Part shown: piece after piece, positions 1 through 64,000 of the stretch
How positions within the stretch are numbered: the stretch's first letter is position 1
Layout of the letters: each line of letters begins with the position of its first letter
NCBI GenBank assembly: GCA_948852945.1
Contig: CAQPBJ010000007.1
Span: 6,590 to 70,589 of the forward strand
Length of the DNA: 64,000 nt
Reading direction: 5' to 3'
DNA from: an uncultured Clostridia bacterium
GTDB lineage: Bacteria > Bacillota > Clostridia > TANB77 > CAG-508
Program-made: the position numbers and the translations under genes
Notes under the pieces: model-generated
The model's database searches: none
Seen by the model: only the letters and a program-made list of their open reading frames with translations
What the model was told of the DNA's origin: nothing

Positions 1-182
1 GAAATCATATAAAAAGATATATGAGAGAGGCATATACTTCTTTAGAAGACAAAATAGAGTCTAATATAAACATGCTTATTATATGGAATAAAAATGTTGA
101 TCCTAAACTTGCAACTTTTTTTGAGACAAAAGAAGATTTAACGAATATTTTAAGAAAAGCTGGAAAAATAAAAGGAAATTAA
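1..182 (+). CDS. rnpA: RNase P protein component, C-terminal fragment (gene starts upstream of window)
   Basis: Frame 3 is open from the window edge to TAA at 180-182 (..NHIKRYMREAYTSLEDKI..LRKAGKIKGN*). Basic RnpA-like tail. Sits directly upstream of yidD-yidC as in the conserved rpmH-rnpA-yidD-yidC cluster. Confidence 0.6.
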   Translation, partial: NHIKRYMREAYTSLEDKIESNINMLIIWNKNVDPKLATFFETKEDLTNILRKAGKIKGN

Positions 183-401
183 ATGAAAAAGATTTCTATT
201 TTTTTATTAAATTTTTATAAGAAGAGAATATCTCCAATATTTAGTTTTAGAGGAATACATTGTAAATATTACCCAACATGTTCTGAATATATGAAACAAG
301 CAATCGAAAAATATGGATTTTTAAAAGGCTTTCTTTTAGGCGTTTGGAGATTTTTGAGGTGTAATCCTTTTTCTAAGGGAGGATATGATCCGCTAAAATA
401 A
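183..401 (+). CDS. yidD: membrane protein insertion efficiency factor YidD
   Basis: 72 aa with the characteristic CKYYPTCSEY..RCNPF..GGYDP motifs. Located between rnpA and yidC. Confidence 0.9.
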   Translation: MKKISIFLLNFYKKRISPIFSFRGIHCKYYPTCSEYMKQAIEKYGFLKGFLLGVWRFLRCNPFSKGGYDPLK

Positions 402-411
402 TGGAGGTTTT

Positions 412-1308
412 ATGGGAACAATTATTAGTTTTTTAGCAGGTATTTTTGGATATTTGTTAAATTTTATTTATTCATATGTAAATAATTATGGTTTAGCTAT
501 TATTTTATTTACTGTTGCTGTTCAAATAATTTTATTACCATTTACAATTAGACAGCAAAAAACAATGATAAAAAATAGTAAAATTCAAGCAAAAGTAAAA
601 GAATTGCAAGAAAAGTATAAAAATGATCAGATTAGACTTAGTCAAGAAACAATGGATTTGTATAAAAGAGAGAAGATGAGTCCTTGTTCTGGTTGTTTCG
701 AATCAATTATTCAGCTTATACTATTTATTTCTATATTTTACTTGGTAAGACAACCTCTTACTTATATGGAAAATATGGATAAAGCTAAGATAGATGAGTA
801 CATTAATAAATATGAAATTAGTGAACAATCAAATTATAAAGAAATTGATATTATTAGAGAAGCAAAAAAGGCAAATGATGAATCAATTTCAATAGAAATG
901 GATTTTTTAGGAATAGATTTGAGTAATATTCCATCAAGAAATTGGGGAAATCCTACAGTATATATAATTCCTGGTTTATATGTAATTTCTTCTATAATTT
1001 CTATGAAAATTACAACTTCAGCAGGAAAGAAGAAATTATCAAAAGAAGAAAAAGAAGAGGAAGAAAGAAAGAAAAGAGAGAAGAAGGCTCTTATTAAAGC
1101 TGGCGAAGAGGATGACGATGATTTCGATACAGCTGAAGCTATGAATAAACAGATGATGTTTATGATGCCAATTATGGCAGTATCAGTAGCAGCAATAGCT
1201 CCTTTAGGATTGGCTTTATATTGGCTTGTTAATAATATTACAACTACTATTCAAAGAATAATATTAACTAAAGTTATGAAATCTAAGGAGGGAGAAGATA
1301 ATGAGTAA
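412..1308 (+). CDS. yidC: YidC/Oxa1/SpoIIIJ-family membrane insertase
   Basis: 298 aa, multi-TM, LPFTIRQQKTM and C-terminal LALYWLVNN motifs. Carries a long K/E/D-rich cytoplasmic insert. Conserved synteny. Confidence 0.85.
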   Translation: MGTIISFLAGIFGYLLNFIYSYVNNYGLAIILFTVAVQIILLPFTIRQQKTMIKNSKIQAKVKELQEKYKNDQIRLSQETMDLYKREKMSPCSGCFESIIQLILFISIFYLVRQPLTYMENMDKAKIDEYINKYEISEQSNYKEIDIIREAKKANDESISIEMDFLGIDLSNIPSRNWGNPTVYIIPGLYVISSIISMKITTSAGKKKLSKEEKEEEERKKREKKALIKAGEEDDDDFDTAEAMNKQMMFMMPIMAVSVAAIAPLGLALYWLVNNITTTIQRIILTKVMKSKEGEDNE

Positions 1309-1981
1309 TATATTTGAAGGTAGAACAACAAACGAAGCAATAGAAAAAGGATTAAAAGAATTAAATCTTACTAGAAAACAGGTAGATGTAAAAATTTTAG
1401 AATCAGAAGATAAAAGAAGTTTTTTTAATATATTGACACCTAGAGTAGTAAAAGTAGAATTAATTGTAAAAGAAAATACTGAAAAAATTATTAAAAAAGA
1501 AAAAATAGAAGTTTCAGCAGAATCAGAAAAAAAAGCTGAAGAAAATATTAGAAGATTTTTAGATGAATTTATTTCAAAATTACCAACAAATGATTTAGTA
1601 TATGATATAAAACTTGATAAAAATGATTTATATGTTGATATAAAAGGTGAAGATACTGGATATTTAATAGGGTATAGAGGTAATGTTTTAAATTCATTAC
1701 AAGTTATTTTAAATAATATCGCAAATGGTGAATTAAACGAAAGAGTAAGAGTCTTACTAAATATAGGGGGATATAAAGAAAAAAGAGAAAAAGATTTAAA
1801 AGACCTCGCAGATAAAATTGCAGGAACAGTTATTAAGAAAAGAAAATCTATTACACTTGAACCAATGTCATCATATGAAAGAAAAATAATACATTCAAAA
1901 TTACAAGAAAATTCAAAAGTTGAAACACATAGTATTGGAGAAGAGCCTAATAGAAAAATAGTAGTATCATTAAAAAAATAG
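1301..1981 (+). CDS. jag: Jag/KhpB RNA-binding protein (KH + R3H domains)
   Basis: 226 aa. C-terminal EPMSSYERKIIHSKLQE..VETHSIGEEPNRKIVV is the R3H signature. Overlaps the yidC stop as in other Firmicutes. Confidence 0.85.
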   Translation: MSNIFEGRTTNEAIEKGLKELNLTRKQVDVKILESEDKRSFFNILTPRVVKVELIVKENTEKIIKKEKIEVSAESEKKAEENIRRFLDEFISKLPTNDLVYDIKLDKNDLYVDIKGEDTGYLIGYRGNVLNSLQVILNNIANGELNERVRVLLNIGGYKEKREKDLKDLADKIAGTVIKKRKSITLEPMSSYERKIIHSKLQENSKVETHSIGEEPNRKIVVSLKK

Positions 1982-1990
1982 ATATTAATG

Positions 1991-2030
1991 TGGGGTGTGC
2001 TAAGAGATAAGTGCATCCCAATTTTAATAT
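1991..2030 (+). terminator. hairpin downstream of jag
   Basis: TGGGGTGTGC (1991-2000) pairs with GTGCATCCCA (2011-2020), 10 bp including three G-U pairs on the + strand. A T-rich tail follows. Confidence 0.45.
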
Positions 2031-2327
2031 TTAATTAATTAAAATAAAAAATAGTAAAAAATTCAAAGTACTGAAAAATAAGGAAAAATTTTAAATATTA
2101 GAAAATAATTAAAAAAATATAAAAAAATAAATGTGAACAAAAAGTGGATAAAATATATAAAAAACATAAAATAAAAAATAATTCAAAAATAAAAAAGAAA
2201 ATTAATTTATATTTATTTAAATATAAATTAATAAAATAAATAATAAAAAATAAATTAAAAATAATTATTTTATTTAATAAAAATTAATTTAATTTTATTA
2301 AATAAGATTTTTAAAAAGGAGAATAAA

Positions 2328-3686
2328 ATGTCTACAATTGTTGCAATATCTACAGCACCTGGTATTGGAGGAATAGGAATAATAAGAATGAGTGGAAAAG
2401 ATTGTTTTAAAATTCTAAATAAGATTTTTAAACCAATTAATAATTCTACTGAAAAAGGTTATACAATTAAATATGGAAAAATATTTGATGGTGAAGAAAT
2501 AATAGATGAAGTATTAGTTTCATATTTTTTAGAACCAAAGAGCTATACAACTGAAAATATGTGTGAAATAAATTCTCACGGTGGAAATATAATAATGAAA
2601 AAAATATTAGATTTGTGCTTAAAAAATGGTGCAGAACTTGCAGAACCAGGGGAATTTACTAAAAGGGCATTTTTGAATGGAAGAATTGATTTAACTCAAG
2701 CCGAAGCAGTTATAGATATTATTAATAGTAAAACAGATAAAGAAGCAGAAGCATCTGTTAATCAATTAGAAGGAAATTTATCAAAAAAAATAAAAGAAAT
2801 ACGAGAAGATTTAATTGCAGGATTGGCAGATATTGAAGTTACTATTGATTATCCAGAATATGATGAGGTAGAAGTAACTAATAATAAAATAATAAAAATG
2901 TTAGAAAAAAATGAAAATAAATTAAATAAACTAGAACAAGCATTTACAAATGGTAAAATATTAAGAGAAGGAATAAAAACAGCTATAATAGGAAGACCAA
3001 ATGCCGGAAAATCATCTTTATTAAATTTATTGTTAAATGAAGAAAGAGCGATTGTAACTGATGTTGAAGGAACAACAAGAGATACGATAGAAGAATATAT
3101 AACATTAGATGGTATACCTTTTAAAGTTGTTGATACAGCAGGAATTAGAGAAACAGAAGATACAGTAGAAAAAATTGGTGTTAAAAAAGCAATAGAAATT
3201 GCGAATAAAAGTGATTTAATTATTGCTATTTTTGATATTTCAAAAGAAATAAATGATGAAGATAAAAATATATTAAATATATTAAAAAATAGAAATTCAA
3301 TTATTTTATTAAATAAAATAGATTTAAATAATTATTTAATAAATGAAGAATTATTTAAAGAGTATAGTGAAAATATAATAAAAATATCAACAAAAACGCA
3401 AGAAGGAATAGAAGATTTAATTCAGGTAATGAAAAAATTAACACAAACAGATGAAATTAATGTTGATGGGGAAAATATAGTTATAAATTCTAGACATAAG
3501 ATATCGGTTGTTAAGGCAAAAGAATCTTTAAAAAAAGCGATAGAAACATTAGAAGCAGGGATGCCAATTGATGTTATATCTATTTATATTAAGGAAATAT
3601 TAGAAGAATTAGGAAAAATTACTGGGGAAAGTGTTACAGATGATGTTATTTCTGAAATTTTTGCTAAGTTTTGTTTAGGAAAATAA
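2328..3686 (+). CDS. mnmE: tRNA modification GTPase MnmE (TrmE/ThdF)
   Basis: 452 aa. G1 GRPNAGKSSLLN, DTAGIR, and the C-terminal FCLGK tail typical of MnmE. Confidence 0.95.
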   Translation: MSTIVAISTAPGIGGIGIIRMSGKDCFKILNKIFKPINNSTEKGYTIKYGKIFDGEEIIDEVLVSYFLEPKSYTTENMCEINSHGGNIIMKKILDLCLKNGAELAEPGEFTKRAFLNGRIDLTQAEAVIDIINSKTDKEAEASVNQLEGNLSKKIKEIREDLIAGLADIEVTIDYPEYDEVEVTNNKIIKMLEKNENKLNKLEQAFTNGKILREGIKTAIIGRPNAGKSSLLNLLLNEERAIVTDVEGTTRDTIEEYITLDGIPFKVVDTAGIRETEDTVEKIGVKKAIEIANKSDLIIAIFDISKEINDEDKNILNILKNRNSIILLNKIDLNNYLINEELFKEYSENIIKISTKTQEGIEDLIQVMKKLTQTDEINVDGENIVINSRHKISVVKAKESLKKAIETLEAGMPIDVISIYIKEILEELGKITGESVTDDVISEIFAKFCLGK

Positions 3687-3725
3687 AATATATTAGAAAT
3701 ATGATAAAATTAGAGGAGAATTCAA

Positions 3726-5612
3726 ATGAGTTATTATGCAGGAAAATATGATATAGCGGTTATAGGAGCAGGTCATGCAGGTTGCGAAGCAGCATTAGCT
3801 GCTGCTAGAATGGGATTTAAAACATTAATATTTTCAATTACACTTGAATGTGTTGCAAATATGCCGTGTAATCCACATATAGGTGGATCATCTAAAGGAC
3901 ATCTAGTTAGAGAAATAGATGCTCTAGGTGGAGAAATGGGAAAAAACATAGATAAAACTTTAATACAGATAAAGATGTTAAATACTTCAAAAGGGCCAGC
4001 AGTACATTCTTTAAGAGCGCAGGCAGATAGAAAAAGATATCAAATGGAAATGAAACATACTTTAGAAAAACAGGAGAATTTGTATCTTAAACAAGGAGAA
4101 ATAGTTGACATAAAACTTGAAAACGGAAAAATAAAAGCTGTTGAAACTGATATGGGAGCAATATATGAAGTAGATAGTGTTATTTTGGCCACAGGAACGT
4201 ATTTAAAGGGAAAAATATTTGTGGGTGAATATTCATGTGAGAGTGGACCAGATGGCGTATTTCCGGCAAATAAGCTTTCAGAATGCCTAAAAAAATTAGG
4301 AATTAACATTGTTAGGTTTAAAACAGGAACACCTGCAAGAATAAATAAAAAGAGTATTGATTTTTCAAAAATGGAGCTACAAGAAGGTGATGAAGATGTT
4401 CCAGCATTTTCATTTGAAGATAAGTTAGAAAAGTTGAATCAGGAACCTTGTTATTTAACATATACTAATTCGAAAACTCATGAAATAATTAGAGAAAATT
4501 TACATAGATCTCCTTTATATGCAGGAAAAATAGAAGGTACTGGACCTAGATATTGTCCATCTATAGAAGATAAGGTGGTTAGATTTGCTGATAAAGAAAG
4601 GCATCAAATTTTCGTTGAGCCATTAGGTTTAGATACAGATGAAATGTATATTCAGGGAATGAGTTCATCTTTACCAGAAGATGTTCAAATTGCTATGTAT
4701 AGAACATTACCAGGACTTGAAAATTGTGAGTTTACTAGACCAGCATATGCTATAGAATATGATTGTATAGAACCATCACAATTAAAAAGTTCTCTAGAAA
4801 TAAAGAATATAGATGGAATGTTCTTTGCTGGTCAAATTAATGGAACATCAGGATATGAGGAAGCTGCAGCGCAGGGAATTATAGCAGGAATTAATGCTTC
4901 TTTAAAATTAAGAGGCGAAGAACCAGTAATATTAGACAGATCAGATGCTTATATAGGGGTTTTAATTGATGACATAGTTACTAAAAGTACGAATGAACCA
5001 TATAGAATGATGACTTCAAGAGCAGAATATAGGCTTTTATTAAGACAAGACAATGCAGATATGAGATTAACAGAGATAGGTCATAGAGTAGGACTTATTT
5101 CAGAAGAAAGATATCATAAATTTTTAAAGAAAAAAGAAGCGATATTTAAAGAAATCGAAAGATTGCAAAATACTATAATTAAGCCAACTAAAGAGGTTAA
5201 CGAATTATTAGAGAAAAACGGAACATCACCTTTAAATGGAGGAATTAAATTATCTGAGTTATTAAAAAGAACAGAATTAACATATAAAATATTACAAGAT
5301 ATAGATAAAGAAAGACAGGAATTACCAGAAGAAGTAATTGAAGAAGTTGAAATTATGGTAAAATATGAAGGTTATATTAAAATGCAAGAAGCACAAGTTG
5401 AAAGCTTTAAAAAATTAGAACGAAAAATTTTACCAAAAGATATTGATTATAATGATATAAAAGGTATTCGTATAGAAGGAAGACAAAAATTGAATAAAAT
5501 AAGACCTTATTCAATTGGACAAGCTTCAAGAATATCAGGAGTTTCACCAGCTGATATATCTGTTTTATTAGTGTATTTAGAACAAAGAAAATATAAAAAA
5601 GATGAGGAATAA
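3726..5612 (+). CDS. mnmG: tRNA uridine-5-carboxymethylaminomethyl synthesis enzyme MnmG (GidA)
   Basis: 628 aa. N-terminal FAD fold [19 protein letters not shown] and a GidA-type C-terminal domain. Confidence 0.95.
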
Positions 5613-6321
5613 TATGGAAGATATAAAAGATTTTATAAAAAATGAAGCAAGTAAAAATAATATAAATCTTTCAGAAAAAGAAATAGAATTATTTTATTTA
5701 TATATGAATAATTTAATAGAATGGAATCAGAAAATAAATTTAACTGCTATAAAAGAAGAAAAGGAAATTGTAATAAAACATTTTATGGATTCTATTGTAA
5801 TAAAAGATGAAATTGTAGGAAGTAGAGTGCTTGATTTGGGTTCTGGAGCAGGATTCCCAGGAATACCTTTGAAAATAGTTAATGATAAATTAGAAGTAAC
5901 TTTATTAGATGCAGTCAATAAAAAAGTTAATTTTATGAATGATACAATAGAAAAAATTAAATTAAAAAATATTGTAGCAATTCATGCAAGAGCAGAAGAG
6001 TTAGCACATGATGAAAAATATAGAGAAAAATATGATATTGTTGTTTCAAGGGCTGTTTCAAATATGACTACACTTGTGGAATATATGTTACCATTTTTAA
6101 AAAAAGGTGGAAAATGTATATGCTTAAAAGGGCCAGATGTGGATAACGAGTTAGAAGATGCAAAAAATGCAATTAGAATTTTAGGAGGAAAAATAGAGAA
6201 AAAGATGCAGTATGATTTAAATGGTAATGGACGCAGTTTAATAGTGATTTTAAAGGAAAAACACACCGAACAAATATACCCACGAAAACAAGGAAAACCT
6301 ATTAAAGAACCATTAAAATAA
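5602..6321 (+). CDS. rsmG: 16S rRNA (guanine527-N7)-methyltransferase RsmG (GidB)
   Basis: SAM motif [16 protein letters not shown] and synteny after mnmG. The true start may be the ATG at 5614 (MEDIKDF..). Confidence 0.9.
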
Positions 6322-6336
6322 AAATTGAAAAAATAA

Positions 6337-6390
6337 TGTTCCACAGATAACCTGTTGATAACATGTTGATAATCTGTGGATATTTTTTTG
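6337..6390. promoter_or_regulatory. DnaA-box-like cluster overlapping a terminator-like hairpin
   Basis: TGTTGATAA (6353), TGTTGATAA (6364) and TGTGGATAT (6375) are direct repeats at 11-bp spacing, each 8/9 to TGTGGATAA. TGTTCCACA at 6337 is a fourth weaker box. CCACAGAT/ATCTGTGG also form an 8-bp stem followed by a T run. Confidence 0.35.
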
Positions 6391-6532
6391 CTTTTTTTAA
6401 ATTTTTGTGCAAAACTTTTTTAATTTTTAAAATAAATGAGGAAAAAAATATTAAAATTTAAAAAATAAGGGGAAAATAATTATAAATTTTATTGACAGCA
6501 GATTATAATTTTTATATTATAATAAAGAAAGA

Positions 6533-7336
6533 TTGGAGGGGATTATTTTGGGAAAGATTATTGCGATTGCTAACCAAAAAGGAGGAGTCGGAAAGACTAC
6601 AACATCAGTTAATCTAAGTGCTTTACTAGCTAAAAAAGGTAAAAAAGTTCTTTTATTAGATGCTGATCCTCAAGGAAATGCAACAAGCGGGTTAGGAGTA
6701 GAGAAAAATTTTGAAAAATCATTGTACGATGTATTAATAAATGAAGAATCTATAGAAGATACACTACAAAGTACAGTAGAAAAAAATTTAAAAATATGCC
6801 CTTCAAATGTAAATTTAGCTGGTGCAGAAGTAGAATTAGTATCACAAATGTCTAGAGAACATCGATTAAAGGAACAACTAGATACAATAAAAAATAAATT
6901 CGACTATATATTTATAGATTGTCCACCTTCATTAGGTTTAATAACATTAAATTCATTTACTGCTGCTGATTCTGTATTAATACCTGTACAATGCGAATAT
7001 TATGCATTAGAAGGATTAGGACAGCTTATTAATACGATAAATTTAGTTAAAAAACATTTAAATAAATCATTAGAAATCGAAGGTGCTATACTAACAATGT
7101 ATGATATAAGAACTAATTTATCTAATCAAGTTGTAAAGGAAGTTAAAAAATATTTTGATAACAAAGTTTATAAAACTGTTATACCAAGGAATGTAAGACT
7201 TAGCGAAGCACCAAGCTTTGGAATGCCAATAACTACTTATGATCCTAAATCTAAAGGAGCTAAAAGCTATGAAAGATTGGCAAAAGAGTTTTTGAAAATG
7301 CAAGAACCAAAGGATAAACCAAAACATATGAAATAG
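6533..7336 (+). CDS. soj: chromosome partitioning ATPase ParA/Soj
   Basis: Deviant Walker A NQKGGVGKTTT. The likely true start is TTG at 6548, behind GGAGGGG at 6535-6541. Confidence 0.9.
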   Translation: MEGIILGKIIAIANQKGGVGKTTTSVNLSALLAKKGKKVLLLDADPQGNATSGLGVEKNFEKSLYDVLINEESIEDTLQSTVEKNLKICPSNVNLAGAEVELVSQMSREHRLKEQLDTIKNKFDYIFIDCPPSLGLITLNSFTAADSVLIPVQCEYYALEGLGQLINTINLVKKHLNKSLEIEGAILTMYDIRTNLSNQVVKEVKKYFDNKVYKTVIPRNVRLSEAPSFGMPITTYDPKSKGAKSYERLAKEFLKMQEPKDKPKHMK

Positions 7337-7348
7337 GAGGAATAAAAA

Positions 7349-8188
7349 ATGGCTAAAAAGACAGGTTTAGGTAAAGGATTAGATGCACTTTTTTCTACAT
7401 CTATAGTAGAAGAACCACAAGAAAATGAGATGGTTCAGAATTTAAAGATTTCTGAAATAGAACCTAATAGAGATCAACCTAGAAGAATATTTGATGAAAC
7501 ATCATTAAATGAATTAGCAGAATCTATAAAAAATTATGGAGTAATTCAGCCAATAATAGTATCTAAAAAAGATGATTTTTATCAAATTGTAGCTGGAGAA
7601 AGAAGATGGAGAGCTTCTAAAAAGGCTGGTTTAGAAGAAATTCCAGTAATTATCAGAGAAAATGATGATAAGAAAAATAGAGAAATTGCACTTATTGAAA
7701 ATATTCAAAGAGAAGATTTAAACCCTATAGAAAAAGCTAGAGGAATAAAGCTATTAATGGATCAATATAATCTTACTCAAGCTCAGGTAGCAGAAGTGAT
7801 TGGAAAGGGAAGAAGTACAATTACTAATACTTTAAGAATATTAAATTTAGATCCAAGAGTTATTGATTTAGCTTTACAAGGAAAGCTTACAGAAGGTCAT
7901 TGTAAAGCATTATTAGGTTTTGAAAATCAAGATAAGCAATATGATATGGCTCTTTACATGATAGAGTCTGGAGATAGTGTTAGAGAAGCTGAAAAGAAGA
8001 CAAAATCTAGAAAAGCAATGCCTAAAAAGAATGAGAAATATGAACCAATTTATAGAGATATAGAAAGCAGTTTTCAAAGCTTTTTTGGTACAAAAGTAAA
8101 ATTAAATGCTGGTCAAAGAAAAGGAAAAATTATTATAGAATATGCATCAAATGATGATTTAGAGCGCATACTAGAATTGATAAAATAA
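7349..8188 (+). CDS. spo0J: chromosome partitioning protein ParB/Spo0J
   Basis: 279 aa. ParB box IVAGERRWRA, GLGKGLDALF N-terminus, and an HTH LTQAQVAEVIGKGRSTITNTLR. Confidence 0.9.
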   Translation: MAKKTGLGKGLDALFSTSIVEEPQENEMVQNLKISEIEPNRDQPRRIFDETSLNELAESIKNYGVIQPIIVSKKDDFYQIVAGERRWRASKKAGLEEIPVIIRENDDKKNREIALIENIQREDLNPIEKARGIKLLMDQYNLTQAQVAEVIGKGRSTITNTLRILNLDPRVIDLALQGKLTEGHCKALLGFENQDKQYDMALYMIESGDSVREAEKKTKSRKAMPKKNEKYEPIYRDIESSFQSFFGTKVKLNAGQRKGKIIIEYASNDDLERILELIK

Positions 8189-8200
8189 GGAGACATTTTA

Positions 8201-8680
8201 ATGGAAAGTGCTATTTTAATATGTTCAATAGCAGTTAATGTTATATTAACTGCTATTGTATTATTATTTATTTTTAAATTAAAAAAAGTAGAACAACGTT
8301 ATTCTGAATTTATATCTAATTTTAATTCTAATGAAAATATAGAGAATACTTTTAAGGAAATTAAGAAAATGGTAAATAATGTTAATGAAGAAAATAAAAT
8401 TATACATGCTAATTGTAAAAGTCTAGAAAAGCAGTTAAATGAATGCTTCCAGAATATTGGAATTGTTAAATATGATGCTTTTGATGATGTAGGAAGTAAG
8501 TTAAGTTTTGCAATTGCTTTATTAGATAATAAAGATAATGGATTCATTATAAATTCAGTATATGGCAGATCTGCTAGCAACGTATATGCTAAAAGAATAG
8601 AAAATGGAAATTCTACACAAACTTTATCAGAAGAAGAAATAAAAGCTTTAAATAAAGCAAAAGACTTGAAAAAAATATAA
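8201..8680 (+). CDS. DUF4446-family membrane-anchored protein
   Basis: 159 aa. N-terminal TM plus the IGIVKYDAFDDVGSKLSFAIALLD..GFIINSVYGR core. Usual position right after spo0J in Firmicutes. Confidence 0.7.
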   Translation: MESAILICSIAVNVILTAIVLLFIFKLKKVEQRYSEFISNFNSNENIENTFKEIKKMVNNVNEENKIIHANCKSLEKQLNECFQNIGIVKYDAFDDVGSKLSFAIALLDNKDNGFIINSVYGRSASNVYAKRIENGNSTQTLSEEEIKALNKAKDLKKI

Positions 8681-8689
8681 TAAAGTATA

Positions 8690-8718
8690 TTGACATTTAT
8701 AGTTTAATGTGTTAAATT
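8690..8718 (+). promoter_or_regulatory. sigma-A-type promoter for the tRNA-Ser pair
   Basis: TTGACA (8690-8695), 17 bp, TAAATT (8713-8718) with an upstream TGT (extended -10). About 15 nt before the tRNA 5' end. Confidence 0.55.
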
Positions 8719-8733
8719 ATTAATGTTCTTCAC

Positions 8734-8825
<92 letters not shown>

Positions 8826-8864
8826 ATGCTAGATATGAAATACTATCTAGCTTTATAATTATAC

Positions 8865-8956
8865 GGAGATTTACCCAAGTGGCTGAAGGGGACAGTTTGC
8901 TAAACTGTTAGGGTTCGTTTAGGGCCGCGAGGGTTCAAATCCCTCAATCTCCGCCA
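8865..8956 (+). tRNA. tRNA-Ser (anticodon GCU), CCA encoded
   Basis: Acceptor GGAGATT/AATCTCC. Anticodon stem ACAGT/ACTGT with loop TTGCTAA. Long variable arm. T arm GAGGG-TTCAAAT-CCCTC. Confidence 0.9.
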
Positions 8957-8957
8957 A

Positions 8958-8990
8958 CAGATAGTATAATAAAGTACTATCTGTTTTTTT
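8958..8990 (+). terminator. rho-independent terminator after the tRNA pair
   Basis: CAGATAGTA (8958-8966) pairs with TACTATCTG (8975-8983), followed by T7. Confidence 0.7.
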
Positions 8991-9628
8991 ATTTTCGGCA
9001 AATAGAATAAATTTCTAAAATAATTTTTAAAAGCGACGAGAATCTAAAAATATAATAAAAAGATAGATAGTGATGTAACTTTATTAAATAATTATAAAAA
9101 ACGAAATATGGCGATTTTAAAGCTTTAAAAAATGATGAAAAATAGTAAATATTTTATATAAAAAATAAATATAAAAAAGAGGCTTTAAAAAATTAAAAAA
9201 TAGATATTAATTATATAATAAAAAAATATATAATATTTTTGTGTATGAATTGTGGAATAAAAAAATATAAATCAAGAAATAAAATAAATTAAAAAATAAA
9301 AATTAGGAACTGTAAAAAAATAAAAAATATTAAAAAATTTAATGTAACATAAAAAGAGGTTGAAAAATAAGGAAAAAAATGAAATATATTACATAAAAAA
9401 TAAATAAATAAAAATAATTTTAAATATTAAAAAAAATAAATAAAAATAAAAAAATATTAAAAAATAATAAATAATAATAAATAATAATAAATAATTAAAA
9501 AAAATAATTATAATTAATCTAATGTAACAGAATAAATTTAATAATAATATGAAAAATTAGTTTAATGAATTTGAACAATATTTTTTTGAAAGATGATTTT
9601 GTTGTAGTTATAATTAATTAGTTTATGT

Positions 9629-9700
9629 TTGTCAAAATATTATATAAAATTAGCATTAAAAAAAGAAAAAGATATGCATATTGTTGTATCAAATTGACTA
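9629..9700 (+). promoter_or_regulatory. degenerate module copy (P0)
   Basis: TTGTCA at 9629-9634 and GACTAAAAAA at 9696, but the spacing is 65 rather than 45-47. No clear upstream box. Confidence 0.25.
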
Positions 9701-9926
9701 AAAAATAGAAATACTTTTTTGCGGAGTGTAGAATTTAGATTTTGGAGAGAAATTTTCTTAAAAGAGAAGATATGAGTTGAGTAATGTGTTTACAGATATA
9801 CAGAATTTAAAAGTAGTATATGTTCATAAGAACATTTTTTTAAATTTATTAAATTAAAATTATTCAATAAAATAAGAAATATTATAAAAAAAGAATGTTA
9901 ATTATACGCCTATAAATTTTAAAAGC

Positions 9927-10036
9927 TTGATATTAGTGGATTATATGTTTTAAAAGAAAGATAATTATTAAAAATAATTGTCAAAAAAGAAGTTCATGAT
10001 TATATGTATAAATATTTAAAGAGGAAGACAAAAAAT
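9927..10036 (+). promoter_or_regulatory. array module P1 (three-box unit with promoter-like core)
   Basis: TTGATA 9927-9932. Exact TTGTCAAAAAAGAAG 9978-9992, with 17 bp to TATATG at 10001-10006. AGACAAAAAA at 10026. Confidence 0.6.
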
Positions 10037-11079
10037 GAGTTTAAAAATATTAAGGGAGAAGTTTATTTGTAAAAGTCTTTATTTTTAAAAATTAGTAAAG
10101 ATGGACGGAATAATGAGAAAATTAAGATGATTTTAATTTTTAGTAAGATATAGTAGTAAATTAAACATAAGCTAAAAATAAAAAAGTTATGATATGTAAT
10201 AGCTATATTGTCTATTAAGCAACATGAAAAGTAGAGTAAAAAGAAAGCTATTATAATAGATATTAGAGAAAGAAAAGAGCTAAAAAATGAATATAAAATT
10301 TGAAAATGTATTAAAGAATAATTTGATATAAAAAGTTATTGAATTTAAAATATTGAAAAATTTATTAAATATAAAAAATATTGAAAAAAATATAGAAAAA
10401 TATTAAAGCAAATAAAAAAATATTGAAGTAAAAATAAAAAATATTAAAATAAAAAACGATAAAAAAAATAAATATAAAAAATAAATTTAATTTATAGGAA
10501 TATAATTATAAAAATTTTCTATAGATGAATAATATTATAAAAATATTTTTTAAAGAAATATCTATGAAGATAAAAAACTAAAAATAAATCTAGATAAAAT
10601 GAAAAAATTTTTTGAATAAGAAAAAGATTTGTTATTATTTATAAAAATTTAAAAATAAAATGAAGAAAAAACTTGTTTAGAAAATTTTAAGTAAAAATAA
10701 ATATCGGTAATACTTATTATTTATTTTTATTTTTTATTAATATTATAAAATGAAAATAAATGGATAAAAAATATATTCAAAAATATTAAAAAAATATAAT
10801 AATGGAATATAATATTACAAGTTTTCAATTATTATTTTAGAATATGAAAGTATTTTAAAATTAAAACTAACCATGAAAAAAGATGTATAAGGAGTTAATA
10901 AATTTGCAGTTTAATGTAAACATTTTTTTTCATTAAAAATGAGCGGTAATCGATAGAGAATTTTTTAAATTGCGATAGTATTCGTATTTTTTTTTATTTT
11001 ATAAATATATTTTTAGCAAAAATAGTAAAAATGTTCACTAAGTATACATAATACAGTATAATATAAAACTTTAAAAATG

Positions 11080-11189
11080 TTGATATAAAAGGATAGTATG
11101 CAATGCAAATACTTTATAAACAAAAAAGTATTGTCAAAAAAGAAGTATAGAGATATTTAAAAATATTTATTTGTGATAGACAAAAAAAT
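11080..11189 (+). promoter_or_regulatory. array module P2
   Basis: TTGATA 11080-11085. Exact 15-mer 11131-11145, with 17 bp to TATTTA at 11154-11159. AGACAAAAAAA at 11178. Confidence 0.6.
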
Positions 11190-12087
11190 GATATAAATAA
11201 TAACAATTATGATAAAAAAGTAAGTAAGTAATGAAAATGAGTTAACATAAAAGACAAAAAGATGGTAAGGAGCACCTATGATTTTAAAGTATAAAATTTG
11301 TAAGTTGTAATATAAAAAACAATGGAATAATACATAAAAAAGTAGTTTTTTTAAAATAAATTAAAATATTTATTTTTTATTATTAAATATAAAATAAAAG
11401 TAAATAAATTCTAAAAAATATTAAAAATTATTTATATTTTTTAGAAAGGAATGAATAAATAATTTTAAAAATAAGAAAATATAAAAAAATATTATTGTTT
11501 ATTTTAAATAATATTGAAAAAATATTTGAATAGAATCAAATATTTATTAAAAATAGTAGAGTAATTAATTTTTTCGGTAGATTAAAATTAATTATTTATT
11601 GTATAATCATTTTTATTATTTTATCGATTTATTAATATTAACTTTTTTAAAGAAAATTAATAGAAATTTTTTAGGAAGTTGATTGCTAACTTTATAATTA
11701 TCTAAATTAATTATAATTTAGATTTTATTTTCTAATTAATATTAAAAAAATAAAATAAGATCTAAAAAAATAAAGATAAATATTTAAAAAATAAAATTAA
11801 TTATTCAAAAATAAATTAAAAAATTAAGAATACTATTATGGAAATTATAATTATCATCAGGAAATTTATAAAGATAAAGATGAAGTTTAGGCAGCTTATT
11901 ATTACTAATATTTTATAAAAAAGAGAAAAGATCGGAAGATGTTTTTTTATAAAAGTAATGTTTTTAAATTTGAGTTGAAATTTGAATATTATCATTTTTT
12001 ATAAATTATATATCTATTATAGGTAAGTTTTTTTATGTTAACAACATAAAAAATACTGGTATTTTATTATATTATAGCTTAAATATC

Positions 12088-12194
12088 TTGATATAAGCTA
12101 AGTATATCTGATACATTAAAATAAAAAGTAACGGTATTTGTCAAAAAAGAAGGTTGCAAATATAGTGAAAAAATTTAAAAATGAGACAAAAAAA
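12088..12194 (+). promoter_or_regulatory. array module P3
   Basis: TTGATA 12088-12093. Exact 15-mer 12138-12152, with 17 bp to TATAGT at 12161-12166. AGACAAAAAAA at 12184. Confidence 0.6.
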
Positions 12195-12889
12195 GGCTAG
12201 CTTTTGTATAAAATTTTAAGTAAAGATGTTAAGCTAGTTACTTATTAGACAAAGTATGAAGGAAGAGATACGTAGAGATTATATGAATTTTTAAGATACA
12301 AATTGTATAAATAAATAGCAAAGTTTTTATTATATTACTATTAAAACTATACATGAAAAAATATACAAAAAAAGAATTTAAACATTAAAATAATATCAAA
12401 TAATTATTAAAAAATAAAATGAAAATTAGTTATAAATTTTATAATTTATATAAAAAGATGTATAAATAAAATAATTATATAAAAATAAGTAAAAAAGATT
12501 AGAACAAAATATGTATTTATTGTTATTTAAATTCTTTTTTTATTTCGAATATTTAAAATAATAAAAAATACTAATTAATTTATTAGAAATAATAAAAAAA
12601 TCTTAGAAAATTAATAATAACAAACTATTGAATAGTAATGTTTTTTATAGTATGAACTAGTGAAGAAAGATATGACAAATTAGCATAAAACAAATGATGT
12701 TTGTATAGTTTGATACACAGTTTATGACATTTAAATTTGTGATTTTTCTAGTGGATAAATTATGGAAAAATGTGAAGAAATTTAGTAAATTTAATTTTTT
12801 TGAGGTTTATTCTAATAAAAAAACATAATTATGTTAACTATCGAAAAATATTTCCTTCTTTAAAAGTAGGATACTAATTGATGTAATAC

Positions 12890-12999
12890 TTGATAATAGA
12901 GAATTATACATAATATTTAGGTATGAGGTTTTAAAAAACTTTGTCAAAAAAGAAGATTTAAAATATTAAGTAATTATTTTAGGTAGAAGACAAAAAAAC
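12890..12999 (+). promoter_or_regulatory. array module P4
   Basis: TTGATA 12890-12895. Exact 15-mer 12941-12955, with 17 bp to TATTAA at 12964-12969. AGACAAAAAAA at 12988. Confidence 0.6.
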
Positions 13000-13210
13000 A
13001 GGGATTATTAGCATATTTTGTTATTAAAAAATGAAAAAATTAATTTTTAGCTGGCTACAAGACAAAGCCTTAAATGGCTTATTTACGGTTTTTTATAAAA
13101 AAGACATATGATATCATAGCCAAATTATGTATAGAAAAATATATTTCTATACTAAAACTTAGAGATAAATAATGTTTTTTGCATTTAATTATAATGCATT
13201 AAAAAAATAA

Positions 13211-13390
13211 GAAAATTATTAAAAAAATTGGAGATATATAATCATATATTTTTATTTTTTTTGAAAATTAATGAGAAAATCAGAGATATATAATCATATA
13301 TTTCTATTTTTTGAAAATTAATTAGAAAATTAGAGATATATAAATTATATATTTCTATTTTTTTGAAAATTAATTAAAAAATAGAAATAA
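13211..13390. repeat. tandem repeat, ~51 bp x ~3.5, each copy with an imperfect dyad
   Basis: GAAAATTAAT(G/T)AGAAAAT(C/T)AGAGATATATAAT(C/T)ATATATTT(C/T)TATTTTTT repeats head to tail. The internal dyad is AGA(G/A)ATATAT-N4-ATATAT(T/C)TCT. Confidence 0.8.
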
Positions 13391-13864
13391 AAACATATAA
13401 AAATTTATAGTATTTATGAATTTAATTTTTGTATTTCATTAAAAAGTGTAGAATGTTTTATAGAGAATATATAATTTTATGAAATTTAAGTTTATATTAA
13501 TTGGCTGATTAAAAAATTATATATATATAAATATTGAAAGTTGTGTTCAGGTAAAAAAATTTATCTGGATTTTTTTATTATTTAATTATTTTTTTTGATT
13601 TTTTTTATTATTTATTATTTTTTTTTGAATTAATTAATATTTTTTAAATTAATAATAATTTTATTATTAAATCTCAGAAAAAATTATAAAAAATAAATTT
13701 TAAAAAACTGTGGATTGTAACATAAAAAAAATTAAAAAATGTACAAATATTTTATACACAAAACAAATGTTTATAGTGTTTAAAAATAAAATTTAAAAGT
13801 TTGATTTTTAGGATTAAACTGATAAGATTTTTTATAAAAAGTGTTTGAAAAAATGAAAAATTTA

Positions 13865-13985
13865 CTTCTTTTTTTGTCAAAGATATATTTTATTTCGAAT
13901 AAATGAAAAACTACTTTTTAGACAAATAAAAAAATATGTTAAAAATTATTAAATTTTTATTCAGTTGCTATATAGTACTATTTCC
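13865..13985 (-). promoter_or_regulatory. array module M1 (minus strand)
   Basis: Read on the minus strand: GGGAAATA (rc of 13979-13985), 60 bp, TTGTCTAAAAAGTAG (rc of 13911-13925), 45 bp, GACAAAAAAAGAAG (rc of 13865-13878). Confidence 0.5.
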
Positions 13986-14579
13986 CAAGGTTTTCACGAG
14001 TTTGTGTGCAATTTCATATTCTTTTTTTACTATTTTTTGTCTTTTAAAATTTCTTTTTTTGATTTAAGAAAGATAAAAAATTAAAAATGAAAATTAAAAA
14101 AAAGTTGAATAATAAGATTTTGATTATAAATTGTAAAATGAATATTTATTATAAAAACAAAAAAACAGAAAAAGTTGTTAAAAATTTGATTATTATGTAT
14201 TTGAAATTAGGTTACATAAAAAACTTTATATGCTAAAAGATAATAAGAAATTTAAAAAAATTTTTGTAACAATTAATGAAAAATAAATATGAAAAAAATA
14301 AAATTTATTGTTTTTTGCCTTTTTGAATTTTTTTTATTTTTTTATTATTTTTTAATAATTTTAATTAATTATTTTTTGTAATATTCTTGTTTTATTCGAA
14401 TTAATTTATAATATTAAATATATTATATATATTATATTGATAAAAATTAAATAGAGAAATTTAATCGAAAAAATTCTATTTTAATTTTTCTTTTAAGATT
14501 CGTTAATTTTTTTATTGTCTTATATTAGGATAATTTTTTTATAAATTTGCCTCATAAAGATTAAAGAATAGTACATTAT

Positions 14580-14691
14580 TGTCAAAACGTTTACTATTTT
14601 TTTTATAAGTTTTTTATTTTATATTTTAGCAAACATTTTTGAAAGTAAGTTTTAAAAATATAGAATAATATTTGCTGTTCCTTGTATTTCC
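14580..14691 (-). promoter_or_regulatory. array module M2
   Basis: Minus strand: GGAAATA (14685-14691), 59 bp, TTGCTA (14627-14632), 47 bp, GACAA (14580-14583). Confidence 0.45.
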
Positions 14692-15404
14692 TAGACTTTA
14701 AGGAAATGAGAATTTTATGAATGGTAAAAAATAATTTAAAATTTAAGTAAAAAAATATAGAAAATATTTAAAAAATAATTTTGAAATTGATAGTGTTAAA
14801 AAATAAAAAAATTTATCAGTTAAATAAAAAAATTTTTATTTTAGAAGAAATTTTAAAAAATAAAAATTTTAAAAAATAAAATATCTAGTTAATATAAATT
14901 AAATATGAATTAAATATGAAGACTTAATATATTCTATTATAATAATATAAGATTAAGGTGATATTTTTTATATTTAAATCATTAAATAGGGTGTGTAATA
15001 TTAAAAATATTTAGTAAAAAGCCTTTTTTTGACTTCATAGCTAAAAAGCTTATTTACAGACTTTAAAAAATAATTATTGATAAATTTATTTCCTAGTTGT
15101 AGAGGTAGTTTGAAAGAGTTACATTTAGATATATTATGAATGAGTTTTTATTAAATAAAAAAATATGATGAAAAGTATAATAATTCTTAAAAAATAAAAA
15201 ATATTTATTTTGATTTATTATTATTTTTTAAGATTATTTTTTGGAAAAAAAGTTGTAATACAAAAAAATACTGAAATATTTAAAGAATATTAAAAAAATA
15301 TAGAAAAATAAAAATTTTTTTATTTAAGTATTATATTGTGTTTTAGTATGAATTATATGTTGTCTAAACTAAAAAAAGTTCAAGAATTTAGTAAATTAGT
15401 TAAA

Positions 15405-15524
15405 TAGAATAATTGTCTTTGATAAATTAAATTTTAATATATTTGAATGGTTCTTTTTTGACAAATAAATTTTTAAAAAATAGTACTATATTAAATATGT
15501 AAGAATGAATTTTTAAGCATTTCC
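15405..15524 (-). promoter_or_regulatory. array module M3 (best minus-strand promoter-like copy)
   Basis: Minus strand: GGAAATG (15518-15524), 60 bp, TTGTCAAAAAAGAAC (15450-15464), 17 bp, TATATT (15436-15441). AGACAA is 45 bp downstream (15414-15417). Confidence 0.55.
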
Positions 15525-16099
15525 GCATAGTTCAAAGTTTTTAAAATTAAAAAATATATTAAATTAAATAAGTTTTTATTTTTAAATTTATATTTATAAT
15601 AACTATATTTATTATAAAAGAAAGATAAAAAAATAATAAATTTTTATTATTTAAATGAATTTAAATTTGAATAGAGGGGATAGAATTTTAAAATATTAAA
15701 TATAAATTTTAAATTAATGATTAAACAATAACTTTTAATTTTAAATATTTTTTTATTTGACAATATAAAATTTTTATCACTTTTTATAAAATTTGTTAAT
15801 TATACTATTTGAAGTGTAATATTTTTTATTAAAATAGAGTAGTTTTACCAAAAAAAAGAGTATTTTGATGCTAGTTTACAGCTATAAATAGAAAAAAATA
15901 AGAAATATTAATTTTTAATGATTTATGAATGTAATATATAAAGATTTTGTATTTAATATTAATAAATAGATATTAAAAAGGTAGAAAGGTAATTATATAA
16001 ATTAATAAAAAATTTTTGCAATTAAGATTTTTTATTTTGTCTTATTTTAATTTTATAAGAAAGATTTTTGATTTTATTGAGTAAATTTTTATAAAGTTT

Positions 16100-16211
16100 T
16101 GACTTTAAAATAAGTATTAAAAATGTTTTTTTATATATTTTCTTTTTTACAAAGATTTTTTTTAGATAGAATTAATATAAAGATATGATACGAGCTAATA
16201 TGCTTTATTCC
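16100..16211 (-). promoter_or_regulatory. array module M4
   Basis: Minus strand: GGAATAA (16205-16211), 59 bp, TTGTAAAAAAGAAAATATATAAAAA (from 16152 downward), 47 bp, GTCAAAA (16100-16103). Confidence 0.45.
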
Positions 16212-17496
16212 TATGTTTTTTAGATTTACTTATGAAAAATAAAATGGATAATTTACAATTTTGGTCATAAAATTTTTATAAAAAAATGTGAATTTTATAA
16301 AATTAAAAATTTATATTATATTATTGAATTTATTATTTAGGTTAAAAAAATTTTTTGAAATTAGTATTGGTTTGAAAATTTTAAAAAAGTTATTGATTAA
16401 AAAGAAAAAAGTTTTTATTTAAAGACTAATATTTTAAAAAATGAATAAATGGATACTGAGATATCTAACAGATTAATATATTAATTTTTTTTGTAATTTG
16501 ATATCTTAAAAATTGAATAAAAATTGTATGTGAAATTTTATGACTATTAATTTTTAAAAATATATTTTTTCTGTAAGCCTTGAAAGGAGCAGTTTTTAAT
16601 TTTTGACGTTTTTTTATTTGATAATTTGTATACATAAAATATTAGGGATTATTTTTTAATATTTATTTATATATTTTTTTAGAAGGAAAAATAGGTATTA
16701 CTTTTGTAATTTAATATATTTTTTTATAATAATTAAGGTATTATGTGATTGTATTTTTTTAAGATTATATATTATATAAGTGATAATTTATGAAAATTAC
16801 TTTGTCATTAAATAATTTATTTTATTATTATTTTTACTTATTGGTTAAATATTAGATAGTAATTAGTGATAAAAGATATGTTTTCTGTCATATTGTATAA
16901 AAAGTTAATGCTGGAAGTCCTTGATTTATAAGGAACGTATCAATTACAACAAAAAATGTGATAAATAAACTAAAATATTTTAACATATTTTCAATTATTT
17001 TATATTTATTATAATATTTGAATTAGCATTTTATTATTATATATATTATTTTTAAATATTTATTTATTAAAAAATATAATAATAGAGATAAAATATATAA
17101 AGAGAGGATAGCAAAATTGAATGTTAGAAAGTGTAATAAAAGGACTTAATATATATTAATAATATTTTATAGACTTATTTTTAATATAAATATAGCAGTT
17201 AATGAACTACTTGATACTCTAAGGATATAAATTTTTACTTAATTAATTTTAAAAATATATGTAATAAAAAGAATTTAATTAATTTATTAATGATTTTTTT
17301 TAAGAATATCTGTTTGTATATTTTTATATTTAAATTGTAATGTAAATGCTTTTTATTATTAATGATTCTTATTGATATAATAGAAGTCTATTTTTTATTA
17401 ATCATAAACTTAAAATATACTATATTTTATTTTGTCATAGTTTTAATTTTATGCATATATAAATGAAAATATCAAAAAAAATCTTAATTTTCTAAT

Positions 17497-17607
17497 TGTC
17501 ATTTAAAAATAGATTTTTTTGAAGTAATGAAAATACTTTTTTGGCAAAGAAATTCAAAAAGAAGATATAAAAATTAAATATGTAATTTCTATATACTATG
17601 TATTTCC
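17497..17607 (-). promoter_or_regulatory. array module M5
   Basis: Minus strand: TCGATACAACTTAGGAAATA (17601-17620), 60 bp, TTGCCAAAAAAGTAT (from 17547), 45 bp, GACAA (17497-17500). Confidence 0.5.
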
Positions 17608-18181
17608 TAAGTTGTATCGATTTTTATTTTTTAAAAAAATATTTAAATTTAATATTTTAATATTTTTATTTTTGGGTTTTTATGTACTCTAAGTGATGTA
17701 TTTTGATATCGAAATTAATGAAATCTTTCTTTTAGAGTCAAAATTTTTTTTAAGAAAAGTACCTTAAAACTAAAAGACTAAAAAATTGTGTAAAGTTTTT
17801 AATTTTGTTATAACTTTTTTTGCTTATTAAGAAAAGTTATTATTTTTACCGTATATTATTATAAAAATAGAACAGACGTGGAAAGCAGAGAATAGACTGT
17901 AATATATAAGGGGTTTTTTTGATCTTTTATATTTTTTAATATTTTTTAAAATTAAAATTAATTTTTTTAATTTATTTAAATACAAAAAAATTAAAAAAGT
18001 GGGAAATTATTTGTAATAATTGAGTTTTTTAGGTATAAAAGAAGTGATAGTTTTTATTGATTAAAAAAATAAAATCTTATAAGAGTAGATTAATAATATA
18101 AATATTTTTTAAAAGTATTGTCAATGATTATTTTTTTTAGAGAAAAAAATTATTTCTTAAAAGAAATAATTTTAAGTATTT

Positions 18182-18293
18182 TGTCAAATTATTATTCATT
18201 ATTTATATATTTTTATATATTTTCTTTTTTACAATTAATTTTTTATAGAGTATTTAGAAAAATATATTAATATCTTGTAATTCCTTTATATCC
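18182..18293 (-). promoter_or_regulatory. array module M6
   Basis: Minus strand: GGATATA (18287-18293), 59 bp, TTGTAAAAAAGAAAATATATAAAAA (from 18234, same subfamily as M4), 47 bp, GACAA (18182-18185). Confidence 0.45.
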
Positions 18294-18927
18294 TATGTTT
18301 TGTTGATTTAAATTAAAATAGAAATCATAAAAAAATATCAAATTTAGAACAAAAAATTCTATTTATTTAGTAGTGAGATAAATTAAGATAAAAATTATTT
18401 TTTTTATAAAAATTTGAATCTTGAGACTTAAAAATATATTTTTTTATGTTTTTAAAGATGATATTTATGAAAAAAATTTAAAGTTGCTAAAAAAGAAGAG
18501 TATAAATAAATAAATTCTTAAATATTAAAGTTAGAAGTATAAAAATAATAGTTATTTTATTGAGGTAATATTGTGTCAAATAAAATTAAGATTATTTTAA
18601 AAAATAATTTGAAAGCAATGTGCTTGAAATGCATGATACTGTAAGAGTTTGATTTTTCTACTATTTTATTTGAAATAAATTTATATTTTTTAATATTTAT
18701 TTTAAAAACAGATGTTTTGAAAGAATGATTAAAAATTATTAATATTTTGTAAAGAGTTATTTTGAAGTTTTATGGTCGAATTTATACTAGTAAGTGAATT
18801 ATTATTATAAATTTACTAATAAGATAAATAATTATTAAAAATTAAAAAATTAATGTTTTTAGATTGTCTTTTATAATTAAGGTTTTAATTATAATTGAAA
18901 ATATTTAAAAAGCTTAATTTTACAAGT

Positions 18928-19038
18928 TGTCTTTTTTTGGAGCATTTTTTTAAAGAACAATTATTACTTTTTTGCCAAATAAATATTTTAAGTCTAATAT
19001 ATGCAGATATATTAGATTTACTAAAAATCAGTATTTCC
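18928..19038 (-). promoter_or_regulatory. array module M7
   Basis: Minus strand: GGGAAATA (19032-19038), 60 bp, TTGGCAAAAAAGTAA (from 18978), 45 bp, AGACAA (18928-18931). Confidence 0.5.
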
Positions 19039-19633
19039 CTTGGTTTTAGAGAATTGTTTTTTTAAAATATTATTAATATTTTGATTATTTTAAATTTTTT
19101 TATTTGGATATTGATTTTGATAGAAAATACTTTTTATATTAGATTTTTTTATTATAATAGTGTAGAGGCAATTTAATATACGATATAAATATTTTAGAAA
19201 ACATATTGACTAAAAAAAATATAAAAATTTTAATAGGAATAAAAAAATTATTTGACAATTTTTAAAATAATTTAAATTGGCTTTATGTTGCTTTGAATTG
19301 ATGAATTTAGAATAAAAATTTTAATTTTTGGTGATTATTTTTATAAGGGCTTTATTATATGTAATATAATATGTTAGAAATGATTTTTTCTGATTTTTTT
19401 TAATTTTTAATTAATTTAATTAATTAAATTATATTTTTTATATATTTATTTTAATTTTTTTTATTAAATAATTAGATAAATTCATGTAATAATATATTTT
19501 TGCTTTTTAATGTATATATTCTTTTGAATAGATGATCTAAAAATAAATTATTAATTTGAGAAATTATTTTTGTCAGTATTTAATTTAGTATAAAAAAATT
19601 TTGACCGTTTATTTTGAGTTTTAAACGGTTTTT

Positions 19634-19760
19634 TGTCATTAGGTTGAGTAGTTTTATTATTAATTTTTTTTTTGGAATTTTTGCAACTAATTTTAAAAAT
19701 GAAAAAAGTGGTTAATAAATAAAACGGGATTTCACTGGTGTTTCCCATGTTATATCGATT
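19634..19760 (-). promoter_or_regulatory. array module M8
   Basis: Minus strand: TCGATATAACATGGGAAACA (19739-19760), 59 bp, TTGCAA (19681-19686), 47 bp, GACAAAAAA (19634-19637). Confidence 0.4.
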
Positions 19761-20078
19761 TCGGAAAAATCACAAATTACTGAAAATGTTTTTTAGACTT
19801 AAAATTTTTTGATTTTATTTAGTGAAAAATAATTAAAAAAATTTTAAAAAAATAATTTAAAATAGTGTGTATAAAAAAATAAATAATTAGAAATTTTATA
19901 TTTATAAGAACAATGAATATATTTAATTTTTAAATTGATTTAAAAATTAGAGCAATAGACAATATTTAAATATTTATTTATTATTTTTTTTATACAAATT
20001 TTATAAAAAATCACAATAATGTCTGTAATACTAATTTGTATATATTTTTTTAATATTTTAATAAAATATATAATAAAT

Positions 20079-20113
20079 AAAAAAATAAAGTGAATATGTT
20101 GATTATTCACTTT
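20079..20113 (-). terminator. terminator downstream of the activase-fusion gene
   Basis: AAAGTGAATA (20087-20096) pairs with TATTCACTTT (20104-20113). The A run at 20079-20085 gives a U tract on the minus strand. Confidence 0.55.
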
Positions 20114-20142
20114 ATTTTTAAAAGTTAAAAAATATTAATTTA

Positions 20143-23100
20143 TTATTTTTTATTATTTTTTTGTTCGGTTTTTAAGTTGTCTTTTGCAACTGTCATTAAT
20201 AATTTTAATCTATTTGTTTGGTTTGATTCACTTGCTCCAGGATCATAATCTACTGGTGTTATATTAGCATTTGGATAAGTTTCTCTAATTGTTTTTATTA
20301 CACCTTTACCAACTATATGATTTGGAAGACAAGCAAATGGTTGAACGCAAACGATGTTTGGAATATTATGTTCTATATATTCTACCATTTCAGCAGTTAA
20401 GAACCAGCCTTCACCAGTTTGATTTCCTATAGATAATATATCTTTTACTTTATTTTCTAAGTGCCAGATATCACAAGGAGGAAGATAGTTTTTCTTTGAA
20501 TTTGATAGTGCAATTTTTAAATCTTTTTCGAAAATATCTATTAACTTGATGGCTACTTTAAAAATTGCAGCTTTTGTTTTATCTATTTTTAATAGTTTAT
20601 TGAATGTTATTTTATGTGTAGCTATAAATTTTATAAATCCCATAAAATCTGGTAATACTACTTCTGCGCCTTCTTTTTCTAAAACATTTGCTACAAAGTT
20701 ATTTCCAAAAGGATGATATTTTATTAATACTTCTCCAACTATACCAACTTTAGGCTTTTCAATATTATTATTTATTTCTATTTTTTCAAAATCTTCAACT
20801 ATATCGTAAATGCTTTGTTTAAATTGTTTACTATTAGATTTTTCAACTAACTTTTTACATTTTTCAAGCCATTCATTATATAGTTTTTCAGTTTCACCTT
20901 TATTTATTTCATATGCTCGATTTTTCATTAATAATTTTTGTAGTAGGTCACCATAAGTGACGCTTTTTAATAGTCTTTCTGCTAGGCCAAGTGTAATTTT
21001 GAATCCAGACATTTTTTCCATACCAACTACATTGAATGATATAACAGGTACTTGAGAAAATCCAGCATCTTTTAGAGCTTTTCTTATAAAACCTATATAA
21101 TTTGTGGCTCTACATCCACCACCTGTTTGAGACATTATTAATGCAGTTTTGTTAGGATCATACTTTCCAGATTCTAAGGCTTCTATCATTTGCCCAGTAG
21201 TTAAAATAGATGGATAACAAGCATCATTATTTACATATTTCAATCCTGTTTCAACTGTATTTGGTGTACATTCTCTTAATAATTCTACATTGTATCCACA
21301 AGATTTAACTGCTGTTTCTATTAATTCAAAGTGGATTGGAGCCATTTGAGGAATTAAAATAGTATAATCCTTTTTCATTTCTTTAGTAAATTCTATAGGA
21401 TGAAGTTCATAATCTCCTACGGATTTACATTCCTCACAGTTTTGTCTTTCTGACTTTTCCTTAATTTTTTTGTTCATACTAGCTAATAATGAACGTATAC
21501 GTATTCTAACAGCACCTAAGTTATTAACTTCATCAATTTTAATTAATGTGTACATGTTATCATAACTTTTTAATATTTCTTCTACTTGATCTGTTGTTAC
21601 TGCGTCTACACCACAGCCAAAAGAATTTAACTGTATTAGTTCTAAGTTATCGTGTTGACCTGTAAATTCTGCAGCTGCATATAGTCTTGCATGATATACC
21701 CATTGGTCTACGACTCTAATTGGTCTTTTAGCTTCAGTTTTTTTAGAAATACTGTCTTCAGAAAGTACACATAAGCCTAAGCTTGTTATTAATGTGTCGA
21801 TGCCATGATTTACTTCTGGATCTACATGATATGGTCTACCAGCAAGTACAATGCCGCGTAGGTCATTTTTATTCATATAGTCTAATATTTCTTGACCTTT
21901 TTTATCTACATCGTTTTTAAAGTTTTGGTATTCTTCTTCAGCTTTTTTAGCAGCTTCTAATAGTTCCTTTTTTGTAAAATTATATTCTTTAAATTCATCA
22001 CGCTCTAAAATGACCTGTACTAGATTTTTTGCCTCGAAAGGTAAAAATGTATTGATGAACTTAATATTTTCGGATTTTAGGCCTTCTACGTTGTTTTTAA
22101 GTACTTCTGAATATGATATTACTATTGGACAGTTATAATGATTGTTTGCTTTTTGATATTCTTTTCTTGAATATGGTATACAAGGATAGAATATTGTTTT
22201 AATGCCTTGTTCAAGTAAGTTCATTATGTGTCCATGACTTAATTTAGCTGGGTAACATACAGATTCAGATGGCATTGATTCCATTCCTTTTTCATAGGTT
22301 TTTCTAGTACTTTTTTCTGAAAGAATAACTCTAAATCCTAAGTTCGTTAGGAAAGTGAACCAGAATGGATAATCCTCATACATATTTAAAACTCTAGGAA
22401 TACCTATTGTTCCACGATATGCTTTTTCTTCTGCTAGAGGTTCATAGCCAAATAATCTTTCAAATTTATATTTGTATATATTTGGTAGATTCTTAGCCTC
22501 TGTAATTCCGCCACTTCCTTTTTCACAGCGATTTCCAGATATAAAAGATTTATTATCATTGAATTTATTTATAGTTAGAAGACAATTGTTTTCACATTTT
22601 CCACAACGTACTTGAGTTGTTTTAATATTCAAATTGTTTAATTCTTCTGTTTTAAGCAATGTTGAAGTGTATTCCATATCTAAGTTTGCTTCAAATTGTT
22701 CTTTAGAAAGTAAGGCAACTCCATAGGCACCCATTAATCCAGAGATAGATGGTCTTATTACATTTTGTCCTACTAGAAGTTCAAAGCTTCTTAAAACTGC
22801 ATCATTGTAGAAAGTTCCACCTTGTACAACTATATGTTTTCCAAGTGTTTTCATATCGCGGACTTTCATAACTTTTTGAATAGCATTTTTTACTACGGAG
22901 AAGGAAAGTCCAGCTGAAATATCTCCAACACTATAACCTTCTTTTTGAGCTTGTTTAATTTTAGAATTCATAAAAACTGTACATCTTGAACCTAAGTCTA
23001 CAGGCGCTTTTGATTCAATTGCTGCTTTAACGAATTCTTCTATAGATAGGCCTAAACTTTTTGCGAAAGTTTCAATAAAAGAACCACATCCAGAAGAGCA

Positions 23101-24432
23101 GGCTTCATTTAGCATAATGTTATCTATAACATCCTCTTTCATTTTTATGTATTTCATGTCTTGACCACCAATATCAATGATACTAGTGACATTTGGCATA
23201 AATTCTTTTGCAGCAGTGTAGTGAGCGATTGTTTCTATTTCATTTAAATCAACATTTAGAGCTGTTTGAATTAACTTTTCGCCATAGCCTGTTACACCTG
23301 CAAATCTTATGTTAGCTGTATTAGGTAGTTTTTCATACATTATTTTTAGCATATTTATTACGCTATTTAATGGATTACCTTCGTTGCTTTTATAGTCTGA
23401 ATAAAGTAAATTTTTTTCATTATCTATTAATACTAGTTTGGTTGTTGTTGAACCTGCGTCTATTCCAACGAAACAGTCTCCGTTATAATTTTCTAATGGT
23501 TTTGTTTTAATTTTTGCTTTATTATGTCTTTTTTTAAATTTTTCATATTCTTCTTCTGTAGCAAAAAGTGGGCTTAATGGTTTAGTAGTGGTATCTTTTG
23601 CTACTTTTAGATCTTTAATTTTTTGTTTTAATTCTGAATTTGAAAATTCAGATGAATTTAAAGAATCTAGTGCTGCTCCTTTTGCTACTAAAAGGTGTGC
23701 ATTTTCTGGAATAAGTATTTCATCGTCTTTTAATTCTAACGTTTCTATAAAACGTTTTCTAAGTTCTGGAAGATAACTTAGTGGTCCGCCAAGAAAAGCT
23801 ACTTTTCCTCTGATTGGTCTACCACATGCTAATCCGCTTATTGTTTGATTAACAACTGCTTGAAAAATTGATGCTGCTATATCTTCTTTTCTAGAACCTT
23901 CATTTAATAGAGGTTGTACGTCAGTTTTTGCAAAAACACCACATCTTGATGCAATAGGGTAGATTACTTTATAACTTTTGGCAAGTTCGTTAAGTCCAGC
24001 TGTATCTGTATTTAAAAGAGATGCCATTTGGTCCAAAAATGCACCAGTTCCACCAGCACAAGTTCCATTCATTCTTTGTTCTATAAATTTATCAAAATAT
24101 ATAATTTTAGCGTCTTCACCGCCTAATTCGATAACTATATCAGTTTTAGGTAAATATTTTTCGACAGCACGTTTGCAAGATATAACTTCTTGAATAAAAG
24201 GTATTTTTAAAAAATTTGCTGCAGACATAGCCCCTGAACCAGTAAGTGCCATAGTATATGTAGCTTTAGGGTAATCTTTAGATAATTGCTCTAAAACATT
24301 ACATATTGTATTTTTGGTATCTGAAAAATGTCTTGTGTAATTTGTATATATTGTTTCTTGTTTATCGTTCATTACAACAATTTTTACTGTTGTTGATCCT
24401 ACATCTAATCCTACATGTAATAATTCTGACAT
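20143..24432 (-). CDS. acyl-CoA dehydratase activase-related giant fusion (two BadF/BcrA/HgdC-type ATPase modules plus DUF2229-type C-terminal domains)
   Basis: 1429 aa. Two acetate/sugar-kinase-like starts, GLDVGSTTVKIV and GIDAGSTTTKLV, each with an IGGQD-type motif. Cys-rich linker and a long dehydratase-component-like C-terminus. Confidence 0.8.
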   Translation of the reverse strand: MSELLHVGLDVGSTTVKIVVMNDKQETIYTNYTRHFSDTKNTICNVLEQLSKDYPKATYTMALTGSGAMSAANFLKIPFIQEVISCKRAVEKYLPKTDIVIELGGEDAKIIYFDKFIEQRMNGTCAGGTGAFLDQMASLLNTDTAGLNELAKSYKVIYPIASRCGVFAKTDVQPLLNEGSRKEDIAASIFQAVVNQTISGLACGRPIRGKVAFLGGPLSYLPELRKRFIETLELKDDEILIPENAHLLVAKGAALDSLNSSEFSNSELKQKIKDLKVAKDTTTKPLSPLFATEEEYEKFKKRHNKAKIKTKPLENYNGDCFVGIDAGSTTTKLVLIDNEKNLLYSDYKSNEGNPLNSVINMLKIMYEKLPNTANIRFAGVTGYGEKLIQTALNVDLNEIETIAHYTAAKEFMPNVTSIIDIGGQDMKYIKMKEDVIDNIMLNEACSSGCGSFIETFAKSLGLSIEEFVKAAIESKAPVDLGSRCTVFMNSKIKQAQKEGYSVGDISAGLSFSVVKNAIQKVMKVRDMKTLGKHIVVQGGTFYNDAVLRSFELLVGQNVIRPSISGLMGAYGVALLSKEQFEANLDMEYTSTLLKTEELNNLNIKTTQVRCGKCENNCLLTINKFNDNKSFISGNRCEKGSGGITEAKNLPNIYKYKFERLFGYEPLAEEKAYRGTIGIPRVLNMYEDYPFWFTFLTNLGFRVILSEKSTRKTYEKGMESMPSESVCYPAKLSHGHIMNLLEQGIKTIFYPCIPYSRKEYQKANNHYNCPIVISYSEVLKNNVEGLKSENIKFINTFLPFEAKNLVQVILERDEFKEYNFTKKELLEAAKKAEEEYQNFKNDVDKKGQEILDYMNKNDLRGIVLAGRPYHVDPEVNHGIDTLITSLGLCVLSEDSISKKTEAKRPIRVVDQWVYHARLYAAAEFTGQHDNLELIQLNSFGCGVDAVTTDQVEEILKSYDNMYTLIKIDEVNNLGAVRIRIRSLLASMNKKIKEKSERQNCEECKSVGDYELHPIEFTKEMKKDYTILIPQMAPIHFELIETAVKSCGYNVELLRECTPNTVETGLKYVNNDACYPSILTTGQMIEALESGKYDPNKTALIMSQTGGGCRATNYIGFIRKALKDAGFSQVPVISFNVVGMEKMSGFKITLGLAERLLKSVTYGDLLQKLLMKNRAYEINKGETEKLYNEWLEKCKKLVEKSNSKQFKQSIYDIVEDFEKIEINNNIEKPKVGIVGEVLIKYHPFGNNFVANVLEKEGAEVVLPDFMGFIKFIATHKITFNKLLKIDKTKAAIFKVAIKLIDIFEKDLKIALSNSKKNYLPPCDIWHLENKVKDILSIGNQTGEGWFLTAEMVEYIEHNIPNIVCVQPFACLPNHIVGKGVIKTIRETYPNANITPVDYDPGASESNQTNRLKLLMTVAKDNLKTEQKNNKK

Positions 24433-24582
24433 TATTTTTCTCCTTGCTTATAATAAATCACGATTATCTTATAATGAAAAAGTTCATTTGTCAATGTATA
24501 AAAATGGCTAAAATGCCGTTTTAGATAGATATAAGGCATATTTTTTTTATTAACAAATAAAATGATTTTAAGATGAACATTT

Positions 24583-25170
24583 ATGAATATATTGAAATGT
24601 TTTAATAAGAAAGGAGTTATTATGAAAAAGAAGAAAATTGTTTATATTGTTATTTTAATTTTATTTATAATTTTAGTGGGGATAGCAATATTTAATAATG
24701 TTGAAATTAAAGATAATCAGGAGAATAATATTGTATTAGAATATACTCCAGAAGAAGAAATTAGCGATAAACAAAATAGAAATACAATAGTTACATTATA
24801 TTTTGTAAATAATAAAACTGGTGAAATGGTACCAGAAGCAAGAAGCTTGGACGCTAAAGAATTACTTGAAGATCCTTATAAAAAAGTTATTAATTTTTTA
24901 ATAGAGGGATCTGAAGATGAATCTTTAGAAAACACTATTCCTGAGGGAACTATATTGAATAATGTTTCATTAAAGGGTGAAGAAATAATAGTTGATTTTA
25001 ATGAAACATTTATTAATGATGATGATGTAAAGTCTGAAATTTTCGTAAATAGAGTATATTCTGTAGTAGATACGTTACTAGAATTTAAAGATATTTCTAG
25101 TGTTAAGATTCTTATTAATGGTGAAGAAGTAGATGGACTAAAAGAAAGCTTTGTTAAAAGAGAAAATTAG
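24583..25170 (+). CDS. GerMN-domain (GerM-like) membrane-anchored or lipoprotein
   Basis: N-terminal TM or signal sequence. TLYFVN..GEMVPE..DPYKKVINFLIEG..IPEGT..L..V.L.GE..IVDFN is GerMN-like. The likely true start is ATG 24622, behind AAAGGAG. Confidence 0.6.
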   Translation: MNILKCFNKKGVIMKKKKIVYIVILILFIILVGIAIFNNVEIKDNQENNIVLEYTPEEEISDKQNRNTIVTLYFVNNKTGEMVPEARSLDAKELLEDPYKKVINFLIEGSEDESLENTIPEGTILNNVSLKGEEIIVDFNETFINDDDVKSEIFVNRVYSVVDTLLEFKDISSVKILINGEEVDGLKESFVKREN

Positions 25171-25325
25171 TGTATATTTGTAGTTTTTTTATTATTATGA
25201 CGTTTTAGTAATTTAAATACTGCTATAGCATCTGAAAATGAGTTATAGTTATCTAAAAAATGTTCTACTTCATATAATGATGAAATTGTATTTTTTATAA
25301 AAGAATTATTTTGTTTTTTATTCAT
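25167..25325 (-). CDS. possible 52-aa small protein
   Basis: Below the ORF-track cutoff. ATG (rc of 25323-25325) is preceded by AAGGTG. Product MNKKQNNSFIKNTISSLYEVEHFLDNYNSFSDAIAVFKLLKRHNNKKTTNIH*. Fills an otherwise empty 170-bp gap. Confidence 0.3.
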   Translation of the reverse strand: MNKKQNNSFIKNTISSLYEVEHFLDNYNSFSDAIAVFKLLKRHNNKKTTNIH

Positions 25326-25338
25326 ATTATCACCTTTT

Positions 25339-26157
25339 TTGCATATTTTGCCTTTTTGTTATATAATATGCTATATTTTGGATAGTGTGAAAGGTTTTGG
25401 TATGATGAAGCATATTGAACTTGGAGAGAATGAAAGAATAGATGATTTAGAATATAAAGAATTGAAAATAATTCAAAAAAATGATGGATTTTGTTTTGGT
25501 ATGGATAGTGTGCTAATTGCAAATTTTGCAGAGGTGACTAAAAAAGATTCGATTGTTGCAGATTTGGGGACAGGAACAGGGATTATTAGCATTTTAATGG
25601 CTGCTAAAAGTAGTAAAATAAGCAAAATTTATGGATTTGATATACAGTCAGAAATGATAGAAATGGCTAGTCGAAGTGTCAAAATGAATGAACTAGATGA
25701 CAAAATTAACTTAGAAAATATTGATATAGTTGGAATGAGCGAAAAAAAATATAAAAAATTTTTTGATGTGGTAGTTACTAATCCACCATATAAGAAAATA
25801 TCGACAGGTTTAATTAACGAAAATGAAAAAAAGCTTATTTCGAGACATGAAATTAAATGTACACTGGAAGATGTAATTTCTGAGAGTTCTAAGATTTTGA
25901 AGGATAATGGATTATTTTATATGGTTCATCGACCAGAAAGATTAGTTGATATCATGAATCTAATGAGAAAAAATAAAATAGAACCTAAAACATTACAAAT
26001 AGTGTATTCTCATATAGAAGATAAAGCAAACTTAATTTTAATTAAAGGTGTAAAATGTGGAAAACCTAGTTTACAATTATTAAAACCTTTAATTGTATAT
26101 GATAAAACTAATAATTATACAGATGAAATCTTAAAAATATATGATAAGAAAAGGTAG
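25339..26157 (+). CDS. SAM-dependent N6-adenine methyltransferase, YabB/TrmN6-like
   Basis: SAM motif ADLGTGTGIISI and catalytic VVTNPPY. Synteny yabB-rsmI-abrB as in Bacillus. The likely true start is ATG 25402. Confidence 0.75.
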   Translation: MHILPFCYIICYILDSVKGFGMMKHIELGENERIDDLEYKELKIIQKNDGFCFGMDSVLIANFAEVTKKDSIVADLGTGTGIISILMAAKSSKISKIYGFDIQSEMIEMASRSVKMNELDDKINLENIDIVGMSEKKYKKFFDVVVTNPPYKKISTGLINENEKKLISRHEIKCTLEDVISESSKILKDNGLFYMVHRPERLVDIMNLMRKNKIEPKTLQIVYSHIEDKANLILIKGVKCGKPSLQLLKPLIVYDKTNNYTDEILKIYDKKR

Positions 26158-26166
26158 ATAGAGAAA

Positions 26167-26997
26167 ATGGAAGGAAAATTATATATAGTAGCAACTCCAA
26201 TAGGAAATTTAGATGATATTACATATAGAGCCGTTAAAGTTTTAAATGATGTTGATATTATAGCTGCTGAAGATACACGACATACTTTGAAATTATTGAA
26301 TCATTTGAATATTTCAAAGCCTTTAATAAGTTATTATAAAGAAACTGAAAAGATAAAGGCCAAATCTATTATTAATAAAATAAAAGAGGGAAAAAATATT
26401 GCAGTAGTATCAGATGCTGGAACACCAGGAATTTCTGATCCAGGAGAAGAAGTTATTAAAGAAGCAATAAATGAAGGGATTTCTATTGTGCCTATTCCAG
26501 GTGCTTGTGCGGCTATTAATTCTTTAATTTGTTCAGGATTATGTACAAAACAATTTTTATTTGTAGGTTTTTTGTCAGCTAAAAAGAAAGAAAAAAGAGA
26601 AAAACTTGAAGGCTTGAAAAATTTTACGAATACAATGATTTTTTATGAAGCTCCACACAAAATAGAAGATACTTTAACTTGTATGCTTGAGATATTTGGA
26701 GATAGAAGGATTTCAATAGGTAGGGAAATTTCTAAAATGCATGAAGAATTTATTAGGGGAAGAATTTCTGAAATTCTTGACAAGTTAGAAACTAGAGGAG
26801 AAATGGTTATAGTTGTTGAAGGAGCAAATAAATCTGATGAAGAGTTGGAGAAAGAAAATAGAAATGAAATGTCTTTAGAAGAGCATTATGATTTTTATTT
26901 AAAGAAAGGTTTTGATAAAAAAGAAATTATTAAAAAGATTGCAAAAGATAGAGGACTTACTAAAAATGATATATATCAAAAATTTATAAATAAATAA
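26167..26997 (+). CDS. rsmI: 16S rRNA (cytidine1402-2'-O)-methyltransferase RsmI
   Basis: 276 aa. LYIVATPIGNLDDIT..AEDTRHT..SDAGTPGISDPG tetrapyrrole-methylase-fold motifs. Confidence 0.9.
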   Translation: MEGKLYIVATPIGNLDDITYRAVKVLNDVDIIAAEDTRHTLKLLNHLNISKPLISYYKETEKIKAKSIINKIKEGKNIAVVSDAGTPGISDPGEEVIKEAINEGISIVPIPGACAAINSLICSGLCTKQFLFVGFLSAKKKEKREKLEGLKNFTNTMIFYEAPHKIEDTLTCMLEIFGDRRISIGREISKMHEEFIRGRISEILDKLETRGEMVIVVEGANKSDEELEKENRNEMSLEEHYDFYLKKGFDKKEIIKKIAKDRGLTKNDIYQKFINK

Positions 26998-27001
26998 AAA
27001 A

Positions 27002-27053
27002 GTGCTAGTCATAAAACATTATTAATGCAATATGACTAGCACATTATTTTTTT
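27002..27053. terminator. bidirectional terminator between rsmI and abrB
   Basis: GTGCTAGTCATA (27002-27013) pairs with TATGACTAGCAC (27031-42). T run after it, A run before it. Confidence 0.7.
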
Positions 27054-27060
27054 TGTGTAA

Positions 27061-27315
27061 TTATTCTGCTAAAGATTTATTGATTTCTTTTAAACAGTGA
27101 GTGCATATTAATTTACCATTGTATCTAATAGCTGGTTTTAAGGCTCCGCAGAAAACGCATTTGTTTTGATATTTTCTAAGTACAATAGTTTGACCTTCTA
27201 TAGATATTTCTATAGGATCTTTTTGGTCTATGTTAAGTTCTTTACGCATTTCTTTAGGTATAACAACTCTACCTAATTCATCTACACGTCTTATTATTCC
27301 AGTTGATAGTTTCAT
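27061..27315 (-). CDS. abrB: AbrB-family transition-state regulator with C-terminal Cys4 motif
   Basis: N-terminal SpoVT-AbrB swapped-hairpin motif TGIIRRVDELGRVVIPKEMRK. C-terminal CVFCG-N14-CTHC. Confidence 0.85.
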   Translation of the reverse strand: MKLSTGIIRRVDELGRVVIPKEMRKELNIDQKDPIEISIEGQTIVLRKYQNKCVFCGALKPAIRYNGKLICTHCLKEINKSLAE

Positions 27316-27442
27316 AAAATTACCCCCAATATTCTAATATTCCAAAAGAATTTTTGATTATAATAGCACAAATTATTAAAAAAAACAACTACTTTTCGAA
27401 TAAAAACTGTAAAAACTGAATAATTATTTTAAAGAGGTTATT

Positions 27443-28024
27443 ATGATTAATAAGATTTGGGCTTATATGTTAATTATTGCAATTTTATTTGGATTAGTCA
27501 ATGGAAAATTATATGCTATTAATAATTCTATTTTTACAAGTTTAGAAAATACTACTGAAATGATACTTTCTATGACAAGTATAATGTGCTTTTGGTGCGG
27601 AATGATAGAGATATTAAAGAATACTAAAATTTTAAATATTTTTTCTAAAATTTTAAATCCATTCCTTAAAATTTTTTTTAAAAATACTAGTAAAAAAGCA
27701 AAAGATGCAATATTAATAAATATTTTTTCTAATTTATTAGGTATAGGAAATGCAGCAACACCTTCTGGAATTAAAGCAATGAAAGAAATGGAAGAAGAGT
27801 GTAGTAATGAAAAGATGAGTTATGAGATGAATTTATTTGTTTTGATGAATACATTGTCTATTCAAATGTTTCCAACAACTATTATTAGTATAATGATTTC
27901 TTCTGGAAATATGAATGCAGGAACTATAATATTGCCTGTTATTCTTACAAGTTTTATAACTTTTTTCATAATTATGTTTTTAGGAAAATATATTTTGAAA
28001 GAAGATGAGGAGAAAATTTCTTGA
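27443..28024 (+). CDS. spmA: spore maturation protein A (nucleoside-recognition-domain membrane protein)
   Basis: 193 aa polytopic membrane protein. Paired and overlapping with the spmB-like gene. Confidence 0.7.
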   Translation: MINKIWAYMLIIAILFGLVNGKLYAINNSIFTSLENTTEMILSMTSIMCFWCGMIEILKNTKILNIFSKILNPFLKIFFKNTSKKAKDAILINIFSNLLGIGNAATPSGIKAMKEMEEECSNEKMSYEMNLFVLMNTLSIQMFPTTIISIMISSGNMNAGTIILPVILTSFITFFIIMFLGKYILKEDEEKIS

Positions 28025-28530
28025 GTAATGCAGTGATTCCATTTTTGATATTAGTAATTGTTTTGTCAGGTTTATTTAGTAGACTGAAAGTTTTTGAACT
28101 CTTTACTAAAGGCGTAAAAGAAGGATTGGTTACAGTTTTTAATTTATTTCCGGTATTATTAGGGCTTTTTTTAGCTGTGACTTTGCTCAGAGCATCTGGA
28201 CTGATTGGTTGTATTTCTTATTTAGTTGAACCTTTTTTATCTTTTCTTAACATTCCAAAAGAATTAGTTGGAATTATTGCTTTAAAGCCTATATCAGGTA
28301 GTGCTAGTTTGGCTATTGCTACAGATATTATAAATGAATATGACGCAAAGTCTCTTATTAGCTTTATTGCAGCGATAATTATGGGGTCTACGGAGACAAT
28401 GGTTTATTCAATATCTGTGTATAGTGGAAATATAAAAAAGAAAATGTCTTATAAAGTGTTGATATTGGCATTTTTGGGAAATATTATAGCTGTTTACTTG
28501 AGTGCGTTTTTTGGAAGATTGTTTTTTTAG
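28021..28530 (+). CDS. spmB: spore maturation protein B
   Basis: 169 aa membrane protein. 4-bp overlap with spmA. TTG start. Confidence 0.7.
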   Translation: MSNAVIPFLILVIVLSGLFSRLKVFELFTKGVKEGLVTVFNLFPVLLGLFLAVTLLRASGLIGCISYLVEPFLSFLNIPKELVGIIALKPISGSASLAIATDIINEYDAKSLISFIAAIIMGSTETMVYSISVYSGNIKKKMSYKVLILAFLGNIIAVYLSAFFGRLFF

Positions 28531-28585
28531 AAAAATAACAAATATAATATTTTGGAATTGAAAACAAAACACATAGTAAATTTTA

Positions 28586-29377
28586 CTATATTTTTATTAA
28601 TTTACTTGGAAAATCTCTTGAAGCAACGCTTACTGAAATATCTTTTGAATTGATATTATTATTTTTAAGTTCATCAGTTACCGTTTTTAAGGCTAATTCA
28701 GGAAAGTTATTTTCTTTACTTAAGTGCCCTAACATTGCATGTTTTAAGCCATATTTTGAGGCTAATTCAGTTATTGTTTTACCAGAAGATTCATTTGACA
28801 AATGACCTATAGGACTAAGAATACGTTGTTTTAGTTGAAATGGATATCTACTGTATTTTAAGATATCTGGATCATAATTTGCTTCTAGTAATATGAAAGA
28901 AGAATCTTTTAATTTTGAAATTAAGGTATTATCCATGTGACCAATATCAGTTGCAATGCTAATTTTCTTATCATCGTGGAAAATATTAAATCCACATGGG
29001 TTGGCAGCATCATGAGGAATGCTAAATGGAAGAATTTCTAAATCTTTTATTTTAAATTTTTTATTTATTGTAAAGATGTTTTGATTACTATCATCAATTT
29101 TTGCTTTTTGAGCTTGCATATTATTTAGAGTCTCTAAATTGCAATATATTGGGGTATTATATTTTTTTGATATACTTCCGATATTTCTAACATGATCAGA
29201 GTGTTCGTGAGTTACTAAAATTGCATCAATATCGCTAAGTGCAACATTAAAAGACGCAAGAGCAGTCTCGATTTTTTTTTGACTTACTCCTGCATCTACT
29301 AATATTTTTGTTTCATTTGTTTCTACAAATAAACAATTTCCTGTGCTTCCACTATATAAACTACAAAAATTAAACAT
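28586..29377 (-). CDS. MBL-fold metallo-hydrolase (YycJ/WalJ-like)
   Basis: 263 aa with the HEHSDH zinc motif. N-terminus FCSLYSGSTGNC is typical of YycJ-like proteins. Confidence 0.8.
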   Translation of the reverse strand: MFNFCSLYSGSTGNCLFVETNETKILVDAGVSQKKIETALASFNVALSDIDAILVTHEHSDHVRNIGSISKKYNTPIYCNLETLNNMQAQKAKIDDSNQNIFTINKKFKIKDLEILPFSIPHDAANPCGFNIFHDDKKISIATDIGHMDNTLISKLKDSSFILLEANYDPDILKYSRYPFQLKQRILSPIGHLSNESSGKTITELASKYGLKHAMLGHLSKENNFPELALKTVTDELKNNNINSKDISVSVASRDFPSKLIKI

Positions 29378-29389
29378 CTTTTTTCTCCA

Positions 29390-30715
29390 TTATTCTTCTG
29401 TGTATTTTACTCTTTCTATTTTTGCACCTAATTTTCTGAATTTTTCTTCTATGTTTTCATAGCCTCTATCTATGTGATGTAAATTAAATACTTCTGTTGT
29501 ACCACTAGCGCTAGTTCCAGCAATTATTAATGCTGCACCAGCACGTAAATCAGTAGCATTTACAGGAGCTCCATATAAATATTCTACGCCTTCAAACACT
29601 GCTGTTTTTCCAGATGTAGTTATTTTTGCGCCCATTTTATTTAATTCTTGAGTATATTGAAATCTTGATTCCCAAATGCTTTCATTTATAATGCTTGTTC
29701 CTGAAGACATAGCTAGACATACACCCATTTGAGATTGTAAGTCTGTAGGAAATCCTGGGTATGGAAGTGTTTTTACATTTGCTTTTGTAGTTCTTTTTGA
29801 CCACCAAACACGTACGTGATCTCCATTAGCATCAACATTTCCACCCATTTCTAATATTTTAGCTATAATTGGTTCTAAATGTTTTGTAATACAGTTGTGA
29901 ATAGTTATATCTCCTTTTGATGCAATAGCAGCTAACATAAATGTTCCTGCTTCAATTTGGTCTGGAACAATTGAATATGTTGCATTTCCTTTTAATTCTT
30001 TAACACCATTTATTTTAATAACATCTGTACCTGCTCCTCTGATGTCGGCTCCCATTGTATTTAAGAAGTTTGCTAAATCTACTATATGTGGTTCTTTGGC
30101 AGCATTGTCAATAGTTGTAGTTCCTTCTGCTAGTACACTGGCTAACATTATATTCATAGTTGCACCAACAGATACGATATCCATGTATATAGAGCTAGCT
30201 TTTAATTTGTCGCATGTTGCTGTTATATTTCCACTTGATACATCAACATGTGCACCAAGTGATTCAAATCCTTTTATATGTTGATCGATTGGTCTTGGAC
30301 CTAAATTACAACCACCTGGAAGACCAACTTCTGCTCTTCCACATCTACCCAATAAAGAACCTATTAAGTAGTATGATGCTCTAAATTTTCTAGTAAGTTC
30401 TAATGAAGCAGTTGAAGAAGCAATTTTTCTAGAATCAATTTGGACTGTGTGTCTATTTATCCAAGTTACTTTTACTCCTAAACTTTCTAATATTTCACAA
30501 TATGTTTTTACATCACTAATATTAGGTAAGTTTTCTATTGTGCATATACCATTTATTAATATTGTAGCTGGAATGATAGCAACGGCAGCATTTTTTGCGC
30601 CACTAATTTTTACATCTCCACGTAATGGAGTAGGTCCTGTTATAACTAATTTTTCCATTTTCATACCCCCAAAATTGATATGGACCTCTAAATACTGTAA
30701 TACTTGAAAAGCCAA
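29390..30715 (-). CDS. murA: UDP-N-acetylglucosamine 1-carboxyvinyltransferase MurA
   Basis: EPSP-synthase-fold protein with ..ISGAKNAA.. near the N-terminus. The likely true start is ATG at 30658 (MEKLVITG..), behind GGGGG. Confidence 0.9.
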   Translation of the reverse strand: MAFQVLQYLEVHINFGGMKMEKLVITGPTPLRGDVKISGAKNAAVAIIPATILINGICTIENLPNISDVKTYCEILESLGVKVTWINRHTVQIDSRKIASSTASLELTRKFRASYYLIGSLLGRCGRAEVGLPGGCNLGPRPIDQHIKGFESLGAHVDVSSGNITATCDKLKASSIYMDIVSVGATMNIMLASVLAEGTTTIDNAAKEPHIVDLANFLNTMGADIRGAGTDVIKINGVKELKGNATYSIVPDQIEAGTFMLAAIASKGDITIHNCITKHLEPIIAKILEMGGNVDANGDHVRVWWSKRTTKANVKTLPYPGFPTDLQSQMGVCLAMSSGTSIINESIWESRFQYTQELNKMGAKITTSGKTAVFEGVEYLYGAPVNATDLRAGAALIIAGTSASGTTEVFNLHHIDRGYENIEEKFRKLGAKIERVKYTEE

Positions 30716-30821
30716 TATCTTTTATTTATAGAAATCTAGCAAATCTAGACATAATTATTCTAACATATCATTTTATAACATAAAAAAAATGTATTGACAA
30801 GAGAAGAGGCAAAATATGCTA

Positions 30822-31460
30822 TTATAGGTTATTTATAAAATCAATAATTTTGAATTTAAATTTATATTTTGGCTCAGAAGACTGGATAATATGAGTAGTT
30901 TCGTTTGAAAGGTTATTTGATAACAGCTCATTAGAATTTTCTTCTAATTCACAAGTTGAAGAATTTATTAAACACATTGGAGGAAATAATATACACCACC
31001 AATTTTCGCCTTTGGCATTGCCAAGTTTTATTTGTAGACCATCATAATTTCCAGATGGTAAGGTTATTGAATTATATTTTTTTGCTGGATAAAAAGAATT
31101 AGAAATTTCAAATTGAAAAGTATAGTCAAAACCATTTTCTTTGATTATATTTGATATTATTGTTTCAATATCTGTTTGATGATTTTTAAGGTGAAGAATA
31201 GTTTCTTCTTTATTTGATAAGTTAAATTTTGATAAATAATTTAAAATACTATTACGTACTTTTATTTTTAAATCTTGATCTATTTTTGAGTTACTATTTG
31301 CAACTACACGTAGTCTAAAAAGATTTTCTTCTAAATTGTTTGATATAGAATGGGAGTATGAAAATGAATTAAAAATAAAGTAAATAAGAAATAGTGTAAA
31401 CACTAAAATAATTGATTTTAGTTTCATAAAAGTAATCTCCTTTTCGATTAATTTGTACAA
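30822..31460 (-). CDS. spoIIR: stage II sporulation protein R
   Basis: LRVVANSNSKIDQDLKIKVRNSIL matches the SpoIIR signature. The likely true start is ATG at 31427 (MKLKSIIL..), behind AAGGAG. Confidence 0.8.
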   Translation of the reverse strand: MYKLIEKEITFMKLKSIILVFTLFLIYFIFNSFSYSHSISNNLEENLFRLRVVANSNSKIDQDLKIKVRNSILNYLSKFNLSNKEETILHLKNHQTDIETIISNIIKENGFDYTFQFEISNSFYPAKKYNSITLPSGNYDGLQIKLGNAKGENWWCILFPPMCLINSSTCELEENSNELLSNNLSNETTHIIQSSEPKYKFKFKIIDFINNL

Positions 31461-31528
31461 AGAGTATTGACAGTTTTTAGAAGAATATTCAAATTAATTT
31501 TATGTCGAAAATGGGCGTACGAAAGTAA

Positions 31529-31557
31529 TTGACGAACCATATTATACATGGTAAAAT
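31529..31557 (+). promoter_or_regulatory. sigma-A-type promoter
   Basis: TTGACG (31529-31534), 17 bp, TGG-TAAAAT (31552-31557) with an extended -10. Lies 33 nt before ORF 31590. Confidence 0.5.
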
Positions 31558-31589
31558 TTACCAAACGAGAAACCTAGGAGGGATGATTT

Positions 31590-32063
31590 ATGGTAGAGGA
31601 CAACAGATATTGTGCTGTTTGTGTAAATGATATGCATCTAGTGGTGATGCTTATGCCATATATTGAAAAAGAGCTAGAAAAGGGAGAAAAAATCGTTACT
31701 ATATTTGAAAAAAGTTTAAAAGAAGAAACAGATTTATTTTATACAAAAGTAAATTTAGAAAAATCGAAAAAAACAAAACTAAAAAGGATAGACTGGACTG
31801 AGAATACAGCATCAGAAAAAGAAATTTTAGATATAAAAAATAAGACAGTTATAGTAAAAGGAAGTTATGATTATATTAATAAAGTAAATAAATGTTTAAA
31901 TGATAAAGTAAATAAAGTTATAAATTGTTTTGAATTGAATATTTTTGAAGAAAATTCTAGAGAGATTTTAAAGTGCCATGATTACATATTAAACACTTCT
32001 GGAATAAAAAAGATTTCTGATATGTTTCATATGAATTGGAGTAAAAATAGCATATTGACTTAA
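31590..32063 (+). CDS. hypothetical protein
   Basis: 157-aa ORF with RBS AGGAGGG and its own promoter. I recognise no family. Confidence 0.5.
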   Translation: MVEDNRYCAVCVNDMHLVVMLMPYIEKELEKGEKIVTIFEKSLKEETDLFYTKVNLEKSKKTKLKRIDWTENTASEKEILDIKNKTVIVKGSYDYINKVNKCLNDKVNKVINCFELNIFEENSREILKCHDYILNTSGIKKISDMFHMNWSKNSILT

Positions 32064-32138
32064 TAAATGTAATAGTATAAGATAAATTTGATTTGATTTG
32101 TAATATTTGTAATAAAGGAAGGAGTCTAAGAAAAATTA

Positions 32139-35099
32139 ATGAACGAAAAATTTGAAAAAGCACAAAAACTTGTGAAAAAATATGATCAAGAACATTTATT
32201 AAAGTTTTATGATGAAAAATCTGATGAAGATAAAGATAAATTATTAGATCAAATTCTTTCAATTGATTTTGATTTAATGAACCAATTATATGAGAAGGTG
32301 TTAGTTCCACCTGACTTAGAAGATATTACTATAGAACCAATAGACTATGTTGATAAATCTAAGTTAACTGCTACGGAAACAAAGGCTTACGAAGAAAAAG
32401 GAGCAGAAGCAATTAAAGATAATAAGTTTGCAGTTGTAACAATGGCTGGAGGGCAAGGAACAAGATTAGGACATAGTGGACCTAAAGGAACATTTGATAT
32501 GGGATTACCTTCACATAAATCTTTATTTGAATTATTATGTGATACTTTAAAAAGAGCGAATGATGAGTATAATGTCGTTATTCCTTGGTATATAATGACT
32601 AGTATAGAAAATAATCCGGCAACTGTTGATTTCTTCGAAAAAAACAAATATTTTGGTTATCCAAAAGATAAGATTCAATTCTTTATTCAAGGTGAATTAC
32701 CAATGCTTGATGAAGATGGAAAAGTTTTATTAGATGACAATAAAATGGTTAAAAAAGCAGCAGACGGACATGGTGGTACTTTAAAGGCAATGGGAAAAGA
32801 AAAGATTATTGCACAGATGAAAAAAGACGGAATTGAATGGGTCTTTGTGAGTGGTGTAGATAATGTTTTAGTTAAATCTGTTGATCCATTATTAATTGGT
32901 ATGTCTATTGAAAACAAAGTTTTAGGAGCTGTTAAAACTATTGAAAAGGTTGATCCTAAAGAAAATGTTGGTGTATTTTGTAGAAAAAATAAAAAAGTTG
33001 GAGTTATAGAATATACTGAAATTTCTGAAGAAATGGCAGAACAAAGAGACAAATATGGATCATTAGTTTATGGAGATGCAAATGCTATTTTTCATTTATA
33101 CAATATAAAAGGTTTAGAAAGAGTCAGTGATTTGAAATTACCATATCATGTGGCACATAAAAAAGCTAAAACAGATAAATATGGAAATAAAATAGATCCT
33201 AAAAAACCAAATTCTTATAAATTTGAATTATTTATTTTTGATTCATATGAAATGCTTGATGATGTAGTAGTATTAAGAGTAAAAAGAGAAGAAGAATTTG
33301 CTCCTATAAAAAATGCTGAAGGTGCTGATAGTCCAGAGACAGCAAGAAAACTTTATACAGATTATTGGAATAAAGTTAAGTATATGAAAGAATACGATAG
33401 ATGGTGCAAAAATCCAGCTATTGATGATGAAACTAAGAATGAATTATTAAAAATTAGAGGAAATGACGAAGAAATAAAAGATCGCTTTTATAAAGGATTA
33501 GATTTTGGTACAGCAGGGCTTAGAGGAATTATAGGTGCTGGTACTAATAGAATGAATAAATACATTGTTTCAAAGGCTACACAAGGTTTAGCAAATTATA
33601 TATTGAAACAAGGAACAGAAGATAAAGGTGTTGTAATTTCTTATGATTCTCGTAGAATGTCAAAAGAATTTAGCGAATATACAGCACTAGTTTTAAATGC
33701 AAATGGTATTAAAACATATGTTATGGATGAATTAAGACCAGTTCCAGAATTGTCATTTGCAGTTAGGGAATTAGGAGCTACAGCTGGTGTAATGATTACT
33801 GCTAGTCATAATCCTCCTCAATATAATGGTTATAAAGTATATTGGGACGATGGTGCTCAAATAGTTGCTCCAAGAGATAAAGAAATTATAGAAGAAGTAA
33901 ATAAAGTTACAGATTATTCAATGGTAAAAACAATTTCAAGAGAACAAGCAGGAGAAAAGAAATTATATGTTACTGTAGGAAAATCAATTGATGAAAGATA
34001 TAATCAAGAATTAAAAGCTTTATCAATAAATCCAGAAGTTACACATGAAATGGGAAATGATATAAAAATAGTTTATACACCTTTACATGGTGCTGGAAAC
34101 AAAGCTGTTCAAAGAGTTTTAGCTGAACTTGGATTTAAACATGTGTATGTTGTTCCAGAACAAGAATTACCAGATGGAAATTTCCCAACAGTTGATTATC
34201 CAAACCCTGAAGATCCCAAAGCATATAAATTAGCTTTAAAATTGGCAGAAAAAGTTGATGCAGATATAATTTTAGCAACAGATCCTGATTCTGATAGATT
34301 AGGAATTTATGTTAAAGATGCAAAATCTGGTGAATATATATTCTATACAGGAAATATGACAGCTTTATTAATTGCTGAATATATTCTAGATCAGAGAAAA
34401 GCTAAAAAGACATTGCCAAGGAATGGAGCAATTATAAAAACTATAGTTTCTTCTAATTTGACAGATGCTATAGCTGAATATTATAAAATGCACTTAATTG
34501 AGACATTAACAGGATTTAAATACATAGGTGAACAAATTAGAGGTTTTGAACAAAACCATGATTATGAATATGTATTTGGTTTTGAAGAAAGTTATGGATG
34601 TTTGGTAGGAACACATGCTAGAGATAAAGATGGTATTGTAGCTGTTATGATGCTTTGTGAAGCAGCAGCATATTACAAAAAGCAAGGTTTAACTTTGTGG
34701 GATCAAATGATTAATATTTACGAAAAATATGGATATTATCGTGAATCTCAAGTATCAATTGTTCTAAAAGGAGCTGAAGGTGCTGAGAAAATAAAAGAAT
34801 TAATGGATAATTTAAGAAAAAATCAGCCTAAAGCTTTTGGTGATTATAAAGTTGAAGCAATAAGAGATTATACTACAAGTATTAGAAAAGATATGAAAAC
34901 AGGTAAAGAAGAAAAAATTGATTTACCAAAATCTAATGTTTTGTATTATGAACTTGCTAATAATGAGTGGTGTTGTGCTAGACCATCTGGAACAGAACCT
35001 AAAGTTAAATTTTATATGGGTGTAAAGGCAGATACTATGGAAAAAGCAGAAGAAAGATTAGCAAAATTAAAAGAAGAATTATTACGTGTAGTTGAATAA
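32139..35099 (+). CDS. fusion: UDP-sugar pyrophosphorylase (UDPGP family) + alpha-D-phosphohexomutase (PgcA-like phosphoglucomutase)
   Basis: N-terminal ~400 aa carry MAGGQGTRLGHSGPKG (UDPGP/UAP-type). The C-terminal ~570 aa start at ..YDRW..DRFYKGLDFGTAGLRG.. and carry the active-site TASHNPPQYNGYK and Mg site DPDSDR. Confidence 0.8.
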   Translation: MNEKFEKAQKLVKKYDQEHLLKFYDEKSDEDKDKLLDQILSIDFDLMNQLYEKVLVPPDLEDITIEPIDYVDKSKLTATETKAYEEKGAEAIKDNKFAVVTMAGGQGTRLGHSGPKGTFDMGLPSHKSLFELLCDTLKRANDEYNVVIPWYIMTSIENNPATVDFFEKNKYFGYPKDKIQFFIQGELPMLDEDGKVLLDDNKMVKKAADGHGGTLKAMGKEKIIAQMKKDGIEWVFVSGVDNVLVKSVDPLLIGMSIENKVLGAVKTIEKVDPKENVGVFCRKNKKVGVIEYTEISEEMAEQRDKYGSLVYGDANAIFHLYNIKGLERVSDLKLPYHVAHKKAKTDKYGNKIDPKKPNSYKFELFIFDSYEMLDDVVVLRVKREEEFAPIKNAEGADSPETARKLYTDYWNKVKYMKEYDRWCKNPAIDDETKNELLKIRGNDEEIKDRFYKGLDFGTAGLRGIIGAGTNRMNKYIVSKATQGLANYILKQGTEDKGVVISYDSRRMSKEFSEYTALVLNANGIKTYVMDELRPVPELSFAVRELGATAGVMITASHNPPQYNGYKVYWDDGAQIVAPRDKEIIEEVNKVTDYSMVKTISREQAGEKKLYVTVGKSIDERYNQELKALSINPEVTHEMGNDIKIVYTPLHGAGNKAVQRVLAELGFKHVYVVPEQELPDGNFPTVDYPNPEDPKAYKLALKLAEKVDADIILATDPDSDRLGIYVKDAKSGEYIFYTGNMTALLIAEYILDQRKAKKTLPRNGAIIKTIVSSNLTDAIAEYYKMHLIETLTGFKYIGEQIRGFEQNHDYEYVFGFEESYGCLVGTHARDKDGIVAVMMLCEAAAYYKKQGLTLWDQMINIYEKYGYYRESQVSIVLKGAEGAEKIKELMDNLRKNQPKAFGDYKVEAIRDYTTSIRKDMKTGKEEKIDLPKSNVLYYELANNEWCCARPSGTEPKVKFYMGVKADTMEKAEERLAKLKEELLRVVE

Positions 35100-35114
35100 A
35101 ATTTGATTAAAATA

Positions 35115-35152
35115 AAAACTCAAATTGTTTATATGCAATTTGAGTTTTTATT
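35115..35152 (+). terminator. rho-independent terminator
   Basis: AAAACTCAAATTG (35115-35127) pairs with CAATTTGAGTTTT (35136-35148). T-rich tail. Confidence 0.7.
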
Positions 35153-35318
35153 TGCCATTAAATCATTGATTTTTTTTGTAAAGTGTAATAGAATGGGAGC
35201 ACTACTTGACAAAACTTGATGAAAAATATCACAAAAAGTAAATAACTTTTTTAATTTTATAATGATATACGACATCTTTTTTAGTTTGCATATTGTTAAA
35301 TATTAAAAAAGGTATGAG

Positions 35319-37760
35319 GTGGTAAGGATGTTTCAAAATTTGACAGATAATATTGCTATAAATAATAAGGATGTTAAAGAAAATAAAAAATATAATTTAG
35401 AAAAAATAAAAGATTTAATTAGTATTCAAAATATTATTATTTATATTTTATCTTTTTTAGTTTCAACAGTAGTAATAAGAAATGGGATAGCTCCATTTGC
35501 ATTTGCTTTTTTTGTAGCAGCATGTAGTAGTGTTATACCAGCGGGTCCAGTTTTAATTGCAACAGCATTAGGGGTTTTTATTTCACAAGGAATACCAGGT
35601 TTTTTAGTGTATTTTTTACAAGTTTTAATTTTCTTATTTACAATTGTGTTTTTTAAGCCATATATTCAAGATGATCGAAATGAAATTGCTAAATTAGGTA
35701 AAAATTTAATTATTGCTTGTATAGTTGTACATGCTATAAAACTATCAACAGATACATTACTTGTTTATGATGTGGTAGTAGCAATTTTGAATATTATTTT
35801 TACATATGTTTTTTATAAAATTTTTGTTAATAGTATAGGTGTTTTAGAGAATTTTGGATTAAAGTCAGCTTTTACAATTGAAGAAATCATAGGAGCTACT
35901 ATGATTACTGCAATAGCGGCTGTTAGTCTTAGCAATTATAGAGTTTATGGAATATCACTTTCAAATGTAATTTCAGTTTTTCTAATCTTAATTTTAGCTT
36001 GGAAAAATGGATTACTTGTTGGAAGTACAATAGGTGTTTCATTGGGATTAATATTAGGTATAATTGGAGCTGCTACACCAATACAAGTTCTAGCTTTTGC
36101 TATATCAGGTTTGTTAGCTGGGGCAGTAAATAGGCTTGGTAGAATTGGTGTTGTTTTAGGATTTTTAGTTGGAAATGCACTTATTTCATATTTAGCAACA
36201 GGAAATACAGTTCAAGTGCTGTTATATAAAGAATTAGTGCTTGCAGGAATTGCTATATTTTTTGTTCCTAAATATATTCAAATTGATATTGAAGGATTAA
36301 TAGGAAAAAATAAATTTTTTGAAGCTAGAGAAGAGCATAGATTAGCAGAAAGTGAAGATGCAGGAGCAAAGCTAAATCATCTTTCTAAAACAGTTAAAGA
36401 AATAGCTAAAACATATGGTTTAAAAGATGAAGAAATTGTTGTTGAAATCGAGAATATTAATAAAAGCAAAGAAGCGTTTGTAGAAGATTTATTAAATAAC
36501 TTAGATAGTTTTCCTAATAATATTTTGTATGAAGATTTAATTGATACTAATAATGGAATTATTGAGAAAATATATATGATACTTGCTGAAAAAGAAGAAA
36601 TTTCAGAAAAAGATATGGTAAGTTTATATGAAGATAGAAATGAGATTCTTGATATTTATGCGAACCAAGCTATAAGAGAAGATGTAAATCAAGTGGTAAG
36701 GATTGTTAATAGAACATATAGAATTAATGAAATGAATTTTCAATGGAAACAACGCTTAAATGAAAACAGAAAATCTATTTCAAAACAATTAAAAGGTGTT
36801 TCTAAAGCAATTTCTGATATTGCTGTAGATTTATCAAAAAATAAGGAAAATATTTTTGAGCAACAAGAAGCGGAAATTAAAGAATTACTTAAACAAAAAA
36901 GTATTTTAGTAAAAGAAATACGAGTAAAACAAAATAAGAGTAAAAAGTTTTTTATAGATATTTTATTTGAAAAGCAGATAAAAGAAAAAGATAAAATAAA
37001 ATGTATAGAATCTATTTTAACTAAAGTATGCAAAGAAAAAATTGTTTTTCAAAAAGATACAGCTCATTTAGATTCAAATTTATATATGCAAAAATATATT
37101 TCAGAAGATAAATATACTGTACAATTAGGATTAGCAAGATTACCTAAATCAGGAAATGATATTTCAGGTGATAGTTGTATACAATTTAAGTTAGATGACA
37201 ATAAACATTTAGTGGCGTTAAGTGATGGAATGGGAGCTGGAGCTGAAGCTAAAAAGTCTAGCCAAATAGTTGCCAAATTGCTTAGACAGACATTAACAGC
37301 AGGTTTTGAAAAAGAGGTTTCTATGGATCTCATAAATTCTACAGTAAAAGTTTCTACAGAAGAAATTTATGCAACAATGGATGTTGCAATATTTGATCTT
37401 TATAATGGTGTAGTAGAGTTTATTAAAAATGGAGCTTGCAAAACGTATATAAAAAATAAGCAGATATTAGAAACAGTTGATTCTAATTCACTTCCTCTAG
37501 GAATTTTAAATGAAGTTGATTTTACAGTTTATGATAGAGATATGAAAGATGGGGATATCTTTATTATGTGTAGTGATGGAATAGTAGAGTCAAATCAAGA
37601 GCAGCAAGATGATAAGTGGTTAGTAAAGGTTATAAAAGAGATTAATACTAATAATGTTAAAAAAATGGCTGATATTATAATGAATGAGGCTATTGATAAT
37701 GGTTATGGTATATTAAAAGATGATATGACTGTTATTGTTGCTAAAGTTAATAAAATTTAA
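35319..37760 (+). CDS. spoIIE: stage II sporulation protein E (PP2C phosphatase with polytopic N-terminal domain)
   Basis: ~10 TM segments, central domain, and C-terminal PP2C (..SGDS..LSDGMGAG..CSDGI..DDMTVIV). ATG 35328 is a likely alternative start. Confidence 0.9.
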   Translation: MVRMFQNLTDNIAINNKDVKENKKYNLEKIKDLISIQNIIIYILSFLVSTVVIRNGIAPFAFAFFVAACSSVIPAGPVLIATALGVFISQGIPGFLVYFLQVLIFLFTIVFFKPYIQDDRNEIAKLGKNLIIACIVVHAIKLSTDTLLVYDVVVAILNIIFTYVFYKIFVNSIGVLENFGLKSAFTIEEIIGATMITAIAAVSLSNYRVYGISLSNVISVFLILILAWKNGLLVGSTIGVSLGLILGIIGAATPIQVLAFAISGLLAGAVNRLGRIGVVLGFLVGNALISYLATGNTVQVLLYKELVLAGIAIFFVPKYIQIDIEGLIGKNKFFEAREEHRLAESEDAGAKLNHLSKTVKEIAKTYGLKDEEIVVEIENINKSKEAFVEDLLNNLDSFPNNILYEDLIDTNNGIIEKIYMILAEKEEISEKDMVSLYEDRNEILDIYANQAIREDVNQVVRIVNRTYRINEMNFQWKQRLNENRKSISKQLKGVSKAISDIAVDLSKNKENIFEQQEAEIKELLKQKSILVKEIRVKQNKSKKFFIDILFEKQIKEKDKIKCIESILTKVCKEKIVFQKDTAHLDSNLYMQKYISEDKYTVQLGLARLPKSGNDISGDSCIQFKLDDNKHLVALSDGMGAGAEAKKSSQIVAKLLRQTLTAGFEKEVSMDLINSTVKVSTEEIYATMDVAIFDLYNGVVEFIKNGACKTYIKNKQILETVDSNSLPLGILNEVDFTVYDRDMKDGDIFIMCSDGIVESNQEQQDDKWLVKVIKEINTNNVKKMADIIMNEAIDNGYGILKDDMTVIVAKVNKI

Positions 37761-37761
37761 A

Positions 37762-37885
37762 TTACAAAGACCTATTATTAATAGGTCTTTTGTTGTAAAT
37801 TGCTCAATTTCTCACTCGCATTTTATAATGCTCGTTTGGTCGCTAGCGCAATTTAAAATTAATTATTATATGTTAAGTTTATTTA
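37762..37885 (-). repeat. truncated copy of the hairpin-flanked intergenic element (copy 3)
   Basis: Retains ATTGCTCAATTTC..GCATTTTATAATGCTCGTTTGGTCGCTAGCGC and one arm. Lacks the TTGCTCTTCGCAA segment. Sense strand inferred from copy 2. Confidence 0.6.
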
Positions 37886-37965
37886 TAAAATCTAGTAATA
37901 GTATTGAATTTAAGGGTAAATGTGTGATATATTAACCATGTATTAATGTTTAGTCGGAGGATGTA

Positions 37966-39492
37966 ATGAGAAATAATCGAGGAAGAAGGTTTGATGATGA
38001 ACCTAAGTTAAATATAAAAAAAGTTATAGCAACAATATTAGCATTTGTAGTTTTAGTTATGGTAATTGCATCAATTATTATGATTATAAATAAAAAGAAT
38101 AAGCAGCAAATACTTAATCCGGGAGTAACTAAATATTTTTCAGCGTATGTGGATTCTAAGTGGAGTGTTATCAATAGTAGAGGTGAACAATTAACAAATA
38201 TTGTTTATGATGAAATGCTTATAATTCCTGATGAAACTAAAAGTATATTTATAGCTACTTATGATGTAGATTATACAAATGGAAGCTTTAAAACTAAAGC
38301 AATAAATGAAAAAAATGAGCAATTATTTTCAGAGTATAATAATGTGGCAGCTATAGTAAATTATACGTCTTTAGATGATGTTTGGTATGATACAGAAGTT
38401 TTAACTTTTGAAAAAGATGGAAAATATGGTTTAATTGATTTTTCAGGAAAACAAGTTTTACCAGCAGAATATGAAGAAATTACTGCATTACAAGGAATTA
38501 CTAAAACCGTAGTAATTAAAAAAGATGGAAAATATGGTTTATTTAATAGTGTATCTAAAACTAAATTTTTAGATGAAAATTATACTTCAATATCAGCTTT
38601 CGGAGATACTTATAATGCGGGATATATTATTACAGATACAAATAGTAAATTAGGTTTAGTGAGTTCAGAAGGAAAAATAATATTAGAAAATAAATATGAT
38701 GGAATAGATAAAGTTTCAGGTTCTGATATGTATGTTGTATCAGAAGGTGGAAAAAAAGAATTAATTACTAAAGACGGAACTGTAGTTTTAAATGCAGGAT
38801 TTGAAGAGATTACATCTATAGATGGAGATTATTTATTAATTAAAAACATAGGAAAATATGGAGTTATTGATAAAGCAGGTACAGTTATAATTGATACAGC
38901 TTTTGATAGTATGAAGAGTTGTTTTTCAGGAATGTATATTGTTAGTACAGCCGGAAAATATGGAGTTATTGATTTAGCTAAAAATATAAGAGTTGAGATA
39001 AAATATACAAATATCGAATACAGAAGTGATATTGCTTCACTTGTTTGCGAAAATGAAGATTTTACAACAGATGTATATACACGTGATTTAAATTTAGTAT
39101 TTACAGGTACAATTGCTAAAGCAGATGCGGAAAAAGGCTATATAAGAGCTAGAGTAGGAGATGAGTATAAATATTATAATTTACAATATCAAGAGATAAG
39201 CAATATAGAAGCATTAAAAAATAATACATTATTTTTAGTTAAAGAAAATGGAAAATATGGTTATGTAAATAATAAAAATGAAAAAGTTGTTGAATGCATA
39301 TATGATGATGCTAGAGAGCAAAACGAGTTTGGATTTGCAGCAGTAAATAAAGATGGAAAATGGGGAGTACTACAAAGTAATGGAGCAGTTTTATTAGAAC
39401 CATCAGTAGTATTAGATAACAATATACATATTGATTTTATAGGACAATGGCATTTAAACGAAAATGGAGAGCTTAATACATATACAAAATAA
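37966..39492 (+). CDS. membrane-anchored WG-repeat (KWG-type) protein
   Basis: N-terminal TM, then about 8 repeats of the type DGKYGLIDFSGKQVLPAEYEEI. Confidence 0.75.
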   Translation: MRNNRGRRFDDEPKLNIKKVIATILAFVVLVMVIASIIMIINKKNKQQILNPGVTKYFSAYVDSKWSVINSRGEQLTNIVYDEMLIIPDETKSIFIATYDVDYTNGSFKTKAINEKNEQLFSEYNNVAAIVNYTSLDDVWYDTEVLTFEKDGKYGLIDFSGKQVLPAEYEEITALQGITKTVVIKKDGKYGLFNSVSKTKFLDENYTSISAFGDTYNAGYIITDTNSKLGLVSSEGKIILENKYDGIDKVSGSDMYVVSEGGKKELITKDGTVVLNAGFEEITSIDGDYLLIKNIGKYGVIDKAGTVIIDTAFDSMKSCFSGMYIVSTAGKYGVIDLAKNIRVEIKYTNIEYRSDIASLVCENEDFTTDVYTRDLNLVFTGTIAKADAEKGYIRARVGDEYKYYNLQYQEISNIEALKNNTLFLVKENGKYGYVNNKNEKVVECIYDDAREQNEFGFAAVNKDGKWGVLQSNGAVLLEPSVVLDNNIHIDFIGQWHLNENGELNTYTK

Positions 39493-39522
39493 AATAAACT
39501 TTACAAAAGAGGAGAAAAAATC

Positions 39523-40755
39523 TTGGAATTATCATTTAAATATCAATATACGTATTTCTTATATCCGTATATTATTGAAAGTGAAAAATACGAAAAATAT
39601 TTATTAAGATTATTGAAAGATAAAAAAGTAACACTTAGAATTTTTGAAAAAGAAAAAGACTTAGATATTTATAACTATTTTAGTTCTAATATCAGACAAA
39701 ACTTGTTTCCAACGTTTGAACTAAGGGATAATGATTTGAAGAATTTTAGAGAATTAAATACTGAAAAGAAAGCTAAAATATTATCAAAACATAGTTGTGT
39801 TTGTTTTGAATATATGCTTGGTCAAACTGTTGATGGAAATGAACAAGAAAATGGGGTAATATTTAATATTCCTAAAATAGATATTATTTGTTTTAATACT
39901 GGAATTTGTTTTGTAAGTATAAAGACCACAATAGATCAAAGTAACAAATTTTCTGATATTCTAAACTTTAATTATAAATTTAAAGAAATTAATTCAGAAT
40001 TTGCTAGTTTAAAACAGTACGATAATATTAATATTCAAACAGAGATGTTAGAAGATGTAGGACAAATTAATGATATAATTAGAGAGATTACTGGAAATCA
40101 AAAACAATCAGAAGGAATAGAAAATAAATTTTATACTTTGGGATATACATGTATTCCATCTGAATATTGGAATGACAGAAATGAGTTTGAGAATTTTGAA
40201 AATGAGTTTTTGAAGTATGTAAATACGTTTCCAAGTAATTATATTACTGATTTAAACAAAGAGAGTGAAGAACAGAACTTAAGTATTATATCTAAATTAA
40301 AATATTCACGTACAGGAATAACAAAGTCAAATTGTAATTTGCTTTGTTCAACTGTAGATATGTATAATTATACGAAATTACCTTATGAATATGAGACAGT
40401 AATTTATTATACTTATGTACTTAGGTTATATCAAAAAATATTTTTGACACAAGTAAATTCAGAATTTAGAAGTTATGATAAGATTATTTATATACGTAAA
40501 AAATTTATAGAATTTACTAAGACAATGTGGGCAAAAGAAGTTACAAATGATGATACAGGTAGTTTATATTATAAAATTTTAGGTTCTTCATTTGAATTAG
40601 AAGAATTATTTGAACAAATAAGAAAAAAATATGAAATTATATATAAAGATTTAGATATAGAAAAAAATAATAGAAATTATAGTATTATGGTTATGTTACT
40701 TATATTGTCATTAATTTTAAACACATTTACTATAATTGCATATATGTTTATATGA
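39523..40755 (+). CDS. hypothetical protein with C-terminal TM anchor
   Basis: 410-aa ORF with a TTG start after GAGGAG. Single C-terminal hydrophobic helix. I recognise no family. Confidence 0.5.
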   Translation: MELSFKYQYTYFLYPYIIESEKYEKYLLRLLKDKKVTLRIFEKEKDLDIYNYFSSNIRQNLFPTFELRDNDLKNFRELNTEKKAKILSKHSCVCFEYMLGQTVDGNEQENGVIFNIPKIDIICFNTGICFVSIKTTIDQSNKFSDILNFNYKFKEINSEFASLKQYDNINIQTEMLEDVGQINDIIREITGNQKQSEGIENKFYTLGYTCIPSEYWNDRNEFENFENEFLKYVNTFPSNYITDLNKESEEQNLSIISKLKYSRTGITKSNCNLLCSTVDMYNYTKLPYEYETVIYYTYVLRLYQKIFLTQVNSEFRSYDKIIYIRKKFIEFTKTMWAKEVTNDDTGSLYYKILGSSFELEELFEQIRKKYEIIYKDLDIEKNNRNYSIMVMLLILSLILNTFTIIAYMFI

Positions 40756-40768
40756 CAGGGAGAAAAAA

Positions 40769-41131
40769 TTGAAAGTTTCTTGTGGTACAGATATTATTGA
40801 AATTAATAGAATAAAGAAAACTATTGATAGATTAGGCAATAAATTTATAACTACAATTTTTACTGAAAAGGAAATTGAATATTGTGAAAGTCATAGAGAA
40901 AATAAATATCAACATTATGCTGCTAGATTTGCATTAAAAGAAGCTATATATAAGGCACTATCTGAAATTGTTGAAACAGAGAAGCTTACTTGGAAAAATT
41001 TTGAAGTTATAAATTATGATGGGGGAAAACCAAAAATAAAAATTGACTGTGAAAAGGTTGAAAGTATAGATGTTTCTATTTCACATTGTAAAGAGTACGC
41101 AATTGCGACTGTAGTAGTTTTATATAAATAA
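40769..41131 (+). CDS. acpS: holo-[acyl-carrier-protein] synthase
   Basis: GTDIIEINRI..FTEKE..ARFALKEAIYKAL..SISH motifs. The start is taken as TTG 40769 behind AGGGAG (the ORF track opens at 40736). Confidence 0.85.
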   Translation: MKVSCGTDIIEINRIKKTIDRLGNKFITTIFTEKEIEYCESHRENKYQHYAARFALKEAIYKALSEIVETEKLTWKNFEVINYDGGKPKIKIDCEKVESIDVSISHCKEYAIATVVVLYK

Positions 41132-41150
41132 TAAATTTTAGGAGGTACAA

Positions 41151-41561
41151 ATGAAAAGTGAGAGAGCTGTAACTATGATAGTATTAGTGGTTACAATAAT
41201 AGTATTATTGATAATTGCAGGAATTACGATATCATATGTTATTGGAGAAGATGGTACAATTTCTCAAGCATCTAATGCGAGCTTTGAAGCGGAATTAGAT
41301 CAAATAATTGAATTGATTAATGAAAAGCAAGATACATTTAACTTAGAAGAGGAAAGAACTACTCATCTTTTATCTGATTCTGATAAGCAAAGTATTTTAA
41401 GTGATAGATATAATGTAGAAGATGAGAATAAAAAAGTTATGGATATTGAAGTTGAATATGAAAATGCAGAAATTAAGTTAATATTGACATATAAAAAATC
41501 TGCTTTTAATGATAAACAAATAGAAATCTTAAATAAAAAAGGTGCACAACCTATGAAATAA
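41151..41561 (+). CDS. small secreted or anchored protein with pilin-like N-terminal hydrophobic segment
   Basis: 136 aa. N-terminus MKSERAVTMIVLVVTIIVLLIIAG is paralogous to the N-terminus of ORF 58332. Confidence 0.5.
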   Translation: MKSERAVTMIVLVVTIIVLLIIAGITISYVIGEDGTISQASNASFEAELDQIIELINEKQDTFNLEEERTTHLLSDSDKQSILSDRYNVEDENKKVMDIEVEYENAEIKLILTYKKSAFNDKQIEILNKKGAQPMK

Positions 41562-41586
41562 TAAAATTTTGTTATAATTAAAAAAA

Positions 41587-41618
41587 ACAATCATATTTTA
41601 TAGTATGATTGTTTTTTT
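41587..41618 (+). terminator. rho-independent terminator
   Basis: ACAATCATA (41587-41595) pairs with TATGATTGT (41604-41612), followed by T6-7. Overlaps the first ATG of the called cwlD ORF. Confidence 0.65.
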
Positions 41619-42321
41619 AGATAGAAAAAAGATAGGTATGGTTTTATTAGGAATATTTTGTTTTTCAGCAGTATTATGTACCAGTGTAAACAATACTAGA
41701 GAATCTATATTGGTGTCTGCTACACCTGTTTCGTCAAAAGTAATTGTATTGGATGCTGGACATGGAAAACCTGATGGTGGAGCAGAAAGCCCTAATGGAA
41801 TTACTGAAGAAAAAACTAATTTAGATATAGTACTTAAAGTACAAAAATATTTAGAGGAGAGTGGAAGTACAGTTATTTTAACTAGATCAGATGAAAATGG
41901 AATTCATGATTTAGATAAACAGACACTTAAAGAAAAGAAAGTTTCTGATGCAAAAAATAGAGTTAAAATAGGAAATGAGGCATCTGCTGATATTTTTGTT
42001 TCGATTCATTTAAATAAAGGTGAAAGTTCACAATATAATGGATGGCAAACTTTTTATAGAGAGAATGATGAGAATGGAAAGAGATTAGCTAAATGTGTTC
42101 AAGATGGATTAAAAGAAACAATAAAGGTTGAAAACAAAAGAACTGAAAACGCAATAAAAGGAATTTATATAACTGATCATGTAGAAATTCCGATAACTAT
42201 TGTTGAATGTGGCTTTTTATCTAATCCACAAGAAGAAAAGAAATTGATAACAGATGAATATCAAAATGAATTAGCATGGGGAATATATACAGGAATATTA
42301 AATTATTTTAACTCAAATTAA
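41605..42321 (+). CDS. cwlD: N-acetylmuramoyl-L-alanine amidase CwlD (germination-specific, amidase_3)
   Basis: VIVLDAGHGKPDGGA..SIHLN..ECGFLSN motifs. The likely true start is ATG 41638, because 41605 lies inside the upstream terminator hairpin. Confidence 0.8.
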   Translation: MIVFLDRKKIGMVLLGIFCFSAVLCTSVNNTRESILVSATPVSSKVIVLDAGHGKPDGGAESPNGITEEKTNLDIVLKVQKYLEESGSTVILTRSDENGIHDLDKQTLKEKKVSDAKNRVKIGNEASADIFVSIHLNKGESSQYNGWQTFYRENDENGKRLAKCVQDGLKETIKVENKRTENAIKGIYITDHVEIPITIVECGFLSNPQEEKKLITDEYQNELAWGIYTGILNYFNSN

Positions 42322-42329
42322 AATTGAAT

Positions 42330-42492
42330 AATACAAAGACAGTGATATAAAATTTAAAATTTGCTCTTCGCAATCTCCGAATAAAAAACTTCGTTTTTAT
42401 ATTGTAGATTGCTCAAATTCGCACTTCATTCACTACGTTCATTTTGTTTGGTCGCTAGCGCATTTTAAATTTTATATCACTGTCTTTGTATT
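42330..42492 (-). repeat. hairpin-flanked intergenic element, full copy 1
   Basis: 31-bp perfect inverted arms (42330-42360 and 42462-42492) enclose a ~100-nt core containing TTGCTCTTCGCAA, GATTGCTCAAATTCGCAC and GGTCGCTAGCGC. Fills the whole gap between convergent stop codons. Confidence 0.8.
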
Positions 42493-43437
42493 TTAGACTT
42501 TTAATTTTTTAATTTCTTTAGCTTCTTTATATAGTTGAGCTATATGTTCTTTTCTATTTTTGTAAGAAATTTTATATTCATTTAGAGCATTTTCAAAGTT
42601 ATCTATAGTTTCGCCATTGCTTTTTCTCAAATACATTTCAACTCCTTGTTTGAAATATTCTTTTTTAGATTCAGAATTAGTTGATAAGTATTTTTTATAG
42701 TATTTTTCAGCTTCATTTAGACGTTTAATTTCTTCTTCAATAAATTGCACATATTCAGATCTAACTACTATTTCATATTCGGTATCTTCTAAAATGACTT
42801 TAAATAGGGCTTTTAATATTTTTTTATCAATTTTGCCAACAGTTGCATCTTTGATAATCATTTTTATACCTTCTTTGGGCTTTAAAGGCTCTGAATTTTG
42901 AATTAATATATTAAGGGTATCAATTATACCAATATGTGTTTTGTATTGCCTTTTGGCGCTTATGGCTTCAAATTCATCAGCAACACGTATAATTTGGGCT
43001 TCATAAGGAATATCTTTTTTTGTTAATCCTTGAGGATAGCCGGATCCATTTAATGCTTCGTGGTGATAATATGCTCCAGCAGCATATGGTCTAAGTTTTA
43101 AATCTTTCATGCACATATTGTATCCAATTGTTGTATGAGTTTTCATTATTTCATATTCTTCATCAGTAAGTTTAGATGTTTTTTGTAGTACAGAAGGGGG
43201 AATAAATAATTTACCTAAATCATGAAGATATGCGCAAATTGTACAATAAATTGTAAAACCTTCTTCACAGTGTAGATGTTCACAAAGTCTACATGTTATT
43301 GTGGCAACATTTTCACAATGTTTTCGTGTATAAGCATCTAAACTATCCAAACAACCAAGCTGATATCTCATTGCAGAATCAAGGTTGTAAGATTTTAACG
43401 AAGTTCTGTCATAAAAGTCAAATTCGGGATCTTTCAT
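42493..43437 (-). CDS. HD-GYP-type HD-domain phosphohydrolase
   Basis: LHDLGK.. and HHEALNGSGYPQGL (HD-GYP signature), plus a C-terminal coiled-coil extension. Confidence 0.8.
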   Translation of the reverse strand: MKDPEFDFYDRTSLKSYNLDSAMRYQLGCLDSLDAYTRKHCENVATITCRLCEHLHCEEGFTIYCTICAYLHDLGKLFIPPSVLQKTSKLTDEEYEIMKTHTTIGYNMCMKDLKLRPYAAGAYYHHEALNGSGYPQGLTKKDIPYEAQIIRVADEFEAISAKRQYKTHIGIIDTLNILIQNSEPLKPKEGIKMIIKDATVGKIDKKILKALFKVILEDTEYEIVVRSEYVQFIEEEIKRLNEAEKYYKKYLSTNSESKKEYFKQGVEMYLRKSNGETIDNFENALNEYKISYKNRKEHIAQLYKEAKEIKKLKV

Positions 43438-43578
43438 TTAATCTCTCCTATCATTTGTAAGAATTATAATTATAATATCTCTAAGAACTAATTTGGTCAA
43501 GTGAAAAGCTTGATTAAATTAGAAAATTAATATATTATATGAATGCATAATTAAGAATAGATAAGAAGAGGAAATAAG

Positions 43579-46500
43579 ATGTATTTAAAGAGAATCGAAT
43601 TAGAAGGTTTTAAATCATTTGCAGATAAAACAGTTTTAGAATTTATGTCAGGAATTACTACGGTTATAGGACCTAATGGTTCTGGTAAAAGTAACATAGC
43701 AGATGCTATTAGATGGGTACTTGGAGAGCAAAGTATGAAATCTTTAAGAGGTGCTAAAACAGAAGATGTTATTTTTGCTGGAACTCAAAATAGAAAATCA
43801 TTGGGATTTGCAGAAGTTTCAATGGTATTAGATAATTCAGATCAGAAATTACCAATTGAATTTTCAGAGGTAATAGTAACTAGAAGATTATATAGAAGTG
43901 GTGAATCAGGATATTTTATAAATAAAACACCTTGTAGGTTAAAAGATGTACTTGAACTTTTTATGGATACAGGTATTGGAAAAGATGGGTATTCAATAGT
44001 AGGACAAGGTAAGATAGATGAGATTCTAAGTAATAAATCTGAAGAGAGAAGACATGTATTTGAAGAGGCTGCAGGTATTGTTAAATATAGAGTAAGAAAA
44101 CAAGAATCTGAAAAAAAGATGGAACAATCTAAGTTAAATTTATTAAGAATTAATGACATTATTTCAGAAATTGAAGTAAATATTGAACCAACTAGATTAC
44201 AGTCCGAAAAAGCAAAAGAATATTTAAAACTAAGAGATGAATTAAAAACCATTGAAATCGGGCTTTTCTTGTATAACATCGAAGATTATAAGAAAAAAAT
44301 AGAAGAAGTTGTAAGCAATGAAGATATTTTTAATACTCAATTAGTAAGAGAAAATGAGAGATTAGCTAATATTCAAGATTTGAAGGAAGAACTTAGAAGT
44401 ACTTTAGATAAAATAACTGAGCAAATAGAAAAAATGCAAAATTTAGGTTTTGAGAATGAAAGAAAAAATGTACAAATAAAATCTGATATTAGTTTAAATA
44501 CCGAAAAAATAAATAATAATAACGAAAATATAAAACGTTTAGAAGAAGAAATTGCTGATAATAACGAAAAAATTGCAATATTAGAAGAAGAAATTGGAAC
44601 TAAAAAAGGTAAGAAAGATGGCTTGAACCAAAATAAAGAAAAATTTGTTAAAGAATTGGAAGAAAAAGAAGCAAAACTTAAAGAGTTAACTGGCAATATG
44701 TCTGAAAAAGAGTTAGAAATTGAAGCTAAAAAGAAGAAATTTGATGATAATATCAATGAAAAATTCGAAATTTCTAATACAATATCAACATTAATTGCTA
44801 ATTCAGAAAATGCAAAATTACGTAAAAAAGTTATTAAAGAAGAAATTGATAGTAATATTTCTGAGTTAGATTCTTCTAGATTATCAAAGTCAGAAATTTC
44901 TCAAAAATTTACTGAAATAGAGGCAAAAAGAGATAAAATTAAAGAGAAATTATCAAAGAAAAACAAATCAAAAGAAGAACTAGAAAGTAAACTTAAAGAA
45001 AGTACTTTAAAATTTAATCAATATGAAACTACATTAAGAATGAAAGATTCAAGATTAAGATTTCTTGAGGAGACTGAAAAAGAAAAAGAAGGCTATATTA
45101 AAAGTGTTAAAGAATTATTAAAAGAATGCGAAAAAAATGGAAGCTTAAAGAAGGGCGTTCATGGAGTCATAGCGAATTTAATTAATGTTCCTAAGGAATA
45201 TGAAGTTGCAATTGAAATGTGTTTAGGTTCAGTTATGCAAAATGTTGTAACAGATACAGAAGAAGACGCTAAAAGATTAGTAGAACATTTAAGAAAATTT
45301 AATTTAGGTAGAGCTAGCTTTTTACCAATTAGCTCTGTAAAAGGAAAGAAATTAGATAAAATAAAATCTGAAAAAGGGGTAATTGGAATTGCTTCAGATT
45401 TAGTTAAATTTGATAAAAAATATGAAGCAATTGTACTTAATTTATTAGGAAAAACAGTTATTGTTGATAATATGGATAATGCTATTTCAATAGCTAGAAA
45501 AAATTCATACGGATTTAGAATAGTTACTTTAGAAGGTGATGTTTTAAATTCTTCAGGAAGCATTAGTGGTGGTAGTGTTCAAACTAAAACTGTTAATATT
45601 TTAGGTAGATCTAGAGAGATAGAAGAACTAAAAAAAGAAATAAAAGAATTAGAAAAAACAGTTAAATCTTTGAGAGAAGAAAAAGAGAAAAATGGAAAAG
45701 AAATAGAAAATATTTTAAAAGAAATAGCTGAATTTGATAATGAATTAAAAGAAATTGAAATTATTTATGCTACTGAAAAACAAAAAGTTACATCTATAGA
45801 AGAAGCTGTAGAAAAAGTAGAAACAAGATTAGAAAAATTAAAATTAGAGCAAAAAGATATTGACGAAAGAGTAAAAGAAAATACGACAAAACAAGAAGAA
45901 TTAGAAACAAGAAAAACTCAAATAGATGATGAAAATAGTGAATTAAATAAAGAAATATTAGAGTTTAATAGTAAAAATAAAGATACACAAAGTATTGTAG
46001 ATGAGCTTAATTTTGATATTACTAATTTGAAAATATCAGTATCTTCTTTTGATGAAAGTGAATTGTCATTAGAGGAAATGCTAGAGAGAATAAATCAAGA
46101 TATAGAAAATCTTAAAAAATCATCTGAAAATAAAGAAATACAAAGATCAAAAATGTATAAAGATAATGAAAATTTAGAAAAAACTAATATAGAATTAAAC
46201 GAGAAAATAGAAGCACTTGTTTTAGATGTGTCTAATAGTGGAAGTAAAGTTGAAGAGCTAAAAAAAGATAGAATAGCTAAGAATGCTAAATTAGAAGAGA
46301 CAGAAGAAAACTTTACAGCACAAATGAGCAAAATAGATGATTTAAAAGATCAAGTAAATAAATGTGATGTAAAAAAATCAAAATTTGAGTATGAACTTGA
46401 GCAGATTGTTAGCAAAATGTGGGAAGAATATGAACTTACTCCAAATGATCCAGGTGAGTATAAGAAACCAAAAAATATAGTTGAAGTTCAAAAGCAAGTA

Positions 46501-47124
46501 AATGATTTAAGAGCAAGTATGAAAGAGCTTGGAAATGTTAATATAGACGCTATTGAGGAATATAAAAAACTAAAAGAACGTTATGATTTTATGAATGAAC
46601 AACGTTTAGATTTAGAAACAACTATGTCAAAATTAAGAAAAATGATAAATGATATGACAAACATTATGAAAGAGCAATTTGCTGAAAGATTTAAAATAAT
46701 AAATAAAAACTTTTCTGAGATTTTTATTGAGTTATTTGGTGGAGGTAAAGCTGAATTAAGGCTTACAGATGAAAGTAATTTATTAGAGTCAGGAATAGAA
46801 ATTGAAGTACAGCCACCTGGTAAAAAGCTTCAAAACATGATGCTTTTATCTGGTGGAGAAAGGGCTTTTACGGCTATTGCGCTATTATTTGCAATATTAA
46901 AAATAAATCCAGCTCCACTTTGCGTGTTAGATGAAATTGAAGCTGCTCTTGATGATGTAAATGTTTATAGATTTGCTGAATATTTAAAGAAATTTGCAGG
47001 AGATTCACAATTTTTAGTTATAACACATAGAAAGGGTACTATGGAAGCTTCAAATACAGTCTATGGAATAACAATGGAGGAAAAAGGTATTTCAAAATTG
47101 TTATCATTAGACTTAAAAAAATAA
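43579..47124 (+). CDS. smc: chromosome segregation protein SMC
   Basis: 1181 aa. N-terminal Walker A GPNGSGKSN, long coiled coils, hinge, and C-terminal LSGGERAFTAIALLFA and D-loop VLDEIEAALD. Confidence 0.95.
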   Translation: MYLKRIELEGFKSFADKTVLEFMSGITTVIGPNGSGKSNIADAIRWVLGEQSMKSLRGAKTEDVIFAGTQNRKSLGFAEVSMVLDNSDQKLPIEFSEVIVTRRLYRSGESGYFINKTPCRLKDVLELFMDTGIGKDGYSIVGQGKIDEILSNKSEERRHVFEEAAGIVKYRVRKQESEKKMEQSKLNLLRINDIISEIEVNIEPTRLQSEKAKEYLKLRDELKTIEIGLFLYNIEDYKKKIEEVVSNEDIFNTQLVRENERLANIQDLKEELRSTLDKITEQIEKMQNLGFENERKNVQIKSDISLNTEKINNNNENIKRLEEEIADNNEKIAILEEEIGTKKGKKDGLNQNKEKFVKELEEKEAKLKELTGNMSEKELEIEAKKKKFDDNINEKFEISNTISTLIANSENAKLRKKVIKEEIDSNISELDSSRLSKSEISQKFTEIEAKRDKIKEKLSKKNKSKEELESKLKESTLKFNQYETTLRMKDSRLRFLEETEKEKEGYIKSVKELLKECEKNGSLKKGVHGVIANLINVPKEYEVAIEMCLGSVMQNVVTDTEEDAKRLVEHLRKFNLGRASFLPISSVKGKKLDKIKSEKGVIGIASDLVKFDKKYEAIVLNLLGKTVIVDNMDNAISIARKNSYGFRIVTLEGDVLNSSGSISGGSVQTKTVNILGRSREIEELKKEIKELEKTVKSLREEKEKNGKEIENILKEIAEFDNELKEIEIIYATEKQKVTSIEEAVEKVETRLEKLKLEQKDIDERVKENTTKQEELETRKTQIDDENSELNKEILEFNSKNKDTQSIVDELNFDITNLKISVSSFDESELSLEEMLERINQDIENLKKSSENKEIQRSKMYKDNENLEKTNIELNEKIEALVLDVSNSGSKVEELKKDRIAKNAKLEETEENFTAQMSKIDDLKDQVNKCDVKKSKFEYELEQIVSKMWEEYELTPNDPGEYKKPKNIVEVQKQVNDLRASMKELGNVNIDAIEEYKKLKERYDFMNEQRLDLETTMSKLRKMINDMTNIMKEQFAERFKIINKNFSEIFIELFGGGKAELRLTDESNLLESGIEIEVQPPGKKLQNMMLLSGGERAFTAIALLFAILKINPAPLCVLDEIEAALDDVNVYRFAEYLKKFAGDSQFLVITHRKGTMEASNTVYGITMEEKGISKLLSLDLKK

Positions 47125-47135
47125 GAGGAAATATT

Positions 47136-47900
47136 ATGAATTTTTTTGATTCACATGCGCATTACAATGATGAAAGGTTTTTAGATATACGAGATAAATT
47201 GATAGAAGATATGTATAATGATGAAATTACTAACATTGTATGTGCAGGTTATAATTTAGAAGCATCAAAAGATGCAATTGAATTAGCTAAGAGATATCCA
47301 CATGTTTTCACAACATGTGGAATTTCACCTAATGATATAACAGAAAATGTTGATAAAGAGTTATTAGAAATTGAGAAAATTGCTAAATATGAAAAAAATG
47401 TTGCGATAGGAGAAATTGGTCTTGATTATTACTGGAATAAAGATAATAAAGAGTTGCAAAAACAAGTATTTATTAAACAAATAGAAATGGCCAATAGATT
47501 AGATTTACCCATAGTAATTCATACTCGTGAAGCGGTAATGGATACTGTTCAAATTTTAAAAGAACATCAGGTATTAAATAAAGGTGTTTTTCATTGCTGT
47601 CCATTAAATCAAGAGTTAATAAAAGAAGGGCTAAAGCTTGGATTTTATATATCTTTTAGTGGAAATGTTACTTTTAAAAATGCTAAATCTGCTGGTTGTA
47701 TAGAGCTTGTGCCAATGGATAAAATATTGATTGAGACGGATAGTCCTTATTTAGCTCCAGAGCCTCATAGAGGAGAGACTAATACTTCTTTATTTGTGAA
47801 GTATGTAGCACAGAAAATTGCTGAGGTTAAGGGTATTTCTTTAGAAGAGGTTGCAAATCAAACAAAAAGTAATGCGGAGGCAATTTTTAAAATTAAATAA
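47136..47900 (+). CDS. tatD: TatD-family metal-dependent hydrolase (YabD-like)
   Basis: FDSHAH N-terminus, ..EIGLDYYW.., IHTREA, ETDSPYL motifs. Confidence 0.9.
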   Translation: MNFFDSHAHYNDERFLDIRDKLIEDMYNDEITNIVCAGYNLEASKDAIELAKRYPHVFTTCGISPNDITENVDKELLEIEKIAKYEKNVAIGEIGLDYYWNKDNKELQKQVFIKQIEMANRLDLPIVIHTREAVMDTVQILKEHQVLNKGVFHCCPLNQELIKEGLKLGFYISFSGNVTFKNAKSAGCIELVPMDKILIETDSPYLAPEPHRGETNTSLFVKYVAQKIAEVKGISLEEVANQTKSNAEAIFKIK

Positions 47901-47933
47901 GGTATTCTATAATTAGAAATGTTGAAGTATTGC

Positions 47934-48157
47934 GGTATTTTAACAATATAATATTATTTAAATTGAAATTATAAAGTATAGTCGTAAAAATTAAAATGCG
48001 CTAGCGACCAAACGAGCATTTATATGCGAGTGCGAAATTGAGCAATTGACCTTATAAAAACGGAGTTTTTTATTAAGGTAATTGCGAAGAGCAAATTTTG
48101 ATTTTTATGACTATACTTTATAATTTTTTAGATACTTAAATATATTGTTAGAATACC
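47934..48157 (+). repeat. hairpin-flanked intergenic element, full copy 2 (opposite orientation to copy 1) with extra outer stem
   Basis: Inner arms 47969-47997 and 48095-48123 (29 bp, two G-T pairs). Outer arms 47934-47950 and 48141-48157 (17 bp, one T-G pair). The core has GCGCTAGCGACCAAAC, GTGCGAAATTGAGCAAT and TTGCGAAGAGCAA. Confidence 0.8.
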
Positions 48158-48219
48158 TTGAAATTATGCAGATTTGAGTATATAATAATGGTGCTTAAAA
48201 TTTTTAAAGGAGAATTTTT

Positions 48220-49278
48220 ATGTTTGATAAATTAGAAGCTGTTGAAAAGCGTTATGAGGAATTGAATCAGTTAATAAGTGATCCAGAAGTTATAGCCAGA
48301 CAAAATGAGTGGAAAAACTTAATGAAAGAACACAGCGATATGATAGACATTGTAGAAAAATATAGAGAGTATAAAAAAGTTAAACAAGCATTAGATGAAG
48401 CACAAGAAATGCTTTCTGATAAAGATTTAAAAGATTTAGCAGAAATGCAAATGTTAGAGTGTAAAGAAAATCTTGTAAAAATAGAAGAAGAGCTAAAAAT
48501 ACTTTTAATTCCTAAAGATAAAGATGATGAAAAAAATATCATTTGTGAAATTCGTGGAGGAGCTGGAGGAGAAGAAGCAGCACTATTTGCAGGAACATTG
48601 TTTAGAATGTATTCTATGTATGCAGAAAGAAAAGGTTGGAAATTAGAGGTTTTAAATGAGAATGCTACAGAGCTTGGAGGATATAAAGAAATTTCATTTA
48701 TGATTACAGGAAATGGTGTTTATAGTAGATTAAAGTTTGAAAGTGGTGTTCATAGAGTTCAAAGAGTTCCAGATACAGAAAGTAGTGGTAGAATTCATAC
48801 ATCAACATCTACTGTAGCAGTATTACCAGTAGTTGAAGATGTGGAAATAGAACTAAATCCAGCAGATATAAGAATGGAAGTTTTTAGAGCTTCTGGTGCA
48901 GGAGGACAGCATGTTAACAAAACTTCATCAGCTGTTAGATTAATACATGAACCAACAGGAATTGTTGCAGAATGTCAAACAGAACGTTCACAAGTTCAAA
49001 ATAGAGAATATGCAATGAGACTTCTAAAATCTAGAATTTACGAGATAGAAAAACAAAAACAAGATGAAGAACTTGCAAGTGAAAGAAAATCACAAGTTGG
49101 TGCTGGAGATAGAAGTGAAAAAATACGTACTTATAACTATCCACAAGGACGTATAACAGATCATAGAATTGGTTTAAGTATATATCAAATGGAAGATTTC
49201 TTAAATGGAAATTTAGATGAAATGATAGATAGTTTAACAGCATATGATAGAGCTGAAAAATTAAAAGGTGATCAATAA
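48220..49278 (+). CDS. prfA: peptide chain release factor 1
   Basis: GGQ motif [11 protein letters not shown] and an RF1-type tripeptide region RVPDTES (PxT). Confidence 0.9.
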
Positions 49279-49281
49279 TTA

Positions 49282-49320
49282 AAAAGACTTAAGTTTTAAA
49301 CTTAAGTCTTTTTTGTTTTT
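49282..49320. terminator. bidirectional terminator between prfA and the LPXTG gene
   Basis: AAAAGACTTAAG (49282-49293) pairs with CTTAAGTCTTTT (49301-49312). T run after it, A run before it. Confidence 0.7.
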
Positions 49321-49323
49321 ATT

Positions 49324-49701
49324 TTATTCTTCATTATCTTTTTTTACTATTTTGTTGTATTGTACTAATGAGAACATTCCAAATACAAGTGCTAATAGAA
49401 GAACTAAAGCAAGATTTAATTCACTACTACTGATACCTGTGTTTGGTAAATTTTCAGATACATTTGAACTATTAATAGTTTTTGGTGTATTATTTGTCAT
49501 TAATGGTGCATTACTAGTGTTATTTCCTGTAGTGTTATTATCAACATCATTAGTAGTATTATTTTCATCATCTGTATTACTTGTATTAGAAGTATTTGTA
49601 GAATTACCACCTGAGATTGTTCTAGCAAGTGAAGTATTTGCAAATGCTAAAATAACTAATATTGATAACATAAGGATAACAGCTTTTTTAAAATTTTTCA
49701 T
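49324..49701 (-). CDS. small LPXTG-anchored surface protein (N/T-rich)
   Basis: Signal peptide MKNFKKAVILMLSILVILAFANTSLA, an N/T-rich middle, then LPNTG plus a hydrophobic helix and basic tail. The overlapping + strand ORF is its mirror. Confidence 0.8.
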   Translation of the reverse strand: MKNFKKAVILMLSILVILAFANTSLARTISGGNSTNTSNTSNTDDENNTTNDVDNNTTGNNTSNAPLMTNNTPKTINSSNVSENLPNTGISSSELNLALVLLLALVFGMFSLVQYNKIVKKDNEE

Positions 49702-49922
49702 GTTGCTCCTCCTGTTTATAAAAAATATTATTAATTGATTATATTTTACAAGTAATTTAAATATAATGTCAAGTAGTATAGTAAAATGAAATAAAAAGTT
49801 AATATTTGTAATAATTAAAAAAATTTTGAAAAAAGAAAAATTAAACTTTACAAAAGAAATTATATTTTATATAATGCAAACATAAATTCGTAAAAAAGAC
49901 ACACACGAAAGGAAAAAGTAAA

Positions 49923-52205
49923 ATGAATGAAATTATAGAAGGACTAAATGATATGCAAAAAGAAGCGGTTTTGAGTACTTCTGGACCATGTTTAGTAATA
50001 GCAGGAGCAGGTTCTGGAAAAACGAAAGTTTTAACTCATAAAATCGCTTATTTAATGCAAGAAAAGGATATAAAACCATGGAATATTTTAGCTATTACAT
50101 TTACAAATAAAGCAGCAAATGAGATGAAAGAAAGAGTTGAAAAATTAGTAGGTGAAGTTGCAAAAGATATGTGGATAGGCACATTTCACTCAATATGTGT
50201 TCGTATATTAAGAAGATATATTGATAGAATTGGTTTTACATCTTCTTTTGTTATATTTGATTCATCTGACCAAAGAACATTAGTTAAACAATGTTTAAAA
50301 CAATTAAATATTGATGATAAAATGTTTACAGACAGAGCTGTTTTAGCAGAAATTAGTAATGCTAAAAATGAAATGCTTGAGCCAGATATGTATAAACTTA
50401 GAACAAATAATGAGATTAGAAAAGAGACTATTGCTCAAGTTTATGAAATGTATCAAAAAAGATTAAGAGAAAACAATGCAATTGATTTTGATGATATTAT
50501 AAATTATACAATAAGAATTTTATCAGAAAATCCAGATGTTTTAGAGTACTATACAGATAAGTTTGAATATGTTTTAGTTGATGAGTATCAAGATACAAAT
50601 AAAGCTCAATTCACACTAGTTTCTATATTAGCTGCAAGACACGGAAATATTACAGTTGTAGGAGATAATGACCAAGGAATTTATTCATTTAGGGGTGCAG
50701 ATATAACTAATATTTTAAATTTTGAAAGAGATTTTCCGGGAACAAAAATTATTAAATTAGAACAAAATTATAGATGTACTCAAAATATATTAGATGCAGC
50801 AAATGCTGTTATCAAAAATAATGAAACAAAGTATGAGAAAAAATTATGGACTGAAAATGGAAAAGGTGGAAAAATTACAGTTTATAGAGGAACCGATGAA
50901 TATGATGAGGCAAATTTTATTGTAGAAAATTTAAATACTCTTCGTAGAGAAGAATATATGACATATAATGATTTTGCTGTTTTATATAGAATGAATAGCC
51001 AATCACGTAGTATAGAAGATATTTTGAGAAGAGAAAATATACCTTACAAAATTGTTGGTGGACTTAAATTCTATGAAAGAAAAGAAATAAAAGATATTAT
51101 TGCATATTTAAGATTAATACAAAATTCATCTGATAATTTGAGTTTAATAAGAATTATAAATGAACCTAAAAGAGGAATTGGAAAAACTAGCTTAGAAAAT
51201 GTTGAACAAGTTGCAATTCAAGCTGAAACATCAATGTATGATGTAATTAAAAGAGCCGATGAATTTGGACTAAATAGAGTATTTGCAAATTCAAGAGAAT
51301 TTGTTTCACAAATAGAAGAATTGAGAGCTAAAAAAGATGATATTAAAATTTCTGATTTAATTAAAGAAACATTAAATAAAACAGGTTATACTAAAGCTTT
51401 AGAAGAAGAAAATACAACAGAAGCAGAAACAAGAATTGAAAACTTAGAAGAATTTTTAACAGTTGCAATAGAATTTGAAGAAGAATTGGCAGATAATTCA
51501 TTAGAAGAATTTTTAGAGGGAATAACACTTTCAAGTGATATTGATGGAACAGATGAAAGTGAAGATTCTGTTACACTAATGACACTACATAGTGCTAAAG
51601 GACTTGAATTTCCAGCAGTATTTTTAGTAGGAATGGAAGAAGGAATTTTCCCAGGTTATAAATCTATTGGAGAACCAAAAGAGCTTGAAGAAGAGAGGCG
51701 TTTAGCATATGTTGGAATAACTAGAGCAAAACAAAATTTATTTATAAGTTGTGCTAAACAAAGAACAATTTTTGGTTCAACAAGTTGTAATCAACCTTCA
51801 AGATTTGTAAAAGAAATTCCAAAAGAATTATTTGATGGATATGATGAATCATTTGAAGAAACAACTTCAAAATCATATGAAGATTATCAATACGAATGGA
51901 AATATGGCGGAAGTGCTGTAACTTCTTATAAATCTAATGAAGTAGCTTCTGTAAAACCAAAAACACAATATGCATTTAAAACAGCTGAAAGCTTTTTAAA
52001 CAATTTGAACAAAAAAGTATCTGCTGATAGTTTAGATATTAGTATTTATAGAGCAGGACAACGTGTGTATCATAAGAAATTTGGCGAAGGTAAAATTAAT
52101 TATGTTGAAACAGAAGGTGATGATGCTAAAGTTGATATTACTTTTGACAAAATTGGGCATAAACGTTTGATGGCAAAATATGCTGGTTTAGAGGTTTTAG
52201 ATTAA
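49923..52205 (+). CDS. pcrA: ATP-dependent DNA helicase PcrA (UvrD family)
   Basis: AGAGSGKTKVLT Walker A, VDEYQDTN, and a C-terminal Tudor-like HKKFGEGKI tail. Confidence 0.95.
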   Translation: MNEIIEGLNDMQKEAVLSTSGPCLVIAGAGSGKTKVLTHKIAYLMQEKDIKPWNILAITFTNKAANEMKERVEKLVGEVAKDMWIGTFHSICVRILRRYIDRIGFTSSFVIFDSSDQRTLVKQCLKQLNIDDKMFTDRAVLAEISNAKNEMLEPDMYKLRTNNEIRKETIAQVYEMYQKRLRENNAIDFDDIINYTIRILSENPDVLEYYTDKFEYVLVDEYQDTNKAQFTLVSILAARHGNITVVGDNDQGIYSFRGADITNILNFERDFPGTKIIKLEQNYRCTQNILDAANAVIKNNETKYEKKLWTENGKGGKITVYRGTDEYDEANFIVENLNTLRREEYMTYNDFAVLYRMNSQSRSIEDILRRENIPYKIVGGLKFYERKEIKDIIAYLRLIQNSSDNLSLIRIINEPKRGIGKTSLENVEQVAIQAETSMYDVIKRADEFGLNRVFANSREFVSQIEELRAKKDDIKISDLIKETLNKTGYTKALEEENTTEAETRIENLEEFLTVAIEFEEELADNSLEEFLEGITLSSDIDGTDESEDSVTLMTLHSAKGLEFPAVFLVGMEEGIFPGYKSIGEPKELEEERRLAYVGITRAKQNLFISCAKQRTIFGSTSCNQPSRFVKEIPKELFDGYDESFEETTSKSYEDYQYEWKYGGSAVTSYKSNEVASVKPKTQYAFKTAESFLNNLNKKVSADSLDISIYRAGQRVYHKKFGEGKINYVETEGDDAKVDITFDKIGHKRLMAKYAGLEVLD

Positions 52206-52209
52206 TAAA

Positions 52210-52250
52210 ATAGACATCCTTTTATATAAAGATAAAGGATGTCTATTTTA
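52210..52250 (+). terminator. rho-independent terminator
   Basis: ATAGACATCCTTT (52210-52222) pairs with AAAGGATGTCTAT (52234-52246). T-rich tail. Confidence 0.7.
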
Positions 52251-52382
52251 TATATTGTGGGCGTTGTATAATATTAAATTTTATTGTATATAAATTTATT
52301 TTATAAAATATTTGAAAACAGTAATTTCTATGGTATAATTTATAGTATATTTGTTTATGCCATAAGAAAGGAAGAAGAGATA

Positions 52383-53468
52383 TTGAATCAGATATTAGAT
52401 CATAGCGGACCAAAACAAGCTAGACCTGGAAAAAATCCAGCAGATACTTTGAAAATTATCAGAGTTTACGCTATTTTAATAATATTTTTTGGAATATTTT
52501 TTATTGCTAAAGGAAGCTATACTTTAAGCAAAAATAAAGAATTTCAGAAAAGTCAAATAAATGATCAAAAGTTTGCAGGACCGTTAATTGAGTTATATGC
52601 TGACAAAGATGAACTTTCAATAAGCGTTTCGTATGATTCTTCTATAGAGTCAATTTCATATCAATGGTATAGAGGAATAGTGACACCTGATGAAATTAAA
52701 GAATATGAAGCAAATAGAGAAGAAAAAAGTAATAGTTCAGACGAAAATGATGATGAAATTGAAGAAGAAAGTGATGATATAGCTGCTCTTGGAAAATTAG
52801 AAGAGAAAAAATTATCAAATGAAAAAAATGTAAAATTAGAAAAGATAGGAATTCCAAGAGGAGATACAACTGTTAGAATAATTGTTAGAGCAACTGATAA
52901 TACTGTTGCAGAGTATATTCAAAGTTATCATACAGACGTAGGAGTAGATAAAATAGAACCTGAAATTAAAATAAGCCTTAAAGGAACAGTTTTAACAGTT
53001 ATAGCAACAGATGAAACAGAAATTTCAAAATTGATTTATACTATAGGCGATAAAGATAGTGTAGAAATTACAGATAGACAAGACAAAAAGACTATAAAAA
53101 CAGAAATTGTTTTAGATAAAGTAGAAATGAATGATATTACAATAAATGCTGTAGATAAGGCTCAAAATACAGGAACATATAATCAAGAAGTTGATTTTTA
53201 TGTAGGAAAACCAGAAATAAATTTTGATGCAGAACCAGATTTAAGTAAAATATATGTTTTAGTAGCATATCCTAAAGGAATTACAAAGATTGAATATGAA
53301 TTTAATGGTGAAAAATTTGTTAAAGAATTTGATAATCCATCAGAAAATAAAGAAATAGAGATTGCCTTAGATACAATAGAAGGATATAATAGGGTCGATG
53401 TTAAAGTATATACAGAAGAAGAACAGGTATATGCAGAAGATTATGGAGAATGTGAATATAATCCATAG
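52383..53468 (+). CDS. hypothetical membrane-anchored protein with acidic linker and beta-rich repeats
   Basis: The ORF track opens at 52284, but that stretch is promoter-like. TTG 52383 behind AAGGAAG gives LNQILDH.. followed by one TM. Confidence 0.5.
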   Translation: MNQILDHSGPKQARPGKNPADTLKIIRVYAILIIFFGIFFIAKGSYTLSKNKEFQKSQINDQKFAGPLIELYADKDELSISVSYDSSIESISYQWYRGIVTPDEIKEYEANREEKSNSSDENDDEIEEESDDIAALGKLEEKKLSNEKNVKLEKIGIPRGDTTVRIIVRATDNTVAEYIQSYHTDVGVDKIEPEIKISLKGTVLTVIATDETEISKLIYTIGDKDSVEITDRQDKKTIKTEIVLDKVEMNDITINAVDKAQNTGTYNQEVDFYVGKPEINFDAEPDLSKIYVLVAYPKGITKIEYEFNGEKFVKEFDNPSENKEIEIALDTIEGYNRVDVKVYTEEEQVYAEDYGECEYNP

Positions 53469-53474
53469 AAAATA

Positions 53475-53502
53475 AAAGGTGGGATGAAAATTCCACCTTT
53501 TT
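53475..53502 (+). terminator. rho-independent terminator
   Basis: AAAGGTGG (53475-53482) pairs with CCACCTTT (53493-53500), followed by Ts. Overlaps the first ATG (53484) of the next called ORF. Confidence 0.6.
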
Positions 53503-53522
53503 GTATAAGTGAGGAAGATATT

Positions 53523-54332
53523 ATGCATGAATTAATGTATTTAATAGCATATTTTTTTGTTTATTCATTTATTGGGTGGTGTTTAGAATCCACATATAAA
53601 ACTATTTTACAAAAAAAGATTGTTAATAGTGGATTTTTAATTGGTCCATTTTGCCCAATATATGGATTTGGTGCATTAATAATGTATTTATCTCTTCGAA
53701 ATTTGACAGATAATATTTTCATATTATTTTTGTTTGGATTAATAGTTCTTTCGATATTCGAATATTTTGTAGGAGTATTTCTAGAAGTAGTTTTTAAGAC
53801 AAAATATTGGGATTATTCTAAAAACAAATTTAATATTCATGGTAGAGTTTGCTTGAAAAATTCTATTTATTGGGGAATATTAGGAATTATTTTTATGAAA
53901 ATGATTCATCCAAAAGTAGAAAAAATAGTAAATGTAATTCCTGTAATTTATCTTACTGTAGCTATAGTAGCATTAATGGCAATTATGTTTGCAGATACTA
54001 TAGTGACAATTATCAAACTTGTTAATATTAATAATAGACTTAAAAAATGGTCAGAAGTTACTGAAAATATTAGAAGTAGAATTGATGCTATCAATTTAAG
54101 AAATGCCATTAGATTTGAAAATATTAGAAATTCTAGATTTGAAAGTAATTTTAAATTAATGAAGAGAATAGGCGAGGCAAAAAATAGAAATGAATTGCTT
54201 GGAAGTTTAAAAGAAGAGCAACAACATTTACAAGAGAAGATAGAAAGAAGAATAGAGAGATTGAAGAAAGCATTCCCAACTATGCAGTCTGATAAATTAT
54301 TGAAATTCTTAAATAATATGAAAAAATCTTGA
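53523..54332 (+). CDS. putative ABC-transporter type IV / CmpB-like membrane protein (former DUF1113)
   Basis: YSFIGWCLESTYK..GFLIGPFCPIYGFGA signature. The start is taken as ATG 53523 behind GAGGAAG. Confidence 0.65.
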   Translation: MHELMYLIAYFFVYSFIGWCLESTYKTILQKKIVNSGFLIGPFCPIYGFGALIMYLSLRNLTDNIFILFLFGLIVLSIFEYFVGVFLEVVFKTKYWDYSKNKFNIHGRVCLKNSIYWGILGIIFMKMIHPKVEKIVNVIPVIYLTVAIVALMAIMFADTIVTIIKLVNINNRLKKWSEVTENIRSRIDAINLRNAIRFENIRNSRFESNFKLMKRIGEAKNRNELLGSLKEEQQHLQEKIERRIERLKKAFPTMQSDKLLKFLNNMKKS

Positions 54333-54387
54333 AATTAAATTAATTTTAGGATATATATATTAAGAGAGGAAAACAAAGGAGAAATTT

Positions 54388-55314
54388 ATGATACAAGATA
54401 TCTATATAATTGATAATACTGAGAGTGTATTAAATGTATTAAATCAAATATTTAAAGATGATGTTGATTATCAATTTAGTTCTGTAAAAACAGAAGAACT
54501 AGAATTAGCTTTAAAAAATATACCTGACATGATTATAATTGATGAAGATACAATTAATGTAGATATTGTTGATTTGTGTAAAAATATTAGAGCAAATGAA
54601 GATAATAGTATAACTCCAATTGTTGTTATTTCCTCTAATTGGGATAAAGAACATAGAATAAAGATCTTAGAAGAATCTATAGAATATTTTATAATAAAAC
54701 CAGTAGATAGAGAATATTTATATTATACGATAAAAAATATACTTAGATTGTTACAAAGTAATAGAACTATTAGTGCTTTAACAGGTTTACCCGGAAATAT
54801 TCAAATTCAAGCGGAAATTAAAAAAAGATTATTAAATCGAGAGACATTTGCAATGTTTTATTTTGATTTAGACAATTTTAAAGCATATAATGATATATAC
54901 GGTTTTTCAAATGGTGATGAGATTATAAAATTTACAGCAAGAACAATAGTAGATAATATACATAATTTAGGATTAGAAAATAGTTTTATAGGACATATTG
55001 GAGGAGATGATTTTATAGCAATATTAGAGTCTACTGACTATGATAAAATTGCTAAGGATATTATTTCTGATTTTGATACATATGTATTGGGATATTATAA
55101 CGCTGAAGATGTTGCTAAGGGATTTTTAGAAGTAGCTAATAGAAGAGGAATTATAGAACAATTTCCACTTACTTCAATCTCAATAGGGGTGGTAGAAGTA
55201 ACACCAGGAAGATTTAAAAATACACTAGAAATTGGAGAAGTGGGTGCTCAAGTAAAACATCAAGCAAAGTCAGTTATGGGAAGTACTTACGTGATAAATA
55301 GAAGAAAAAAATAA
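54388..55314 (+). CDS. response regulator (receiver) fused to a GGDEF-like domain with GGDDF motif
   Basis: Receiver with DMIIID and IIKP. C-terminal ALTGLPGN..FDLDNFKAYND..HIGGDDFIAI. Confidence 0.7.
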   Translation: MIQDIYIIDNTESVLNVLNQIFKDDVDYQFSSVKTEELELALKNIPDMIIIDEDTINVDIVDLCKNIRANEDNSITPIVVISSNWDKEHRIKILEESIEYFIIKPVDREYLYYTIKNILRLLQSNRTISALTGLPGNIQIQAEIKKRLLNRETFAMFYFDLDNFKAYNDIYGFSNGDEIIKFTARTIVDNIHNLGLENSFIGHIGGDDFIAILESTDYDKIAKDIISDFDTYVLGYYNAEDVAKGFLEVANRRGIIEQFPLTSISIGVVEVTPGRFKNTLEIGEVGAQVKHQAKSVMGSTYVINRRKK

Positions 55315-55351
55315 AGTCAATACTTGTCAATTATAGAAAAATATAGAAAAA

Positions 55352-55382
55352 AAGAGGTTTTAAGAGTAAAACCTCTTTTTTG
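55352..55382 (+). terminator. rho-independent terminator
   Basis: AAGAGGTTT pairs with AAACCTCTT, followed by T5-6. Confidence 0.7.
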
Positions 55383-55447
55383 TTTGAAAATAAATATGCG
55401 AAATCAGTATAAAAGTGTAGAAAATGAGAAATGCTAAAATATGAAAT

Positions 55448-55476
55448 TTGCTAAAAAAGGTTATTAGTGGTATAAT
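55448..55476 (+). promoter_or_regulatory. sigma-A-type promoter
   Basis: TTGCTA (55448-55453), 17 bp, TGG-TATAAT (55471-55476). Confidence 0.55.
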
Positions 55477-55485
55477 TAATAGTGC

Positions 55486-56595
55486 GTGACGAAAAAAATA
55501 TATAAAAAAGGAGTGAATTTTATAGTAAGTAAGTGTATAAAATATTATGGTAAAAGACTAGTTAAACTTTCTAGTATTATCGCCATAGGTCTTTTTATAA
55601 TAGCATTGTTCATTTGCGTTAAATATAAACCACTATATAAAGTTACGTTAGATGGTAAAGTAATTGGATATGTTGAAGATAAAGATAGAATGCAAGAAAA
55701 AATTGACAAGTTTGCAAATAACTTGGAAGGAAACATCACTTCAATAAAAGTCGAAGTAATGCCAGCTTATGAATTAGAATTAGTAAGTAATGTTAAAGAA
55801 TCAGAGACTAAAGAACAAGAAGTTTTAGCTTTAATTGAAGAAAATGCAGAAATTAAATGTAGAACTTATGCAATTAAGTTAGATGGAAACGAAAAAGCTT
55901 GTGTTAATTCAATGGAAGAAGCAGAAGCGGTAGTAGCTGAAATTAAAACAAATGTTACTGAGCCAATAGAATTAAATTTAGAAATTGAAGAACAAGAAAG
56001 AAATAAAAAAGATGTAGTTCAAACAACTACAGAAATTGCTAAAGTAGAGATAAACAAAGATGTTGATGTAAAAGTTCAAGAATATGAAGCTGAGCAAGAA
56101 TCAATAAGAAAGGCAGAAGAAGCTAGAAAAGCTGAAGAAGCAAGAAGAGCGAGAGCAAGAGCAGCTGAGGTTTCTGCTAGAAATAGTGTAAATAGAACAG
56201 CTGGAGCGTCTATACCAGCAACTGGAGCTACTTTTATGAGACCAGTTTCAGGTGGTATGATAACTTCTCCATTTGGGTATAGAACATCAGGATTTCATAA
56301 AGGTGTAGATATAGCTATATCTACAGGTACACCAGTTTATGCAGCGGCTTCAGGAACAGTAACATTTTCAGGATGGAACTCTACAGGATATGGATATTTA
56401 GTAATCATAGATCATGGTAACGGATATCAAACATATTATGCACATTGTAGTGCCTTATATGTATCTGCTGGACAATATGTTAATCAAGGACAAAATATTT
56501 CAGCAGTAGGTAGTACAGGAAATTCTACTGGTCCTCATGTACACTTCCAAGTAATGTATAATGGATCGGTACAAAATCCACAAAATTATATATAA
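55486..56595 (+). CDS. M23-family (LytM-type) peptidoglycan endopeptidase, membrane anchored
   Basis: C-terminal HKGVDIA..GYG..IDHG..GNSTGPHVHFQV. The start codon is uncertain, because GTG 55486 lies only ~10 nt after the predicted -10. Confidence 0.8.
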   Translation: MTKKIYKKGVNFIVSKCIKYYGKRLVKLSSIIAIGLFIIALFICVKYKPLYKVTLDGKVIGYVEDKDRMQEKIDKFANNLEGNITSIKVEVMPAYELELVSNVKESETKEQEVLALIEENAEIKCRTYAIKLDGNEKACVNSMEEAEAVVAEIKTNVTEPIELNLEIEEQERNKKDVVQTTTEIAKVEINKDVDVKVQEYEAEQESIRKAEEARKAEEARRARARAAEVSARNSVNRTAGASIPATGATFMRPVSGGMITSPFGYRTSGFHKGVDIAISTGTPVYAAASGTVTFSGWNSTGYGYLVIIDHGNGYQTYYAHCSALYVSAGQYVNQGQNISAVGSTGNSTGPHVHFQVMYNGSVQNPQNYI

Positions 56596-56605
56596 CAAAA
56601 ATAAA

Positions 56606-56634
56606 GAAGCTAAATTTTAGATTTAGCTTCTTTT
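56606..56634 (+). terminator. rho-independent terminator
   Basis: GAAGCTAAAT (56606-56615) pairs with ATTTAGCTTC (56621-56630), followed by TTTT. Confidence 0.7.
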
Positions 56635-56751
56635 GTGTATTACAAATTGTTTAAAATCATTGTAATAATGATTTTTGAATGATATACTATCAATATCTTA
56701 TAATATAGGAAAGTTTTGGAAACTTTCTACCAGTTCTAAAAGGAGTAATAG

Positions 56752-57195
56752 ATGTTTTTTATAGGATCAGACCATAGAGGTTTTGAATTAAAAGAAAAAA
56801 TAAAAAAATATTTAGAAAAAGAAAAAATAGAGTGTACAGATTGTGGTACATATTCAAAAGAAATTACACATTATCCTTTAATTGCTAAAGATATATGTAG
56901 TAAAATGGACAAGCAGAAAGATAAAGCAATTTTAATTTGTGGTTCTGGAATTGGAATGTCTATGGCAGCAAATAAATTTAAAGGAATAAGGGCAGGAGTA
57001 TGTTTTAATAAATTAGCAGCACAAGATGGAAAAGAACACTCAAATATAAATGTATTAGTTCTTCCAGGAGAATTTGTTTCAGAAGAAGAAACTATAGAAA
57101 TTATTGAAATATGGATAAATTCTGAATTTTTAAATGGAAGATATACAGATAGATTACAAATGATAGAGAAAATAGAAGAAGAAAATATGAAATAA
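56752..57195 (+). CDS. rpiB: ribose-5-phosphate isomerase B (RpiB/LacAB family)
   Basis: 147 aa. IGSDHRGFELKE.., ILICGSGIGMSMAANK, and NVLVLPG motifs. Confidence 0.9.
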   Translation: MFFIGSDHRGFELKEKIKKYLEKEKIECTDCGTYSKEITHYPLIAKDICSKMDKQKDKAILICGSGIGMSMAANKFKGIRAGVCFNKLAAQDGKEHSNINVLVLPGEFVSEEETIEIIEIWINSEFLNGRYTDRLQMIEKIEEENMK

Positions 57196-57207
57196 GGAGC
57201 TAAAACT

Positions 57208-58314
57208 ATGTGGGGAGATATTATTATTGCCTTTTTATTAGCTTTTATTACTGCATTTATGGTAACCCCTAAAACAATAAAGCTAGCAAAAAAAATAGGA
57301 GCAGTTGATAATCCAAAAGATGAAAGAAGAATTAATAAAGTAGTCATGCCAAGACTAGGAGGAGTAGCAGTAGTTTGTGGATTTTTAATTTCTATTGTCT
57401 ATTTATTAATTAGTTTAACATTAGAAAATCAAATAAATTTAGTAGATGGAAATTATCATTTTAAATTAATAGGATTTTTTATAGGAATGATGCTAATAGT
57501 AATTACTTGTTTTATAGATGATGTTAAAGGATTAGGACCAGTTCCAAAATTAATTGTTCAAATTTTAGCAGCATGTGCTGTAGTTTCTTCAGGAATTAGA
57601 ATAAATATATTAAATATAGACTTTTTTAAACAATTTGGGGATTCAGTTAATTTTTTAAATACAGTTTCAACTATAATAACGATTTGTTGGATAGTTGGAC
57701 TAACAAATGCAATTAATTTAATAGATGGATTAGATGGTTTATCTTCAGGAATATCAATAATCTCATGTGTATCTATGTTAATTGTGTTTGTATTAAATGG
57801 TTCACCTATTATAGCAATATTAATAATAACATCATTAATAGGAGCGTTAGTTGGATTTTTACCTTACAATATGAATCCTGCTAAAACATTTATAGGAGAT
57901 ACAGGTTCTAACTTTTTAGGATATACTCTAGGTGTTATTTCTATTATTGGTGTTGCTAAGACATATACAGCTTTAGTTGTAGCATTACCTATAATTATTT
58001 TAGGTTTACCAATATTTGATACAATATTTGCAATTATTAGAAGAATAATAAAAAATAAATCATTAAAAGGAATAATGAAACCTGATGCAGGTCATTTACA
58101 TCATAAATTATTAAGACACGGATTTTCACAAAAAGAATCAGTTTTAATTTTATATTGTGTTAGCGCATCACTTGGTATGTTTGCAATAGTTTTATTAGAA
58201 AGTGGAGTTTGGAAAGCATTATCATTTTTACTAATTGCTATAGCAGTATTTGCTTTAGGATATAAAGAAGTTTTTGATGACTCAAAAAATGATACAGAAA
58301 CTAAAGAAAAATAA
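57208..58314 (+). CDS. glycosyltransferase family 4, undecaprenyl-phosphate GlcNAc-1-P transferase (TagO/WecA-like)
   Basis: Polytopic. NAINLIDGLDGL and GDTGSNFLGY motifs of the MraY/WecA superfamily. Confidence 0.85.
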   Translation: MWGDIIIAFLLAFITAFMVTPKTIKLAKKIGAVDNPKDERRINKVVMPRLGGVAVVCGFLISIVYLLISLTLENQINLVDGNYHFKLIGFFIGMMLIVITCFIDDVKGLGPVPKLIVQILAACAVVSSGIRINILNIDFFKQFGDSVNFLNTVSTIITICWIVGLTNAINLIDGLDGLSSGISIISCVSMLIVFVLNGSPIIAILIITSLIGALVGFLPYNMNPAKTFIGDTGSNFLGYTLGVISIIGVAKTYTALVVALPIIILGLPIFDTIFAIIRRIIKNKSLKGIMKPDAGHLHHKLLRHGFSQKESVLILYCVSASLGMFAIVLLESGVWKALSFLLIAIAVFALGYKEVFDDSKNDTETKEK

Positions 58315-58331
58315 ATTACAGGAGTAAGTAT

Positions 58332-59672
58332 ATGAAGAGATTTCTTTTAAAAGAAAAAGGTATTACGATGATGGCACTTGTTTTAACGATTATAGTTATG
58401 ATTGTTATAATGTCAGTATTATCGTTTTATGTGATGAACTCTATACAGACAGAAAATTTTCAATCAATGAAAGCTGATATAGTCGAGATTGAAGGAAAAG
58501 CATTATCGTATTATGCAGAAAAAGGAATTTTACCAGTATATTCTGAAGATACAGCACATCCAGAGAATAGAAAACATGCAAGGGATATGAAAGGTGATAG
58601 AGATTTTTTTAATCCTAATGATGGACTTATGTATGGTAAAGTAAATCTAGAGTTGTTAGGTGTTACACCTTCATATAAAACTACATATTATATGAATTTA
58701 GAAACACTTACTGTTTATGCTATTGATACTATAAAAATAGAAGGAAAAGATTATCCAAGACCATATGAAAAGTTTGCAAAATTAAATATTTCGAATAAGC
58801 ATAATGAATTTTTAGATGTACCACCTGAAATGTTTAATATAGATTCTGACGGAGAAATATTATCAATAAATCAAGATTGGTGTGTTCAAAATGCTAGCAG
58901 TTTATCTGAATATCTTACTGTTAGTGGTCAAAAAATTACGTTTCATAATTTAGTTTTTCCAATGTATGATAAAAATGGAAATGAGATTACACAAATTAGT
59001 GATAAAATTTTTAATGATTCAGGAACACATGGATTAAAAGTTGACGGAAGTATGAAGATACCTGCTACGATTGAATATATAGATGAACATGTATTTCCTA
59101 ATAATTGTAATATAGAATATTTATATATAAATTCTAAAACATTTAGTGAAAATATGTTTTCTGGAGGTAATAAAAAAATATATACGGTTCGTATAGGCCC
59201 AAATTGTGAATCAATAAAAGGAATAGCAGGAACTAACATTACTAAATTATGGGTAGATAATACAAATTTAAGCGAAGGATGTTTTGAAAGTTGTAATAGT
59301 TTAGAATTATTGGTTTTATCTAATTCTATAGAAAGAATACCAGATGGTTGTTTCACAAATACAAACATTAGAACAATACTTACAGATGATGTAGTAAATT
59401 TAAAAGATGGAGAAATTTGGCCAGCTTCTGGAACATATAAAGAAGGAAATATAATGATGCCATATAGATTAAAAGAAATAGGTTCGAGTGCTTTTAGTCC
59501 TTGCAATTTCTTAAAAGGTACGTTAGATTTAGAATATTATTCACCTAATCTAGAAGTAGTAGAAGGTGGAGCTTTTTCAAACACAGGCATAAACTTAGTA
59601 AAATTACCTAAAGATACTAAAATTCAAAGTAATGCATTTCCTGGTGGTGCTGCAATTGAGAGAGCAAAATAA
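58332..59672 (+). CDS. BspA-type leucine-rich-repeat protein with pilin-like N-terminal segment
   Basis: N-terminus KEKGITMMALVLTIIVMIVIM. The C-terminal half has repeats of the type IP..I..I...AF..C..L (TpLRR/BspA-like). Confidence 0.65.
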   Translation: MKRFLLKEKGITMMALVLTIIVMIVIMSVLSFYVMNSIQTENFQSMKADIVEIEGKALSYYAEKGILPVYSEDTAHPENRKHARDMKGDRDFFNPNDGLMYGKVNLELLGVTPSYKTTYYMNLETLTVYAIDTIKIEGKDYPRPYEKFAKLNISNKHNEFLDVPPEMFNIDSDGEILSINQDWCVQNASSLSEYLTVSGQKITFHNLVFPMYDKNGNEITQISDKIFNDSGTHGLKVDGSMKIPATIEYIDEHVFPNNCNIEYLYINSKTFSENMFSGGNKKIYTVRIGPNCESIKGIAGTNITKLWVDNTNLSEGCFESCNSLELLVLSNSIERIPDGCFTNTNIRTILTDDVVNLKDGEIWPASGTYKEGNIMMPYRLKEIGSSAFSPCNFLKGTLDLEYYSPNLEVVEGGAFSNTGINLVKLPKDTKIQSNAFPGGAAIERAK

Positions 59673-59680
59673 AATAAAAA

Positions 59681-59715
59681 AACGAGTTACAAATTTACTT
59701 TAACTCGTTTTTTTA
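59681..59715 (+). terminator. rho-independent terminator
   Basis: AACGAGTTA (59681-59689) pairs with TAACTCGTT (59701-59709), followed by T6. Confidence 0.7.
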
Positions 59716-59744
59716 TGTAATGTTACTATAATAAGATTTAAAAT

Positions 59745-59774
59745 TTGACAAGAAAAAGTTAAATATGGTATAAT
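59745..59774 (+). promoter_or_regulatory. consensus sigma-A promoter upstream of the high-GC ORF
   Basis: TTGACA (59745-59750), 18 bp ending in TGG, TATAAT (59769-59774). Confidence 0.6.
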
Positions 59775-59821
59775 ATGAGTGTAGCGTTATGCTCTATAAA
59801 AAACAATAGGAGGTGTACGAT

Positions 59822-60250
59822 ATGATCGTACGGGTAAACAAAGACAGGAGCTATCTTGTAAGAGAAACTACTGAAGAAAAGGCACTTGAAAAGGTGCAGC
59901 TGGGCCGGAGAATGGCTGATCAGTTTAATGGGCAGGTCCTGAAAGAGACCAAGTTGCGCGAGGGCGCGTATCTGATGGTCATGTACTTCATGGATCAGAC
60001 ACAGGTCAAAGACTGGGAAGCCCGGACTGGCATCAGCATCGTAGTACCCACGGCTGAGACCTTTATCGTCAGCGATGATAATGATACTTTGGCCATGATG
60101 CAGTGTGGCAGAGCAAAGGATTCGGCATCTAAGAACAGCGGAACGCTGCTGATGGAGAAGAGGTTGCAGGACGGCATTTATCTGTTGATTCTCCTTTTCC
60201 AGGAGTACTCCCTTAAGGAGTTCTGGGAATCCTCCCTGGGAGTGAGGTAA
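59822..60250 (+). CDS. hypothetical protein on a high-GC foreign fragment
   Basis: AGGAGG, 8 nt, then ATG 59822 (MIVRVNKDRSYLV..). G/C-ending codons (CTG, GGC, CGG, GCC) are unlike every other gene in the window. I recognise no family. Confidence 0.6.
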   Translation: MIVRVNKDRSYLVRETTEEKALEKVQLGRRMADQFNGQVLKETKLREGAYLMVMYFMDQTQVKDWEARTGISIVVPTAETFIVSDDNDTLAMMQCGRAKDSASKNSGTLLMEKRLQDGIYLLILLFQEYSLKEFWESSLGVR

Positions 60251-60264
60251 AACAAGCTCCCATA

Positions 60265-60293
60265 GGCAGGCGGACGAAATTTGTCCGCCTGCC
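60265..60293 (+). terminator. GC-rich hairpin after the foreign ORF
   Basis: GGCAGGCGGAC (60265-60275) pairs with GTCCGCCTGCC (60283-60293). Poor T tail. Confidence 0.5.
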
Positions 60294-60324
60294 TTGGCAT
60301 TATAATATTATTTATATCAAGTTA

Positions 60325-60351
60325 ACAGATTTTTGAAATCTGTTTTTTTTT
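60325..60351 (+). terminator. rho-independent terminator (+ strand only)
   Basis: ACAGATTT (60325-60332) pairs with AAATCTGT (60336-60343), followed by T8-9. Confidence 0.6.
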
Positions 60352-60814
60352 ATACTAAAATCATACTCAAAATAAGAATTCCTATATTTTTATCATATAT
60401 ATCTTGAAATTGTGAGATAGGAAGAGGGTTTTCTCCTATACCAGATTCAATTGTATATCCAGGAAGATTATAATTTTGAATAAACCAATCTTTATATCCA
60501 GCAAAACCAGAAGAATATGGTGTTGATTCTAAAAGATAACCACTTACATTGCTAAGCTGTCTTCCAATTTCATATGAGTTAGGTGGAAGGTAGTTTAAGA
60601 ACTTCCAATAAATTGTTTCACCTTGAGTGTGATAAGCGAGAATTAATGAGAAATTTTTTCCTAATGTAAAATTATATAAGGCCTTTGCTTCTGGTGCATA
60701 TAAAGGAGCTGGACCAACATAGTCACGTGGACCAGGCATTGTGTATCCTTGAGCAAATTTATTTTTTCTGGCTGTTTCCCATTCAGCAGGAAATTGTAAG
60801 TTTAAGTCAATCCC
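60350..60814 (-). pseudogene. M14-family peptidase (gamma-D-glutamyl-meso-diaminopimelate peptidase-like), N-terminally truncated
   Basis: The minus-strand frame reads ..GIDLNLQFPAEWETARKNKFAQGYTMPGPRDYVGPAPLYAPEAKAL.. to its stop at 60350. Similarity stops near 60812 and an in-frame TGA lies at 60824-60826. The HxxE zinc-binding N-terminal half is absent. Confidence 0.7.
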
Positions 60815-60940
60815 CCTCGAAGCTCAAACCGTCCACTTTTTTAAAAAAATCTATAAAATCTAGTAATCATCATACTTTGAAGAATTTGATTATTGATATT
60901 TAAAAGAGATTATTTTTATAAAAAGAAAGGTAAAAAAGAT

Positions 60941-61207
60941 ATGATAAAAAATATTGAAGAATTGTTTGACGCAATGCAAGAAAAAATAGTGCTTAAAATT
61001 GACGAGAATGGTGAAATAAGTAATTTGTGGAGTGAACTTAATAAATTAGATGAGCTATTAAAAAATTCGATAGAAAAGGAAAATTATGAGTTGTTTGATA
61101 AATATTTAAGCAAAGAGGCAGAATTGATTGATTTAGAAAGGAGACAAGCTTTTGCTTATGGGTTTAGGTTGGCTAATAAGTTGATGATGGAGAGTATGAA
61201 GGAATAA
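60941..61207 (+). CDS. hypothetical small helical protein
   Basis: The ORF track opens at 60893. ATG 60941 (MIKNIEELFD..) is more plausible. No family recognised. Confidence 0.45.
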   Translation: MIKNIEELFDAMQEKIVLKIDENGEISNLWSELNKLDELLKNSIEKENYELFDKYLSKEAELIDLERRQAFAYGFRLANKLMMESMKE

Positions 61208-61290
61208 AAATATCTTATATGTCAAAAAATGTAAAAATATGTAGCATTATAATTAATATAGTGTTATAATACAATTGAATACAAAAGATA

Positions 61291-61325
61291 AAACAATATG
61301 GAGCTTTATTCATATTGTTTTTTTA
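61291..61325 (+). terminator. rho-independent terminator
   Basis: AAACAATATG (61291-61300) pairs with CATATTGTTT (61311-61320), followed by T5. Confidence 0.65.
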
Positions 61326-61343
61326 TATATAGGGGAATTTTAG

Positions 61344-61565
61344 ATGAAGATGAGTTCTTTAAAAAAATGTATAGAAAATGGAGAATATCTATATATAAAT
61401 GAGAAAAAAATAAAAATTTTGGAAATATATGAAATATTTAATCTATGTGAGATTATTTATTTAGATGACTATGAAATAGAAATAATAGATGTAATGGCGA
61501 TATCGAATGAAAAGAAATACAATAAATTTATATCATTACATAGATTTAAAGAGGTGAATTATTAA
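61344..61565 (+). CDS. hypothetical 73-aa protein, first gene of the putative defence operon
   Basis: ORF with RBS GGGGA. Its stop abuts the next start (TAA-TTG). Confidence 0.45.
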   Translation: MKMSSLKKCIENGEYLYINEKKIKILEIYEIFNLCEIIYLDDYEIEIIDVMAISNEKKYNKFISLHRFKEVNY

Positions 61566-62495
61566 TTGAAAATATTATATGATGGAAAAGAATTAGATCC
61601 TAATAAATGGGAAGAACTAATAGATAAATTATATAGAATAAAATATAAAGATGAAGGTTATCAATATATACCAGCTAGAGGTGGAGGAGACTATGGAATT
61701 GAAGGATATACAGAAACAGGAAAAGTATATCAATGTTATTTTCCAGAGGGGGAATATTCACCTAAAGATTTGTATGAGAAATTAAGAGATAAAATGTCAA
61801 TAGACCTTGGAAAGATAGAAAAAAATCAACAAGAATTAATAAAATTAGGAATTACTAATATAAAAGAATGGAATTTTGTTGTTCCAAAATATGAAGACAA
61901 AAAGATATTAATACATGCTAATACAAAAGAAAAAGAAATATTGAAGTTAAAAGCTGATGGAAAACTTTCAATTATTGATGATGATTTTAAAATTTATGTT
62001 AGAGTATTAGATGATTTTAGTCAAGAAATGAATGTGTTAATAAATATTAAGAAAGAATATAAATATTTATTACCTAAAATTAAACAAATTGATTTTTCTT
62101 TATGTGATAGTGAAAAGAAAGCTAATATATCCAGAAAAATTATGAATTTGCGTAATAATGTAAATGATGATATTACTAAGAAAATGATTAATACTTTTAT
62201 AGAATTTTATATTAAGGGAATAGAAATGTTAAATGAAATTAGAAAGTATTCATCGGAGTTATATGAAGATATAATAGAAATTGAAAATACATATAGAATT
62301 AATATGGAATTAAAATGTAATAGTAACATGGATAGTAGTATTAATTTTAAATTATTTTCAGAAATATTAGATGATTTTGAAAAAAAATTGAAAGAAGAAT
62401 TAGGAGAGATATTAAGTTATAGTGATATAGGAGAATTAAAACAAGAGATGATAGGCAAATGGCTTGCAGAATGCCCATTAAATTTTGCTAACTAG
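61566..62495 (+). CDS. candidate effector component of a Lamassu/ABC-3C-like system
   Basis: 309 aa, TTG start behind AGAGGTG. Occupies the position of LmuA. N-terminal GGGDYGIEGYT..VYQCYF could be a degenerate nuclease-like motif. I have no firm family call. Confidence 0.4.
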   Translation: MKILYDGKELDPNKWEELIDKLYRIKYKDEGYQYIPARGGGDYGIEGYTETGKVYQCYFPEGEYSPKDLYEKLRDKMSIDLGKIEKNQQELIKLGITNIKEWNFVVPKYEDKKILIHANTKEKEILKLKADGKLSIIDDDFKIYVRVLDDFSQEMNVLINIKKEYKYLLPKIKQIDFSLCDSEKKANISRKIMNLRNNVNDDITKKMINTFIEFYIKGIEMLNEIRKYSSELYEDIIEIENTYRINMELKCNSNMDSSINFKLFSEILDDFEKKLKEELGEILSYSDIGELKQEMIGKWLAECPLNFAN

Positions 62496-62507
62496 TGGAG
62501 GAAATAT

Positions 62508-63002
62508 ATGTTAGAACAATTTTTTAATGATAAAATTAAAATAAAATTCCAAAATAGACCTATTGCAGTTCCATATGATTATAGAATCATTTATAAAGTA
62601 TCACAAATAGTATTAATAATAGGAACTGTTTGTAAAAGAGGTGGATGTTCAAGTATAAAATTACATATACTTTCTAACGCATTGACTTCTAGTTCTATGT
62701 TAGATGAGCTAGAAAAATTATTCGATAACAAAATAGAGATTATACCTATAGTAAGATTTGAGCAAGCAGTTACAAGAGCTGTTAATTTTGCAATAGCAGA
62801 TAAATTAATTGAAATTCAGAGTAGTAATTTAAAATTGAAATTGACAGCTAAAGGAAGACAATTATATGAAGAAATAATGAATGATGATAGTATAATGGTA
62901 TTAGAAAAAGAAGAATTAAACCGTGTAAAAGATAAAATAAAGGATGATGTAATAAATAGAATAGTTGAGAAATGGGGGCAAATAAAAGATGCTAGAGATT
63001 AA
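62508..63002 (+). CDS. candidate middle component (LmuC/MC-like) of a Lamassu/ABC-3C-like system
   Basis: 164 aa. Size and position lie between effector and ATPase. 14-nt overlap with the next ORF. Confidence 0.4.
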   Translation: MLEQFFNDKIKIKFQNRPIAVPYDYRIIYKVSQIVLIIGTVCKRGGCSSIKLHILSNALTSSSMLDELEKLFDNKIEIIPIVRFEQAVTRAVNFAIADKLIEIQSSNLKLKLTAKGRQLYEEIMNDDSIMVLEKEELNRVKDKIKDDVINRIVEKWGQIKDARD

Positions 63003-63615
63003 TGAAATAAAATGCATAATTATTACTGCAAATGATGGTAAATTTGGATTTAATCACAAATTTAATAAAGGTTTAAATCTTATTGCAAGTACTGAAAATA
63101 CAAAAGGAAAAAGTTCAATTCTTGAATCTATATATTATTGTCTTGGAGTTGAAGAATTGTTAGGTGCAATTAATGAGAAAGCACTAACACCAGTTTATAA
63201 AACAGCAATTGACTACGGTGAAAAAAAGAATATTGTACCAATTAAAACAAGTTTCTATTTGCAAGTTACTAATCATAGAAAAGATATTATTACTATTAAT
63301 AGAGATATAGAACATGGTACAGTCAGTAATAATTTAATAAAGGTTTTTTATGGTAACATTAATCAGGCACAAAATTCAGAATGCTATTTTCAAGAAATGT
63401 TTGTAAACACTCCTGGAGGAGCTACATCTAGTAAGGGATTTCATAAATTTTTAGAAGAATATATTGGATGGAAGCTTCCAAGTGTACCTACATTTGAAGA
63501 TAAAGATAGAAAATTATATTTACAAACGTTATTTTCAGCAATGTTTATTGAACAAAAAAAAGGTTGGTCTAATTTATTAGCTACACTTCCTAATTATCGG
63601 AATAAAAGATATTAA
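62989..63615 (+). CDS. ABC/SMC-like ATPase (LmuB/DUF3732-like), N-terminal part, frame interrupted
   Basis: P-loop-like NLIASTENTKGKSSILESIYYCLG. The reading frame ends at 63613-63615 but continues in the +1 frame. Confidence 0.5.
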   Translation: MLEINEIKCIIITANDGKFGFNHKFNKGLNLIASTENTKGKSSILESIYYCLGVEELLGAINEKALTPVYKTAIDYGEKKNIVPIKTSFYLQVTNHRKDIITINRDIEHGTVSNNLIKVFYGNINQAQNSECYFQEMFVNTPGGATSSKGFHKFLEEYIGWKLPSVPTFEDKDRKLYLQTLFSAMFIEQKKGWSNLLATLPNYRNKRY

Positions 63616-64000
63616 AACAAAAGTAATTGAATATCTTTTAAATTTAGATACTATTGAAAATGAAAAATTAAAAATGGAATGTAAAATAGAGGAAACAATC
63701 ATAAGAGAAAAATGGACAGAAATTGTACAAAATATAAATATATTATTAAATAATGAAATGTGTACAATACGTGCATTATATGATAAACCTAGAATAATTG
63801 ATGAAGAAAATATCAAACAAATGATAATTTTTAAAAAAAATGATGAAAAAGAGATAGAATTAGATAAATATATAGAAGAGAAAAAGATAAAGGCAGAAAA
63901 TTTGTCACAACAAAGTTTGAAGGTTGGAAATAACATCAATGAACTTGAAGCTAGATTGAAGAGTCTTCAAAATGAAGTTCAAATTCAAATGGAAAAACGA
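63581..64000 (+). CDS. continuation of the ATPase in the next frame (coiled-coil region), runs off the window
   Basis: Frame 2 is open from 63581 to the window end: ..GIKDIKTKVIEYLLNLDTIENEKLKMECKIEE..ELEARLKSLQNEVQIQMEKR, a heptad-like coiled coil as expected after an SMC/Rad50-type head. Confidence 0.5.

Follow-up and report, generated by a model that had tools for sequence, protein, structure and literature searches.

A satellite-like, gene-free and AT-rich array with short conserved boxes near the replication origin of an uncultured gut Clostridia bacterium

What fills the 11 kb of gene-free DNA that an uncultured gut Clostridia bacterium, with a genome of ~1.8 Mb, has close to its replication origin? 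In the stretch of 64,000 nucleotides analysed here (the window), the block lies directly downstream of parA-parB-DUF4446, and the next largest intergenic gaps measure 445, 358, 319 and 311 bp. Its proximity to oriC, proposed in a first-pass annotation, is in keeping with the location of dnaA ~10 kb upstream of DUF4446 in the related locus L001. The GC content is 14% overall and 13-17% per kb versus 24-32% in the flanking genes, which bears out the stronger AT bias noted earlier; the remaining intergenic DNA of the window averages 22% GC (range 8-35%). The GC skew of the block is the same as the replication skew seen at neutral positions, and the A-rich strand tracks module orientation along the block. 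Two strong convergent terminators enclose the array, and their folding energies agree with the earlier call of good terminators at both edges. The block and its flanks are as follows.

8991-20078, no strand: gene-free AT-rich array, 11,088 bp (A 44.7, T 40.9, G 10.1, C 4.3%)
8734-8825 (TGA) and 8865-8956 (GCT), plus strand: two tRNA-Ser genes of the left flank (ARAGORN, Rfam)
8956-8985, plus strand: intrinsic terminator of the tRNA operon and left array boundary, a 12-bp stem with a T-run (dG -14.3 kcal/mol, z -7.6)
20079-20113, minus strand: terminator of the activase gene and right array boundary, a 16-bp stem with T7 (dG -14.2, z -7.0)
20143-24432, minus strand: BcrAD_BadFG/DUF2229 'activase' gene (1429 aa), right flank, convergent with the tRNA operon

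The locus was compared across 80 loci, with the ParB proteins of the relatives being 97-65% identical. Relatives were found to carry a gene-free, A-rich block of 0.13 kb to 11.1 kb in the same tRNA-Ser/activase spacer, with the activase gene as the boundary also in L024, L029, L033, L038, L050, L054 and L073; in some relatives, the spacer is just 133-334 bp long and the array is absent. Most short-read contigs end at the tRNA-Ser genes, as would be expected of a chimeric assembly or of a wrong join in low-complexity sequence, but such an artefact is hardly conceivable given the other assemblies. An independent NCBI assembly (GCA_949482225.1, L011) is collinear with the block for 10 kb and through the right junction at 99.9% identity, with four differences in 9.9 kb, a single indel of 1 bp and no unit indel, and the left junction is crossed by two short contigs (L004 and L006). 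Furthermore, a syntenic block bounded by the same activase gene is present on a circular HiFi chromosome (L024), and the array of a sister species was recovered from three assemblies and samples (L012, L099 and L108). The junctions are thus supported in other assemblies, and the block is real and stable within the species.

The coding content of the block is negligible, as first suspected: the longest ORF has 65 aa (19551-19748) and the runner-up 59 aa, and the longest stop-free run (90 codons) equals that of shuffled sequence (81 +/- 12). It also lacks rRNA and tRNA genes, as had been stated; a Rfam scan of the block at E<=5, and of eight related loci, gave no credible match beyond the two flanking tRNA-Ser genes. 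Repeat search and self-BLAST of the block returned no CRISPR-type array, the expected near-identical 24-48 bp direct repeats with a 55-80 bp period being missing, and we agree that the block is assignable to no described element class. It is a non-coding, unusual piece of bacterial DNA. Because tRNA-Ser is a classic integration site, a decayed remnant of genes or of an integrated element has to be weighed, and in the relatives the spacer proves plastic, with cargo of various kinds, among them the IS200-type transposase of L013. We nevertheless regard decay as highly improbable, since the open frames are as short as in shuffled sequence, with no decayed frames or conserved micro-ORFs, no Pfam match, no phage or plasmid similarity, no duplication of the tRNA 3' end and no trace in the block of the cargo proteins of the relatives. 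None of the array units aligned to an intact gene or mobile element among the 80 loci, and the tandem units and microsatellite spacers point to amplification rather than decay.

That the block is not random filler, as already proposed, was evident from its repeated motifs. TTGTCAAAAAAGAAG occurs exactly four times, and motifs of the B1/B2 family are the sole enriched k-mers in the window species and its sister (15-47 fold over shuffles). They belong to a directional module of ~200 nt in which a U-box, B1 (TTTGTCAAAAAAG), a -10-like TAT, B2 (AGACAAAAAA) and B3 follow one another at fixed spacing; B1 includes a -35-like TTGTCA with the -10-like TAT 17 nt further on, B2 is located at +46/47 and B3 (AGACAAA) at ~+120, and AGACAAAAAA is present twice. 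The modules and associated features of the window are given below.

9903-10111, plus strand: Module 1, with U-box, B1 at 9977-9992, -10-like TAT and B2 at 10025 (nhmmer E 2e-19 as a training copy; exact 15-mer)
11057-11271, plus strand: Module 2, with B1 at 11130-11145, B2 at 11177 and B3 at 11251 (profile HMM)
12063-12265, plus strand: Module 3, with B1 at 12137-12152, B2 at 12183 and TTGTCA-17-TATAGT (profile HMM)
12870-13071, plus strand: Module 4, with B1 at 12940-12955, B2 at 12987 and B3 at ~13056; ortholog of L012 16462-16671 (83% over 68 nt)
13819-13994, minus strand: Module 5, diverged (TTTGTCTAAAAAGTAG ... TTGACAAAAAAAG; nhmmer E 4.8e-5, outside the training set); positional ortholog of L012 18507-18718
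15333-15538, minus strand: Module 6, with B1 TTTGTCAAAAAAGAAC at 15465-15450 and a degenerate B2 (profile HMM); inside a segment (14248-16160) that is collinear with the array of the sister
17497-17611, minus strand: marginal module remnant, TTTGCCAAAAAAGTAT with upstream CTTAGGAAATACATAGTATATAG (nhmmer E 0.35; pattern match at 3 mismatches)
13211-13400, no strand: 51-bp tandem repeat, ~3.5 copies (repeat search), with an internal palindrome of 45-nt arms (inverted pair 13299-13343/13345-13389)
9200-9550, plus strand: example of a near-pure, A-strand-biased A/T spacer (7-12% GC; 200-bp profile)
~10300-10800, 11300-11830 and 12300-12600: further A/T spacers (200-bp profile)

The earlier count of at least 12 module copies was not upheld, as the profile HMM recovered five clear copies, one significant copy (E 5e-5) and one marginal copy. 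Similarly, the picture of diverged modules between A/T spacers held for the composite structure, but a regular alternation was clear only in the first 4.5 kb. Modules are spaced 803-1153 bp apart in the window, and module orientation and AT skew both flip at the 51-bp palindromic repeat (13211-13400), which is the sole repeat of short period in the block. By eye, similar module remnants were seen at ~16150, 18232 and 18978. The spacers cross-match the low-complexity spacers of every related block. Head-to-tail units of a non-coding tandem expansion, diverged in the window, are explicit in relatives: 886-953 bp at 78-99% identity in L024, ~1267 bp in L023, 823-1033 bp in L021, and likewise in L054.

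The arrangement of a promoter-like core followed by a conserved +12 box, together with an A-rich strand that follows module orientation, could indicate one structured small or large non-coding RNA gene per unit, and islands of L021 have a slight folding advantage over column shuffles (z -2.3 and -4.4). However, the covariation term for L021 is negligible (-0.2 to -0.75 kcal/mol), RNAalifold predicted 0 pairs for 10 modules, and single-sequence folding energies equal those of shuffles (z -2.5 to +0.8). There is also no Rfam match in the window and eight related loci, no terminator in the array and no conservation downstream of B3, and we consider this reading very unlikely. A structured ncRNA gene array was rejected as a class for want of covariation and of stability above shuffles.

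The position beside the partition genes raises the possibility of a centromere-like element, in which the origin region would be positioned, for example in sporulation, by a ParB-like or nucleoid protein loaded or anchored at the modules, with the AT-rich spacers as a deformable platform. The organism has sporulation genes (SpoIIR, Germane), and the combination of fixed-spacing boxes with fast, species-specific turnover resembles centromere repeats evolving with their binding proteins. In addition, the canonical 16-bp parS palindrome TGTTNCACGTGNAACA is missing from the 64-kb window even with up to three mismatches allowed (0 matches) and infrequent across related loci totalling 1.26 Mb, but it is equally rare in relatives lacking the array. 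The boxes are not palindromic parS-like sites, the A-tracts of the array were found to be without helical phasing, some relatives have no array, and the position may simply reflect a permissive spacer; this role appears improbable to us, if not negligibly so. DnaA boxes (TTATCCACA-like, one mismatch) numbered 3 in the 11-kb block versus 31 in 64 kb, with the actual cluster of the window at 6146-6383. An oriC or DnaA-box cluster of the datA/DARS/DBC type was rejected for lack of local box enrichment in the block.

The evolution of the array was traced through its relatives. The sister species (L012, L099 and L108) has a syntenic array of 11,127 bp versus 11,088 bp in the window, next to tRNA-Ser genes that are 100% identical in L012, and the array, which sister strains or species might have lacked, is conserved in both. 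The two species are saturated at neutral sites (66% identity at 556 four-fold sites), and their arrays align no better than a reversed control (44 versus 45%). They nonetheless have in common the module order, the layout of plus-strand followed by minus-strand copies and two collinear segments, while unit content differs by +/-2 units. Box consensus sequences changed at 1 of 27 positions versus ~9 expected neutrally (binomial p ~2e-4, a hand calculation from anchored module copies and four-fold-site divergence), and island GC (14.4%) is twice the neutral floor (GC4 7.6%). Unit families are species-specific, with units more alike within than between species, as in satellites; the A6 run, for instance, is followed by GAAG in every plus-strand copy of the window and by GTAG in those of L012. 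Within the sister species, the only indel between L012 and L099 is a 24-bp event of slippage type, and six SNPs are clustered in 40 bp, which suggests slippage and gene conversion. No change in unit copy number was seen in the two conspecific pairs compared. On these comparisons, the array is old and recurrent at the same locus in related species, with only a few short boxes held constant.

These data bear on whether the cell gains anything from the array. A purely neutral or selfish satellite would have arisen by slippage and unequal crossing-over, inflating a harmless convergent spacer, with shared ancestry and short-tract gene conversion alone keeping the boxes. The variation in length from 0.13 to 11.1 kb and the absence of the array in some relatives, its species-specific units, the conversion and slippage footprints, the plastic site with its varied cargo, the GC skew matching neutral replication skew and the neutral GC floor of the spacers and of the L024, L033, L038 and L054 blocks all accord with such an origin, for which the intergenic tandem repeats of Ehrlichia ruminantium provide a precedent (PMC10710844). 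Against it stand the near-constancy of the boxes, whose consensus would diverge at the neutral rate under concerted but neutral evolution, the conserved order and orientation of orthologous modules, and an island GC twice as high as the neutral level. Bacterial deletion bias erodes useless DNA and should have eroded 11 kb in a ~1.8-Mb genome, but both species retain arrays of similar length. We therefore regard a wholly neutral array as a serious possibility that is nevertheless doubtful.

The reading that we prefer, at about an even chance, is that of an old, lineage-specific, satellite-like non-coding array whose boxes are selected candidate protein-recognition or promoter modules. Tandem units of ~0.8-1.2 kb would have expanded in the spacer that runs from terminator to terminator between tRNA-Ser(GCT) and the convergent activase gene, ~10 kb from oriC, each consisting of an A-rich, microsatellite-like spacer and an island that, in the window species and its sister, carries the ~200-nt module. 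Slippage, short gene-conversion patches and unit gain or loss alter the array, and most of its positions drift at the neutral rate, with the boxes, module order and module orientation kept across a saturated species split; the spacers would be tolerated filler, growing and shrinking. The boxes are predicted to be recognition sites for proteins, in the simplest version sigma-A-type promoters with flanking operator-like sites, and the array would then supply promoter/operator modules in repeated copies that either fire unstructured A-rich transcripts or titrate a DNA-binding protein beside the origin. Of the two functions suggested in the first-pass annotation, a family of non-coding transcripts would be in keeping with the conserved -35/-10-like core, and a protein-binding chromosome-organisation array with the short conserved boxes and their fixed spacing. 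Most clear copies contain TTGTCA-17-TAT(A/T)xx, with >=90% conservation of A and T in the -10; across the block as a whole, sigma-70-like hexamer pairs are not in excess (147 versus 148.5 in shuffles), and no internal terminators were found in the array. Further observations count against this reading: the modules are not spared by conspecific differences (6 of 14 events versus 2.7 expected), several minus-strand copies are degenerate, and the B1/B2 family is restricted to the two sister species, with differing island sequences elsewhere. Because of this restriction, a trans-acting partner, if any, would need to co-evolve quickly. The array is not essential at the clade level, since relatives with a spacer of 133-334 bp manage without it.

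Among known systems, the 'promoter islands' of E. coli lack a tandem-unit structure and are associated with genes gained by horizontal transfer; they have in common with the Clostridia array the many promoter-like signals in AT-rich, ORF-poor DNA. The multi-copy sRNA gene sets Qrr and LhrC encode conserved structured RNAs with terminators, and likewise comprise several tandem copies of a promoter and a short non-coding region, whereas the Clostridia array has neither structured RNAs nor terminators. Bacterial centromere and organiser repeats, such as chromosomal parS, the 43-bp repeats of F sopC, the iterons of R1 parC and the RacA ram sites of B. subtilis, are 7-43 bp long, contiguous or dispersed and mostly palindromic. 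These repeated protein-binding sites cluster near origin or partition genes, as do the candidate sites of the Clostridia array, but the Clostridia boxes are asymmetric, extend over a directional 200-nt module, recur ~1 kb apart and include no parS-like sequence. Eukaryotic satellites and AT-rich regional centromeres resemble the array in their AT-rich tandem units, which are kept alike within a species but change fast from one species to the next, and in the short conserved boxes that these variable units contain; the array also adjoins segregation genes, yet it is found in a bacterium with ParAB, has 5-12 units rather than hundreds and is absent in some relatives. In Ehrlichia ruminantium, tandem repeats in long intergenic regions expand and contract, and a small AT-rich genome there, too, puts up with kilobases of non-coding tandem repeats of fluctuating length (PMC10710844). 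The Clostridia array likewise has footprints of slippage and conversion; in contrast, no change in unit number was seen between its conspecific assemblies, and it is a single fixed locus of up to 11 kb, with units of ~1 kb and an island/spacer structure, syntenic across many species and composed of old, diverged units in which short boxes are retained.

A first-pass annotation, made from sequence alone, had described 8991-20078 as lacking any credible ORF, more AT-rich than the genes, free of rRNA and tRNA genes and bounded by good terminators, and these statements were upheld. The longest ORF reaches 65 aa (19551-19748) and the second 59 aa, while the longest stop-free run of 90 codons compares with 81 ± 12 in shuffles of the same composition. 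GC content is 13-17% per kb versus 24-32% in the flanking genes, the remaining intergenic DNA of the window averaging 22% (range 8-35%). The flanking tRNA-Ser genes were the sole Rfam and ARAGORN matches, even a permissive Rfam scan adding nothing credible inside the array, and two strong convergent terminators were found. The block far exceeds every other gap, as had been stated, although the next largest measure 445, 358, 319 and 311 bp rather than the approximately 350, 320 and 210 bp first given.

Boundary features of the array
8734-8825, tRNA-Ser gene
8865-8956, tRNA-Ser gene
8956-8985, + strand, left terminator (dG -14.3, z -7.6)
20079-20113, read on the - strand, right terminator, serving the activase gene (dG -14.2, z -7.0)

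The array is real and not an assembly artefact. Contig CASYFK010000019.1 of the conspecific assembly GCA_949482225.1 (L011) runs collinear to window 33007-10144 and is 99.9% identical to it. The flank (12.9 kb) holds 18 differences and the block (9.9 kb) only 4; of the flank differences, 11 sit in one ~850 bp tract (29297-30140), a clustering that suggests recombination. The left junction is crossed by two further contigs (L004, to 9508; L006, to 9101). Short-read contigs mostly end at the tRNA genes, so that the array is systematically lost from short-read assemblies and rarely seen in metagenome-assembled genomes (MAGs); in practice most assemblies of the clade miss it, short-read MAGs nearly always breaking at this point. 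Among ten listed contigs with an identical DUF4446 protein, eight end inside or just past the first tRNA-Ser (TGA, 8758-8826).

In the first 4.5 kb, islands (15-24% GC) and spacers (7-12% GC) alternate with a periodicity of ~1 kb (200-bp profile), and the pattern is less regular in the following 6.6 kb. The earlier picture of at least 12 diverged module copies separated by A/T spacers stood as to the copies and spacers, with regular alternation clear in the first 4.5 kb only, whereas the copy number was not borne out, a profile HMM giving 6-7. Among informative motifs, only two boxes, TTGTCAAAAAAG (B1) and AGACAAAAAA (B2), exceeded their frequency in shuffles (15-47 fold), and both form part of a ~200-nt directional module. 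Module orientation and AT skew reverse close to 13211-13400, the site of a palindromic tandem repeat with a 51-bp unit.

Module anatomy (relative to B1) and profile-HMM copies in the window
-70 to -48, U-box (CTTGRKAWAT-AG...TATA)
0, B1
17 nt past TTGTCA, -10-like TAT
+46/47, B2
about +118-121, B3 (AGACAAA)
9903-10111, + strand, clear copy
11057-11271, + strand, clear copy
12063-12265, + strand, clear copy
12870-13071, + strand, clear copy
13819-13994, - strand, significant copy outside the training set (E 5e-5)
15333-15538, - strand, clear copy
17497-17611, marginal copy

Comparison with a sister species (L012, together with L099 and L108, metagenome contigs conspecific with it that extend to the activase gene) separated what drifts from what is kept. 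ParB is 97% and genes are 84-93% identical, and the sister array is syntenic (11,127 bp versus 11,088 bp). Four-fold degenerate sites (n = 556) are 66% identical, and identity over the opening 280 bp of the block is 67-71%. Globally aligned, the two arrays reach 44%, no better than the 45% of a reversed control, so neutral change has saturated most of the array. Two segments nevertheless proved collinear in a low-stringency local search, both exceeding the noise ceiling (9013-9689 with 21-731; 14248-16160 with 7376-9259), so that the - strand modules are positional orthologues. The sister array carries the same module as five clear + copies spaced 944-1174 bp apart, one weak copy and then two - copies. 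The family consensus of B1 and B2 changed at 1 of 27 positions where ~9 changes were expected neutrally (binomial p ~2e-4, hand calculation), which we take as purifying selection on both boxes. We regard the main rival, a neutral or selfish satellite, as rather unlikely.

Exchange between copies also left traces. Every + copy of the window has ...A6GAAG and every + copy of L012 ...A6GTAG, whereas the - copies differ, a uniformity that indicates conversion among copies sharing an orientation. Within the sister species, a 24-bp spacer indel and a 40-bp cluster of six SNPs inside one module are probably footprints of slippage and conversion; the SNP patch (L012 20135-20173 versus L099, assemblies elsewhere 99.5% identical) would probably be gene conversion from another unit. 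The array appears to change via slippage, conversion and unit gain or loss. The two array lengths differ by only 39 bp, the sister being ~2.1 kb longer to the left and ~2.05 kb shorter to the right of the shared - modules, and this agreement could reflect coincidence, internal rearrangement or length homeostasis.

Base composition was referred to the four-fold sites, where GC is 7.6% and G exceeds C on the leading strand. GC skew is positive across the entire window, and the constant positive skew of the array is accordingly the replication-strand skew of neutral DNA. Array GC (14.4%) is about twice this neutral floor because of the islands; the blocks of four relatives (L024, L033, L038 and L054) lie at the floor. 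The jag-mnmE spacer (2017-2327), a 311-bp gap of 7.7% GC, consists of A-rich low-complexity sequence like the array spacers and cross-matches the L012, L021, L023 and L024 blocks in BLAST.

Among 80 related loci, compared over the spacer between tRNA-Ser and the activase gene, the block proved syntenic across species and not peculiar to the window. These A-rich blocks have 52-65% A on the + strand and a GC content of 5-15%, and several contain explicit tandem units.

Spacer lengths and tandem units in the window and its relatives
L074, spacer 133 bp
L055, spacer 334 bp
L029, L073 and L050, spacers 1.4-2.9 kb
L033, L038 and L054, spacers 4.6-4.9 kb
L024 (circular HiFi chromosome), spacer 6.9 kb
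window and L012, spacers 11.1 kb
L024, units 886-953 bp, 78-99% identity
L023, units about 1267 bp, 77-87% identity
L021, units 823-1033 bp, 65-85% identity
L054, units 450-925 bp

Each species has its own unit sequence, and the B1/B2 family is confined to the window and its sister. When metagenomes were scanned with the B1-B2 pattern, 31 loci matched, of which 29 were chance matches in coding DNA and only the sister-species contigs L099 and L108 were true arrays. A TGGGAAATA-like box, seen by eye in L024, L054 and L023 islands, was rejected as a shared clade-wide element, its ~2-fold enrichment coming mostly from L024's own repeats. The L021 unit combines a 7-nt microsatellite spacer with a 450-nt island bearing long conserved boxes. 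In the 5% GC block of L024 (14815-18100), alternate 886-953 bp units are 99% identical (15052 versus 16906; 14815/15768/16669), the mark of a higher-order duplication that is very recent. Relatives also use the spacer downstream of tRNA-Ser as a hot spot for cargo, with identities judged by eye from translated sequence: patatin-like genes (L044 6018-6722; L051 7207-8091), an IS200-type Y1 transposase (L013 11775-12251), a sigma-factor-like gene (L050 11852-12673) and a zinc-ribbon membrane protein (listed with L021 11539-11949). Distant relatives carry other ~1 kb stretches below 18% GC elsewhere within 10 kb of parB (L043 18351-19400; L047 17501-18550; L088 19251-20550; L090 13851-15050 and 16701-17900; L067 10851-12750), and AT-rich gene-poor stretches may be a genome-wide habit of the clade rather than unique to one spacer.

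The proposed location beside parAB and close to oriC was confirmed by the gene order (dnaA / rpmH-rnpA-yidD-yidC-jag-mnmE-mnmG-rsmG-parA-parB-DUF4446), which puts the array start ~10 kb from the origin. Canonical parS (TGTTTCACGTGAAACA) was absent at up to 3 mismatches from the 64 kb around parAB, and sites within 2 mismatches occurred in only 8 of 92 origin-proximal clade sequences (window plus L001-L091; 1.26 Mb); the ParB of this clade may bind another sequence, or parS may be located at a greater distance. Being rare in both groups, parS failed as a marker separating relatives with and without the array. A centromere or organiser role, which would provide a regional 'centromere/organiser' in a bacterium without canonical parS near parAB, has this setting to recommend it, and we judge it decidedly improbable. 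Sites on the - strand at 6146-6383, in the rsmG-soj spacer and the end of rsmG, look like a DnaA-box cluster upstream of soj.

DnaA-box-like sites (the last three exactly 11 nt apart)
6146, - strand, TTATCCACA, perfect
6361, - strand, TTATCAACA
6372, - strand, TTATCAACA
6383, - strand, ATATCCACA

Several other readings were rejected. A structured RNA array found no Rfam match at gathering or E<=5 in the window and none in eight related loci; RNAalifold gave 0 pairs over 10 modules, single-sequence folds had z of -2.5 to +0.8, the L021 unit alignment lacked covariation and no terminators lay within the array. Promoter and terminator counts equalled chance, and no block had a consistent 10-11 bp A-tract peak of phased curved DNA. 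Neither hidden micro-ORFs, remnants of the relatives' cargo genes, Pfam matches on the longest frames nor the decayed frames sought as a sign of lost genes were found. Similarity searches gave no phage or plasmid match, repeat search and self-comparison agreed with the first-pass annotation that CRISPR is absent, and the array held neither a parS cluster (<=3 mismatches) nor a DnaA-box cluster. B1, B2 and the U-box were also inspected visually against the Spo0A, SpoIIID, CtsR, Xer/dif, RTP Ter and Noc half-site patterns, none of which fitted in defining spacing or core bases.

We are confident that the block is an old, syntenic, satellite-like array of kb-scale non-coding units in a convergent terminator-to-terminator spacer, whose boxes and layout are kept under constraint. 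Tentatively, the boxes would be protein-recognition sites, most simply sigma-A-type promoters flanked by operator-like sites, and the array a bank of promoter/operator modules. Such a bank would either fire unstructured A-rich transcripts or serve, close to the origin, to titrate a protein or to dock it. For the structural and functional readings taken together the chances seem to us evenly balanced. We consider it improbable that the array represents a new kind of chromosome element, a satellite-like organiser of kb units close to the origin. On that view the short boxes and a lineage-specific protein, either DNA-binding or associated with RNA polymerase, would co-evolve to position, insulate or time the origin region.

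Bacterial genomes, small streamlined ones above all, are expected to lose useless DNA, and this clade of uncultured gut Clostridia retains, at one fixed site beside parAB and oriC, a gene-free tract of as much as 11 kb, an estimated 0.6% of the chromosome (~1.8 Mb, the size of OZ006973.1, a related complete genome). In its evolution the array resembles a eukaryotic satellite, although a few boxes stay constant. Should these boxes bind protein or fire transcripts, they would offer a tractable system for repeat/protein co-evolution and origin-domain organisation in bacteria; should they do nothing, the array would be a rare clean case of satellite DNA persisting in a prokaryote. A literature search found no description of this array. 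We rate it as belonging with non-coding tandem-repeat expansion, a known kind; proof of a role in segregation or as an organiser would make it categorically new. In bacteria the closest precedent comes from Ehrlichia ruminantium, whose long intergenic regions harbour tandem repeats that expand and contract (PMC10710844), while in evolutionary behaviour it is closest to eukaryotic satellite DNA.

Follow-up and report, generated by a model that had tools for sequence, protein, structure and literature searches.

Conserved promoter-like modules in an ORF-free, origin-proximal stretch of a gut Clostridia genome

What is the role, if any, of a long stretch of DNA that encodes no protein but carries the same set of short words again and again? 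The window analyzed here is a 64-kb stretch from the genome of an uncultured Clostridia bacterium (W, the source genome). It contains a desert (Table 1) between a parAB-DUF4446-tRNA-Ser segment and a 1429-aa dehydratase-activase gene. The left edge is formed by tRNA-Ser(GCT) and a terminator; on the right, the desert ends where the 1429-aa BcrAD_BadFG/DUF2229 gene has its stop codon. The desert is origin-proximal, with dnaA about 12 kb away. An earlier note, made from the letters alone, had described this DNA as ORF-free, and no ORF of at least 100 aa was found across 8681-20142. The stretch recurs at 99-99.9% identity in independent assemblies (L011, L232-L235). Among Rfam covariance models, only the two tRNAs passed the gathering threshold, with nothing credible at E values up to 5. 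A decayed pseudogene cluster was considered and rejected, as a tblastn search of the desert with 3631 ORFs from 80 related loci gave only five matches, which were scattered, 20-60 aa long, and borderline (E 7e-4 to 9e-3).

Four modules on the plus strand, designated type A (U1-U4), share the exact 15-mer TTGTCAAAAAAGAAG. In each module, TTGATA lies upstream of the 15-mer (by 51, 51, 50, and 51 bp, respectively), a TAT-starting hexamer (TATATG, TATTTA, TATAGT, or TATTAA, in the order U1-U4) stands exactly 17 bp past TTGTCA, and AGACAAAAA follows at G-to-G distances of 47, 46, 45, and 46. The earlier note had reported this arrangement, which proved correct in every position and is far beyond chance: at up to two mismatches, the 15-mer has nine matches in the window compared to 1.39 expected, and none of 100 shuffles reaches nine. 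Nor is it a common word in the window, as no match with at most one mismatch occurs in the 53 kb of the window beyond the desert. The view that conserved boxes stand in drifting DNA is likewise borne out. From -70 to +140, identity among the four modules is 54.7%, versus 57.1% for random 210-nt pieces of the same region in the same alignment, and their longest invariant run spans 15 columns, whereas 150 null trials gave a mean of 3.7 and never exceeded 9.

The four rightward sigma-A-type promoters that had been proposed are only half of the family. Four further modules, designated type B, occupy the minus strand in the right half of the desert, giving eight modules in two convergent groups, four rightward and four leftward. 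Type-B modules have the core TTGNCAAAAAAG, with GACAA 45-47 bp further on. The GG-box is located at -40 in type A and at -60 in type B, a shift of about two helical turns. In addition, 11 of the 14 TTGTCAAA words in the window fall inside the desert.

Table 1. Features of the desert and its left border (positions are those of the window)
Feature	Position	Strand	Details
tRNA-Ser(TGA)	8734-8825	+	Flanking context, left of desert
tRNA-Ser(GCT)	8865-8956	+	Flanking context, left border of desert
Strong hairpin/T-run terminator	8956-8995	+	After tRNAs; closes flanking transcription unit ahead of desert
ORF-free desert	8957-20142	.	Holds all modules; 11.2 kb, about 14% GC (13-16%)
Module U1, type A	9927-10035	+	TTGATA 9927-9932, 15-mer 9978-9992, TATATG 10001-10006, AGACAAAAAA 10026-10035
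Module U2, type A	11080-11188	+	TTGATA 11080-11085, 15-mer 11131-11145, TATTTA 11154-11159, AGACAAAAAAA 11178-11188
Module U3, type A	12088-12194	+	TTGATA 12088-12093, 15-mer 12138-12152, TATAGT 12161-12166, AGACAAAAAAA 12184-12194
Module U4, type A	12890-12998	+	TTGATA 12890-12895, 15-mer 12941-12955, TATTAA 12964-12969, AGACAAAAAAA 12988-12998
Three tandem 51-bp repeats, each hairpin + T-run	13211-13393	+	13229-13262, 13282-13312, 13331-13364; terminator-like bank past last rightward module
Convergence-zone block	13698-13723	.	TTTTAAAAAACTGTGGATTGTAACAT, 25/26 identical to sister species
Module 13925, type B	13874-13986	-	GGGAAATA 13979-13986, TTGTCTAAAAAGTAG 13911-13925, GACAA 13874-13878 (within TTGACAAAAAAAG); ortholog S-5770
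Block kept in sister species	14024-14046	-	AAAGACAAAAAATAGTAAAAA; adds a further AGACAAAAAA word, about 115 nt upstream of module 13925
Module 15464, type B	15413-15524	-	GGAAATG 15518-15524, TTGTCAAAAAAGAAC 15450-15464, TATATT at 17-bp spacer, GACAA 15413-15417; ortholog S-7364
Module 17547, type B	17496-17607	-	GGAAATA 17601-17607, TTGCCAAAAAAGTAT 17533-17547, GACAA 17496-17500; no -10-like hexamer
Module 18978, type B	18927-19039	-	GGGAAATA 19032-19039, TTGGCAAAAAAGTAA 18964-18978, GACAA 18927-18931; no -10-like hexamer

Comparison with two sister species (S and T), whose flanking protein is 96% and 91% identical to that of the source, brought the set to 21 modules (W 8, S 8, and T 5). The coding DNA of S is 84.6% identical to that of W. 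Both sister species have a desert at the equivalent place that is not alignable to W, with five rightward and three leftward modules in S and five modules in T that show the same core and rigid spacing. The core-to-GACAA distance is 45-47 from G to G across the three species in indel-rich DNA, and the distance from GGAAATA to TTG is 53 nt in 11 type-B modules of the three species; the twelfth, S-5770, reads GGATATA. In the right half, W and S modules are one-to-one orthologs that keep private variants (TTGCC, GGAAATG box), while the intervening sequence has turned over. For example, TTGCC is found in both W-17547 and its ortholog S-8781, and the pair W-15464/S-7364 keeps TTCAAAT-TATA in differing surroundings. 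The 15-mer variant is uniform within each species and differs between species (..GAAG, ..GTAG, or ..GAAT). The TTGATA partner of the earlier note, present in all four W type-A modules, is not conserved in the sister species; in place of CTTGATA, S has CTTTATA, CTTTAAA, CTCACAA, and others. Species T has its type-B modules turned around with respect to the flanking gene. At the same locus, L034 and L050, which are less closely related, carry TTGNCAAARAGAC words in the same orientation, with a canonical -10 (TATCAT, TATAAT, or TATGAT) 17-18 bp further on. Among relatives, the interval between tRNA-Ser and the dehydratase-activase gene measures 2.3-11.4 kb and has unrelated contents; in L081, it contains five 450-bp tandem units with the palindromic core TTGCGCATGCA.

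Since the modules have been kept in three species while the surrounding DNA changed beyond recognition, the comparison indicates that they are under selection, in agreement with what had been proposed from the four W copies. Within-species polymorphism (one site in 171 core nt versus about 2.5 expected) lacks the power to show constraint. We think that tandem duplication and concerted evolution shape the array, and that selection holds only the boxes and their spacing. An element of this type appears to be undescribed.

As the -35-like hexamer, 14 of the 21 modules have TTGTCA, a 5/6 match to TTGACA. One module has TTGACA itself, another has TTGTCT, and the remaining five have TTGCC or TTGGC. 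Of the 16 modules in W and S, eight have TAT exactly 17 bp past TTGNCA (background 0.06; binomial p ~4e-6), and a -10-like hexamer is kept in the ortholog pair W-15464 (TATATT) and S-7364 (TATAAC). The bona fide promoters of the window have the form TTGACA-17-TAnnnT, and one of them reads TTGCTAAAAAAG...TATAAT; the module word thus fits the local promoter grammar. The geometry claimed earlier is supported by the enrichment of TAT at a 17-bp spacer, but the -10 is not canonical. The -7 T is present in just three of the eight TAT-bearing modules, which equals the background T frequency, and is absent in three of the four type-A modules. Gapless information content at +23..+28 is near zero over 16 modules. 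At the -10 place, W-17547, W-18978, and S-8781 have CTTCAA, CTTTAA, or CTTTCT, and none of the five T-species modules has TAnnnT at 16-18 bp, the sequence there being ATTAAA, AATAAA, or AATAAG. A generic promoter scan gave 151 promoter-like sites in the desert versus 148.6 expected, which is no excess. In turn, 15 invariant bases and a fixed GACAA at about +12 are beyond the needs of a sigma-A promoter.

The repeat units of 0.8-2 kb begin with an island of 20-25% GC and continue as A-rich micro-repeats of 10-13 bp, with a modest enrichment of A-tract periodicity at 10.5-11.5 bp. In all three species, AT skew differs with module orientation (+0.15 to +0.19 in parts with rightward modules, -0.03 in parts with leftward ones), and GC skew is positive all along the desert (about 0.4). 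Past the last rightward module lies a terminator-like bank (Table 1), which is highly polymorphic among strains, with a further hairpin/T-run at 13546-13576; the terminator of species S reads GAATCCAA...TTGGGTTC and then T8. T-run hairpins had also been noted upstream of the units. One is indeed present at 9820-9842 and weak ones precede units 2 and 3 (10914-10931, 10971-10995, and 11955-12000), but unit 4 has merely an AT hairpin, and the hairpins between internal units are of a weak AT type that is frequent by chance in such DNA.

The reading that we prefer, at slightly less than even probability, is that the modules are regulator-bound sigma-A-type promoters heading non-coding, A-tract-rich repeat units. 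TTGTCA would be the sigma-A -35 hexamer, combined with a 17-bp spacer and a weak TATnnn -10. It would be embedded in a longer protein-recognition surface made up of the A6-G-N-A-G tail of the 15-mer, a GGA(A/T)-type box upstream, and GACAA near +12 in the predicted transcript. All copies share this surface, to which a single dedicated regulator would probably bind alongside RNA polymerase; the rigid spacing of the three boxes in indel-rich DNA speaks for a complex of protein with about 115 bp of DNA. Each module would head a unit of 0.8-2 kb without protein-coding capacity, and the four right-pointing and four left-pointing modules would converge on the terminator-hairpin zone. From these sequence features, we infer that RNA polymerase starts at the modules, that a regulator binds there, and that the output consists either of non-coding A-rich RNAs or of transcription as such. 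An AT skew that tracks module orientation over kilobases and the terminators past the last rightward module support this reading; the weak, low-information -10, the modules that lack one, conservation in excess of what a promoter requires, the weak internal terminators, and the absence of an excess in the promoter scan count against it.

The main alternative, though rather unlikely, is that proteins bind the array at the DNA level without productive transcription. GGAAATA, TTGNCAAAAAAG, and GACAA, together with the phased A-tract micro-repeats, would form an origin-proximal nucleoprotein structure, which could be a chromosome-organizing or anchoring element, a means of replication control, or a sink for regulator titration. 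Conservation that is limited to boxes and spacing, with little information at the -10, is consistent with this, as are T-species modules that keep three boxes yet have no -10, the GG-box shift of about two helical turns, the location adjoining parA-parB-DUF4446 about 12 kb from dnaA, units filled with A-rich micro-repeats of modestly enriched periodicity, the concentration of TTGTCAAA words in the desert, and the different tandem arrays that relatives carry at this locus, each built around one GC-containing core of its own (such as L081). The lead for a binding protein is Spo0A, since both conserved boxes carry G-N-C-A-A, that is, a TGNCGAA core with G5 replaced by A; none of the 21 modules deviates from G2 and C4 in either box, and the organism is a spore-former. 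Spo0A contacts the 0A-box core TGTCGAA at G2, C4, and G5, and a G5A change lowers the affinity of Spo0A-DBD about 10-fold in EMSA (PMC3485338). With A at this position in 21 of 21 modules, these are not consensus 0A boxes. Moreover, the parS 16-bp palindrome TGTTNCACGTGAAACA and the Noc 14-bp site ATTTCCCGGGAAAT have no match at up to three mismatches in the 64 kb, the half-site GGGAAATA is not enriched, the desert has no DnaA-box cluster, and no candidate binding protein was found. The inverted orientation in species T means that the array has no fixed polarity toward oriC, and neither TAT enrichment at exactly 17 bp nor orientation-linked AT skew is expected of a purely structural array. That the region has no present function is improbable. 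A neutral, satellite-like tandem-repeat region, in which unequal crossing-over or gene conversion keeps the 15-mers alike, would suit a hotspot of variable length and unrelated contents, tandem arrays of other unit sizes at the same locus, species-uniform 15-mer variants (a hallmark of concerted evolution), a GC content and GC skew that resemble mutational equilibrium, and polymorphism data without power to show constraint. However, gene conversion cannot hold a 15-bp tract identical beside bases at random-level identity; individual right-half orthologs retain their private variants across turned-over sequence; and spacings of 53 and 45 nt are invariant over three species amid indels.

The boxes would act differently if they belonged to long A-rich transcripts that start elsewhere, in which TTGTC and GACAA would close a 5-6-bp stem with about 40 nt inside and serve as a processing or protein-binding site. 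We regard such an RNA-level element as very unlikely. The two words are complementary in 12 of 16 modules, S+560 shows a compensatory double change (TTGAC...GTCAA), and minimum free energy folds pair both boxes in 7 of 16 modules, but A faces C or G in three modules, T+5822 shows an anti-compensatory change (TTGTC...GTCAA), and the covariation score of 0.052 (shuffled mean 0.039) was reached by 133 of 500 shuffles. RNAalifold predicted no pairs for the 12 type-B modules and five weak AU-rich pairs downstream of type A (-0.45 kcal/mol), none at the boxes, and a 5-bp A/U-rich stem with a 40-nt loop is unstable. Sites of recombination or mobile elements, such as cassette boundaries, att-like sites, or rolling-circle origins (pC194/phiX174 type), have an equally small probability. 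Direct repeats with identical cores at about 1 kb and unrelated DNA between them resemble cassette arrays, tRNA genes are classic integration sites, and species T has the type-B group in reverse orientation. CTTGATA, the nick-site word of pC194-type Rep proteins, is found in the W type-A modules U1, U3, and U4, with GTTGATA at that place in U2, but it is not conserved in S or T. The would-be cassettes lack any ORF, neither the desert nor its immediate flanks contain an integrase or Rep gene, the modules are not attC-like imperfect palindromes, and the number and order of units are the same in six assemblies of the source species. The desert has no similarity to phage or plasmid records, and none of 2.9 million viral contigs contains the composite module pattern. 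An integron cassette array was also rejected on the absence of ORFs and palindromes and on the flanking parAB, DUF4446, tRNA, and dehydratase-activase genes. The least probable proposal, which we consider hardly credible, is that each module drives a tiny ORF encoding a small protein or a type I toxin-antitoxin component. An ATG follows AGACAAAAAA in U1, U2, S+1723, and S+4679, and U1 has an SD-like AGAGGAAG and a 17-codon ORF. Nevertheless, the ORFs measure 2, 2, 5, 12, and 17 codons and are unrelated in sequence, U4 has no ATG, minus-strand ORFs over the 15-mer are in differing frames, and no peptide similarity was found; a type I toxin-antitoxin locus was rejected because the ORFs after the modules are 2-17 codons long and unrelated.

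Several known systems share part of this design. Paralogous sRNA arrays with a shared regulator-dependent promoter include Listeria LhrC1-5, the streptococcal csRNAs (CiaR), and Vibrio Qrr1-5. Like the modules, they are several tandem, co-oriented, non-coding units in which the promoter/operator (putative here) is best conserved and the spacing from regulator box to -35 is fixed. Their products, however, are structured RNAs of about 100 nt with strong terminators and conserved seeds, whereas no structure or terminator is conserved here, and the units are 0.8-2 kb of A-rich micro-repeats with a weak -10 in an 11-kb desert with two convergent groups. Centromere and origin site sets provide another parallel. 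F sopC consists of 12 tandem 43-bp repeats, and chromosomal origin-proximal sets comprise parS, RacA ram sites, and RefZ RBMs. Shared features are repeated protein-binding words (putative here) beside parAB and oriC and fast, species-specific evolution around a conserved core. In contrast to those short palindromes, which are closely spaced or scattered over hundreds of kb, the modules are asymmetric, three-part, promoter-like, and 1-2 kb apart, and they contain no parS or Noc-binding site. The resemblance to Spo0A-controlled promoters lies in boxes over the -35, far upstream, and at about +12, and 0A boxes occupy comparable promoter positions at spoIIG and abrB. The words themselves keep a G and, two bases on, a C without variation, and an A-rich part comes next; the array is origin-proximal and the host is a spore-former. 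The known examples comprise Spo0A-controlled promoters and clusters of 0A boxes, among them 0A boxes at oriC and in phi29-family phages (PMC3485338, PMC2731898). Unlike a 7-bp 0A box, the module has 15 invariant bases and A at G5 throughout, and box 2 also lacks T1. Finally, gene-less cassettes in Vibrionaceae superintegrons are reported to have promoter activity; they form arrays of ORF-free units of about 1 kb between conserved boundary repeats (PMC11014356). The desert differs in that it has no attC-type palindromes or integrase, and its units are related by tandem duplication rather than cassette capture.

A broader proposal, which we consider unlikely as a whole, is that the array is a selectively maintained, previously undescribed origin-proximal element of an uncultured gut Clostridia clade whose function lies in the array itself and not in an encoded product. 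Modules of GGAAATA, 53 nt, TTGNCAAAAAAG, 45 bp, and GACAA would alternate with phased A-tract micro-satellites and assemble a large nucleoprotein complex, which might consist of RNA polymerase with a master regulator, such as an altered-specificity Spo0A~P, or another partner. Such an element may titrate a regulator or set a sporulation threshold, anchor the origin, form a supercoiling or domain boundary by convergent transcription, or sequester an RNA-binding protein with a mass of unstructured A-rich RNA. The species-specific, array-wide 15-mer variants would then reflect co-evolution with the binding partner.

Small, AT-rich genomes of gut Clostridia are normally gene-dense, and a gene-less stretch of 8.5 kb to more than 11 kb kept at one and the same position in three species is unexpected, as are motif spacing exact to the base pair and variants uniform across a species. 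Most short-read assemblies break at this locus, and such regions are therefore systematically missing from MAGs. If the modules are promoters, they would represent a large co-regulated family of non-coding transcripts in a lineage known from metagenomes alone. If they are binding sites, they would be candidates for a new kind of origin-proximal organizing or titration element in a spore-former. Either way, they constitute a sharply defined 115-bp element, and the 21 modules from three species pinpoint the bases that matter.

The modules lie in a desert at window positions 8957-20142, 11.2 kb without an ORF of at least 100 aa, where GC content is 13-16% versus 23-31% in the flanks. To its left are yidC, jag, mnmE, mnmG, rsmG, parA, parB, a gene for a DUF4446 protein, and a pair of tRNA-Ser genes ending in a strong terminator. 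On the right it meets the 3' end of a gene for a 1429-aa BcrAD_BadFG/DUF2229 protein of the 2-hydroxyacyl-CoA dehydratase activase type. The window starts about 2 kb to the right of dnaA, which puts the desert at a distance of about 12 kb from the origin region. The rsmG-parA spacer contains the DnaA-box-like words TTATCAACA, TTATCAACA, and ATATCCACA at exact 11-bp phasing (6353-6383, minus strand), and a perfect TTATCCACA is found at 6138-6146; these words may form a DnaA-box cluster outside oriC proper. The host is an uncultured spore-forming gut Clostridium, whose relatives are named Candidatus Merdicola and Clostridium sp. CAG:245.

The desert is genuine, as the same unit order recurs at 99-99.9% identity in independent assemblies (GCA_949482225.1 and JGI, ENA, and Logan contigs). 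In its left half, islands of about 500 nt with 20-25% GC alternate with A-rich stretches of 5-10% GC, and a module is located in the middle of each island. The right half includes a 2.08-kb duplication. Among strains of this species (W; strain loci L233, L234, and L235), 142 variable desert sites were found, clustered at 13.0-15.5 kb, with no statistical power for a constraint test of the boxes. About 100 of these differences, including an 11-nt insertion at 13646, fall within that interval and look like a recombined divergent haplotype over the convergence zone; elsewhere in the desert the strains hardly differ. Of the short-read metagenomic contigs (L001-L010, L216-L221, L230), nearly all stop either at the tRNA-Ser genes or at 40-550 bp beyond the dehydratase-activase gene. 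The locus between these genes is systematically missing from MAGs.

An exact 15-mer, TTGTCAAAAAAGAAG, occurs four times on the plus strand with three partner boxes at fixed distances, all at the places where the earlier note had put them (Table). These four copies, U1-U4, are termed type A. At up to 2 mismatches, the 15-mer has 9 matches in the window against 1.39 expected, a number reached by 0 of 100 shuffles. A profile search of the 64 kb with the four modules returned only these as full copies, with 15467-15431 of the minus strand as a partial match. The description of conserved boxes in drifting DNA is accurate, because the copies are no more alike over -70 to +140 (54.7% identity) than random 210-nt pieces of the same region in the same alignment (57.1%), yet their longest invariant run is 15 columns (null mean 3.7, maximum 9).

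Table. Modules and partner boxes in species W (window positions) and the orthologous pairs in species W and S
Feature	Position	Strand or direction	Remark
TTGTCAAAAAAGAAG, type A (U1-U4)	9978, 11131, 12138, 12941	plus	also matches of the composite search of the window
TTGATA partner	50-51 bp upstream of 15-mer	plus	type A modules
TATnnn hexamer	17-bp spacer after TTGTCA	plus	type A modules
AGACAAAAA	G 45-47 bp after the G of TTGTCA	plus	type A modules
Composite matches	15464, 17547, 18234, 18978	minus	composite search of the window
Further site TTGTCTAAAAAG	13925	minus	partner TTGACAAAAAAAG at 13881
(G)GGAAAT(A/G), type B	exactly 53 nt upstream of TTG at 13925, 15464, 17547, 18978	minus	common to all four
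Ortholog pair	W-15464 / S-7364	leftward	TGCGGAAAT box
Ortholog pair	W-17547 / S-8781	leftward	TTGCC in both
Ortholog pair	W-13925 / S-5770	leftward	

The family is wider than these four copies. The composite TTGNNAAAA[AG][AG], with GACAA downstream at a G-to-G distance of 45-47, has eight occurrences in the window, all within the desert, and one further site was found on the minus strand. Four of the minus-strand sites share an upstream box of their own and are termed type B. The four rightward and four leftward modules converge on 13.0-13.9 kb, a zone with three tandem 51-bp hairpin/T-run repeats and one more hairpin/T-run. Both copies of the 2.08-kb duplication hold one module of a third, weaker subtype, TTGTAAAAAAGAAAATATATAAAAA, at 16136-16152 and 18218-18234 of the minus strand; its upstream box is AGGA(A/T)ATAAAG, and G(T/A)CAA lies at 47.

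Among 80 related species, the interval from the tRNA to the dehydratase-activase gene measures 2.3-11.4 kb and holds unrelated genes in some and deserts with their own tandem repeats in others. Aligned to relatives, the desert DNA gave only low-complexity, A-rich matches, and in the 90% and 88% relatives every contig either stops 40-900 bp beyond the flanking gene or enters a surface-protein gene. Long flanks were recovered for two closer relatives, species S (L215) and species T (L228). In species S, the flanking protein is 96% identical and coding DNA 84.6%, and the desert is ORF-free over at least 10 kb and matches that of W in low-complexity sequence only. The modules are kept in the same convergent layout. 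Five point right, with TTG(T/A)CAAAAAAGTAG spaced at 934-1163 bp and AG(A/T)CAA exactly 31 nt after every 15-mer; the three leftward modules are one-to-one orthologs of W modules, with little else alignable. In a gapless comparison of the 16 W and S modules, only the 15-mer and GACAA stand out by high information content.

In species T, where the protein is 91% identical, the desert covers at least 8.5 kb with 13.6% GC and holds five type B modules, all inverted relative to the flanking gene. Four read TTGTCAAAAAAGAAT and the fifth, at 4184, reads TTGCCAAAAAAACAC; GGAAATA lies exactly 53 nt upstream of TTG in the four and is GGAAGCA at 4184, and G(A/T)CAA is at exactly 45 in all five. The tail of the 15-mer is GAAG in W, GTAG in S, and GAAT in T, and is uniform over co-oriented copies within each species, a pattern that points to concerted evolution or co-evolution with a partner. 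Micro-repeats of 10-13 bp fill about 300 nt of each 1.5-1.8-kb unit in the T desert (L228 8685-17180); examples are TTATTATTTATTT and an 11-copy run spaced at 10-11 bp. Such phased A-tracts are predicted to give intrinsically curved DNA.

The composite pattern was absent from 225 other fetched loci. At the same locus, two more distant relatives, L034 and L050, carry TTGNCAAA(A/G)AGAC words in matching orientation, and TATCAT, TATAAT, or TATGAT stands 17-18 bp downstream of several; the word AAAGACAAA was found in five species. Other tandem arrays occupy the locus in L081 (15250-17180; five units of about 450 bp, with ATTGCGCATGCAGTAGATTTGATATTA as the sole GC-containing word) and L077 (15080-17240; at least nine units of about 200 bp), also more distant relatives. 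Four related species (L040, L042, L046, and L072), whose deserts lie downstream of the dehydratase-activase gene, together have seven perfect DnaA boxes, TGTGGATAAC, in this AT-rich non-coding DNA (e.g., L072 at about 14650). Directly after that gene, a T-rich, higher-GC segment of about 400 nt is conserved in L056, L061, L067, L077, and L081 (about 14500-14900; e.g., TCATATTCGAGTGAATT, TAATCGAAGAGTGT) and is probably an unannotated small membrane-protein gene.

Coding, RNA-family, RNA-structure, and mobile-DNA readings of the modules were rejected. Six-frame ORFs of at least 25 aa show nothing conserved between units, minus-strand ORFs spanning the 15-mer differ in frame among modules, and the ATGs after AGACAAAAAA open 2-17 unrelated codons. 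No pseudogene cluster was recognisable: the 3631 ORFs of related loci, run in tblastn, matched only at a borderline level expected by chance. Rfam, at the gathering threshold and at E values up to 5, returned tRNAs only, and RNAalifold found 5 weak pairs (-0.45 kcal/mol) in the type A downstream regions and none in 12 type B modules. TTGTC and GACAA are genuinely complementary, yet they hardly vary; the single compensatory change, in S+560, is balanced by the anti-compensatory T+5822 and by mismatches in the five TTGCC/TTGGC modules, and 133 of 500 shuffles reached the covariation score of the hairpin. No credible inverted repeats surround the modules, as an invertible promoter would have. A-tract periodicity at 10.5-11.5 bp was enriched only modestly, about 3-fold, and is not decisive. 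Sites of the parS and Noc-binding kinds and DnaA boxes are missing from the desert or show no enrichment there, and it has no DnaA-box cluster. A blastn search against 50,697 phage and 72,556 plasmid records found nothing similar; the composite is missing from 2.9 million viral contigs, in which the bare 15-mer occurs at chance expectation (one match per contig, two in one contig). A metagenome scan for TTGATA-N44/45-15-mer gave three matches, all unrelated to the window, which are chance.

The earlier note had proposed four rightward sigma-A-type promoters, and this interpretation stands in part. TTGTCA matches the -35 consensus in 5 of 6 positions, and TAT follows the -35-like hexamer at exactly 17 bp in 8 of the 16 W and S modules (background 0.06, p ~4e-6), being retained in one orthologous pair. 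Genuine promoters in the window read TTGACA-17-TAnnnT, one being TTGCTAAAAAAG...TATAAT. Past the last rightward module, both W and S have terminator hairpins. In W, S, and T, AT skew measures +0.15 to +0.19 along rightward modules and -0.03 along leftward ones, with GC skew positive throughout, which suggests an orientation-dependent process such as transcription. Against a promoter, the -7 T occurs at background frequency, three W/S type B modules and all five T modules have no -10-like hexamer, and a generic promoter scan gave no excess in the AT-rich desert. The best promoter match in the desert, TTGAAA-17-TATAAT (11/12; 9586-9614, plus), precedes a hairpin/T-run, ATGTTCATAAGAACATTTTTTT, by about 200 nt, making 9586-9842 a candidate small RNA upstream of U1; TTAAAA/TTAAGA-16-TATAAT sites precede the U2 and U3 islands (10786-10813 and 11824-11851).

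The 15 invariant bases and the fixed GACAA at about +12 exceed what a promoter requires. Rigid spacing of three boxes amid indels, together with the lack of RNA structure, speaks for a protein-DNA complex of about 115 bp, roughly the length that RNA polymerase plus an activator would cover. Weighing this putative complex with the features for and against, we tentatively read each module as a regulator-bound sigma-A-type promoter, and rate this slightly short of an even chance. The main rival is a binding array independent of transcription; the missing -10 hexamers would suit it, the TAT at 17 bp and the orientation-linked skew would not, and we regard it as rather unlikely.

A lead, not a finding, is a possible resemblance of the boxes to Spo0A sites. 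G-N-C-A-A in both boxes is the 0A-box core TGNCGAA with G5 replaced by A. Spo0A contacts G2, C4, and G5, and G5A lowers affinity about 10-fold (PMC3485338). None of the 21 modules of the three species departs from G2 or C4, 11 of the window's 14 TTGTCAAA words are in the desert, and the host forms spores; the boxes are not classed as 0A boxes because they have A at the defining base G5. Elsewhere, one of only two perfect cores in the window, TGTCGAA at 31503-31509 (plus), lies in a divergent spacer 43 nt upstream of a spoIIR homolog (30822-31460, minus strand).

A literature search for such deserts or arrays returned no relevant description, and none of the libraries searched had a match to the module family. 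Co-regulated orphan promoters or non-coding units in arrays, and repeated binding sites near an origin, are already known kinds. The combination is not a known one: a gene-free, satellite-like region of 8.5 to more than 11 kb in a compact genome, with exactly spaced three-box modules, a convergent layout, and species-uniform variants.

Follow-up and report, generated by a model that had tools for sequence, protein, structure and literature searches.

Multi-site nucleoprotein platforms such as the phage attP intasome and enhanceosome-like assemblies occupy about 150-250 bp of AT-rich DNA, where the spacing and helical phase of short boxes outweigh the intervening sequence, and they occur one per element or gene, beside a recombinase or a regulated gene. 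Arrays of sibling small RNAs (LhrC1-5 of Listeria; the csRNAs of streptococci) consist of units of 100-300 bp that keep a seed and a covarying terminator stem-loop. The 'promoter islands' of E. coli are AT-rich, carry many -35- and -10-like words, bind RNA polymerase and silencers, and yield little RNA (PMC3661553, PMC7054387); Forrest et al. 2022 report that RNA polymerase promiscuity dictates xenogeneic silencing strategies (PMC8894471). Here we describe an array of 8 minus-strand modules and 4 plus-strand relatives, each of about 175 bp with four short boxes, within a 64-kb window (the whole stretch of DNA analysed) from an uncultured gut Clostridia bacterium. The modules are genuine and under selection, and promoters, RNA structure, ORFs and mobile DNA all fail to account for them. 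With a confidence that stops a little short of even, we suggest that they are DNA-level assembly platforms for one or more sequence-specific DNA-binding proteins, and that the array organises, marks or silences the tract in which it lies. The main fact beyond an earlier note on this DNA is the setting of the modules: an 11-kb gene desert by oriC and parAB, with the array conserved in a sister species.

The gene-free spacer and its modules

The array is contained in a gene-free spacer of 11.2 kb with a G+C content of about 14% (13-16% along the spacer versus 23-31% in the flanks), 10-20 kb from oriC and adjoining parAB. No ORF of at least 100 aa occurs between 8957 and 20142, and from 12 to 20 kb the longest is 65 aa. 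The sequence is supported by three assemblies: the second is 99.9% identical, and the third differs, in the 1.77 kb that it covers, by one substitution and one homopolymer indel only. The right edge is the stop codon of a convergent gene for a 1429-aa activase, and the hairpin directly past it is probably the right-border terminator, missing from the scan output because its stem has too few G-C pairs. With terminators at both borders, the spacer would not be a read-through 3' region. The features of the spacer are as follows.

8957..20142, no strand: ORF-free spacer ('gene desert') from tRNA-Ser(GCT) to the activase stop codon, the whole array inside
8956..8985, plus: intrinsic terminator from the terminator scan, at the end of the tRNA-Ser transcription unit, left border
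20078..20113, minus: hairpin AAAGTGAATA/TATTCACTTT followed by a T-run, read from the sequence
13698..13723, minus: central element ATGTTACAATCCACAGTTTTTTAAAA, where module orientation flips; kept at the equivalent place in the sister species (L180:4957-4982)
13211..13389, plus: 52-bp tandem repeat of 3.5 copies beside the orientation switch, each unit with an imperfect palindrome, AGAGATATATAATCATATATTTCT

The minus-strand modules follow one plan, in which GGAAATA is followed after 59-61 bp by TTGNCAAAAAAG, after a further 47-49 bp by G(A/T)CAA, and after 62-64 bp more by GACAA, and two subtypes, A and B, alternate along the block.

19570..19758, minus: M8, subtype A; upstream GGGAAAC 19746; box 1 TTGCAAAAAT 19686; box 2 GACAA 19637; box 3 GACAA 19574; R1 profile 51.7 bits; ortholog at L180:1004
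18864..19050, minus: M7, subtype B; upstream box 19039; box 1 TTGGCAAAAAAG 18978; box 2 18931; box 3 18868
18118..18305, minus: M6, subtype A; upstream GGATAT 18293; box 1 TTGTAAAAAAG 18234; box 2 18185; box 3 18122
17432..17620, minus: M5, subtype B; TCGATACAA 17620; upstream box 17607; box 1 TTGCCAAAAAAG 17547; box 2 17500; box 3 17436; top profile score, 54.1 bits
16037..16225, minus: M4, subtype A; upstream GGAATA 16211; box 1 TTGTAAAAAAG 16152; box 2 variant GTCAA 16103; box 3 16041
15360..15536, minus: M3, subtype B; upstream GCGGAAAT 15524; box 1 TTGTCAAAAAAG 15464; box 2 15417; box 3 15364; ortholog at L180:3116, with TATGCGGAAAT and the first box in common
14515..14703, minus: M2, subtype A; upstream box 14691; box 1 TTGCTAAAAT 14632; box 2 14583; box 3 14519
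13874..13998, minus: M1, subtype B; upstream box 13986; box 1 TTGTCTAAAAAG 13925; box 2 GACAAAAAAAG 13878; box 3 absent
15020..15100, minus: partial extra module; GGAAATA 15093 and, 60 bp on, AAGTCAAAAAAAG 15033; downstream boxes absent
9927..10037, plus: P1, plus-type; TTGATA 9927; TTGTCAAAAAAGAAG 9978; AGACAAAAAA 10027
11080..11258, plus: P2, plus-type; TTGATA 11080; box 1 11131; box 2 11179; box 3 11253 (74 bp from box 2)
12088..12253, plus: P3, plus-type; TTGATA 12088; box 1 12138; box 2 12185; box 3 12248 (63 bp from box 2)
12890..13066, plus: P4, plus-type; TTGATA 12890; box 1 12941; box 2 12989; box 3 13061 (72 bp from box 2)

The eight minus-strand box 1 starts and the intervals between them (707, 832, 688, 1395, 687, 744 and 708 bp) are exactly those of the earlier note, and the longer identical word that it reported in M4 and M6 is present as a common 25-mer. 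Its distance from the upstream box to box 1 also stands, the GG and TTG lying 59-61 bp apart in 8/8 modules; the step from TTG to G(A/T)CAA, there given as 45-47 bp, measures 47-49 bp start to start. Box 3 follows box 2 after 62-64 bp in six of the eight, with M3 at 53 bp (about one helical turn under the usual value) and M1 having none. Neither this third GACAA box nor the alternation of the two subtypes appeared in the earlier note. The word T(C/T)GATA(C/T)AA, said to stand often before GGAAATA, does so in just two of the eight minus copies (17620 and 19758). Of two proposed decayed copies, the one at 15.03-15.09 kb exists as a partial module that both profiles miss, and the one near 16.9 kb is detected by neither profile. 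What had been called a ~700-bp period is the spacing between modules and not a tandem repeat: a lag scan gives no peak at about 700 bp, and the ~175-bp module is the only alignable unit. The label '-35-like hexamers' is likewise misleading, as the conserved unit of box 1 spans 12-15 bp (TTGNCAAAAAAGWAG) and its core, G-N-CAA with an A-run, is common to boxes 2 and 3.

The module pattern is beyond chance. Judged by 1000 dinucleotide-preserving shuffles, the minus strand of 13801-19800 should hold GGAAAY 1.1 times and GACAA 1.8 times, but it holds them 7 and 16 times; pairs of upstream box and box 1 at 59-61 bp numbered 5, and pairs of box 1 and GACAA at 47-49 bp numbered 6, each against about 0.01-0.02 expected. 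None of the 1000 shuffles matched these word and pair counts, and a control that randomised positions while holding word counts gave mean pair numbers of 0.09-0.2. Across three assemblies and two species, the upstream spacing is 59-61 bp in 20/20 minus-type modules, with 46-50 bp from TTG to G[AT]CAA and 62-64 bp for the next step, and a gap-free alignment of all 14 modules spans 96 columns.

Where spacings vary, they differ by about 10 or 20 bp, that is by whole helical turns. The upstream box lies 40 or 60 bp from box 1, and the proposed contrast of 40 bp in plus-strand with 60 bp in minus-strand copies holds for two of the four plus-strand copies; the division into plus and minus subfamilies with spacers differing by whole turns is borne out (~20 bp upstream, ~10 bp between GACAA boxes). 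From box 2 to box 3 most modules have 62-64 bp, M3 has 53 bp (its ortholog 62), and 6/7 plus-type modules with a third box have 72-74 bp, P3 being the exception at 63 bp. Intermediate values between these classes were not seen in the modules compared. The box 1-box 2 distance of ~48 bp corresponds to a non-integral number of turns, so the geometry is not a simple same-face arrangement.

Modules examined for promoter and RNA signals

An array of sigma-A promoters was considered and rejected, the -10 element being not above background. A milder version sees in each module a weak or regulated promoter that has an activator site upstream and drives a short, unstructured, A-rich non-coding transcript, so that the array would consist of 'sibling' small-RNA genes or serve as an RNA polymerase reservoir or sponge; we consider this unlikely. 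Box 1 does contain a TTGNCA hexamer, and in 8/11 TTGTCA-type modules TAT stands exactly 17 bp past it, like the first half of a -10, which keeps the weak-promoter reading alive. M3 (TTGTCA-17-TATATT) and P3 (TTGTCA-17-TATAGT) score 10/12 in the promoter scan, M3 being, as the earlier note had it, the only minus module with a good -10 for its first box. Moreover, in the left half, and weakly in the right, a block's sense strand is richer in A than the opposite strand, and a hairpin followed by a U-run lies between boxes 2 and 3 in M5, M6 and M8. On AT-rich DNA, RNA polymerase from B. subtilis is reportedly less promiscuous than that from E. coli; if so, G/C-containing -35 words could decide promoter use in such DNA.

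However, TAnnnT occurs 16-18 bp past box 1 in only 1/14 minus-type and 2/8 plus-type modules of the two species (background 0.18-0.21), and allowing every box as a -35, on both strands and in three species, leaves the -10 at background. Where a -10 is expected, subtype A and the C/G variants of subtype B show CTTYAA or TTAATR, promoter-like sites number 147 against 148.5 in shuffles, and the 12-15 bp conserved in box 1 go far beyond the needs of a -35 hexamer. No RNA structure was found in the modules: folding z-scores run from -1.8 to +0.7, RNAalifold returns no consensus pairs, Rfam has no match, and the M8 hairpin is lost in its ortholog; 10-bp indels that keep helical phase would in any case be meaningless for an RNA. 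Invariant spacing around free spacer sequence supports protein binding over a promoter role, and the preference for the former in the earlier note agrees with this and with the background-level -10.

Conservation in a sister species

In a sister species (L180/L208), the activase has 96% amino-acid and 88% nucleotide identity, which places silent sites close to saturation. Its array keeps the box sequences, the spacings, the subtype order and both orientation blocks, whereas the rest of the spacer aligns no better than unrelated AT-rich DNA (56%), and between the boxes identity is 0.40 versus 0.34 expected at random. Within the sister species, the modules are depleted of polymorphism in the one strain pair compared, though the evidence is patchy: they make up 20% of the spacer and hold 18 of 197 differences, with 2 differences in 291 bp of boxes. 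Subtype-specific box variants are common to both species, so the modules are not homogenised by concerted evolution. Judged from these comparisons, the modules are kept by selection. A profile search that also covered 38 related loci places the family in two closely related species only, and other relatives carry ordinary genes or different AT-rich repeats at this locus, which leaves room for a dispensable or fast-turnover role.

Ordinary genes in relatives also suit the view that the modules are relics, in which an ancestral pair of small genes with regulatory regions was amplified in tandem, the coding parts decayed to mutational AT equilibrium and the boxes now have no function. Unit sizes of 0.7-1.0 kb would fit small genes, alternating subtypes are as in an amplified two-gene unit, some spacers hold plain satellites (e.g. 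a 205-bp repeat in L075), and a supernumerary copy near 16.9 kb, which neither profile detects, seems decayed. We hold this to be quite improbable. AT-biased mutation erases G/C-containing boxes first, yet here they persist at exact spacing amid randomised surroundings, in paralogs that predate the species split, with polymorphism depleted in the modules of the strain pair. No conserved ORF or pseudogene remnant was found in the spacer, tblastn with 196 ORFs of relatives' spacer genes revealed no protein-level remnant, and dead DNA, which bacteria normally delete, would here have persisted over at least 10 kb in two species.

It is far less probable still that a non-autonomous mobile element or a satellite gave rise to the modules by spreading within AT-rich DNA through transposition, unequal crossing-over or gene conversion. 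Both orientations are present, two module pairs (families D12 and D13) match at a lag of 2082-2083 bp, and the window has about three modules more than the sister species, consistent with block duplication. But the copies are old and diverged (paralogous modules average 0.48 identity in the core block), only the boxes are alike and not the whole unit, and the 2082-bp lag alignment, at 58%, is barely above its controls (56%). The profile search found no further copy in the remaining 52 kb of the window, nor in the 38 related loci, matches to phages, plasmids or viral contigs are absent, and the box variants common to both species indicate that copies are not being homogenised.

Proposed protein-binding platforms and known systems

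The best explanation, on the evidence of sequence and spacing, is that the modules are platforms for bound protein. One recognition element, G-(A/T/N)-CAA with an A-run, present as three direct repeats (box 1, TTGNCAAAAAAG, then boxes 2 and 3), would be read behind a distinct upstream box, (A/G)GGAAATA, at fixed distances of 60, 48 and 63 bp, and only variants that shift these by whole helical turns would have survived. Some 12-13 of these platforms, arranged as two blocks of opposite orientation with two subtypes in alternation, would then span an ultra-AT-rich desert that is probably transcriptionally insulated, 10-20 kb from oriC and beside parAB, and the array may organise, mark or silence this origin-proximal tract. 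Chromosome organisation or segregation, or origin capture during sporulation, is a possible context.

The array matches no known element, and of the consensus sequences tested (parS, NBS, the DnaA box and the Spo0A 0A box) none fits. It resembles parS arrays bound by ParB in its multiple copies of a putative protein-binding site a few to tens of kb from the origin, beside parA-parB. Canonical parS is absent from the window and from every relative's parB locus examined, so a centromere role is at least vacant locally; however, parS is a single 16-bp palindrome, and the modules are ~175-bp composites of non-palindromic direct repeats. GGGAAAT/GGGAAACA resembles Noc and ParB half-sites, a half-site-like match only, and the full Noc and ParB sites tested are absent.

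The attP and enhanceosome-like platforms are alike in length, AT-richness, spaced boxes and the lack of a coding or RNA-fold signal, but the modules stand in 12-13 copies in a gene-free tract, with no integrase, core-type inverted repeats or target gene. What defines promoter islands is that promoter-like sites are denser than expected (PMC3661553, PMC7054387), whereas here their density equals the composition-matched expectation and the signal is a specific, ordered set of boxes at exact spacing. With sibling small-RNA arrays the modules have in common tandem copies, a -35-like box with a regulator site a fixed distance upstream and, in some copies, a hairpin followed by a U-run; they differ in having no conserved fold, no consistent -10, and 500-800 bp of DNA free of constraint from one module to the next. 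Eukaryotic centromeric satellites with higher-order repeats are likewise ultra-AT-rich and gene-free, with A-B-A-B alternation, growth by block duplication and poor short-read assembly. Satellite monomers, however, are similar from end to end and homogenised within a species, whereas the modules keep four short boxes per unit and their copies evolve independently.

A gene desert beside origin and partition genes

The tract that holds the modules is a terminator-insulated, ultra-AT-rich gene desert beside the origin and partition genes. The window starts ~1.8 kb from dnaA, and a contig with an identical DUF4446 protein gives the gene order dnaA-rpmH-rnpA-yidD-yidC-jag-mnmE-mnmG-rsmG-parA-parB-DUF4446, with mnmE, mnmG, ParA, ParB and DUF4446 confirmed by Pfam in the window itself. 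Between the tRNA-Ser genes that follow DUF4446 and the convergent activase gene (8957-20142) no ORF reaches 100 aa, the longest within 12-20 kb having 65 aa, and G+C is 13-16% in this spacer versus 23-31% in its flanks. The activase-like protein has two BcrAD/BadFG ATPase-type regions as well as DUF2229 (2-hydroxyacyl-CoA dehydratase activase-related), and directly after its stop codon we read a hairpin and then a T-run in the sequence. Across the clade this protein is strongly conserved (at least 8000 homologs at E <= 1e-100).

Features of the spacer and its surroundings (window coordinates)
6353-6383, minus strand: predicted DnaA boxes, TTATCAACA twice and ATATCCACA once, 11 bp apart, just upstream of parA
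8734-8956: two tRNA-Ser genes after DUF4446, with a strong terminator at their end
9978, 11131, 12138 and 12941, plus strand: plus-type modules P1-P4, with common TTGTCAAAAAAGAAG and then AGACAAAAAAA 47-49 bp on
13211-13389: 52-bp tandem repeat, 3.5 copies, 87% matches, where module orientation flips
13698-13723: central element ATGTTACAATCCACAGTTTTTTAAAA (ATGTTACAAT-N-CACAGTTTTTTAAAA), kept at the switch point of the sister species (contig L180, 4957-4982)
20143-24432, minus strand, convergent to the tRNA-Ser side: activase-like protein of 1429 aa, BcrAD/BadFG and DUF2229

A misassembly of the tract was ruled out by the agreement of two further assemblies. Over 22.9 kb the contig of MAG GCA_949482225.1 (L009) matches at 99.9% identity, and the 10 kb of spacer that it covers contain only four differences; a third assembly, from another sample, matches the 1.77 kb adjoining the activase bar one substitution and one homopolymer indel, both of them outside modules. 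Elsewhere in the window, 11 of the 22 differences from L009 fall within 0.85 kb (29297-30140, in the gene at 29390-30715), a cluster more suggestive of an import by recombination than of even divergence. A-tract helical periodicity over the spacer is weak (~2 sd) and seen in the left half only.

Composition and conservation of the modules

In the minus-type modules an upstream box, with the consensus AAAC(A/T)T(A/G)GGAAATA, is followed after 59-61 bp by box 1 (TTGNCAAAAAAG), 47-49 bp later by box 2 (G(A/T)CAA) and after a further 62-64 bp by box 3 (GACAA). The eight minus-strand box starts and seven intervals of the earlier note are all exact against the sequence, but the module is longer than it had been drawn there, box 3 being the additional element. 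A T(C/T)GATA(C/T)AA word, said often to precede the upstream word, does so in two of the eight minus copies only, and of two proposed decayed copies one, at 15.03-15.09 kb, is a genuine half-module with upstream box and box 1 60 bp apart, whereas the other, near 16.9 kb, was recovered by no profile. The ~700-bp period did not hold up, as a lag scan gave no peak at ~700 bp and the inter-module DNA does not align; without unit-wide periodicity, the figure describes the spacing of modules and not a tandem repeat. The regular box spacing, on the other hand, goes beyond what composition gives. On the minus strand at 13801-19800 we counted 7 GGAAAY words against 1.1 expected, 16 GACAA words against 1.8 and 5-6 fixed-distance pairs against ~0.01-0.02, and 0 of 1000 dinucleotide-preserving shuffles reached any observed value, which rules out a chance origin of the box pattern. 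Moreover, when positions were randomised with word counts kept, the mean number of fixed-distance pairs was at most 0.2.

On the plus strand a second GACAA lies 63-74 bp further on in three of the four modules, and TTGATA stands 50-51 bp upstream in all four. The modules form two opposed blocks, one of four modules that run rightward from the tRNA side, the other of eight or nine that run leftward from the activase side, which meet near 13.2-13.8 kb at the 52-bp tandem repeat. Each unit of that repeat has 10-11-bp imperfect inverted arms about a short core (AGAGATATAT-AATC-ATATATTTCT), a shape resembling a recombinase core site. A TGTAACA motif (reverse complement TGTTACA) recurs, with a central copy and others at 9339-9352 and 9518-9532.

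Two subtypes can be told apart among the minus-strand modules, A (M2, M4, M6 and M8) with TTGCAA or TTGTAA and 49 bp to box 2, and B (M1, M3, M5 and M7) with TTGNCAAAAAAG and 47 bp, and they alternate strictly A-B-A-B in both species (window 13925-19686; L180 1004-4710). This alternation, together with the observation that the extra copy near 16.9 kb, apparently decayed, would place B beside B, hints that the working unit is an A+B pair of ~1.4 kb. From box 2 to box 3 we measured 53 bp in M3 versus 62 in its ortholog, 62-64 bp in the other minus-type modules and P3, and 72-74 bp in six plus-type modules; the upstream box is 60 bp away in minus-type modules and 40 bp in two plus-type modules. 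Because these variants step by about one or two helical turns and distances otherwise vary by only ±1 bp, the spacing bears the signature of a helical-phase constraint, which is relevant to proteins on DNA and not to RNA or peptide.

Much of the evidence for selection comes from a sister species, represented by contigs L180 and L208. L180 was found via a metagenome pattern scan that was otherwise unspecific (at least 118 unrelated single hits); it opens with 504 bp of the activase 3' end (88.6% identical), after which come 8.4 kb at ~15% GC. L208, reached via protein search and contig look-up, belongs to this second species too (97.7% identical to L180), and its 10 kb downstream of the activase contain no called gene. 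Between the sister species and the window the activase is 96% identical as protein and 88% as DNA, and given ~506 nucleotide but ~57 amino-acid differences we estimate from the counts that silent sites must be close to saturation. The convergent layout is kept, with six minus-type modules adjoining the activase and five or more of plus type beyond. The 14 minus-type modules of the two species align gap-free over 96 columns with GG, TTG and the A-run invariant, and the three spacings (59-61, 46-50 and 62-64 bp) are found in 20 modules drawn from three assemblies. Between the boxes, cross-species identity averages 0.40 versus 0.34 expected for random sequence of the same composition, and the rest of each unit aligns at 56%, as do unrelated AT-rich segments. 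Common variants pair M8 with L180:1004 (TTGCAAAAAT) and M3 with L180:3116 (TATGCGGAAAT); in the block identity matrix there are only weak one-to-one signals, M8 being slightly closer to L180:3948 than to L180:1004. Modules make up 20% of the spacer in two sister-species strains and carry 18 of the 197 differences between these strains, 2 of them in the 291 bp of boxes. Since paralogous modules average 0.48 identity and subtype-specific box variants are common to both species, the copies are old and are not being homogenised. AT-biased mutation should erase G/C-containing words first, yet these words are kept with exact spacing, which argues for purifying selection on each module. What our comparison shows, in at least two species, is a family of ~175-bp composite non-coding elements that are evidently under purifying selection.

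Promoter, RNA, protein and repeat readings

The main rival reading is that the modules are weak or regulated promoters for unstructured transcripts. A -35-like hexamer (TTGTCA, TTGCCA, TTGGCA or TTGCAA) starts box 1 in all modules, and TAT lies exactly 17 bp past the hexamer in 8 of the 11 TTGTCA-type modules, although the final T of a -10 is usually missing from these. A TAnnnT -10 element 16-18 bp downstream of box 1 is present in 2/8 plus-type and 1/14 minus-type modules against a background of 0.18-0.21, and when every box was taken as a -35, on either strand and in three species, the -10 was no better than background. The sigma-A promoter reading is not favoured, as a -10 with the invariant A2 and T6 occurs at background frequency, though the TAT at 17 bp leaves some doubt. 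A promoter island was rejected because site density is not above the composition-matched shuffle expectation (147 promoter-like sites versus 148.5 +/- 12.1).

A structured non-coding RNA was also rejected, as there is no Rfam family, fold stability or consensus structure to go with it. At the gathering score Rfam gave two tRNAs only, with nothing in the spacer at E up to 1, folding z-scores of ten modules ranged from -1.84 to +0.70 versus shuffles, RNAalifold on 14 modules from the two species returned 0 pairs, and the M8 ortholog lacks the neat hairpin that follows box 2 in M8. In the search for small proteins the sole cross-species peptide matches were translations of box 1 itself. The 'MSKK...TKK' peptide that would begin at box 1 as a TTG start was dismissed, since subtype A reads TTG TAA with an immediate stop, there is no ribosome-binding site and the frame is not kept, as was the 65-aa ORF at 19551-19748, which starts in the M8 upstream box and in the sister species stops after 5 codons (aligned sequence read by eye). 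It could also be that the modules are a relic of amplified genes, and the finding that none of 196 ORFs from relatives' spacers had a tblastn match has to be read with the caveat that at 14% GC old remnants may escape detection; the conservation pattern makes this origin the less likely one.

Several classes of repeat were considered and set aside. TRF found no array of period above 68 bp in the spacer (maximum period 500), and alignment at a lag of 2082 bp gave 58% identity versus 56% for controls; a true 700-bp tandem (satellite) repeat was rejected, there being no lag peak near 700 bp and no whole-length alignment of units. An origin from a MITE or IS does not fit a mean paralog identity of 0.48 with no copy outside the spacer in the 64-kb window or the related loci, and no terminal inverted repeats or target-site duplications stood out in the module alignments. 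Neither was a CRISPR array (repeats of 23-50 bp with spacers of like size) supported, as the repeat tools returned no such family and modules are 0.7-1.1 kb apart, and phage, plasmid or viral origin gave no match.

Distribution among relatives and comparison with known systems

Scanning species-representative genomes with the activase protein gave 80 loci, in 18 of which the synteny activase - spacer - tRNA-Ser - DUF4446 - parB is found with a spacer of 0.26-7.9 kb. At least four further assembled relatives have ultra-AT-rich ORF-free spacers at this locus, several of them more AT-rich than that of the window (L014, 7.0 kb at 9% GC; L032, 4.2 kb at 12%; L079 and L088, 9-10%), and in other relatives the spacer holds ordinary genes. 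With nhmmer, a module profile picked up no copy beyond the two species in any of the 80 genome-collection loci, and a sequence-only model built from 14 modules (R1), which recovers the expected copies in both species, found nothing further in the rest of the window and 38 other related loci. In L014 (activase 82% identical) the spacer at 14190-21220 contains 17 GACAA words on one strand, with four pairs 61-62 bp apart that recur every ~950 bp, each with a GCAA or GTCAA word ~50 bp upstream. These words all point from the tRNA side to the activase, unlike the two opposed blocks of the window, and the pairs may be a remote analogue of the modules. TTAGAGA(A/T)TATATA words, similar to the 52-bp repeat unit of the window, precede the GACAA modules in L014. 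The spacer of L075 (14270-17241, minus strand) is a true ~205-bp tandem satellite at ~7% GC (unit ...AAATAAATAATGGAAAAATAAACAATAAATAATTTTAAATAAATTA...), and that of L079 has repeated words of its own, CATGCGCAATAT and AAATCTACTG. Many contigs stop, in 5-16% GC DNA, no more than a few hundred bases from the activase stop codon, among them those of relatives in the 90-91% and 86-88% identity classes, and all contigs with the DUF4446 protein end just after DUF4446 (breaks at the DUF4446/tRNA-Ser side or the activase stop in L001-L008, L010-L013, L019, L024, L053, L209, L211-L213 and L217). As contigs end at both its borders, the tract is a systematic assembly gap, and since most short-read assemblies break there such elements are systematically absent from genome catalogues. 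Long non-coding DNA is generally considered to be nearly absent from bacterial chromosomes, and the literature that we searched has no account of such a tract; here, 11 kb beside the replication origin and partition genes are gene-free and kept in two species.

Four known binding sites were compared with the modules, and each consensus is absent from their spacer. The 16-bp parS palindrome TGTTNCACGTGAAACA has no site at two or fewer mismatches anywhere in the 64-kb window, and GTTNCACGTGNAAC is absent from all 217 fetched loci of the clade, including those with parB (L001-L008, L023, L027, L032, L039, L050, L052, L058, L063, L066, L069, L087 and L088) and the parB genes themselves, where many Firmicutes carry a parS. 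For the 14-bp Noc palindrome ATTTCCCGGGAAAT there are only two 3-mismatch matches, both outside the spacer and at chance level, and the upstream box of the module resembles one half-site only. DnaA boxes (TTATCCACA-like) form no cluster in the spacer, where three scattered 1-mismatch boxes lie at 12750, 13752 and 19866; the stretch at 6353-6383, by its sequence, is a small DnaA-box cluster outside oriC. The SpoIIID site, which we take to contain GACAA, resembles the GACAA boxes of the modules, as presumably does the GGTCAAA heptad of CtsR to the boxes, CtsR needing a tandem heptad that is absent here. In the Spo0A 0A box, whose core is TGTCGAA, G2, C4 and G5 make base contacts, and a G5A change lowers affinity ~10-fold (PMC3485338). 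Box 1 cores (TGTCAAA, TGCCAAA, TGGCAAA and TGCAAAA) always lack this G5, TGTCAAA being the G5A variant, and TGTCGAA occurs nowhere in the spacer.

Of the known families compared here, the modules fit none. Our preferred, though tentative, reading is that each module serves as the assembly platform for a putative sequence-specific protein, with the separate GGAAATA box and three directly repeated G-N-CAA elements, each with an A-run, kept in a constant helical register, and the array may organise, mark or silence the spacer tract. Box order and helical phase are the only readable rule of these composite elements. If a protein does assemble on them, they would represent a novel type of chromosomal cis-element and offer a way into origin-region organisation in uncultured gut Clostridia. 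At present we can only speculate, and think it rather improbable, that the array corresponds, in a bacterium, to a regional centromere or organising centre whose modules recruit a dedicated protein. Such a centre would consist of phased nucleoprotein modules spread over an ultra-AT-rich domain without genes close to the origin, in a clade where no canonical parS was found beside parAB, and through its protein the origin region would be marked, condensed or anchored, as in segregation or forespore capture.

Follow-up and report, generated by a model that had tools for sequence, protein, structure and literature searches.

Small interspersed repeats are common in bacteria. Among them are the REP/REPIN sequences, which are mobilised by RAYT transposases: palindromes scattered outside genes, folding into long hairpins where genes end and evolving by compensatory change within the hairpin; REPs are 20-40 nt long, with a conserved GTAG head, conserved arms and a strand bias. 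The pneumococcal SPRITE, BOX and RUP repeats and the Correia elements of Neisseria are regarded as MITE-like and for the most part parasitic, with effects on the genes transcribed along with them (PMC3049150). SPRITE, from a Firmicute, is a small and AT-rich example of an interspersed repeat; its duplex is much longer than that of normal terminators and leads into a U-rich tract. Conservation at its ends is limited to very short terminal repeats, neither a mobilising enzyme nor a target-site duplication is known for it, and it is regarded as parasitic yet able to terminate transcription (PMC3049150). In S. pneumoniae, BOX is a composite assembled from modules (boxA-boxB(n)-boxC): the terminal modules pair and interior modules can be missing, multiplied or exchanged with the outer stem undisturbed (PMC3049150). 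Correia/NEMIS elements are intergenic and measure 100-160 bp; inverted repeats of 26 bp enclose an internal segment, the hairpins are long, and the elements can serve both to terminate transcription and as RNase III targets (PMC3049150).

The element analysed here belongs to an undescribed family hosted by a 25%-GC, spore-forming, uncultured gut Clostridium lineage. We place the family among the small interspersed palindromic repeats, foldback/MITE-like, with SPRITE, BOX, RUP and the Correia elements as its nearest described analogues. The features just listed for SPRITE recur here, termination of transcription as a predicted one; in SPRITE, however, the stem sequence is conserved and a large, conserved asymmetric core is lacking, whereas the family here has locus-specific arms and a three-box core, and the two share no sequence similarity. 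The modular build with an undisturbed outer stem is shared with BOX, but the terminal modules of BOX are conserved in sequence and its insertion makes target-site duplications; in our family only the ~8-16 nt of arm adjoining the core are conserved, and no duplication was seen. Size, intergenic position, long hairpins and inverted repeats around an internal segment are shared with Correia elements, which, unlike our family, have the same terminal repeats in all copies and duplicate TA on insertion; in our family it is the core that is conserved, with different arms at each locus. Dispersed gene-end hairpins with compensatory evolution are common to REP/REPIN and the present family, but membership was rejected because the arms here are locus-specific and AT-rich, with no GTAG head and no strand bias. 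Integron attC sites carry R''/R' core sites (RYYYAAC ... GTTRRRY) at the ends of imperfect palindromes and lie in cassette arrays. This assignment was also rejected, since the ends here read ..AAAAT/TTGCTC and GCGC/ATTTT... and the copies are single and dispersed among housekeeping genes, with no cassette arrays. Of the properties of MITEs, the family has short length (<~300 bp), non-coding, AT-rich and highly base-paired sequence, and presence/absence polymorphism; it lacks terminal repeats common to all copies and, at the junctions that were informative, a direct target-site duplication.

The window, by which we mean the whole 64,000-nt stretch of DNA that was analysed (G+C 25.0%), contains the copy that we call A. 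Its 31-nt arms, 42330-42360 (AATACAAAGACAGTGATATAAAATTTAAAAT) and 42462-42492, are perfectly complementary, as a previous sequence-only reading had claimed, and flank a 101-nt core, giving 163 bases in total. The inverted repeat extends imperfectly to 51 nt per side (42315-42365 and 42457-42507, 88%). At 25% G+C, chance would give the window ~4e-9 inverted repeats that are perfect over 31 bp and spaced by <=300 nt; relative to shuffled sequence, the fold z-scores of copy A are -11.1 and -10.1, one per strand. The copy occupies the gap of a convergent gene pair, just as that reading had it: an Amidase_3 ORF ends at 42321, and the stop codon of a minus-strand gene with an HD/HD_5 domain starts at 42493, adjoining the final base of the 3' arm. 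The seven neighbouring genes examined are all housekeeping genes, none encoding a transposase, in agreement with the earlier claim that no transposase lies nearby, and there is no recombinase among the neighbours of copy A.

Read on the plus strand, the 5' arm of copy A consists of an outer 18 nt, locus-specific and A-rich, and an inner ~13 nt (TAAAATTTAAAAT) similar to inner arms elsewhere in the family. Box 1 (TTGCTCTTCGCAAT, 42361-42374) is near-invariant across copies and overlaps hairpin H1/P2 (42370-42413), which has the stem GCAATCT/AGATTGC and a terminator-like tip, AAAAAAC-TTC-GTTTTT. Box 2 (ATTGCTCAAATTCGCAC, 42408-42424), also near-invariant, repeats the box 1 motif TTGCTC..TTCGCA and is followed by the variable H2 module (42425-42446), present here in a 'type 2' version with poorer pairing. 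Box 3 (TTTGGTCGCTAGCGC, 42447-42461) contains the palindrome CGCTAGCG and leads into the 3' arm, whose outer end is T-rich. In the predicted fold, TGCT of box 1 is paired with AGCG of box 3.

Two further copies in the window had been proposed from the sequence, one in the opposite orientation and a truncated one at 37.8 kb, and both were recovered. Copy B (47966-48126, minus strand) lies between the stop codon of TatD and the promoter of a release-factor gene. Its core (47998-48094) is 80% identical to that of copy A, and it has arms of its own, ~32 nt each with 2 mismatches (47966-47997 and 48095-48126), in which AAATTATAAAGTATAGTCGTAAAAATTAAAAT pairs with ATTTTGATTTTTATGACTATACTTTATAATTT. 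These arms are unlike those of copy A in sequence yet are paired, indicating that what is conserved is the core and the fact of arm pairing, not the arm sequence. Copy C (37794-37871, plus strand) is a truncated 3' half of ~78 nt, scoring 25.5 bits against the covariance model. It retains box 2 (37799-37815), H2 and box 3 (37835-37849), together with a right arm without a partner, and directly follows the spoIIE terminator (37766-37790). A covariance-model search of the whole window returned copies A, B and C only, and BLAST agreed; among hairpin-type inverted repeats in the window (arms <=300 nt apart), only the arms of A and B reach >=88% complementarity. Elsewhere in the window, positions 9000-20500 are extremely AT-rich and of low complexity, with many degenerate direct and inverted repeats, including three tandem units of ~51 nt at 13242-13393; this stretch lies just downstream of two tRNA genes (8734-8822 and 8865-8953).

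Scans of public genomes and metagenomes yielded ~30 distinct full copies. Species-representative genomes provided two real copies, both in uncultured Clostridium MAGs, and the metagenome scan returned 34 stretches, ~27 of them real and distinct. Pattern matches in L002, L003, L026, L030, L034, L050 and L053 were rejected as chance matches in GC-rich coding DNA, as was a match in a viral contig. Because copies were retrieved by exact pattern in boxes 2 and 3, diverged relatives are under-sampled, and the invariance of box 3 and of part of box 2 is partly by construction, both having been used as search anchors. On long contigs there is roughly one copy per 30-40 kb, with <=4 on one 147-kb contig. 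Contigs of the window's own species, one of them from a mouse gut sample, have identical copies A, B and C. At the level of strains, the only differences in the 221-nt intervals around copies A and B were at 42366 in box 1 (strain L008; C/G, a variant also found in L004) and at 47952 and 47984 (strain L009); at 47984, a mismatch in the arm of copy B is perfectly paired in L009. One diverged relative of the core, with 41% G+C and 40 bits against the family model (L046:7759-7870, the same as L029:7090-7201), includes GGTTGCTCCAATCGCATTGCGCAATCTGTGATTGCTCCATTTGGTCGCTCCGCAC and stands in tandem with a short family variant (L046:7881-7968); it may represent a related or ancestral family.

Blastn against plasmid and phage collections found no match to the family, and in the ~0.5 Mb of sampled loci the boxes bounded no transposase and no longer, autonomous partner, and no box 1-box 3 pair lay at coding-length distance. 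On these searches, the refuting case named in the sequence-only reading, a core inside a known IS, group II intron or prophage end, did not arise. An Rfam scan of the whole window at gathering scores detected two tRNAs only, and copy A gave only weak generic miRNA-hairpin matches (24.7 bits against a gathering score of 211). A known RNA family was ruled out by these gathering and permissive scans, and literature searches by box strings and by topic found no published name for the boxes. The sequence-only reading, which had recognised neither a known RNA family nor a normal terminator or known MITE, was therefore upheld, the repeat proving to be part of a dispersed family.

Thirty full copies follow one order from 5' to 3': 5' arm, box 1 (TTGCTCTTCGCAAT), H1, box 2 (ATTGCTCAAWTTCGCAC), H2, box 3 (TTTGGTCGCTAGCGC) and 3' arm. 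The unit, ~165 bp in total, is an asymmetric core of ~100 nt between arms of ~31 bp. Across these copies the three boxes and H1 (consensus stem GCAATCT/AGATTGC, tip AAAAAAC-TCC-GTTTTT) are nearly invariant and H2 is variable; both box 1 and box 2 contain TTGCTC..TTCGCA. The element has no ORF, the G+C content of the core is ~30-36% in a 25% genome, and fold z-scores run from -8.7 to -11. In P2, five copies show a compensatory change from C-G to U-A. H2 is mostly a 7-bp hairpin whose stems differ yet remain paired (GCAAAC, GTAAAC, GATAAAC, GAAAAC, CGAAAT, GGTGC, GCAT), and in helix 5, 6/7 pairs are changed on both sides. Over the family, 91% of structure cells form a standard pair, compared to 73% after shuffling and 39-48% in slid controls, and 289 cells are changed on both sides, compared to 102 and 76-102, respectively; 0 of 500 shuffles reached the observed values by any measure. 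The compensatory changes in P2 and H2 indicate that conserved structure extends beyond the arms.

The interior of the element is modular. In copy L023, H1 is flipped, matching the consensus hairpin in reverse complement at all but one base. A short form (L041:3964-4039) is without H1 and keeps 31-nt arms, and L055 is also without H1, to be read with caution at a contig coverage of only 2.7x. L042 and L048 occupy orthologous sites with flanks 93-96% identical, and have the arms, box 1 and the GCTAGCGC end in common; the ~75-80 nt between box 1 and GCTAGCGC are completely different, and the alternative interior of this pair is also present at another locus (L059). We conclude that interior modules of the family are open to inversion, deletion and exchange.

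Of 948 arm positions aligned within copies, 895 (94%) form Watson-Crick pairs, and the inner, near-perfect arm measures 29-33 nt in ~26/30 copies. Between copies, arm identity is 0.68 in the 8 nt adjoining the core, 0.46 at 8-16 nt and 0.41-0.42 further out, where 0.40 is expected from composition. In the ~0.5 Mb sampled, the unique part of an arm matched only itself, its partner arm and orthologous loci, and no non-orthologous copies sharing locus-specific arms were found. Given these matches, and with no core-less palindromes of this type, we rejected the idea that the arms are a second repeat family or were copied from elsewhere. What the sequence-only reading could not see is that the family shares the pairing and length of the arms, not their 31-bp sequence. 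In one sub-family (L020, L021, L024, L028, L047 and L052) the arms are homologous over all 32 nt, with the terminus AATCTTAA/TTAAGATT, indicating that at least there the whole arm was inherited and then diverged while paired. Paired changes also separate the orthologues L023 and L043. A second tier is present in many copies; in it, a diverged spacer of 10-20 nt is followed outward by a perfect inverted repeat of 14-28 nt. Upstream of the full copy in L004 there is a ~110-nt tandem duplication of the left arm and a degenerate box 1 start (L004:1-165), such that a 24-nt arm segment is present twice, at 16-39 and 125-148.

Comparison with relatives, in which synteny around the window is conserved (amidase 71-95% identical), revealed sites without the element. 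Sites B and C are empty in L013, and site B is empty also in L015 and L018, with the promoter sequence conserved there. At a site upstream of ytxC, occupied in L051, L058 has a plain terminator and no element; only the right half of this old terminator is kept in L051, orphaned outside an insertion of ~235 nt, so that the direction of change at the ytxC site is insertion. Because related genomes are empty at A (L013, L061 and L062), B, C and the L051 ytxC locus, copies have been gained. No target-site duplication was found at the B, C and L051 junctions relative to the empty sites; site A is uninformative in this respect because of its palindromic context. Beside one copy, gpr (germination protease, Peptidase_A25) is present as two ORFs of 131 and 133 aa in L051:8492-9425 and L055:3314-4247 and intact (310 aa) in L059:3281-4213; a pseudogene, a frameshift or an error of assembly could each account for the split.

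At two loci the DNA outside the inner arms has been copied in inverted form. To the right of copy B, TATATTGTTAGAATACC (48141-48157), just upstream of the -35 box, is native and conserved in L013, L015 and L018. Across the insertion, the left outer tier (47901-47950) contains it inverted as GGTATTTTAACAATATA (47934-47950) and partly again as GGTATTCTA (47901-47909), and these inverted duplicates of the native right flank have no counterpart in the empty sites of the relatives. The left outer tier of L051 (ATTTATAAATAAGATTGTTATAT, 23 nt) takes in the final 12 nt of the coding sequence upstream, with its stop codon; these 12 nt are identical in L058, and the perfect inverted copy of the tier occurs only on the far side of the insertion. 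Both cases show the palindrome growing by inverted copying of flanking DNA.

The element is found at gene ends. In 20 of the 21 copies with both neighbours known, a gene 3' end faces it; the core lies 31-105 nt from the stop codon in 20/21 contexts, with the next start always further away than that stop. The 5' outer arm is A-rich and the 3' outer arm T-rich in 28 of 29 copies (p ~1e-7), and arm G+C content is maximal 17-24 nt from the core, an arrangement that, judged by composition, has the polarity predicted for a bidirectional terminator. A simple consensus terminator scan left the hairpins of the family uncalled, a result attributable to their AT-rich stems and large loops, the 'loop' here being 100 nt. 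No consistent promoter was found within the element. In L051 the element displaced half of the old terminator and now probably does that job; we take it that the local terminator has probably been replaced there.

On balance, we consider it rather probable that the family is a mobile palindromic repeat acting at the DNA level; it would be non-autonomous, provide bidirectional terminators or take the place of existing ones, and have its arms kept paired by template switching. Such a repeat would spread as DNA via a putative trans-acting function that recognises the conserved boxes. After insertion, its long hairpin would serve as, or replace, the local bidirectional intrinsic terminator or 3'-end stabiliser, and this role would account for the tolerance of the element at gene ends. 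During replication, intrastrand template switching (snap-back copying) would keep the arms perfect and sometimes lengthen them. The inverted flank copies, the H1 flip, the paired changes between L023 and L043 and the near-perfect arms are the expected products of such switching, which has been proposed to perfect bacterial inverted repeats and is an established model (PMC5941160). The process, known as quasipalindrome correction, turns imperfect inverted repeats perfect and can copy adjacent sequence inverted (PMC5941160), and so fits the perfect arms, the paired changes in orthologues, the H1 flip and the inverted flank duplications seen here. Quasipalindrome correction is a general process of mutation rather than a family of elements; it explains the upkeep and extension of the arms but not the spread of the core. 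Counting against our reading are the failure to find a box-bounded transposase or partner in the ~0.5 Mb sampled, the lack of a visible target-site duplication at the filled/empty pairs, the conservation of boxes and H1 far above that of the arms, and locus-specific arms that were found neither in the empty sites at B and L051 nor in any non-orthologous copy.

Alternatively, the family could be an ordinary MITE of ~127 nt with AT-rich terminal repeats of 13-16 nt, inserted by a conventional transposase into the loops of host bidirectional terminators, so that the outer half of each arm is the host stem. We judge this somewhat improbable. It gains from the position of the elements at gene 3' ends, from outer arms with the composition and polarity of a terminator, from arm conservation between copies that is limited to the inner 8-16 nt, and from site A in L013, where a 42-nt bidirectional terminator has a stem homologous, in both arms, to the outer 18 nt of copy A, with two compensated differences. 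However, the closest relatives at site A (L061 and L062) have no arm-like hairpin: only 19 nt separate the two stop codons, the 18-nt sequence is missing, and the terminator stem is built from the gene ends themselves. Nothing like the locus-specific inner arms is present at the empty sites of B and L051 ytxC, one sub-family has arms homologous over the full 32 nt, and arm length is tight at 29-33 nt. In addition, no target-site duplication and no matching IS were found, and the window has no other long palindromes that might have been targets. Since the stem is homologous in L013 and missing in L061 and L062, the direction of change at site A is ambiguous between a host terminator as target, a remnant of an older element and independent gains. 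The gene-end terminator of these two relatives (L061:904-922 and L062:903-921) is formed by AAAAGTCTAA/TTAGACTTTT, with a compensated difference between the organisms (AAGTGTAA/TTACACTC). Between the same two stop codons, L015 and L016 have unrelated inserts of 200 nt (L015:8721-8920) and 174 nt (L016:8718-8891); the former contains a 17-bp perfect inverted repeat, GAACAATGGACGTGGAC...GTCCACGTCCATTGTTC, that ends on the base before the stop of the HD gene. The gap between the amidase and HD genes looks like a hotspot of hairpin turnover.

A mode of spread new among bacterial repeats is also conceivable, though we hold it to be unlikely. A core-recognising protein would couple insertion to fold-back synthesis that copies the adjacent DNA inverted, so that each copy builds its own ~31-bp stem. 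If this were true, the unique arms, their tight length, the missing target-site duplications and the inverted flank duplicates would all be footprints of the process, and each copy would create a new long bidirectional terminator or replace an old one.

Another interpretation, for which we see little likelihood, is a structured ncRNA, either a multi-copy small RNA or a 3'-UTR module, with a three-way junction of a long P1 made by the arms, H1 and H2, and with boxes that, as the conserved junction strands, bind protein or are catalytic. Conserved single-stranded boxes with variable but paired stems are a classic signature of functional RNA, the fold is very stable, and transcripts of small Firmicute repeats, such as BOX, are known (PMC3049150). 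Against this, there is no Rfam match and no consistent promoter in the element, and closely related genomes differ by gain and loss of copies. The element is oriented at random with respect to the transcription around it: in tandem gene contexts, 9 cores are sense and 8 antisense. Among transition mismatches in the arms, 11 would be G.U on the core strand and 16 on the other, with neither strand favoured. With no bias in G.U or in orientation, strand-specific selection on an RNA was rejected. Moreover, H1 can be inverted or deleted and the whole interior replaced with arms and ends kept. Symmetric mismatches, random orientation, flip or loss of H1 and interior exchange fit a modular DNA-level palindrome better than a strand-specific RNA, and the evidence as a whole speaks for a repeat that moves as DNA rather than for a strand-specific RNA or an element of the 3' UTR.

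The boxes might instead be a site recruited by the host, bound or cleaved on an extruded cruciform by a chromosomal protein of the nucleoid, topoisomerase, recombinase or repair type. REP/BIME elements, which bind IHF and gyrase, offer an analogy. Box sequence is strongly conserved whatever the orientation, TTGCTC..TTCGCA is repeated in box 1 and box 2, spacing is fairly regular at about one copy per 30-40 kb, and box 1 and the GCTAGCGC end are kept even where the interior is replaced. A core chromosomal function is, however, hard to square with the absence of the element from the syntenic 16 kb of all close relatives, and the family is confined to a narrow lineage; we find this reading very doubtful.

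An invertible phase-variable switch, in which the 31-bp repeats would be recombination sites and a flip of the core would alter expression of the neighbouring genes, is suggested by inverted repeats around a short asymmetric segment and by one contig of a related organism (L059) with the core reversed at an orthologous site, but is highly improbable given that orthologous pairs from large-k assemblies share orientation, that 100 bp is very short for site-specific inversion, that dozens of copies have one core, and that neither an adjacent recombinase gene nor a promoter in the core was found. Inversion of the core between orthologous sites was itself rejected, its sole case, L059, being a k=31 contig in which the arms are >=31 nt; with arms at least as long as k, the orientation of that core is unreliable and possibly an assembly artefact. 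Several k=31 contigs end inside the left arm, and short-read contigs stop repeatedly within the element: L010, L011 and L012 do so at 6755, and L055-L057, L059 and L060 start 170-207 nt before ytxC. Perfect inverted repeats of 31 bp break k=31 assemblies at element sites, where core orientation can be scrambled.

In this family the usual pattern of small repeats is reversed, with a nearly invariant interior and arms conserved only in pairing and length. Conservation of the boxes and H1 far beyond that of the arms and H2 is unusual for a MITE, whose conserved part is its terminal repeats, and could reflect host-level selection on a functional core. Taken with the inverted flank duplications and the lack of target-site duplications, the reversed pattern points to an unusual mode of spread or to strong, orientation-independent selection on the ~100-nt core. 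If the predicted terminator role holds, gene-end terminators in this uncultured gut lineage would be replaced by mobile hairpins.
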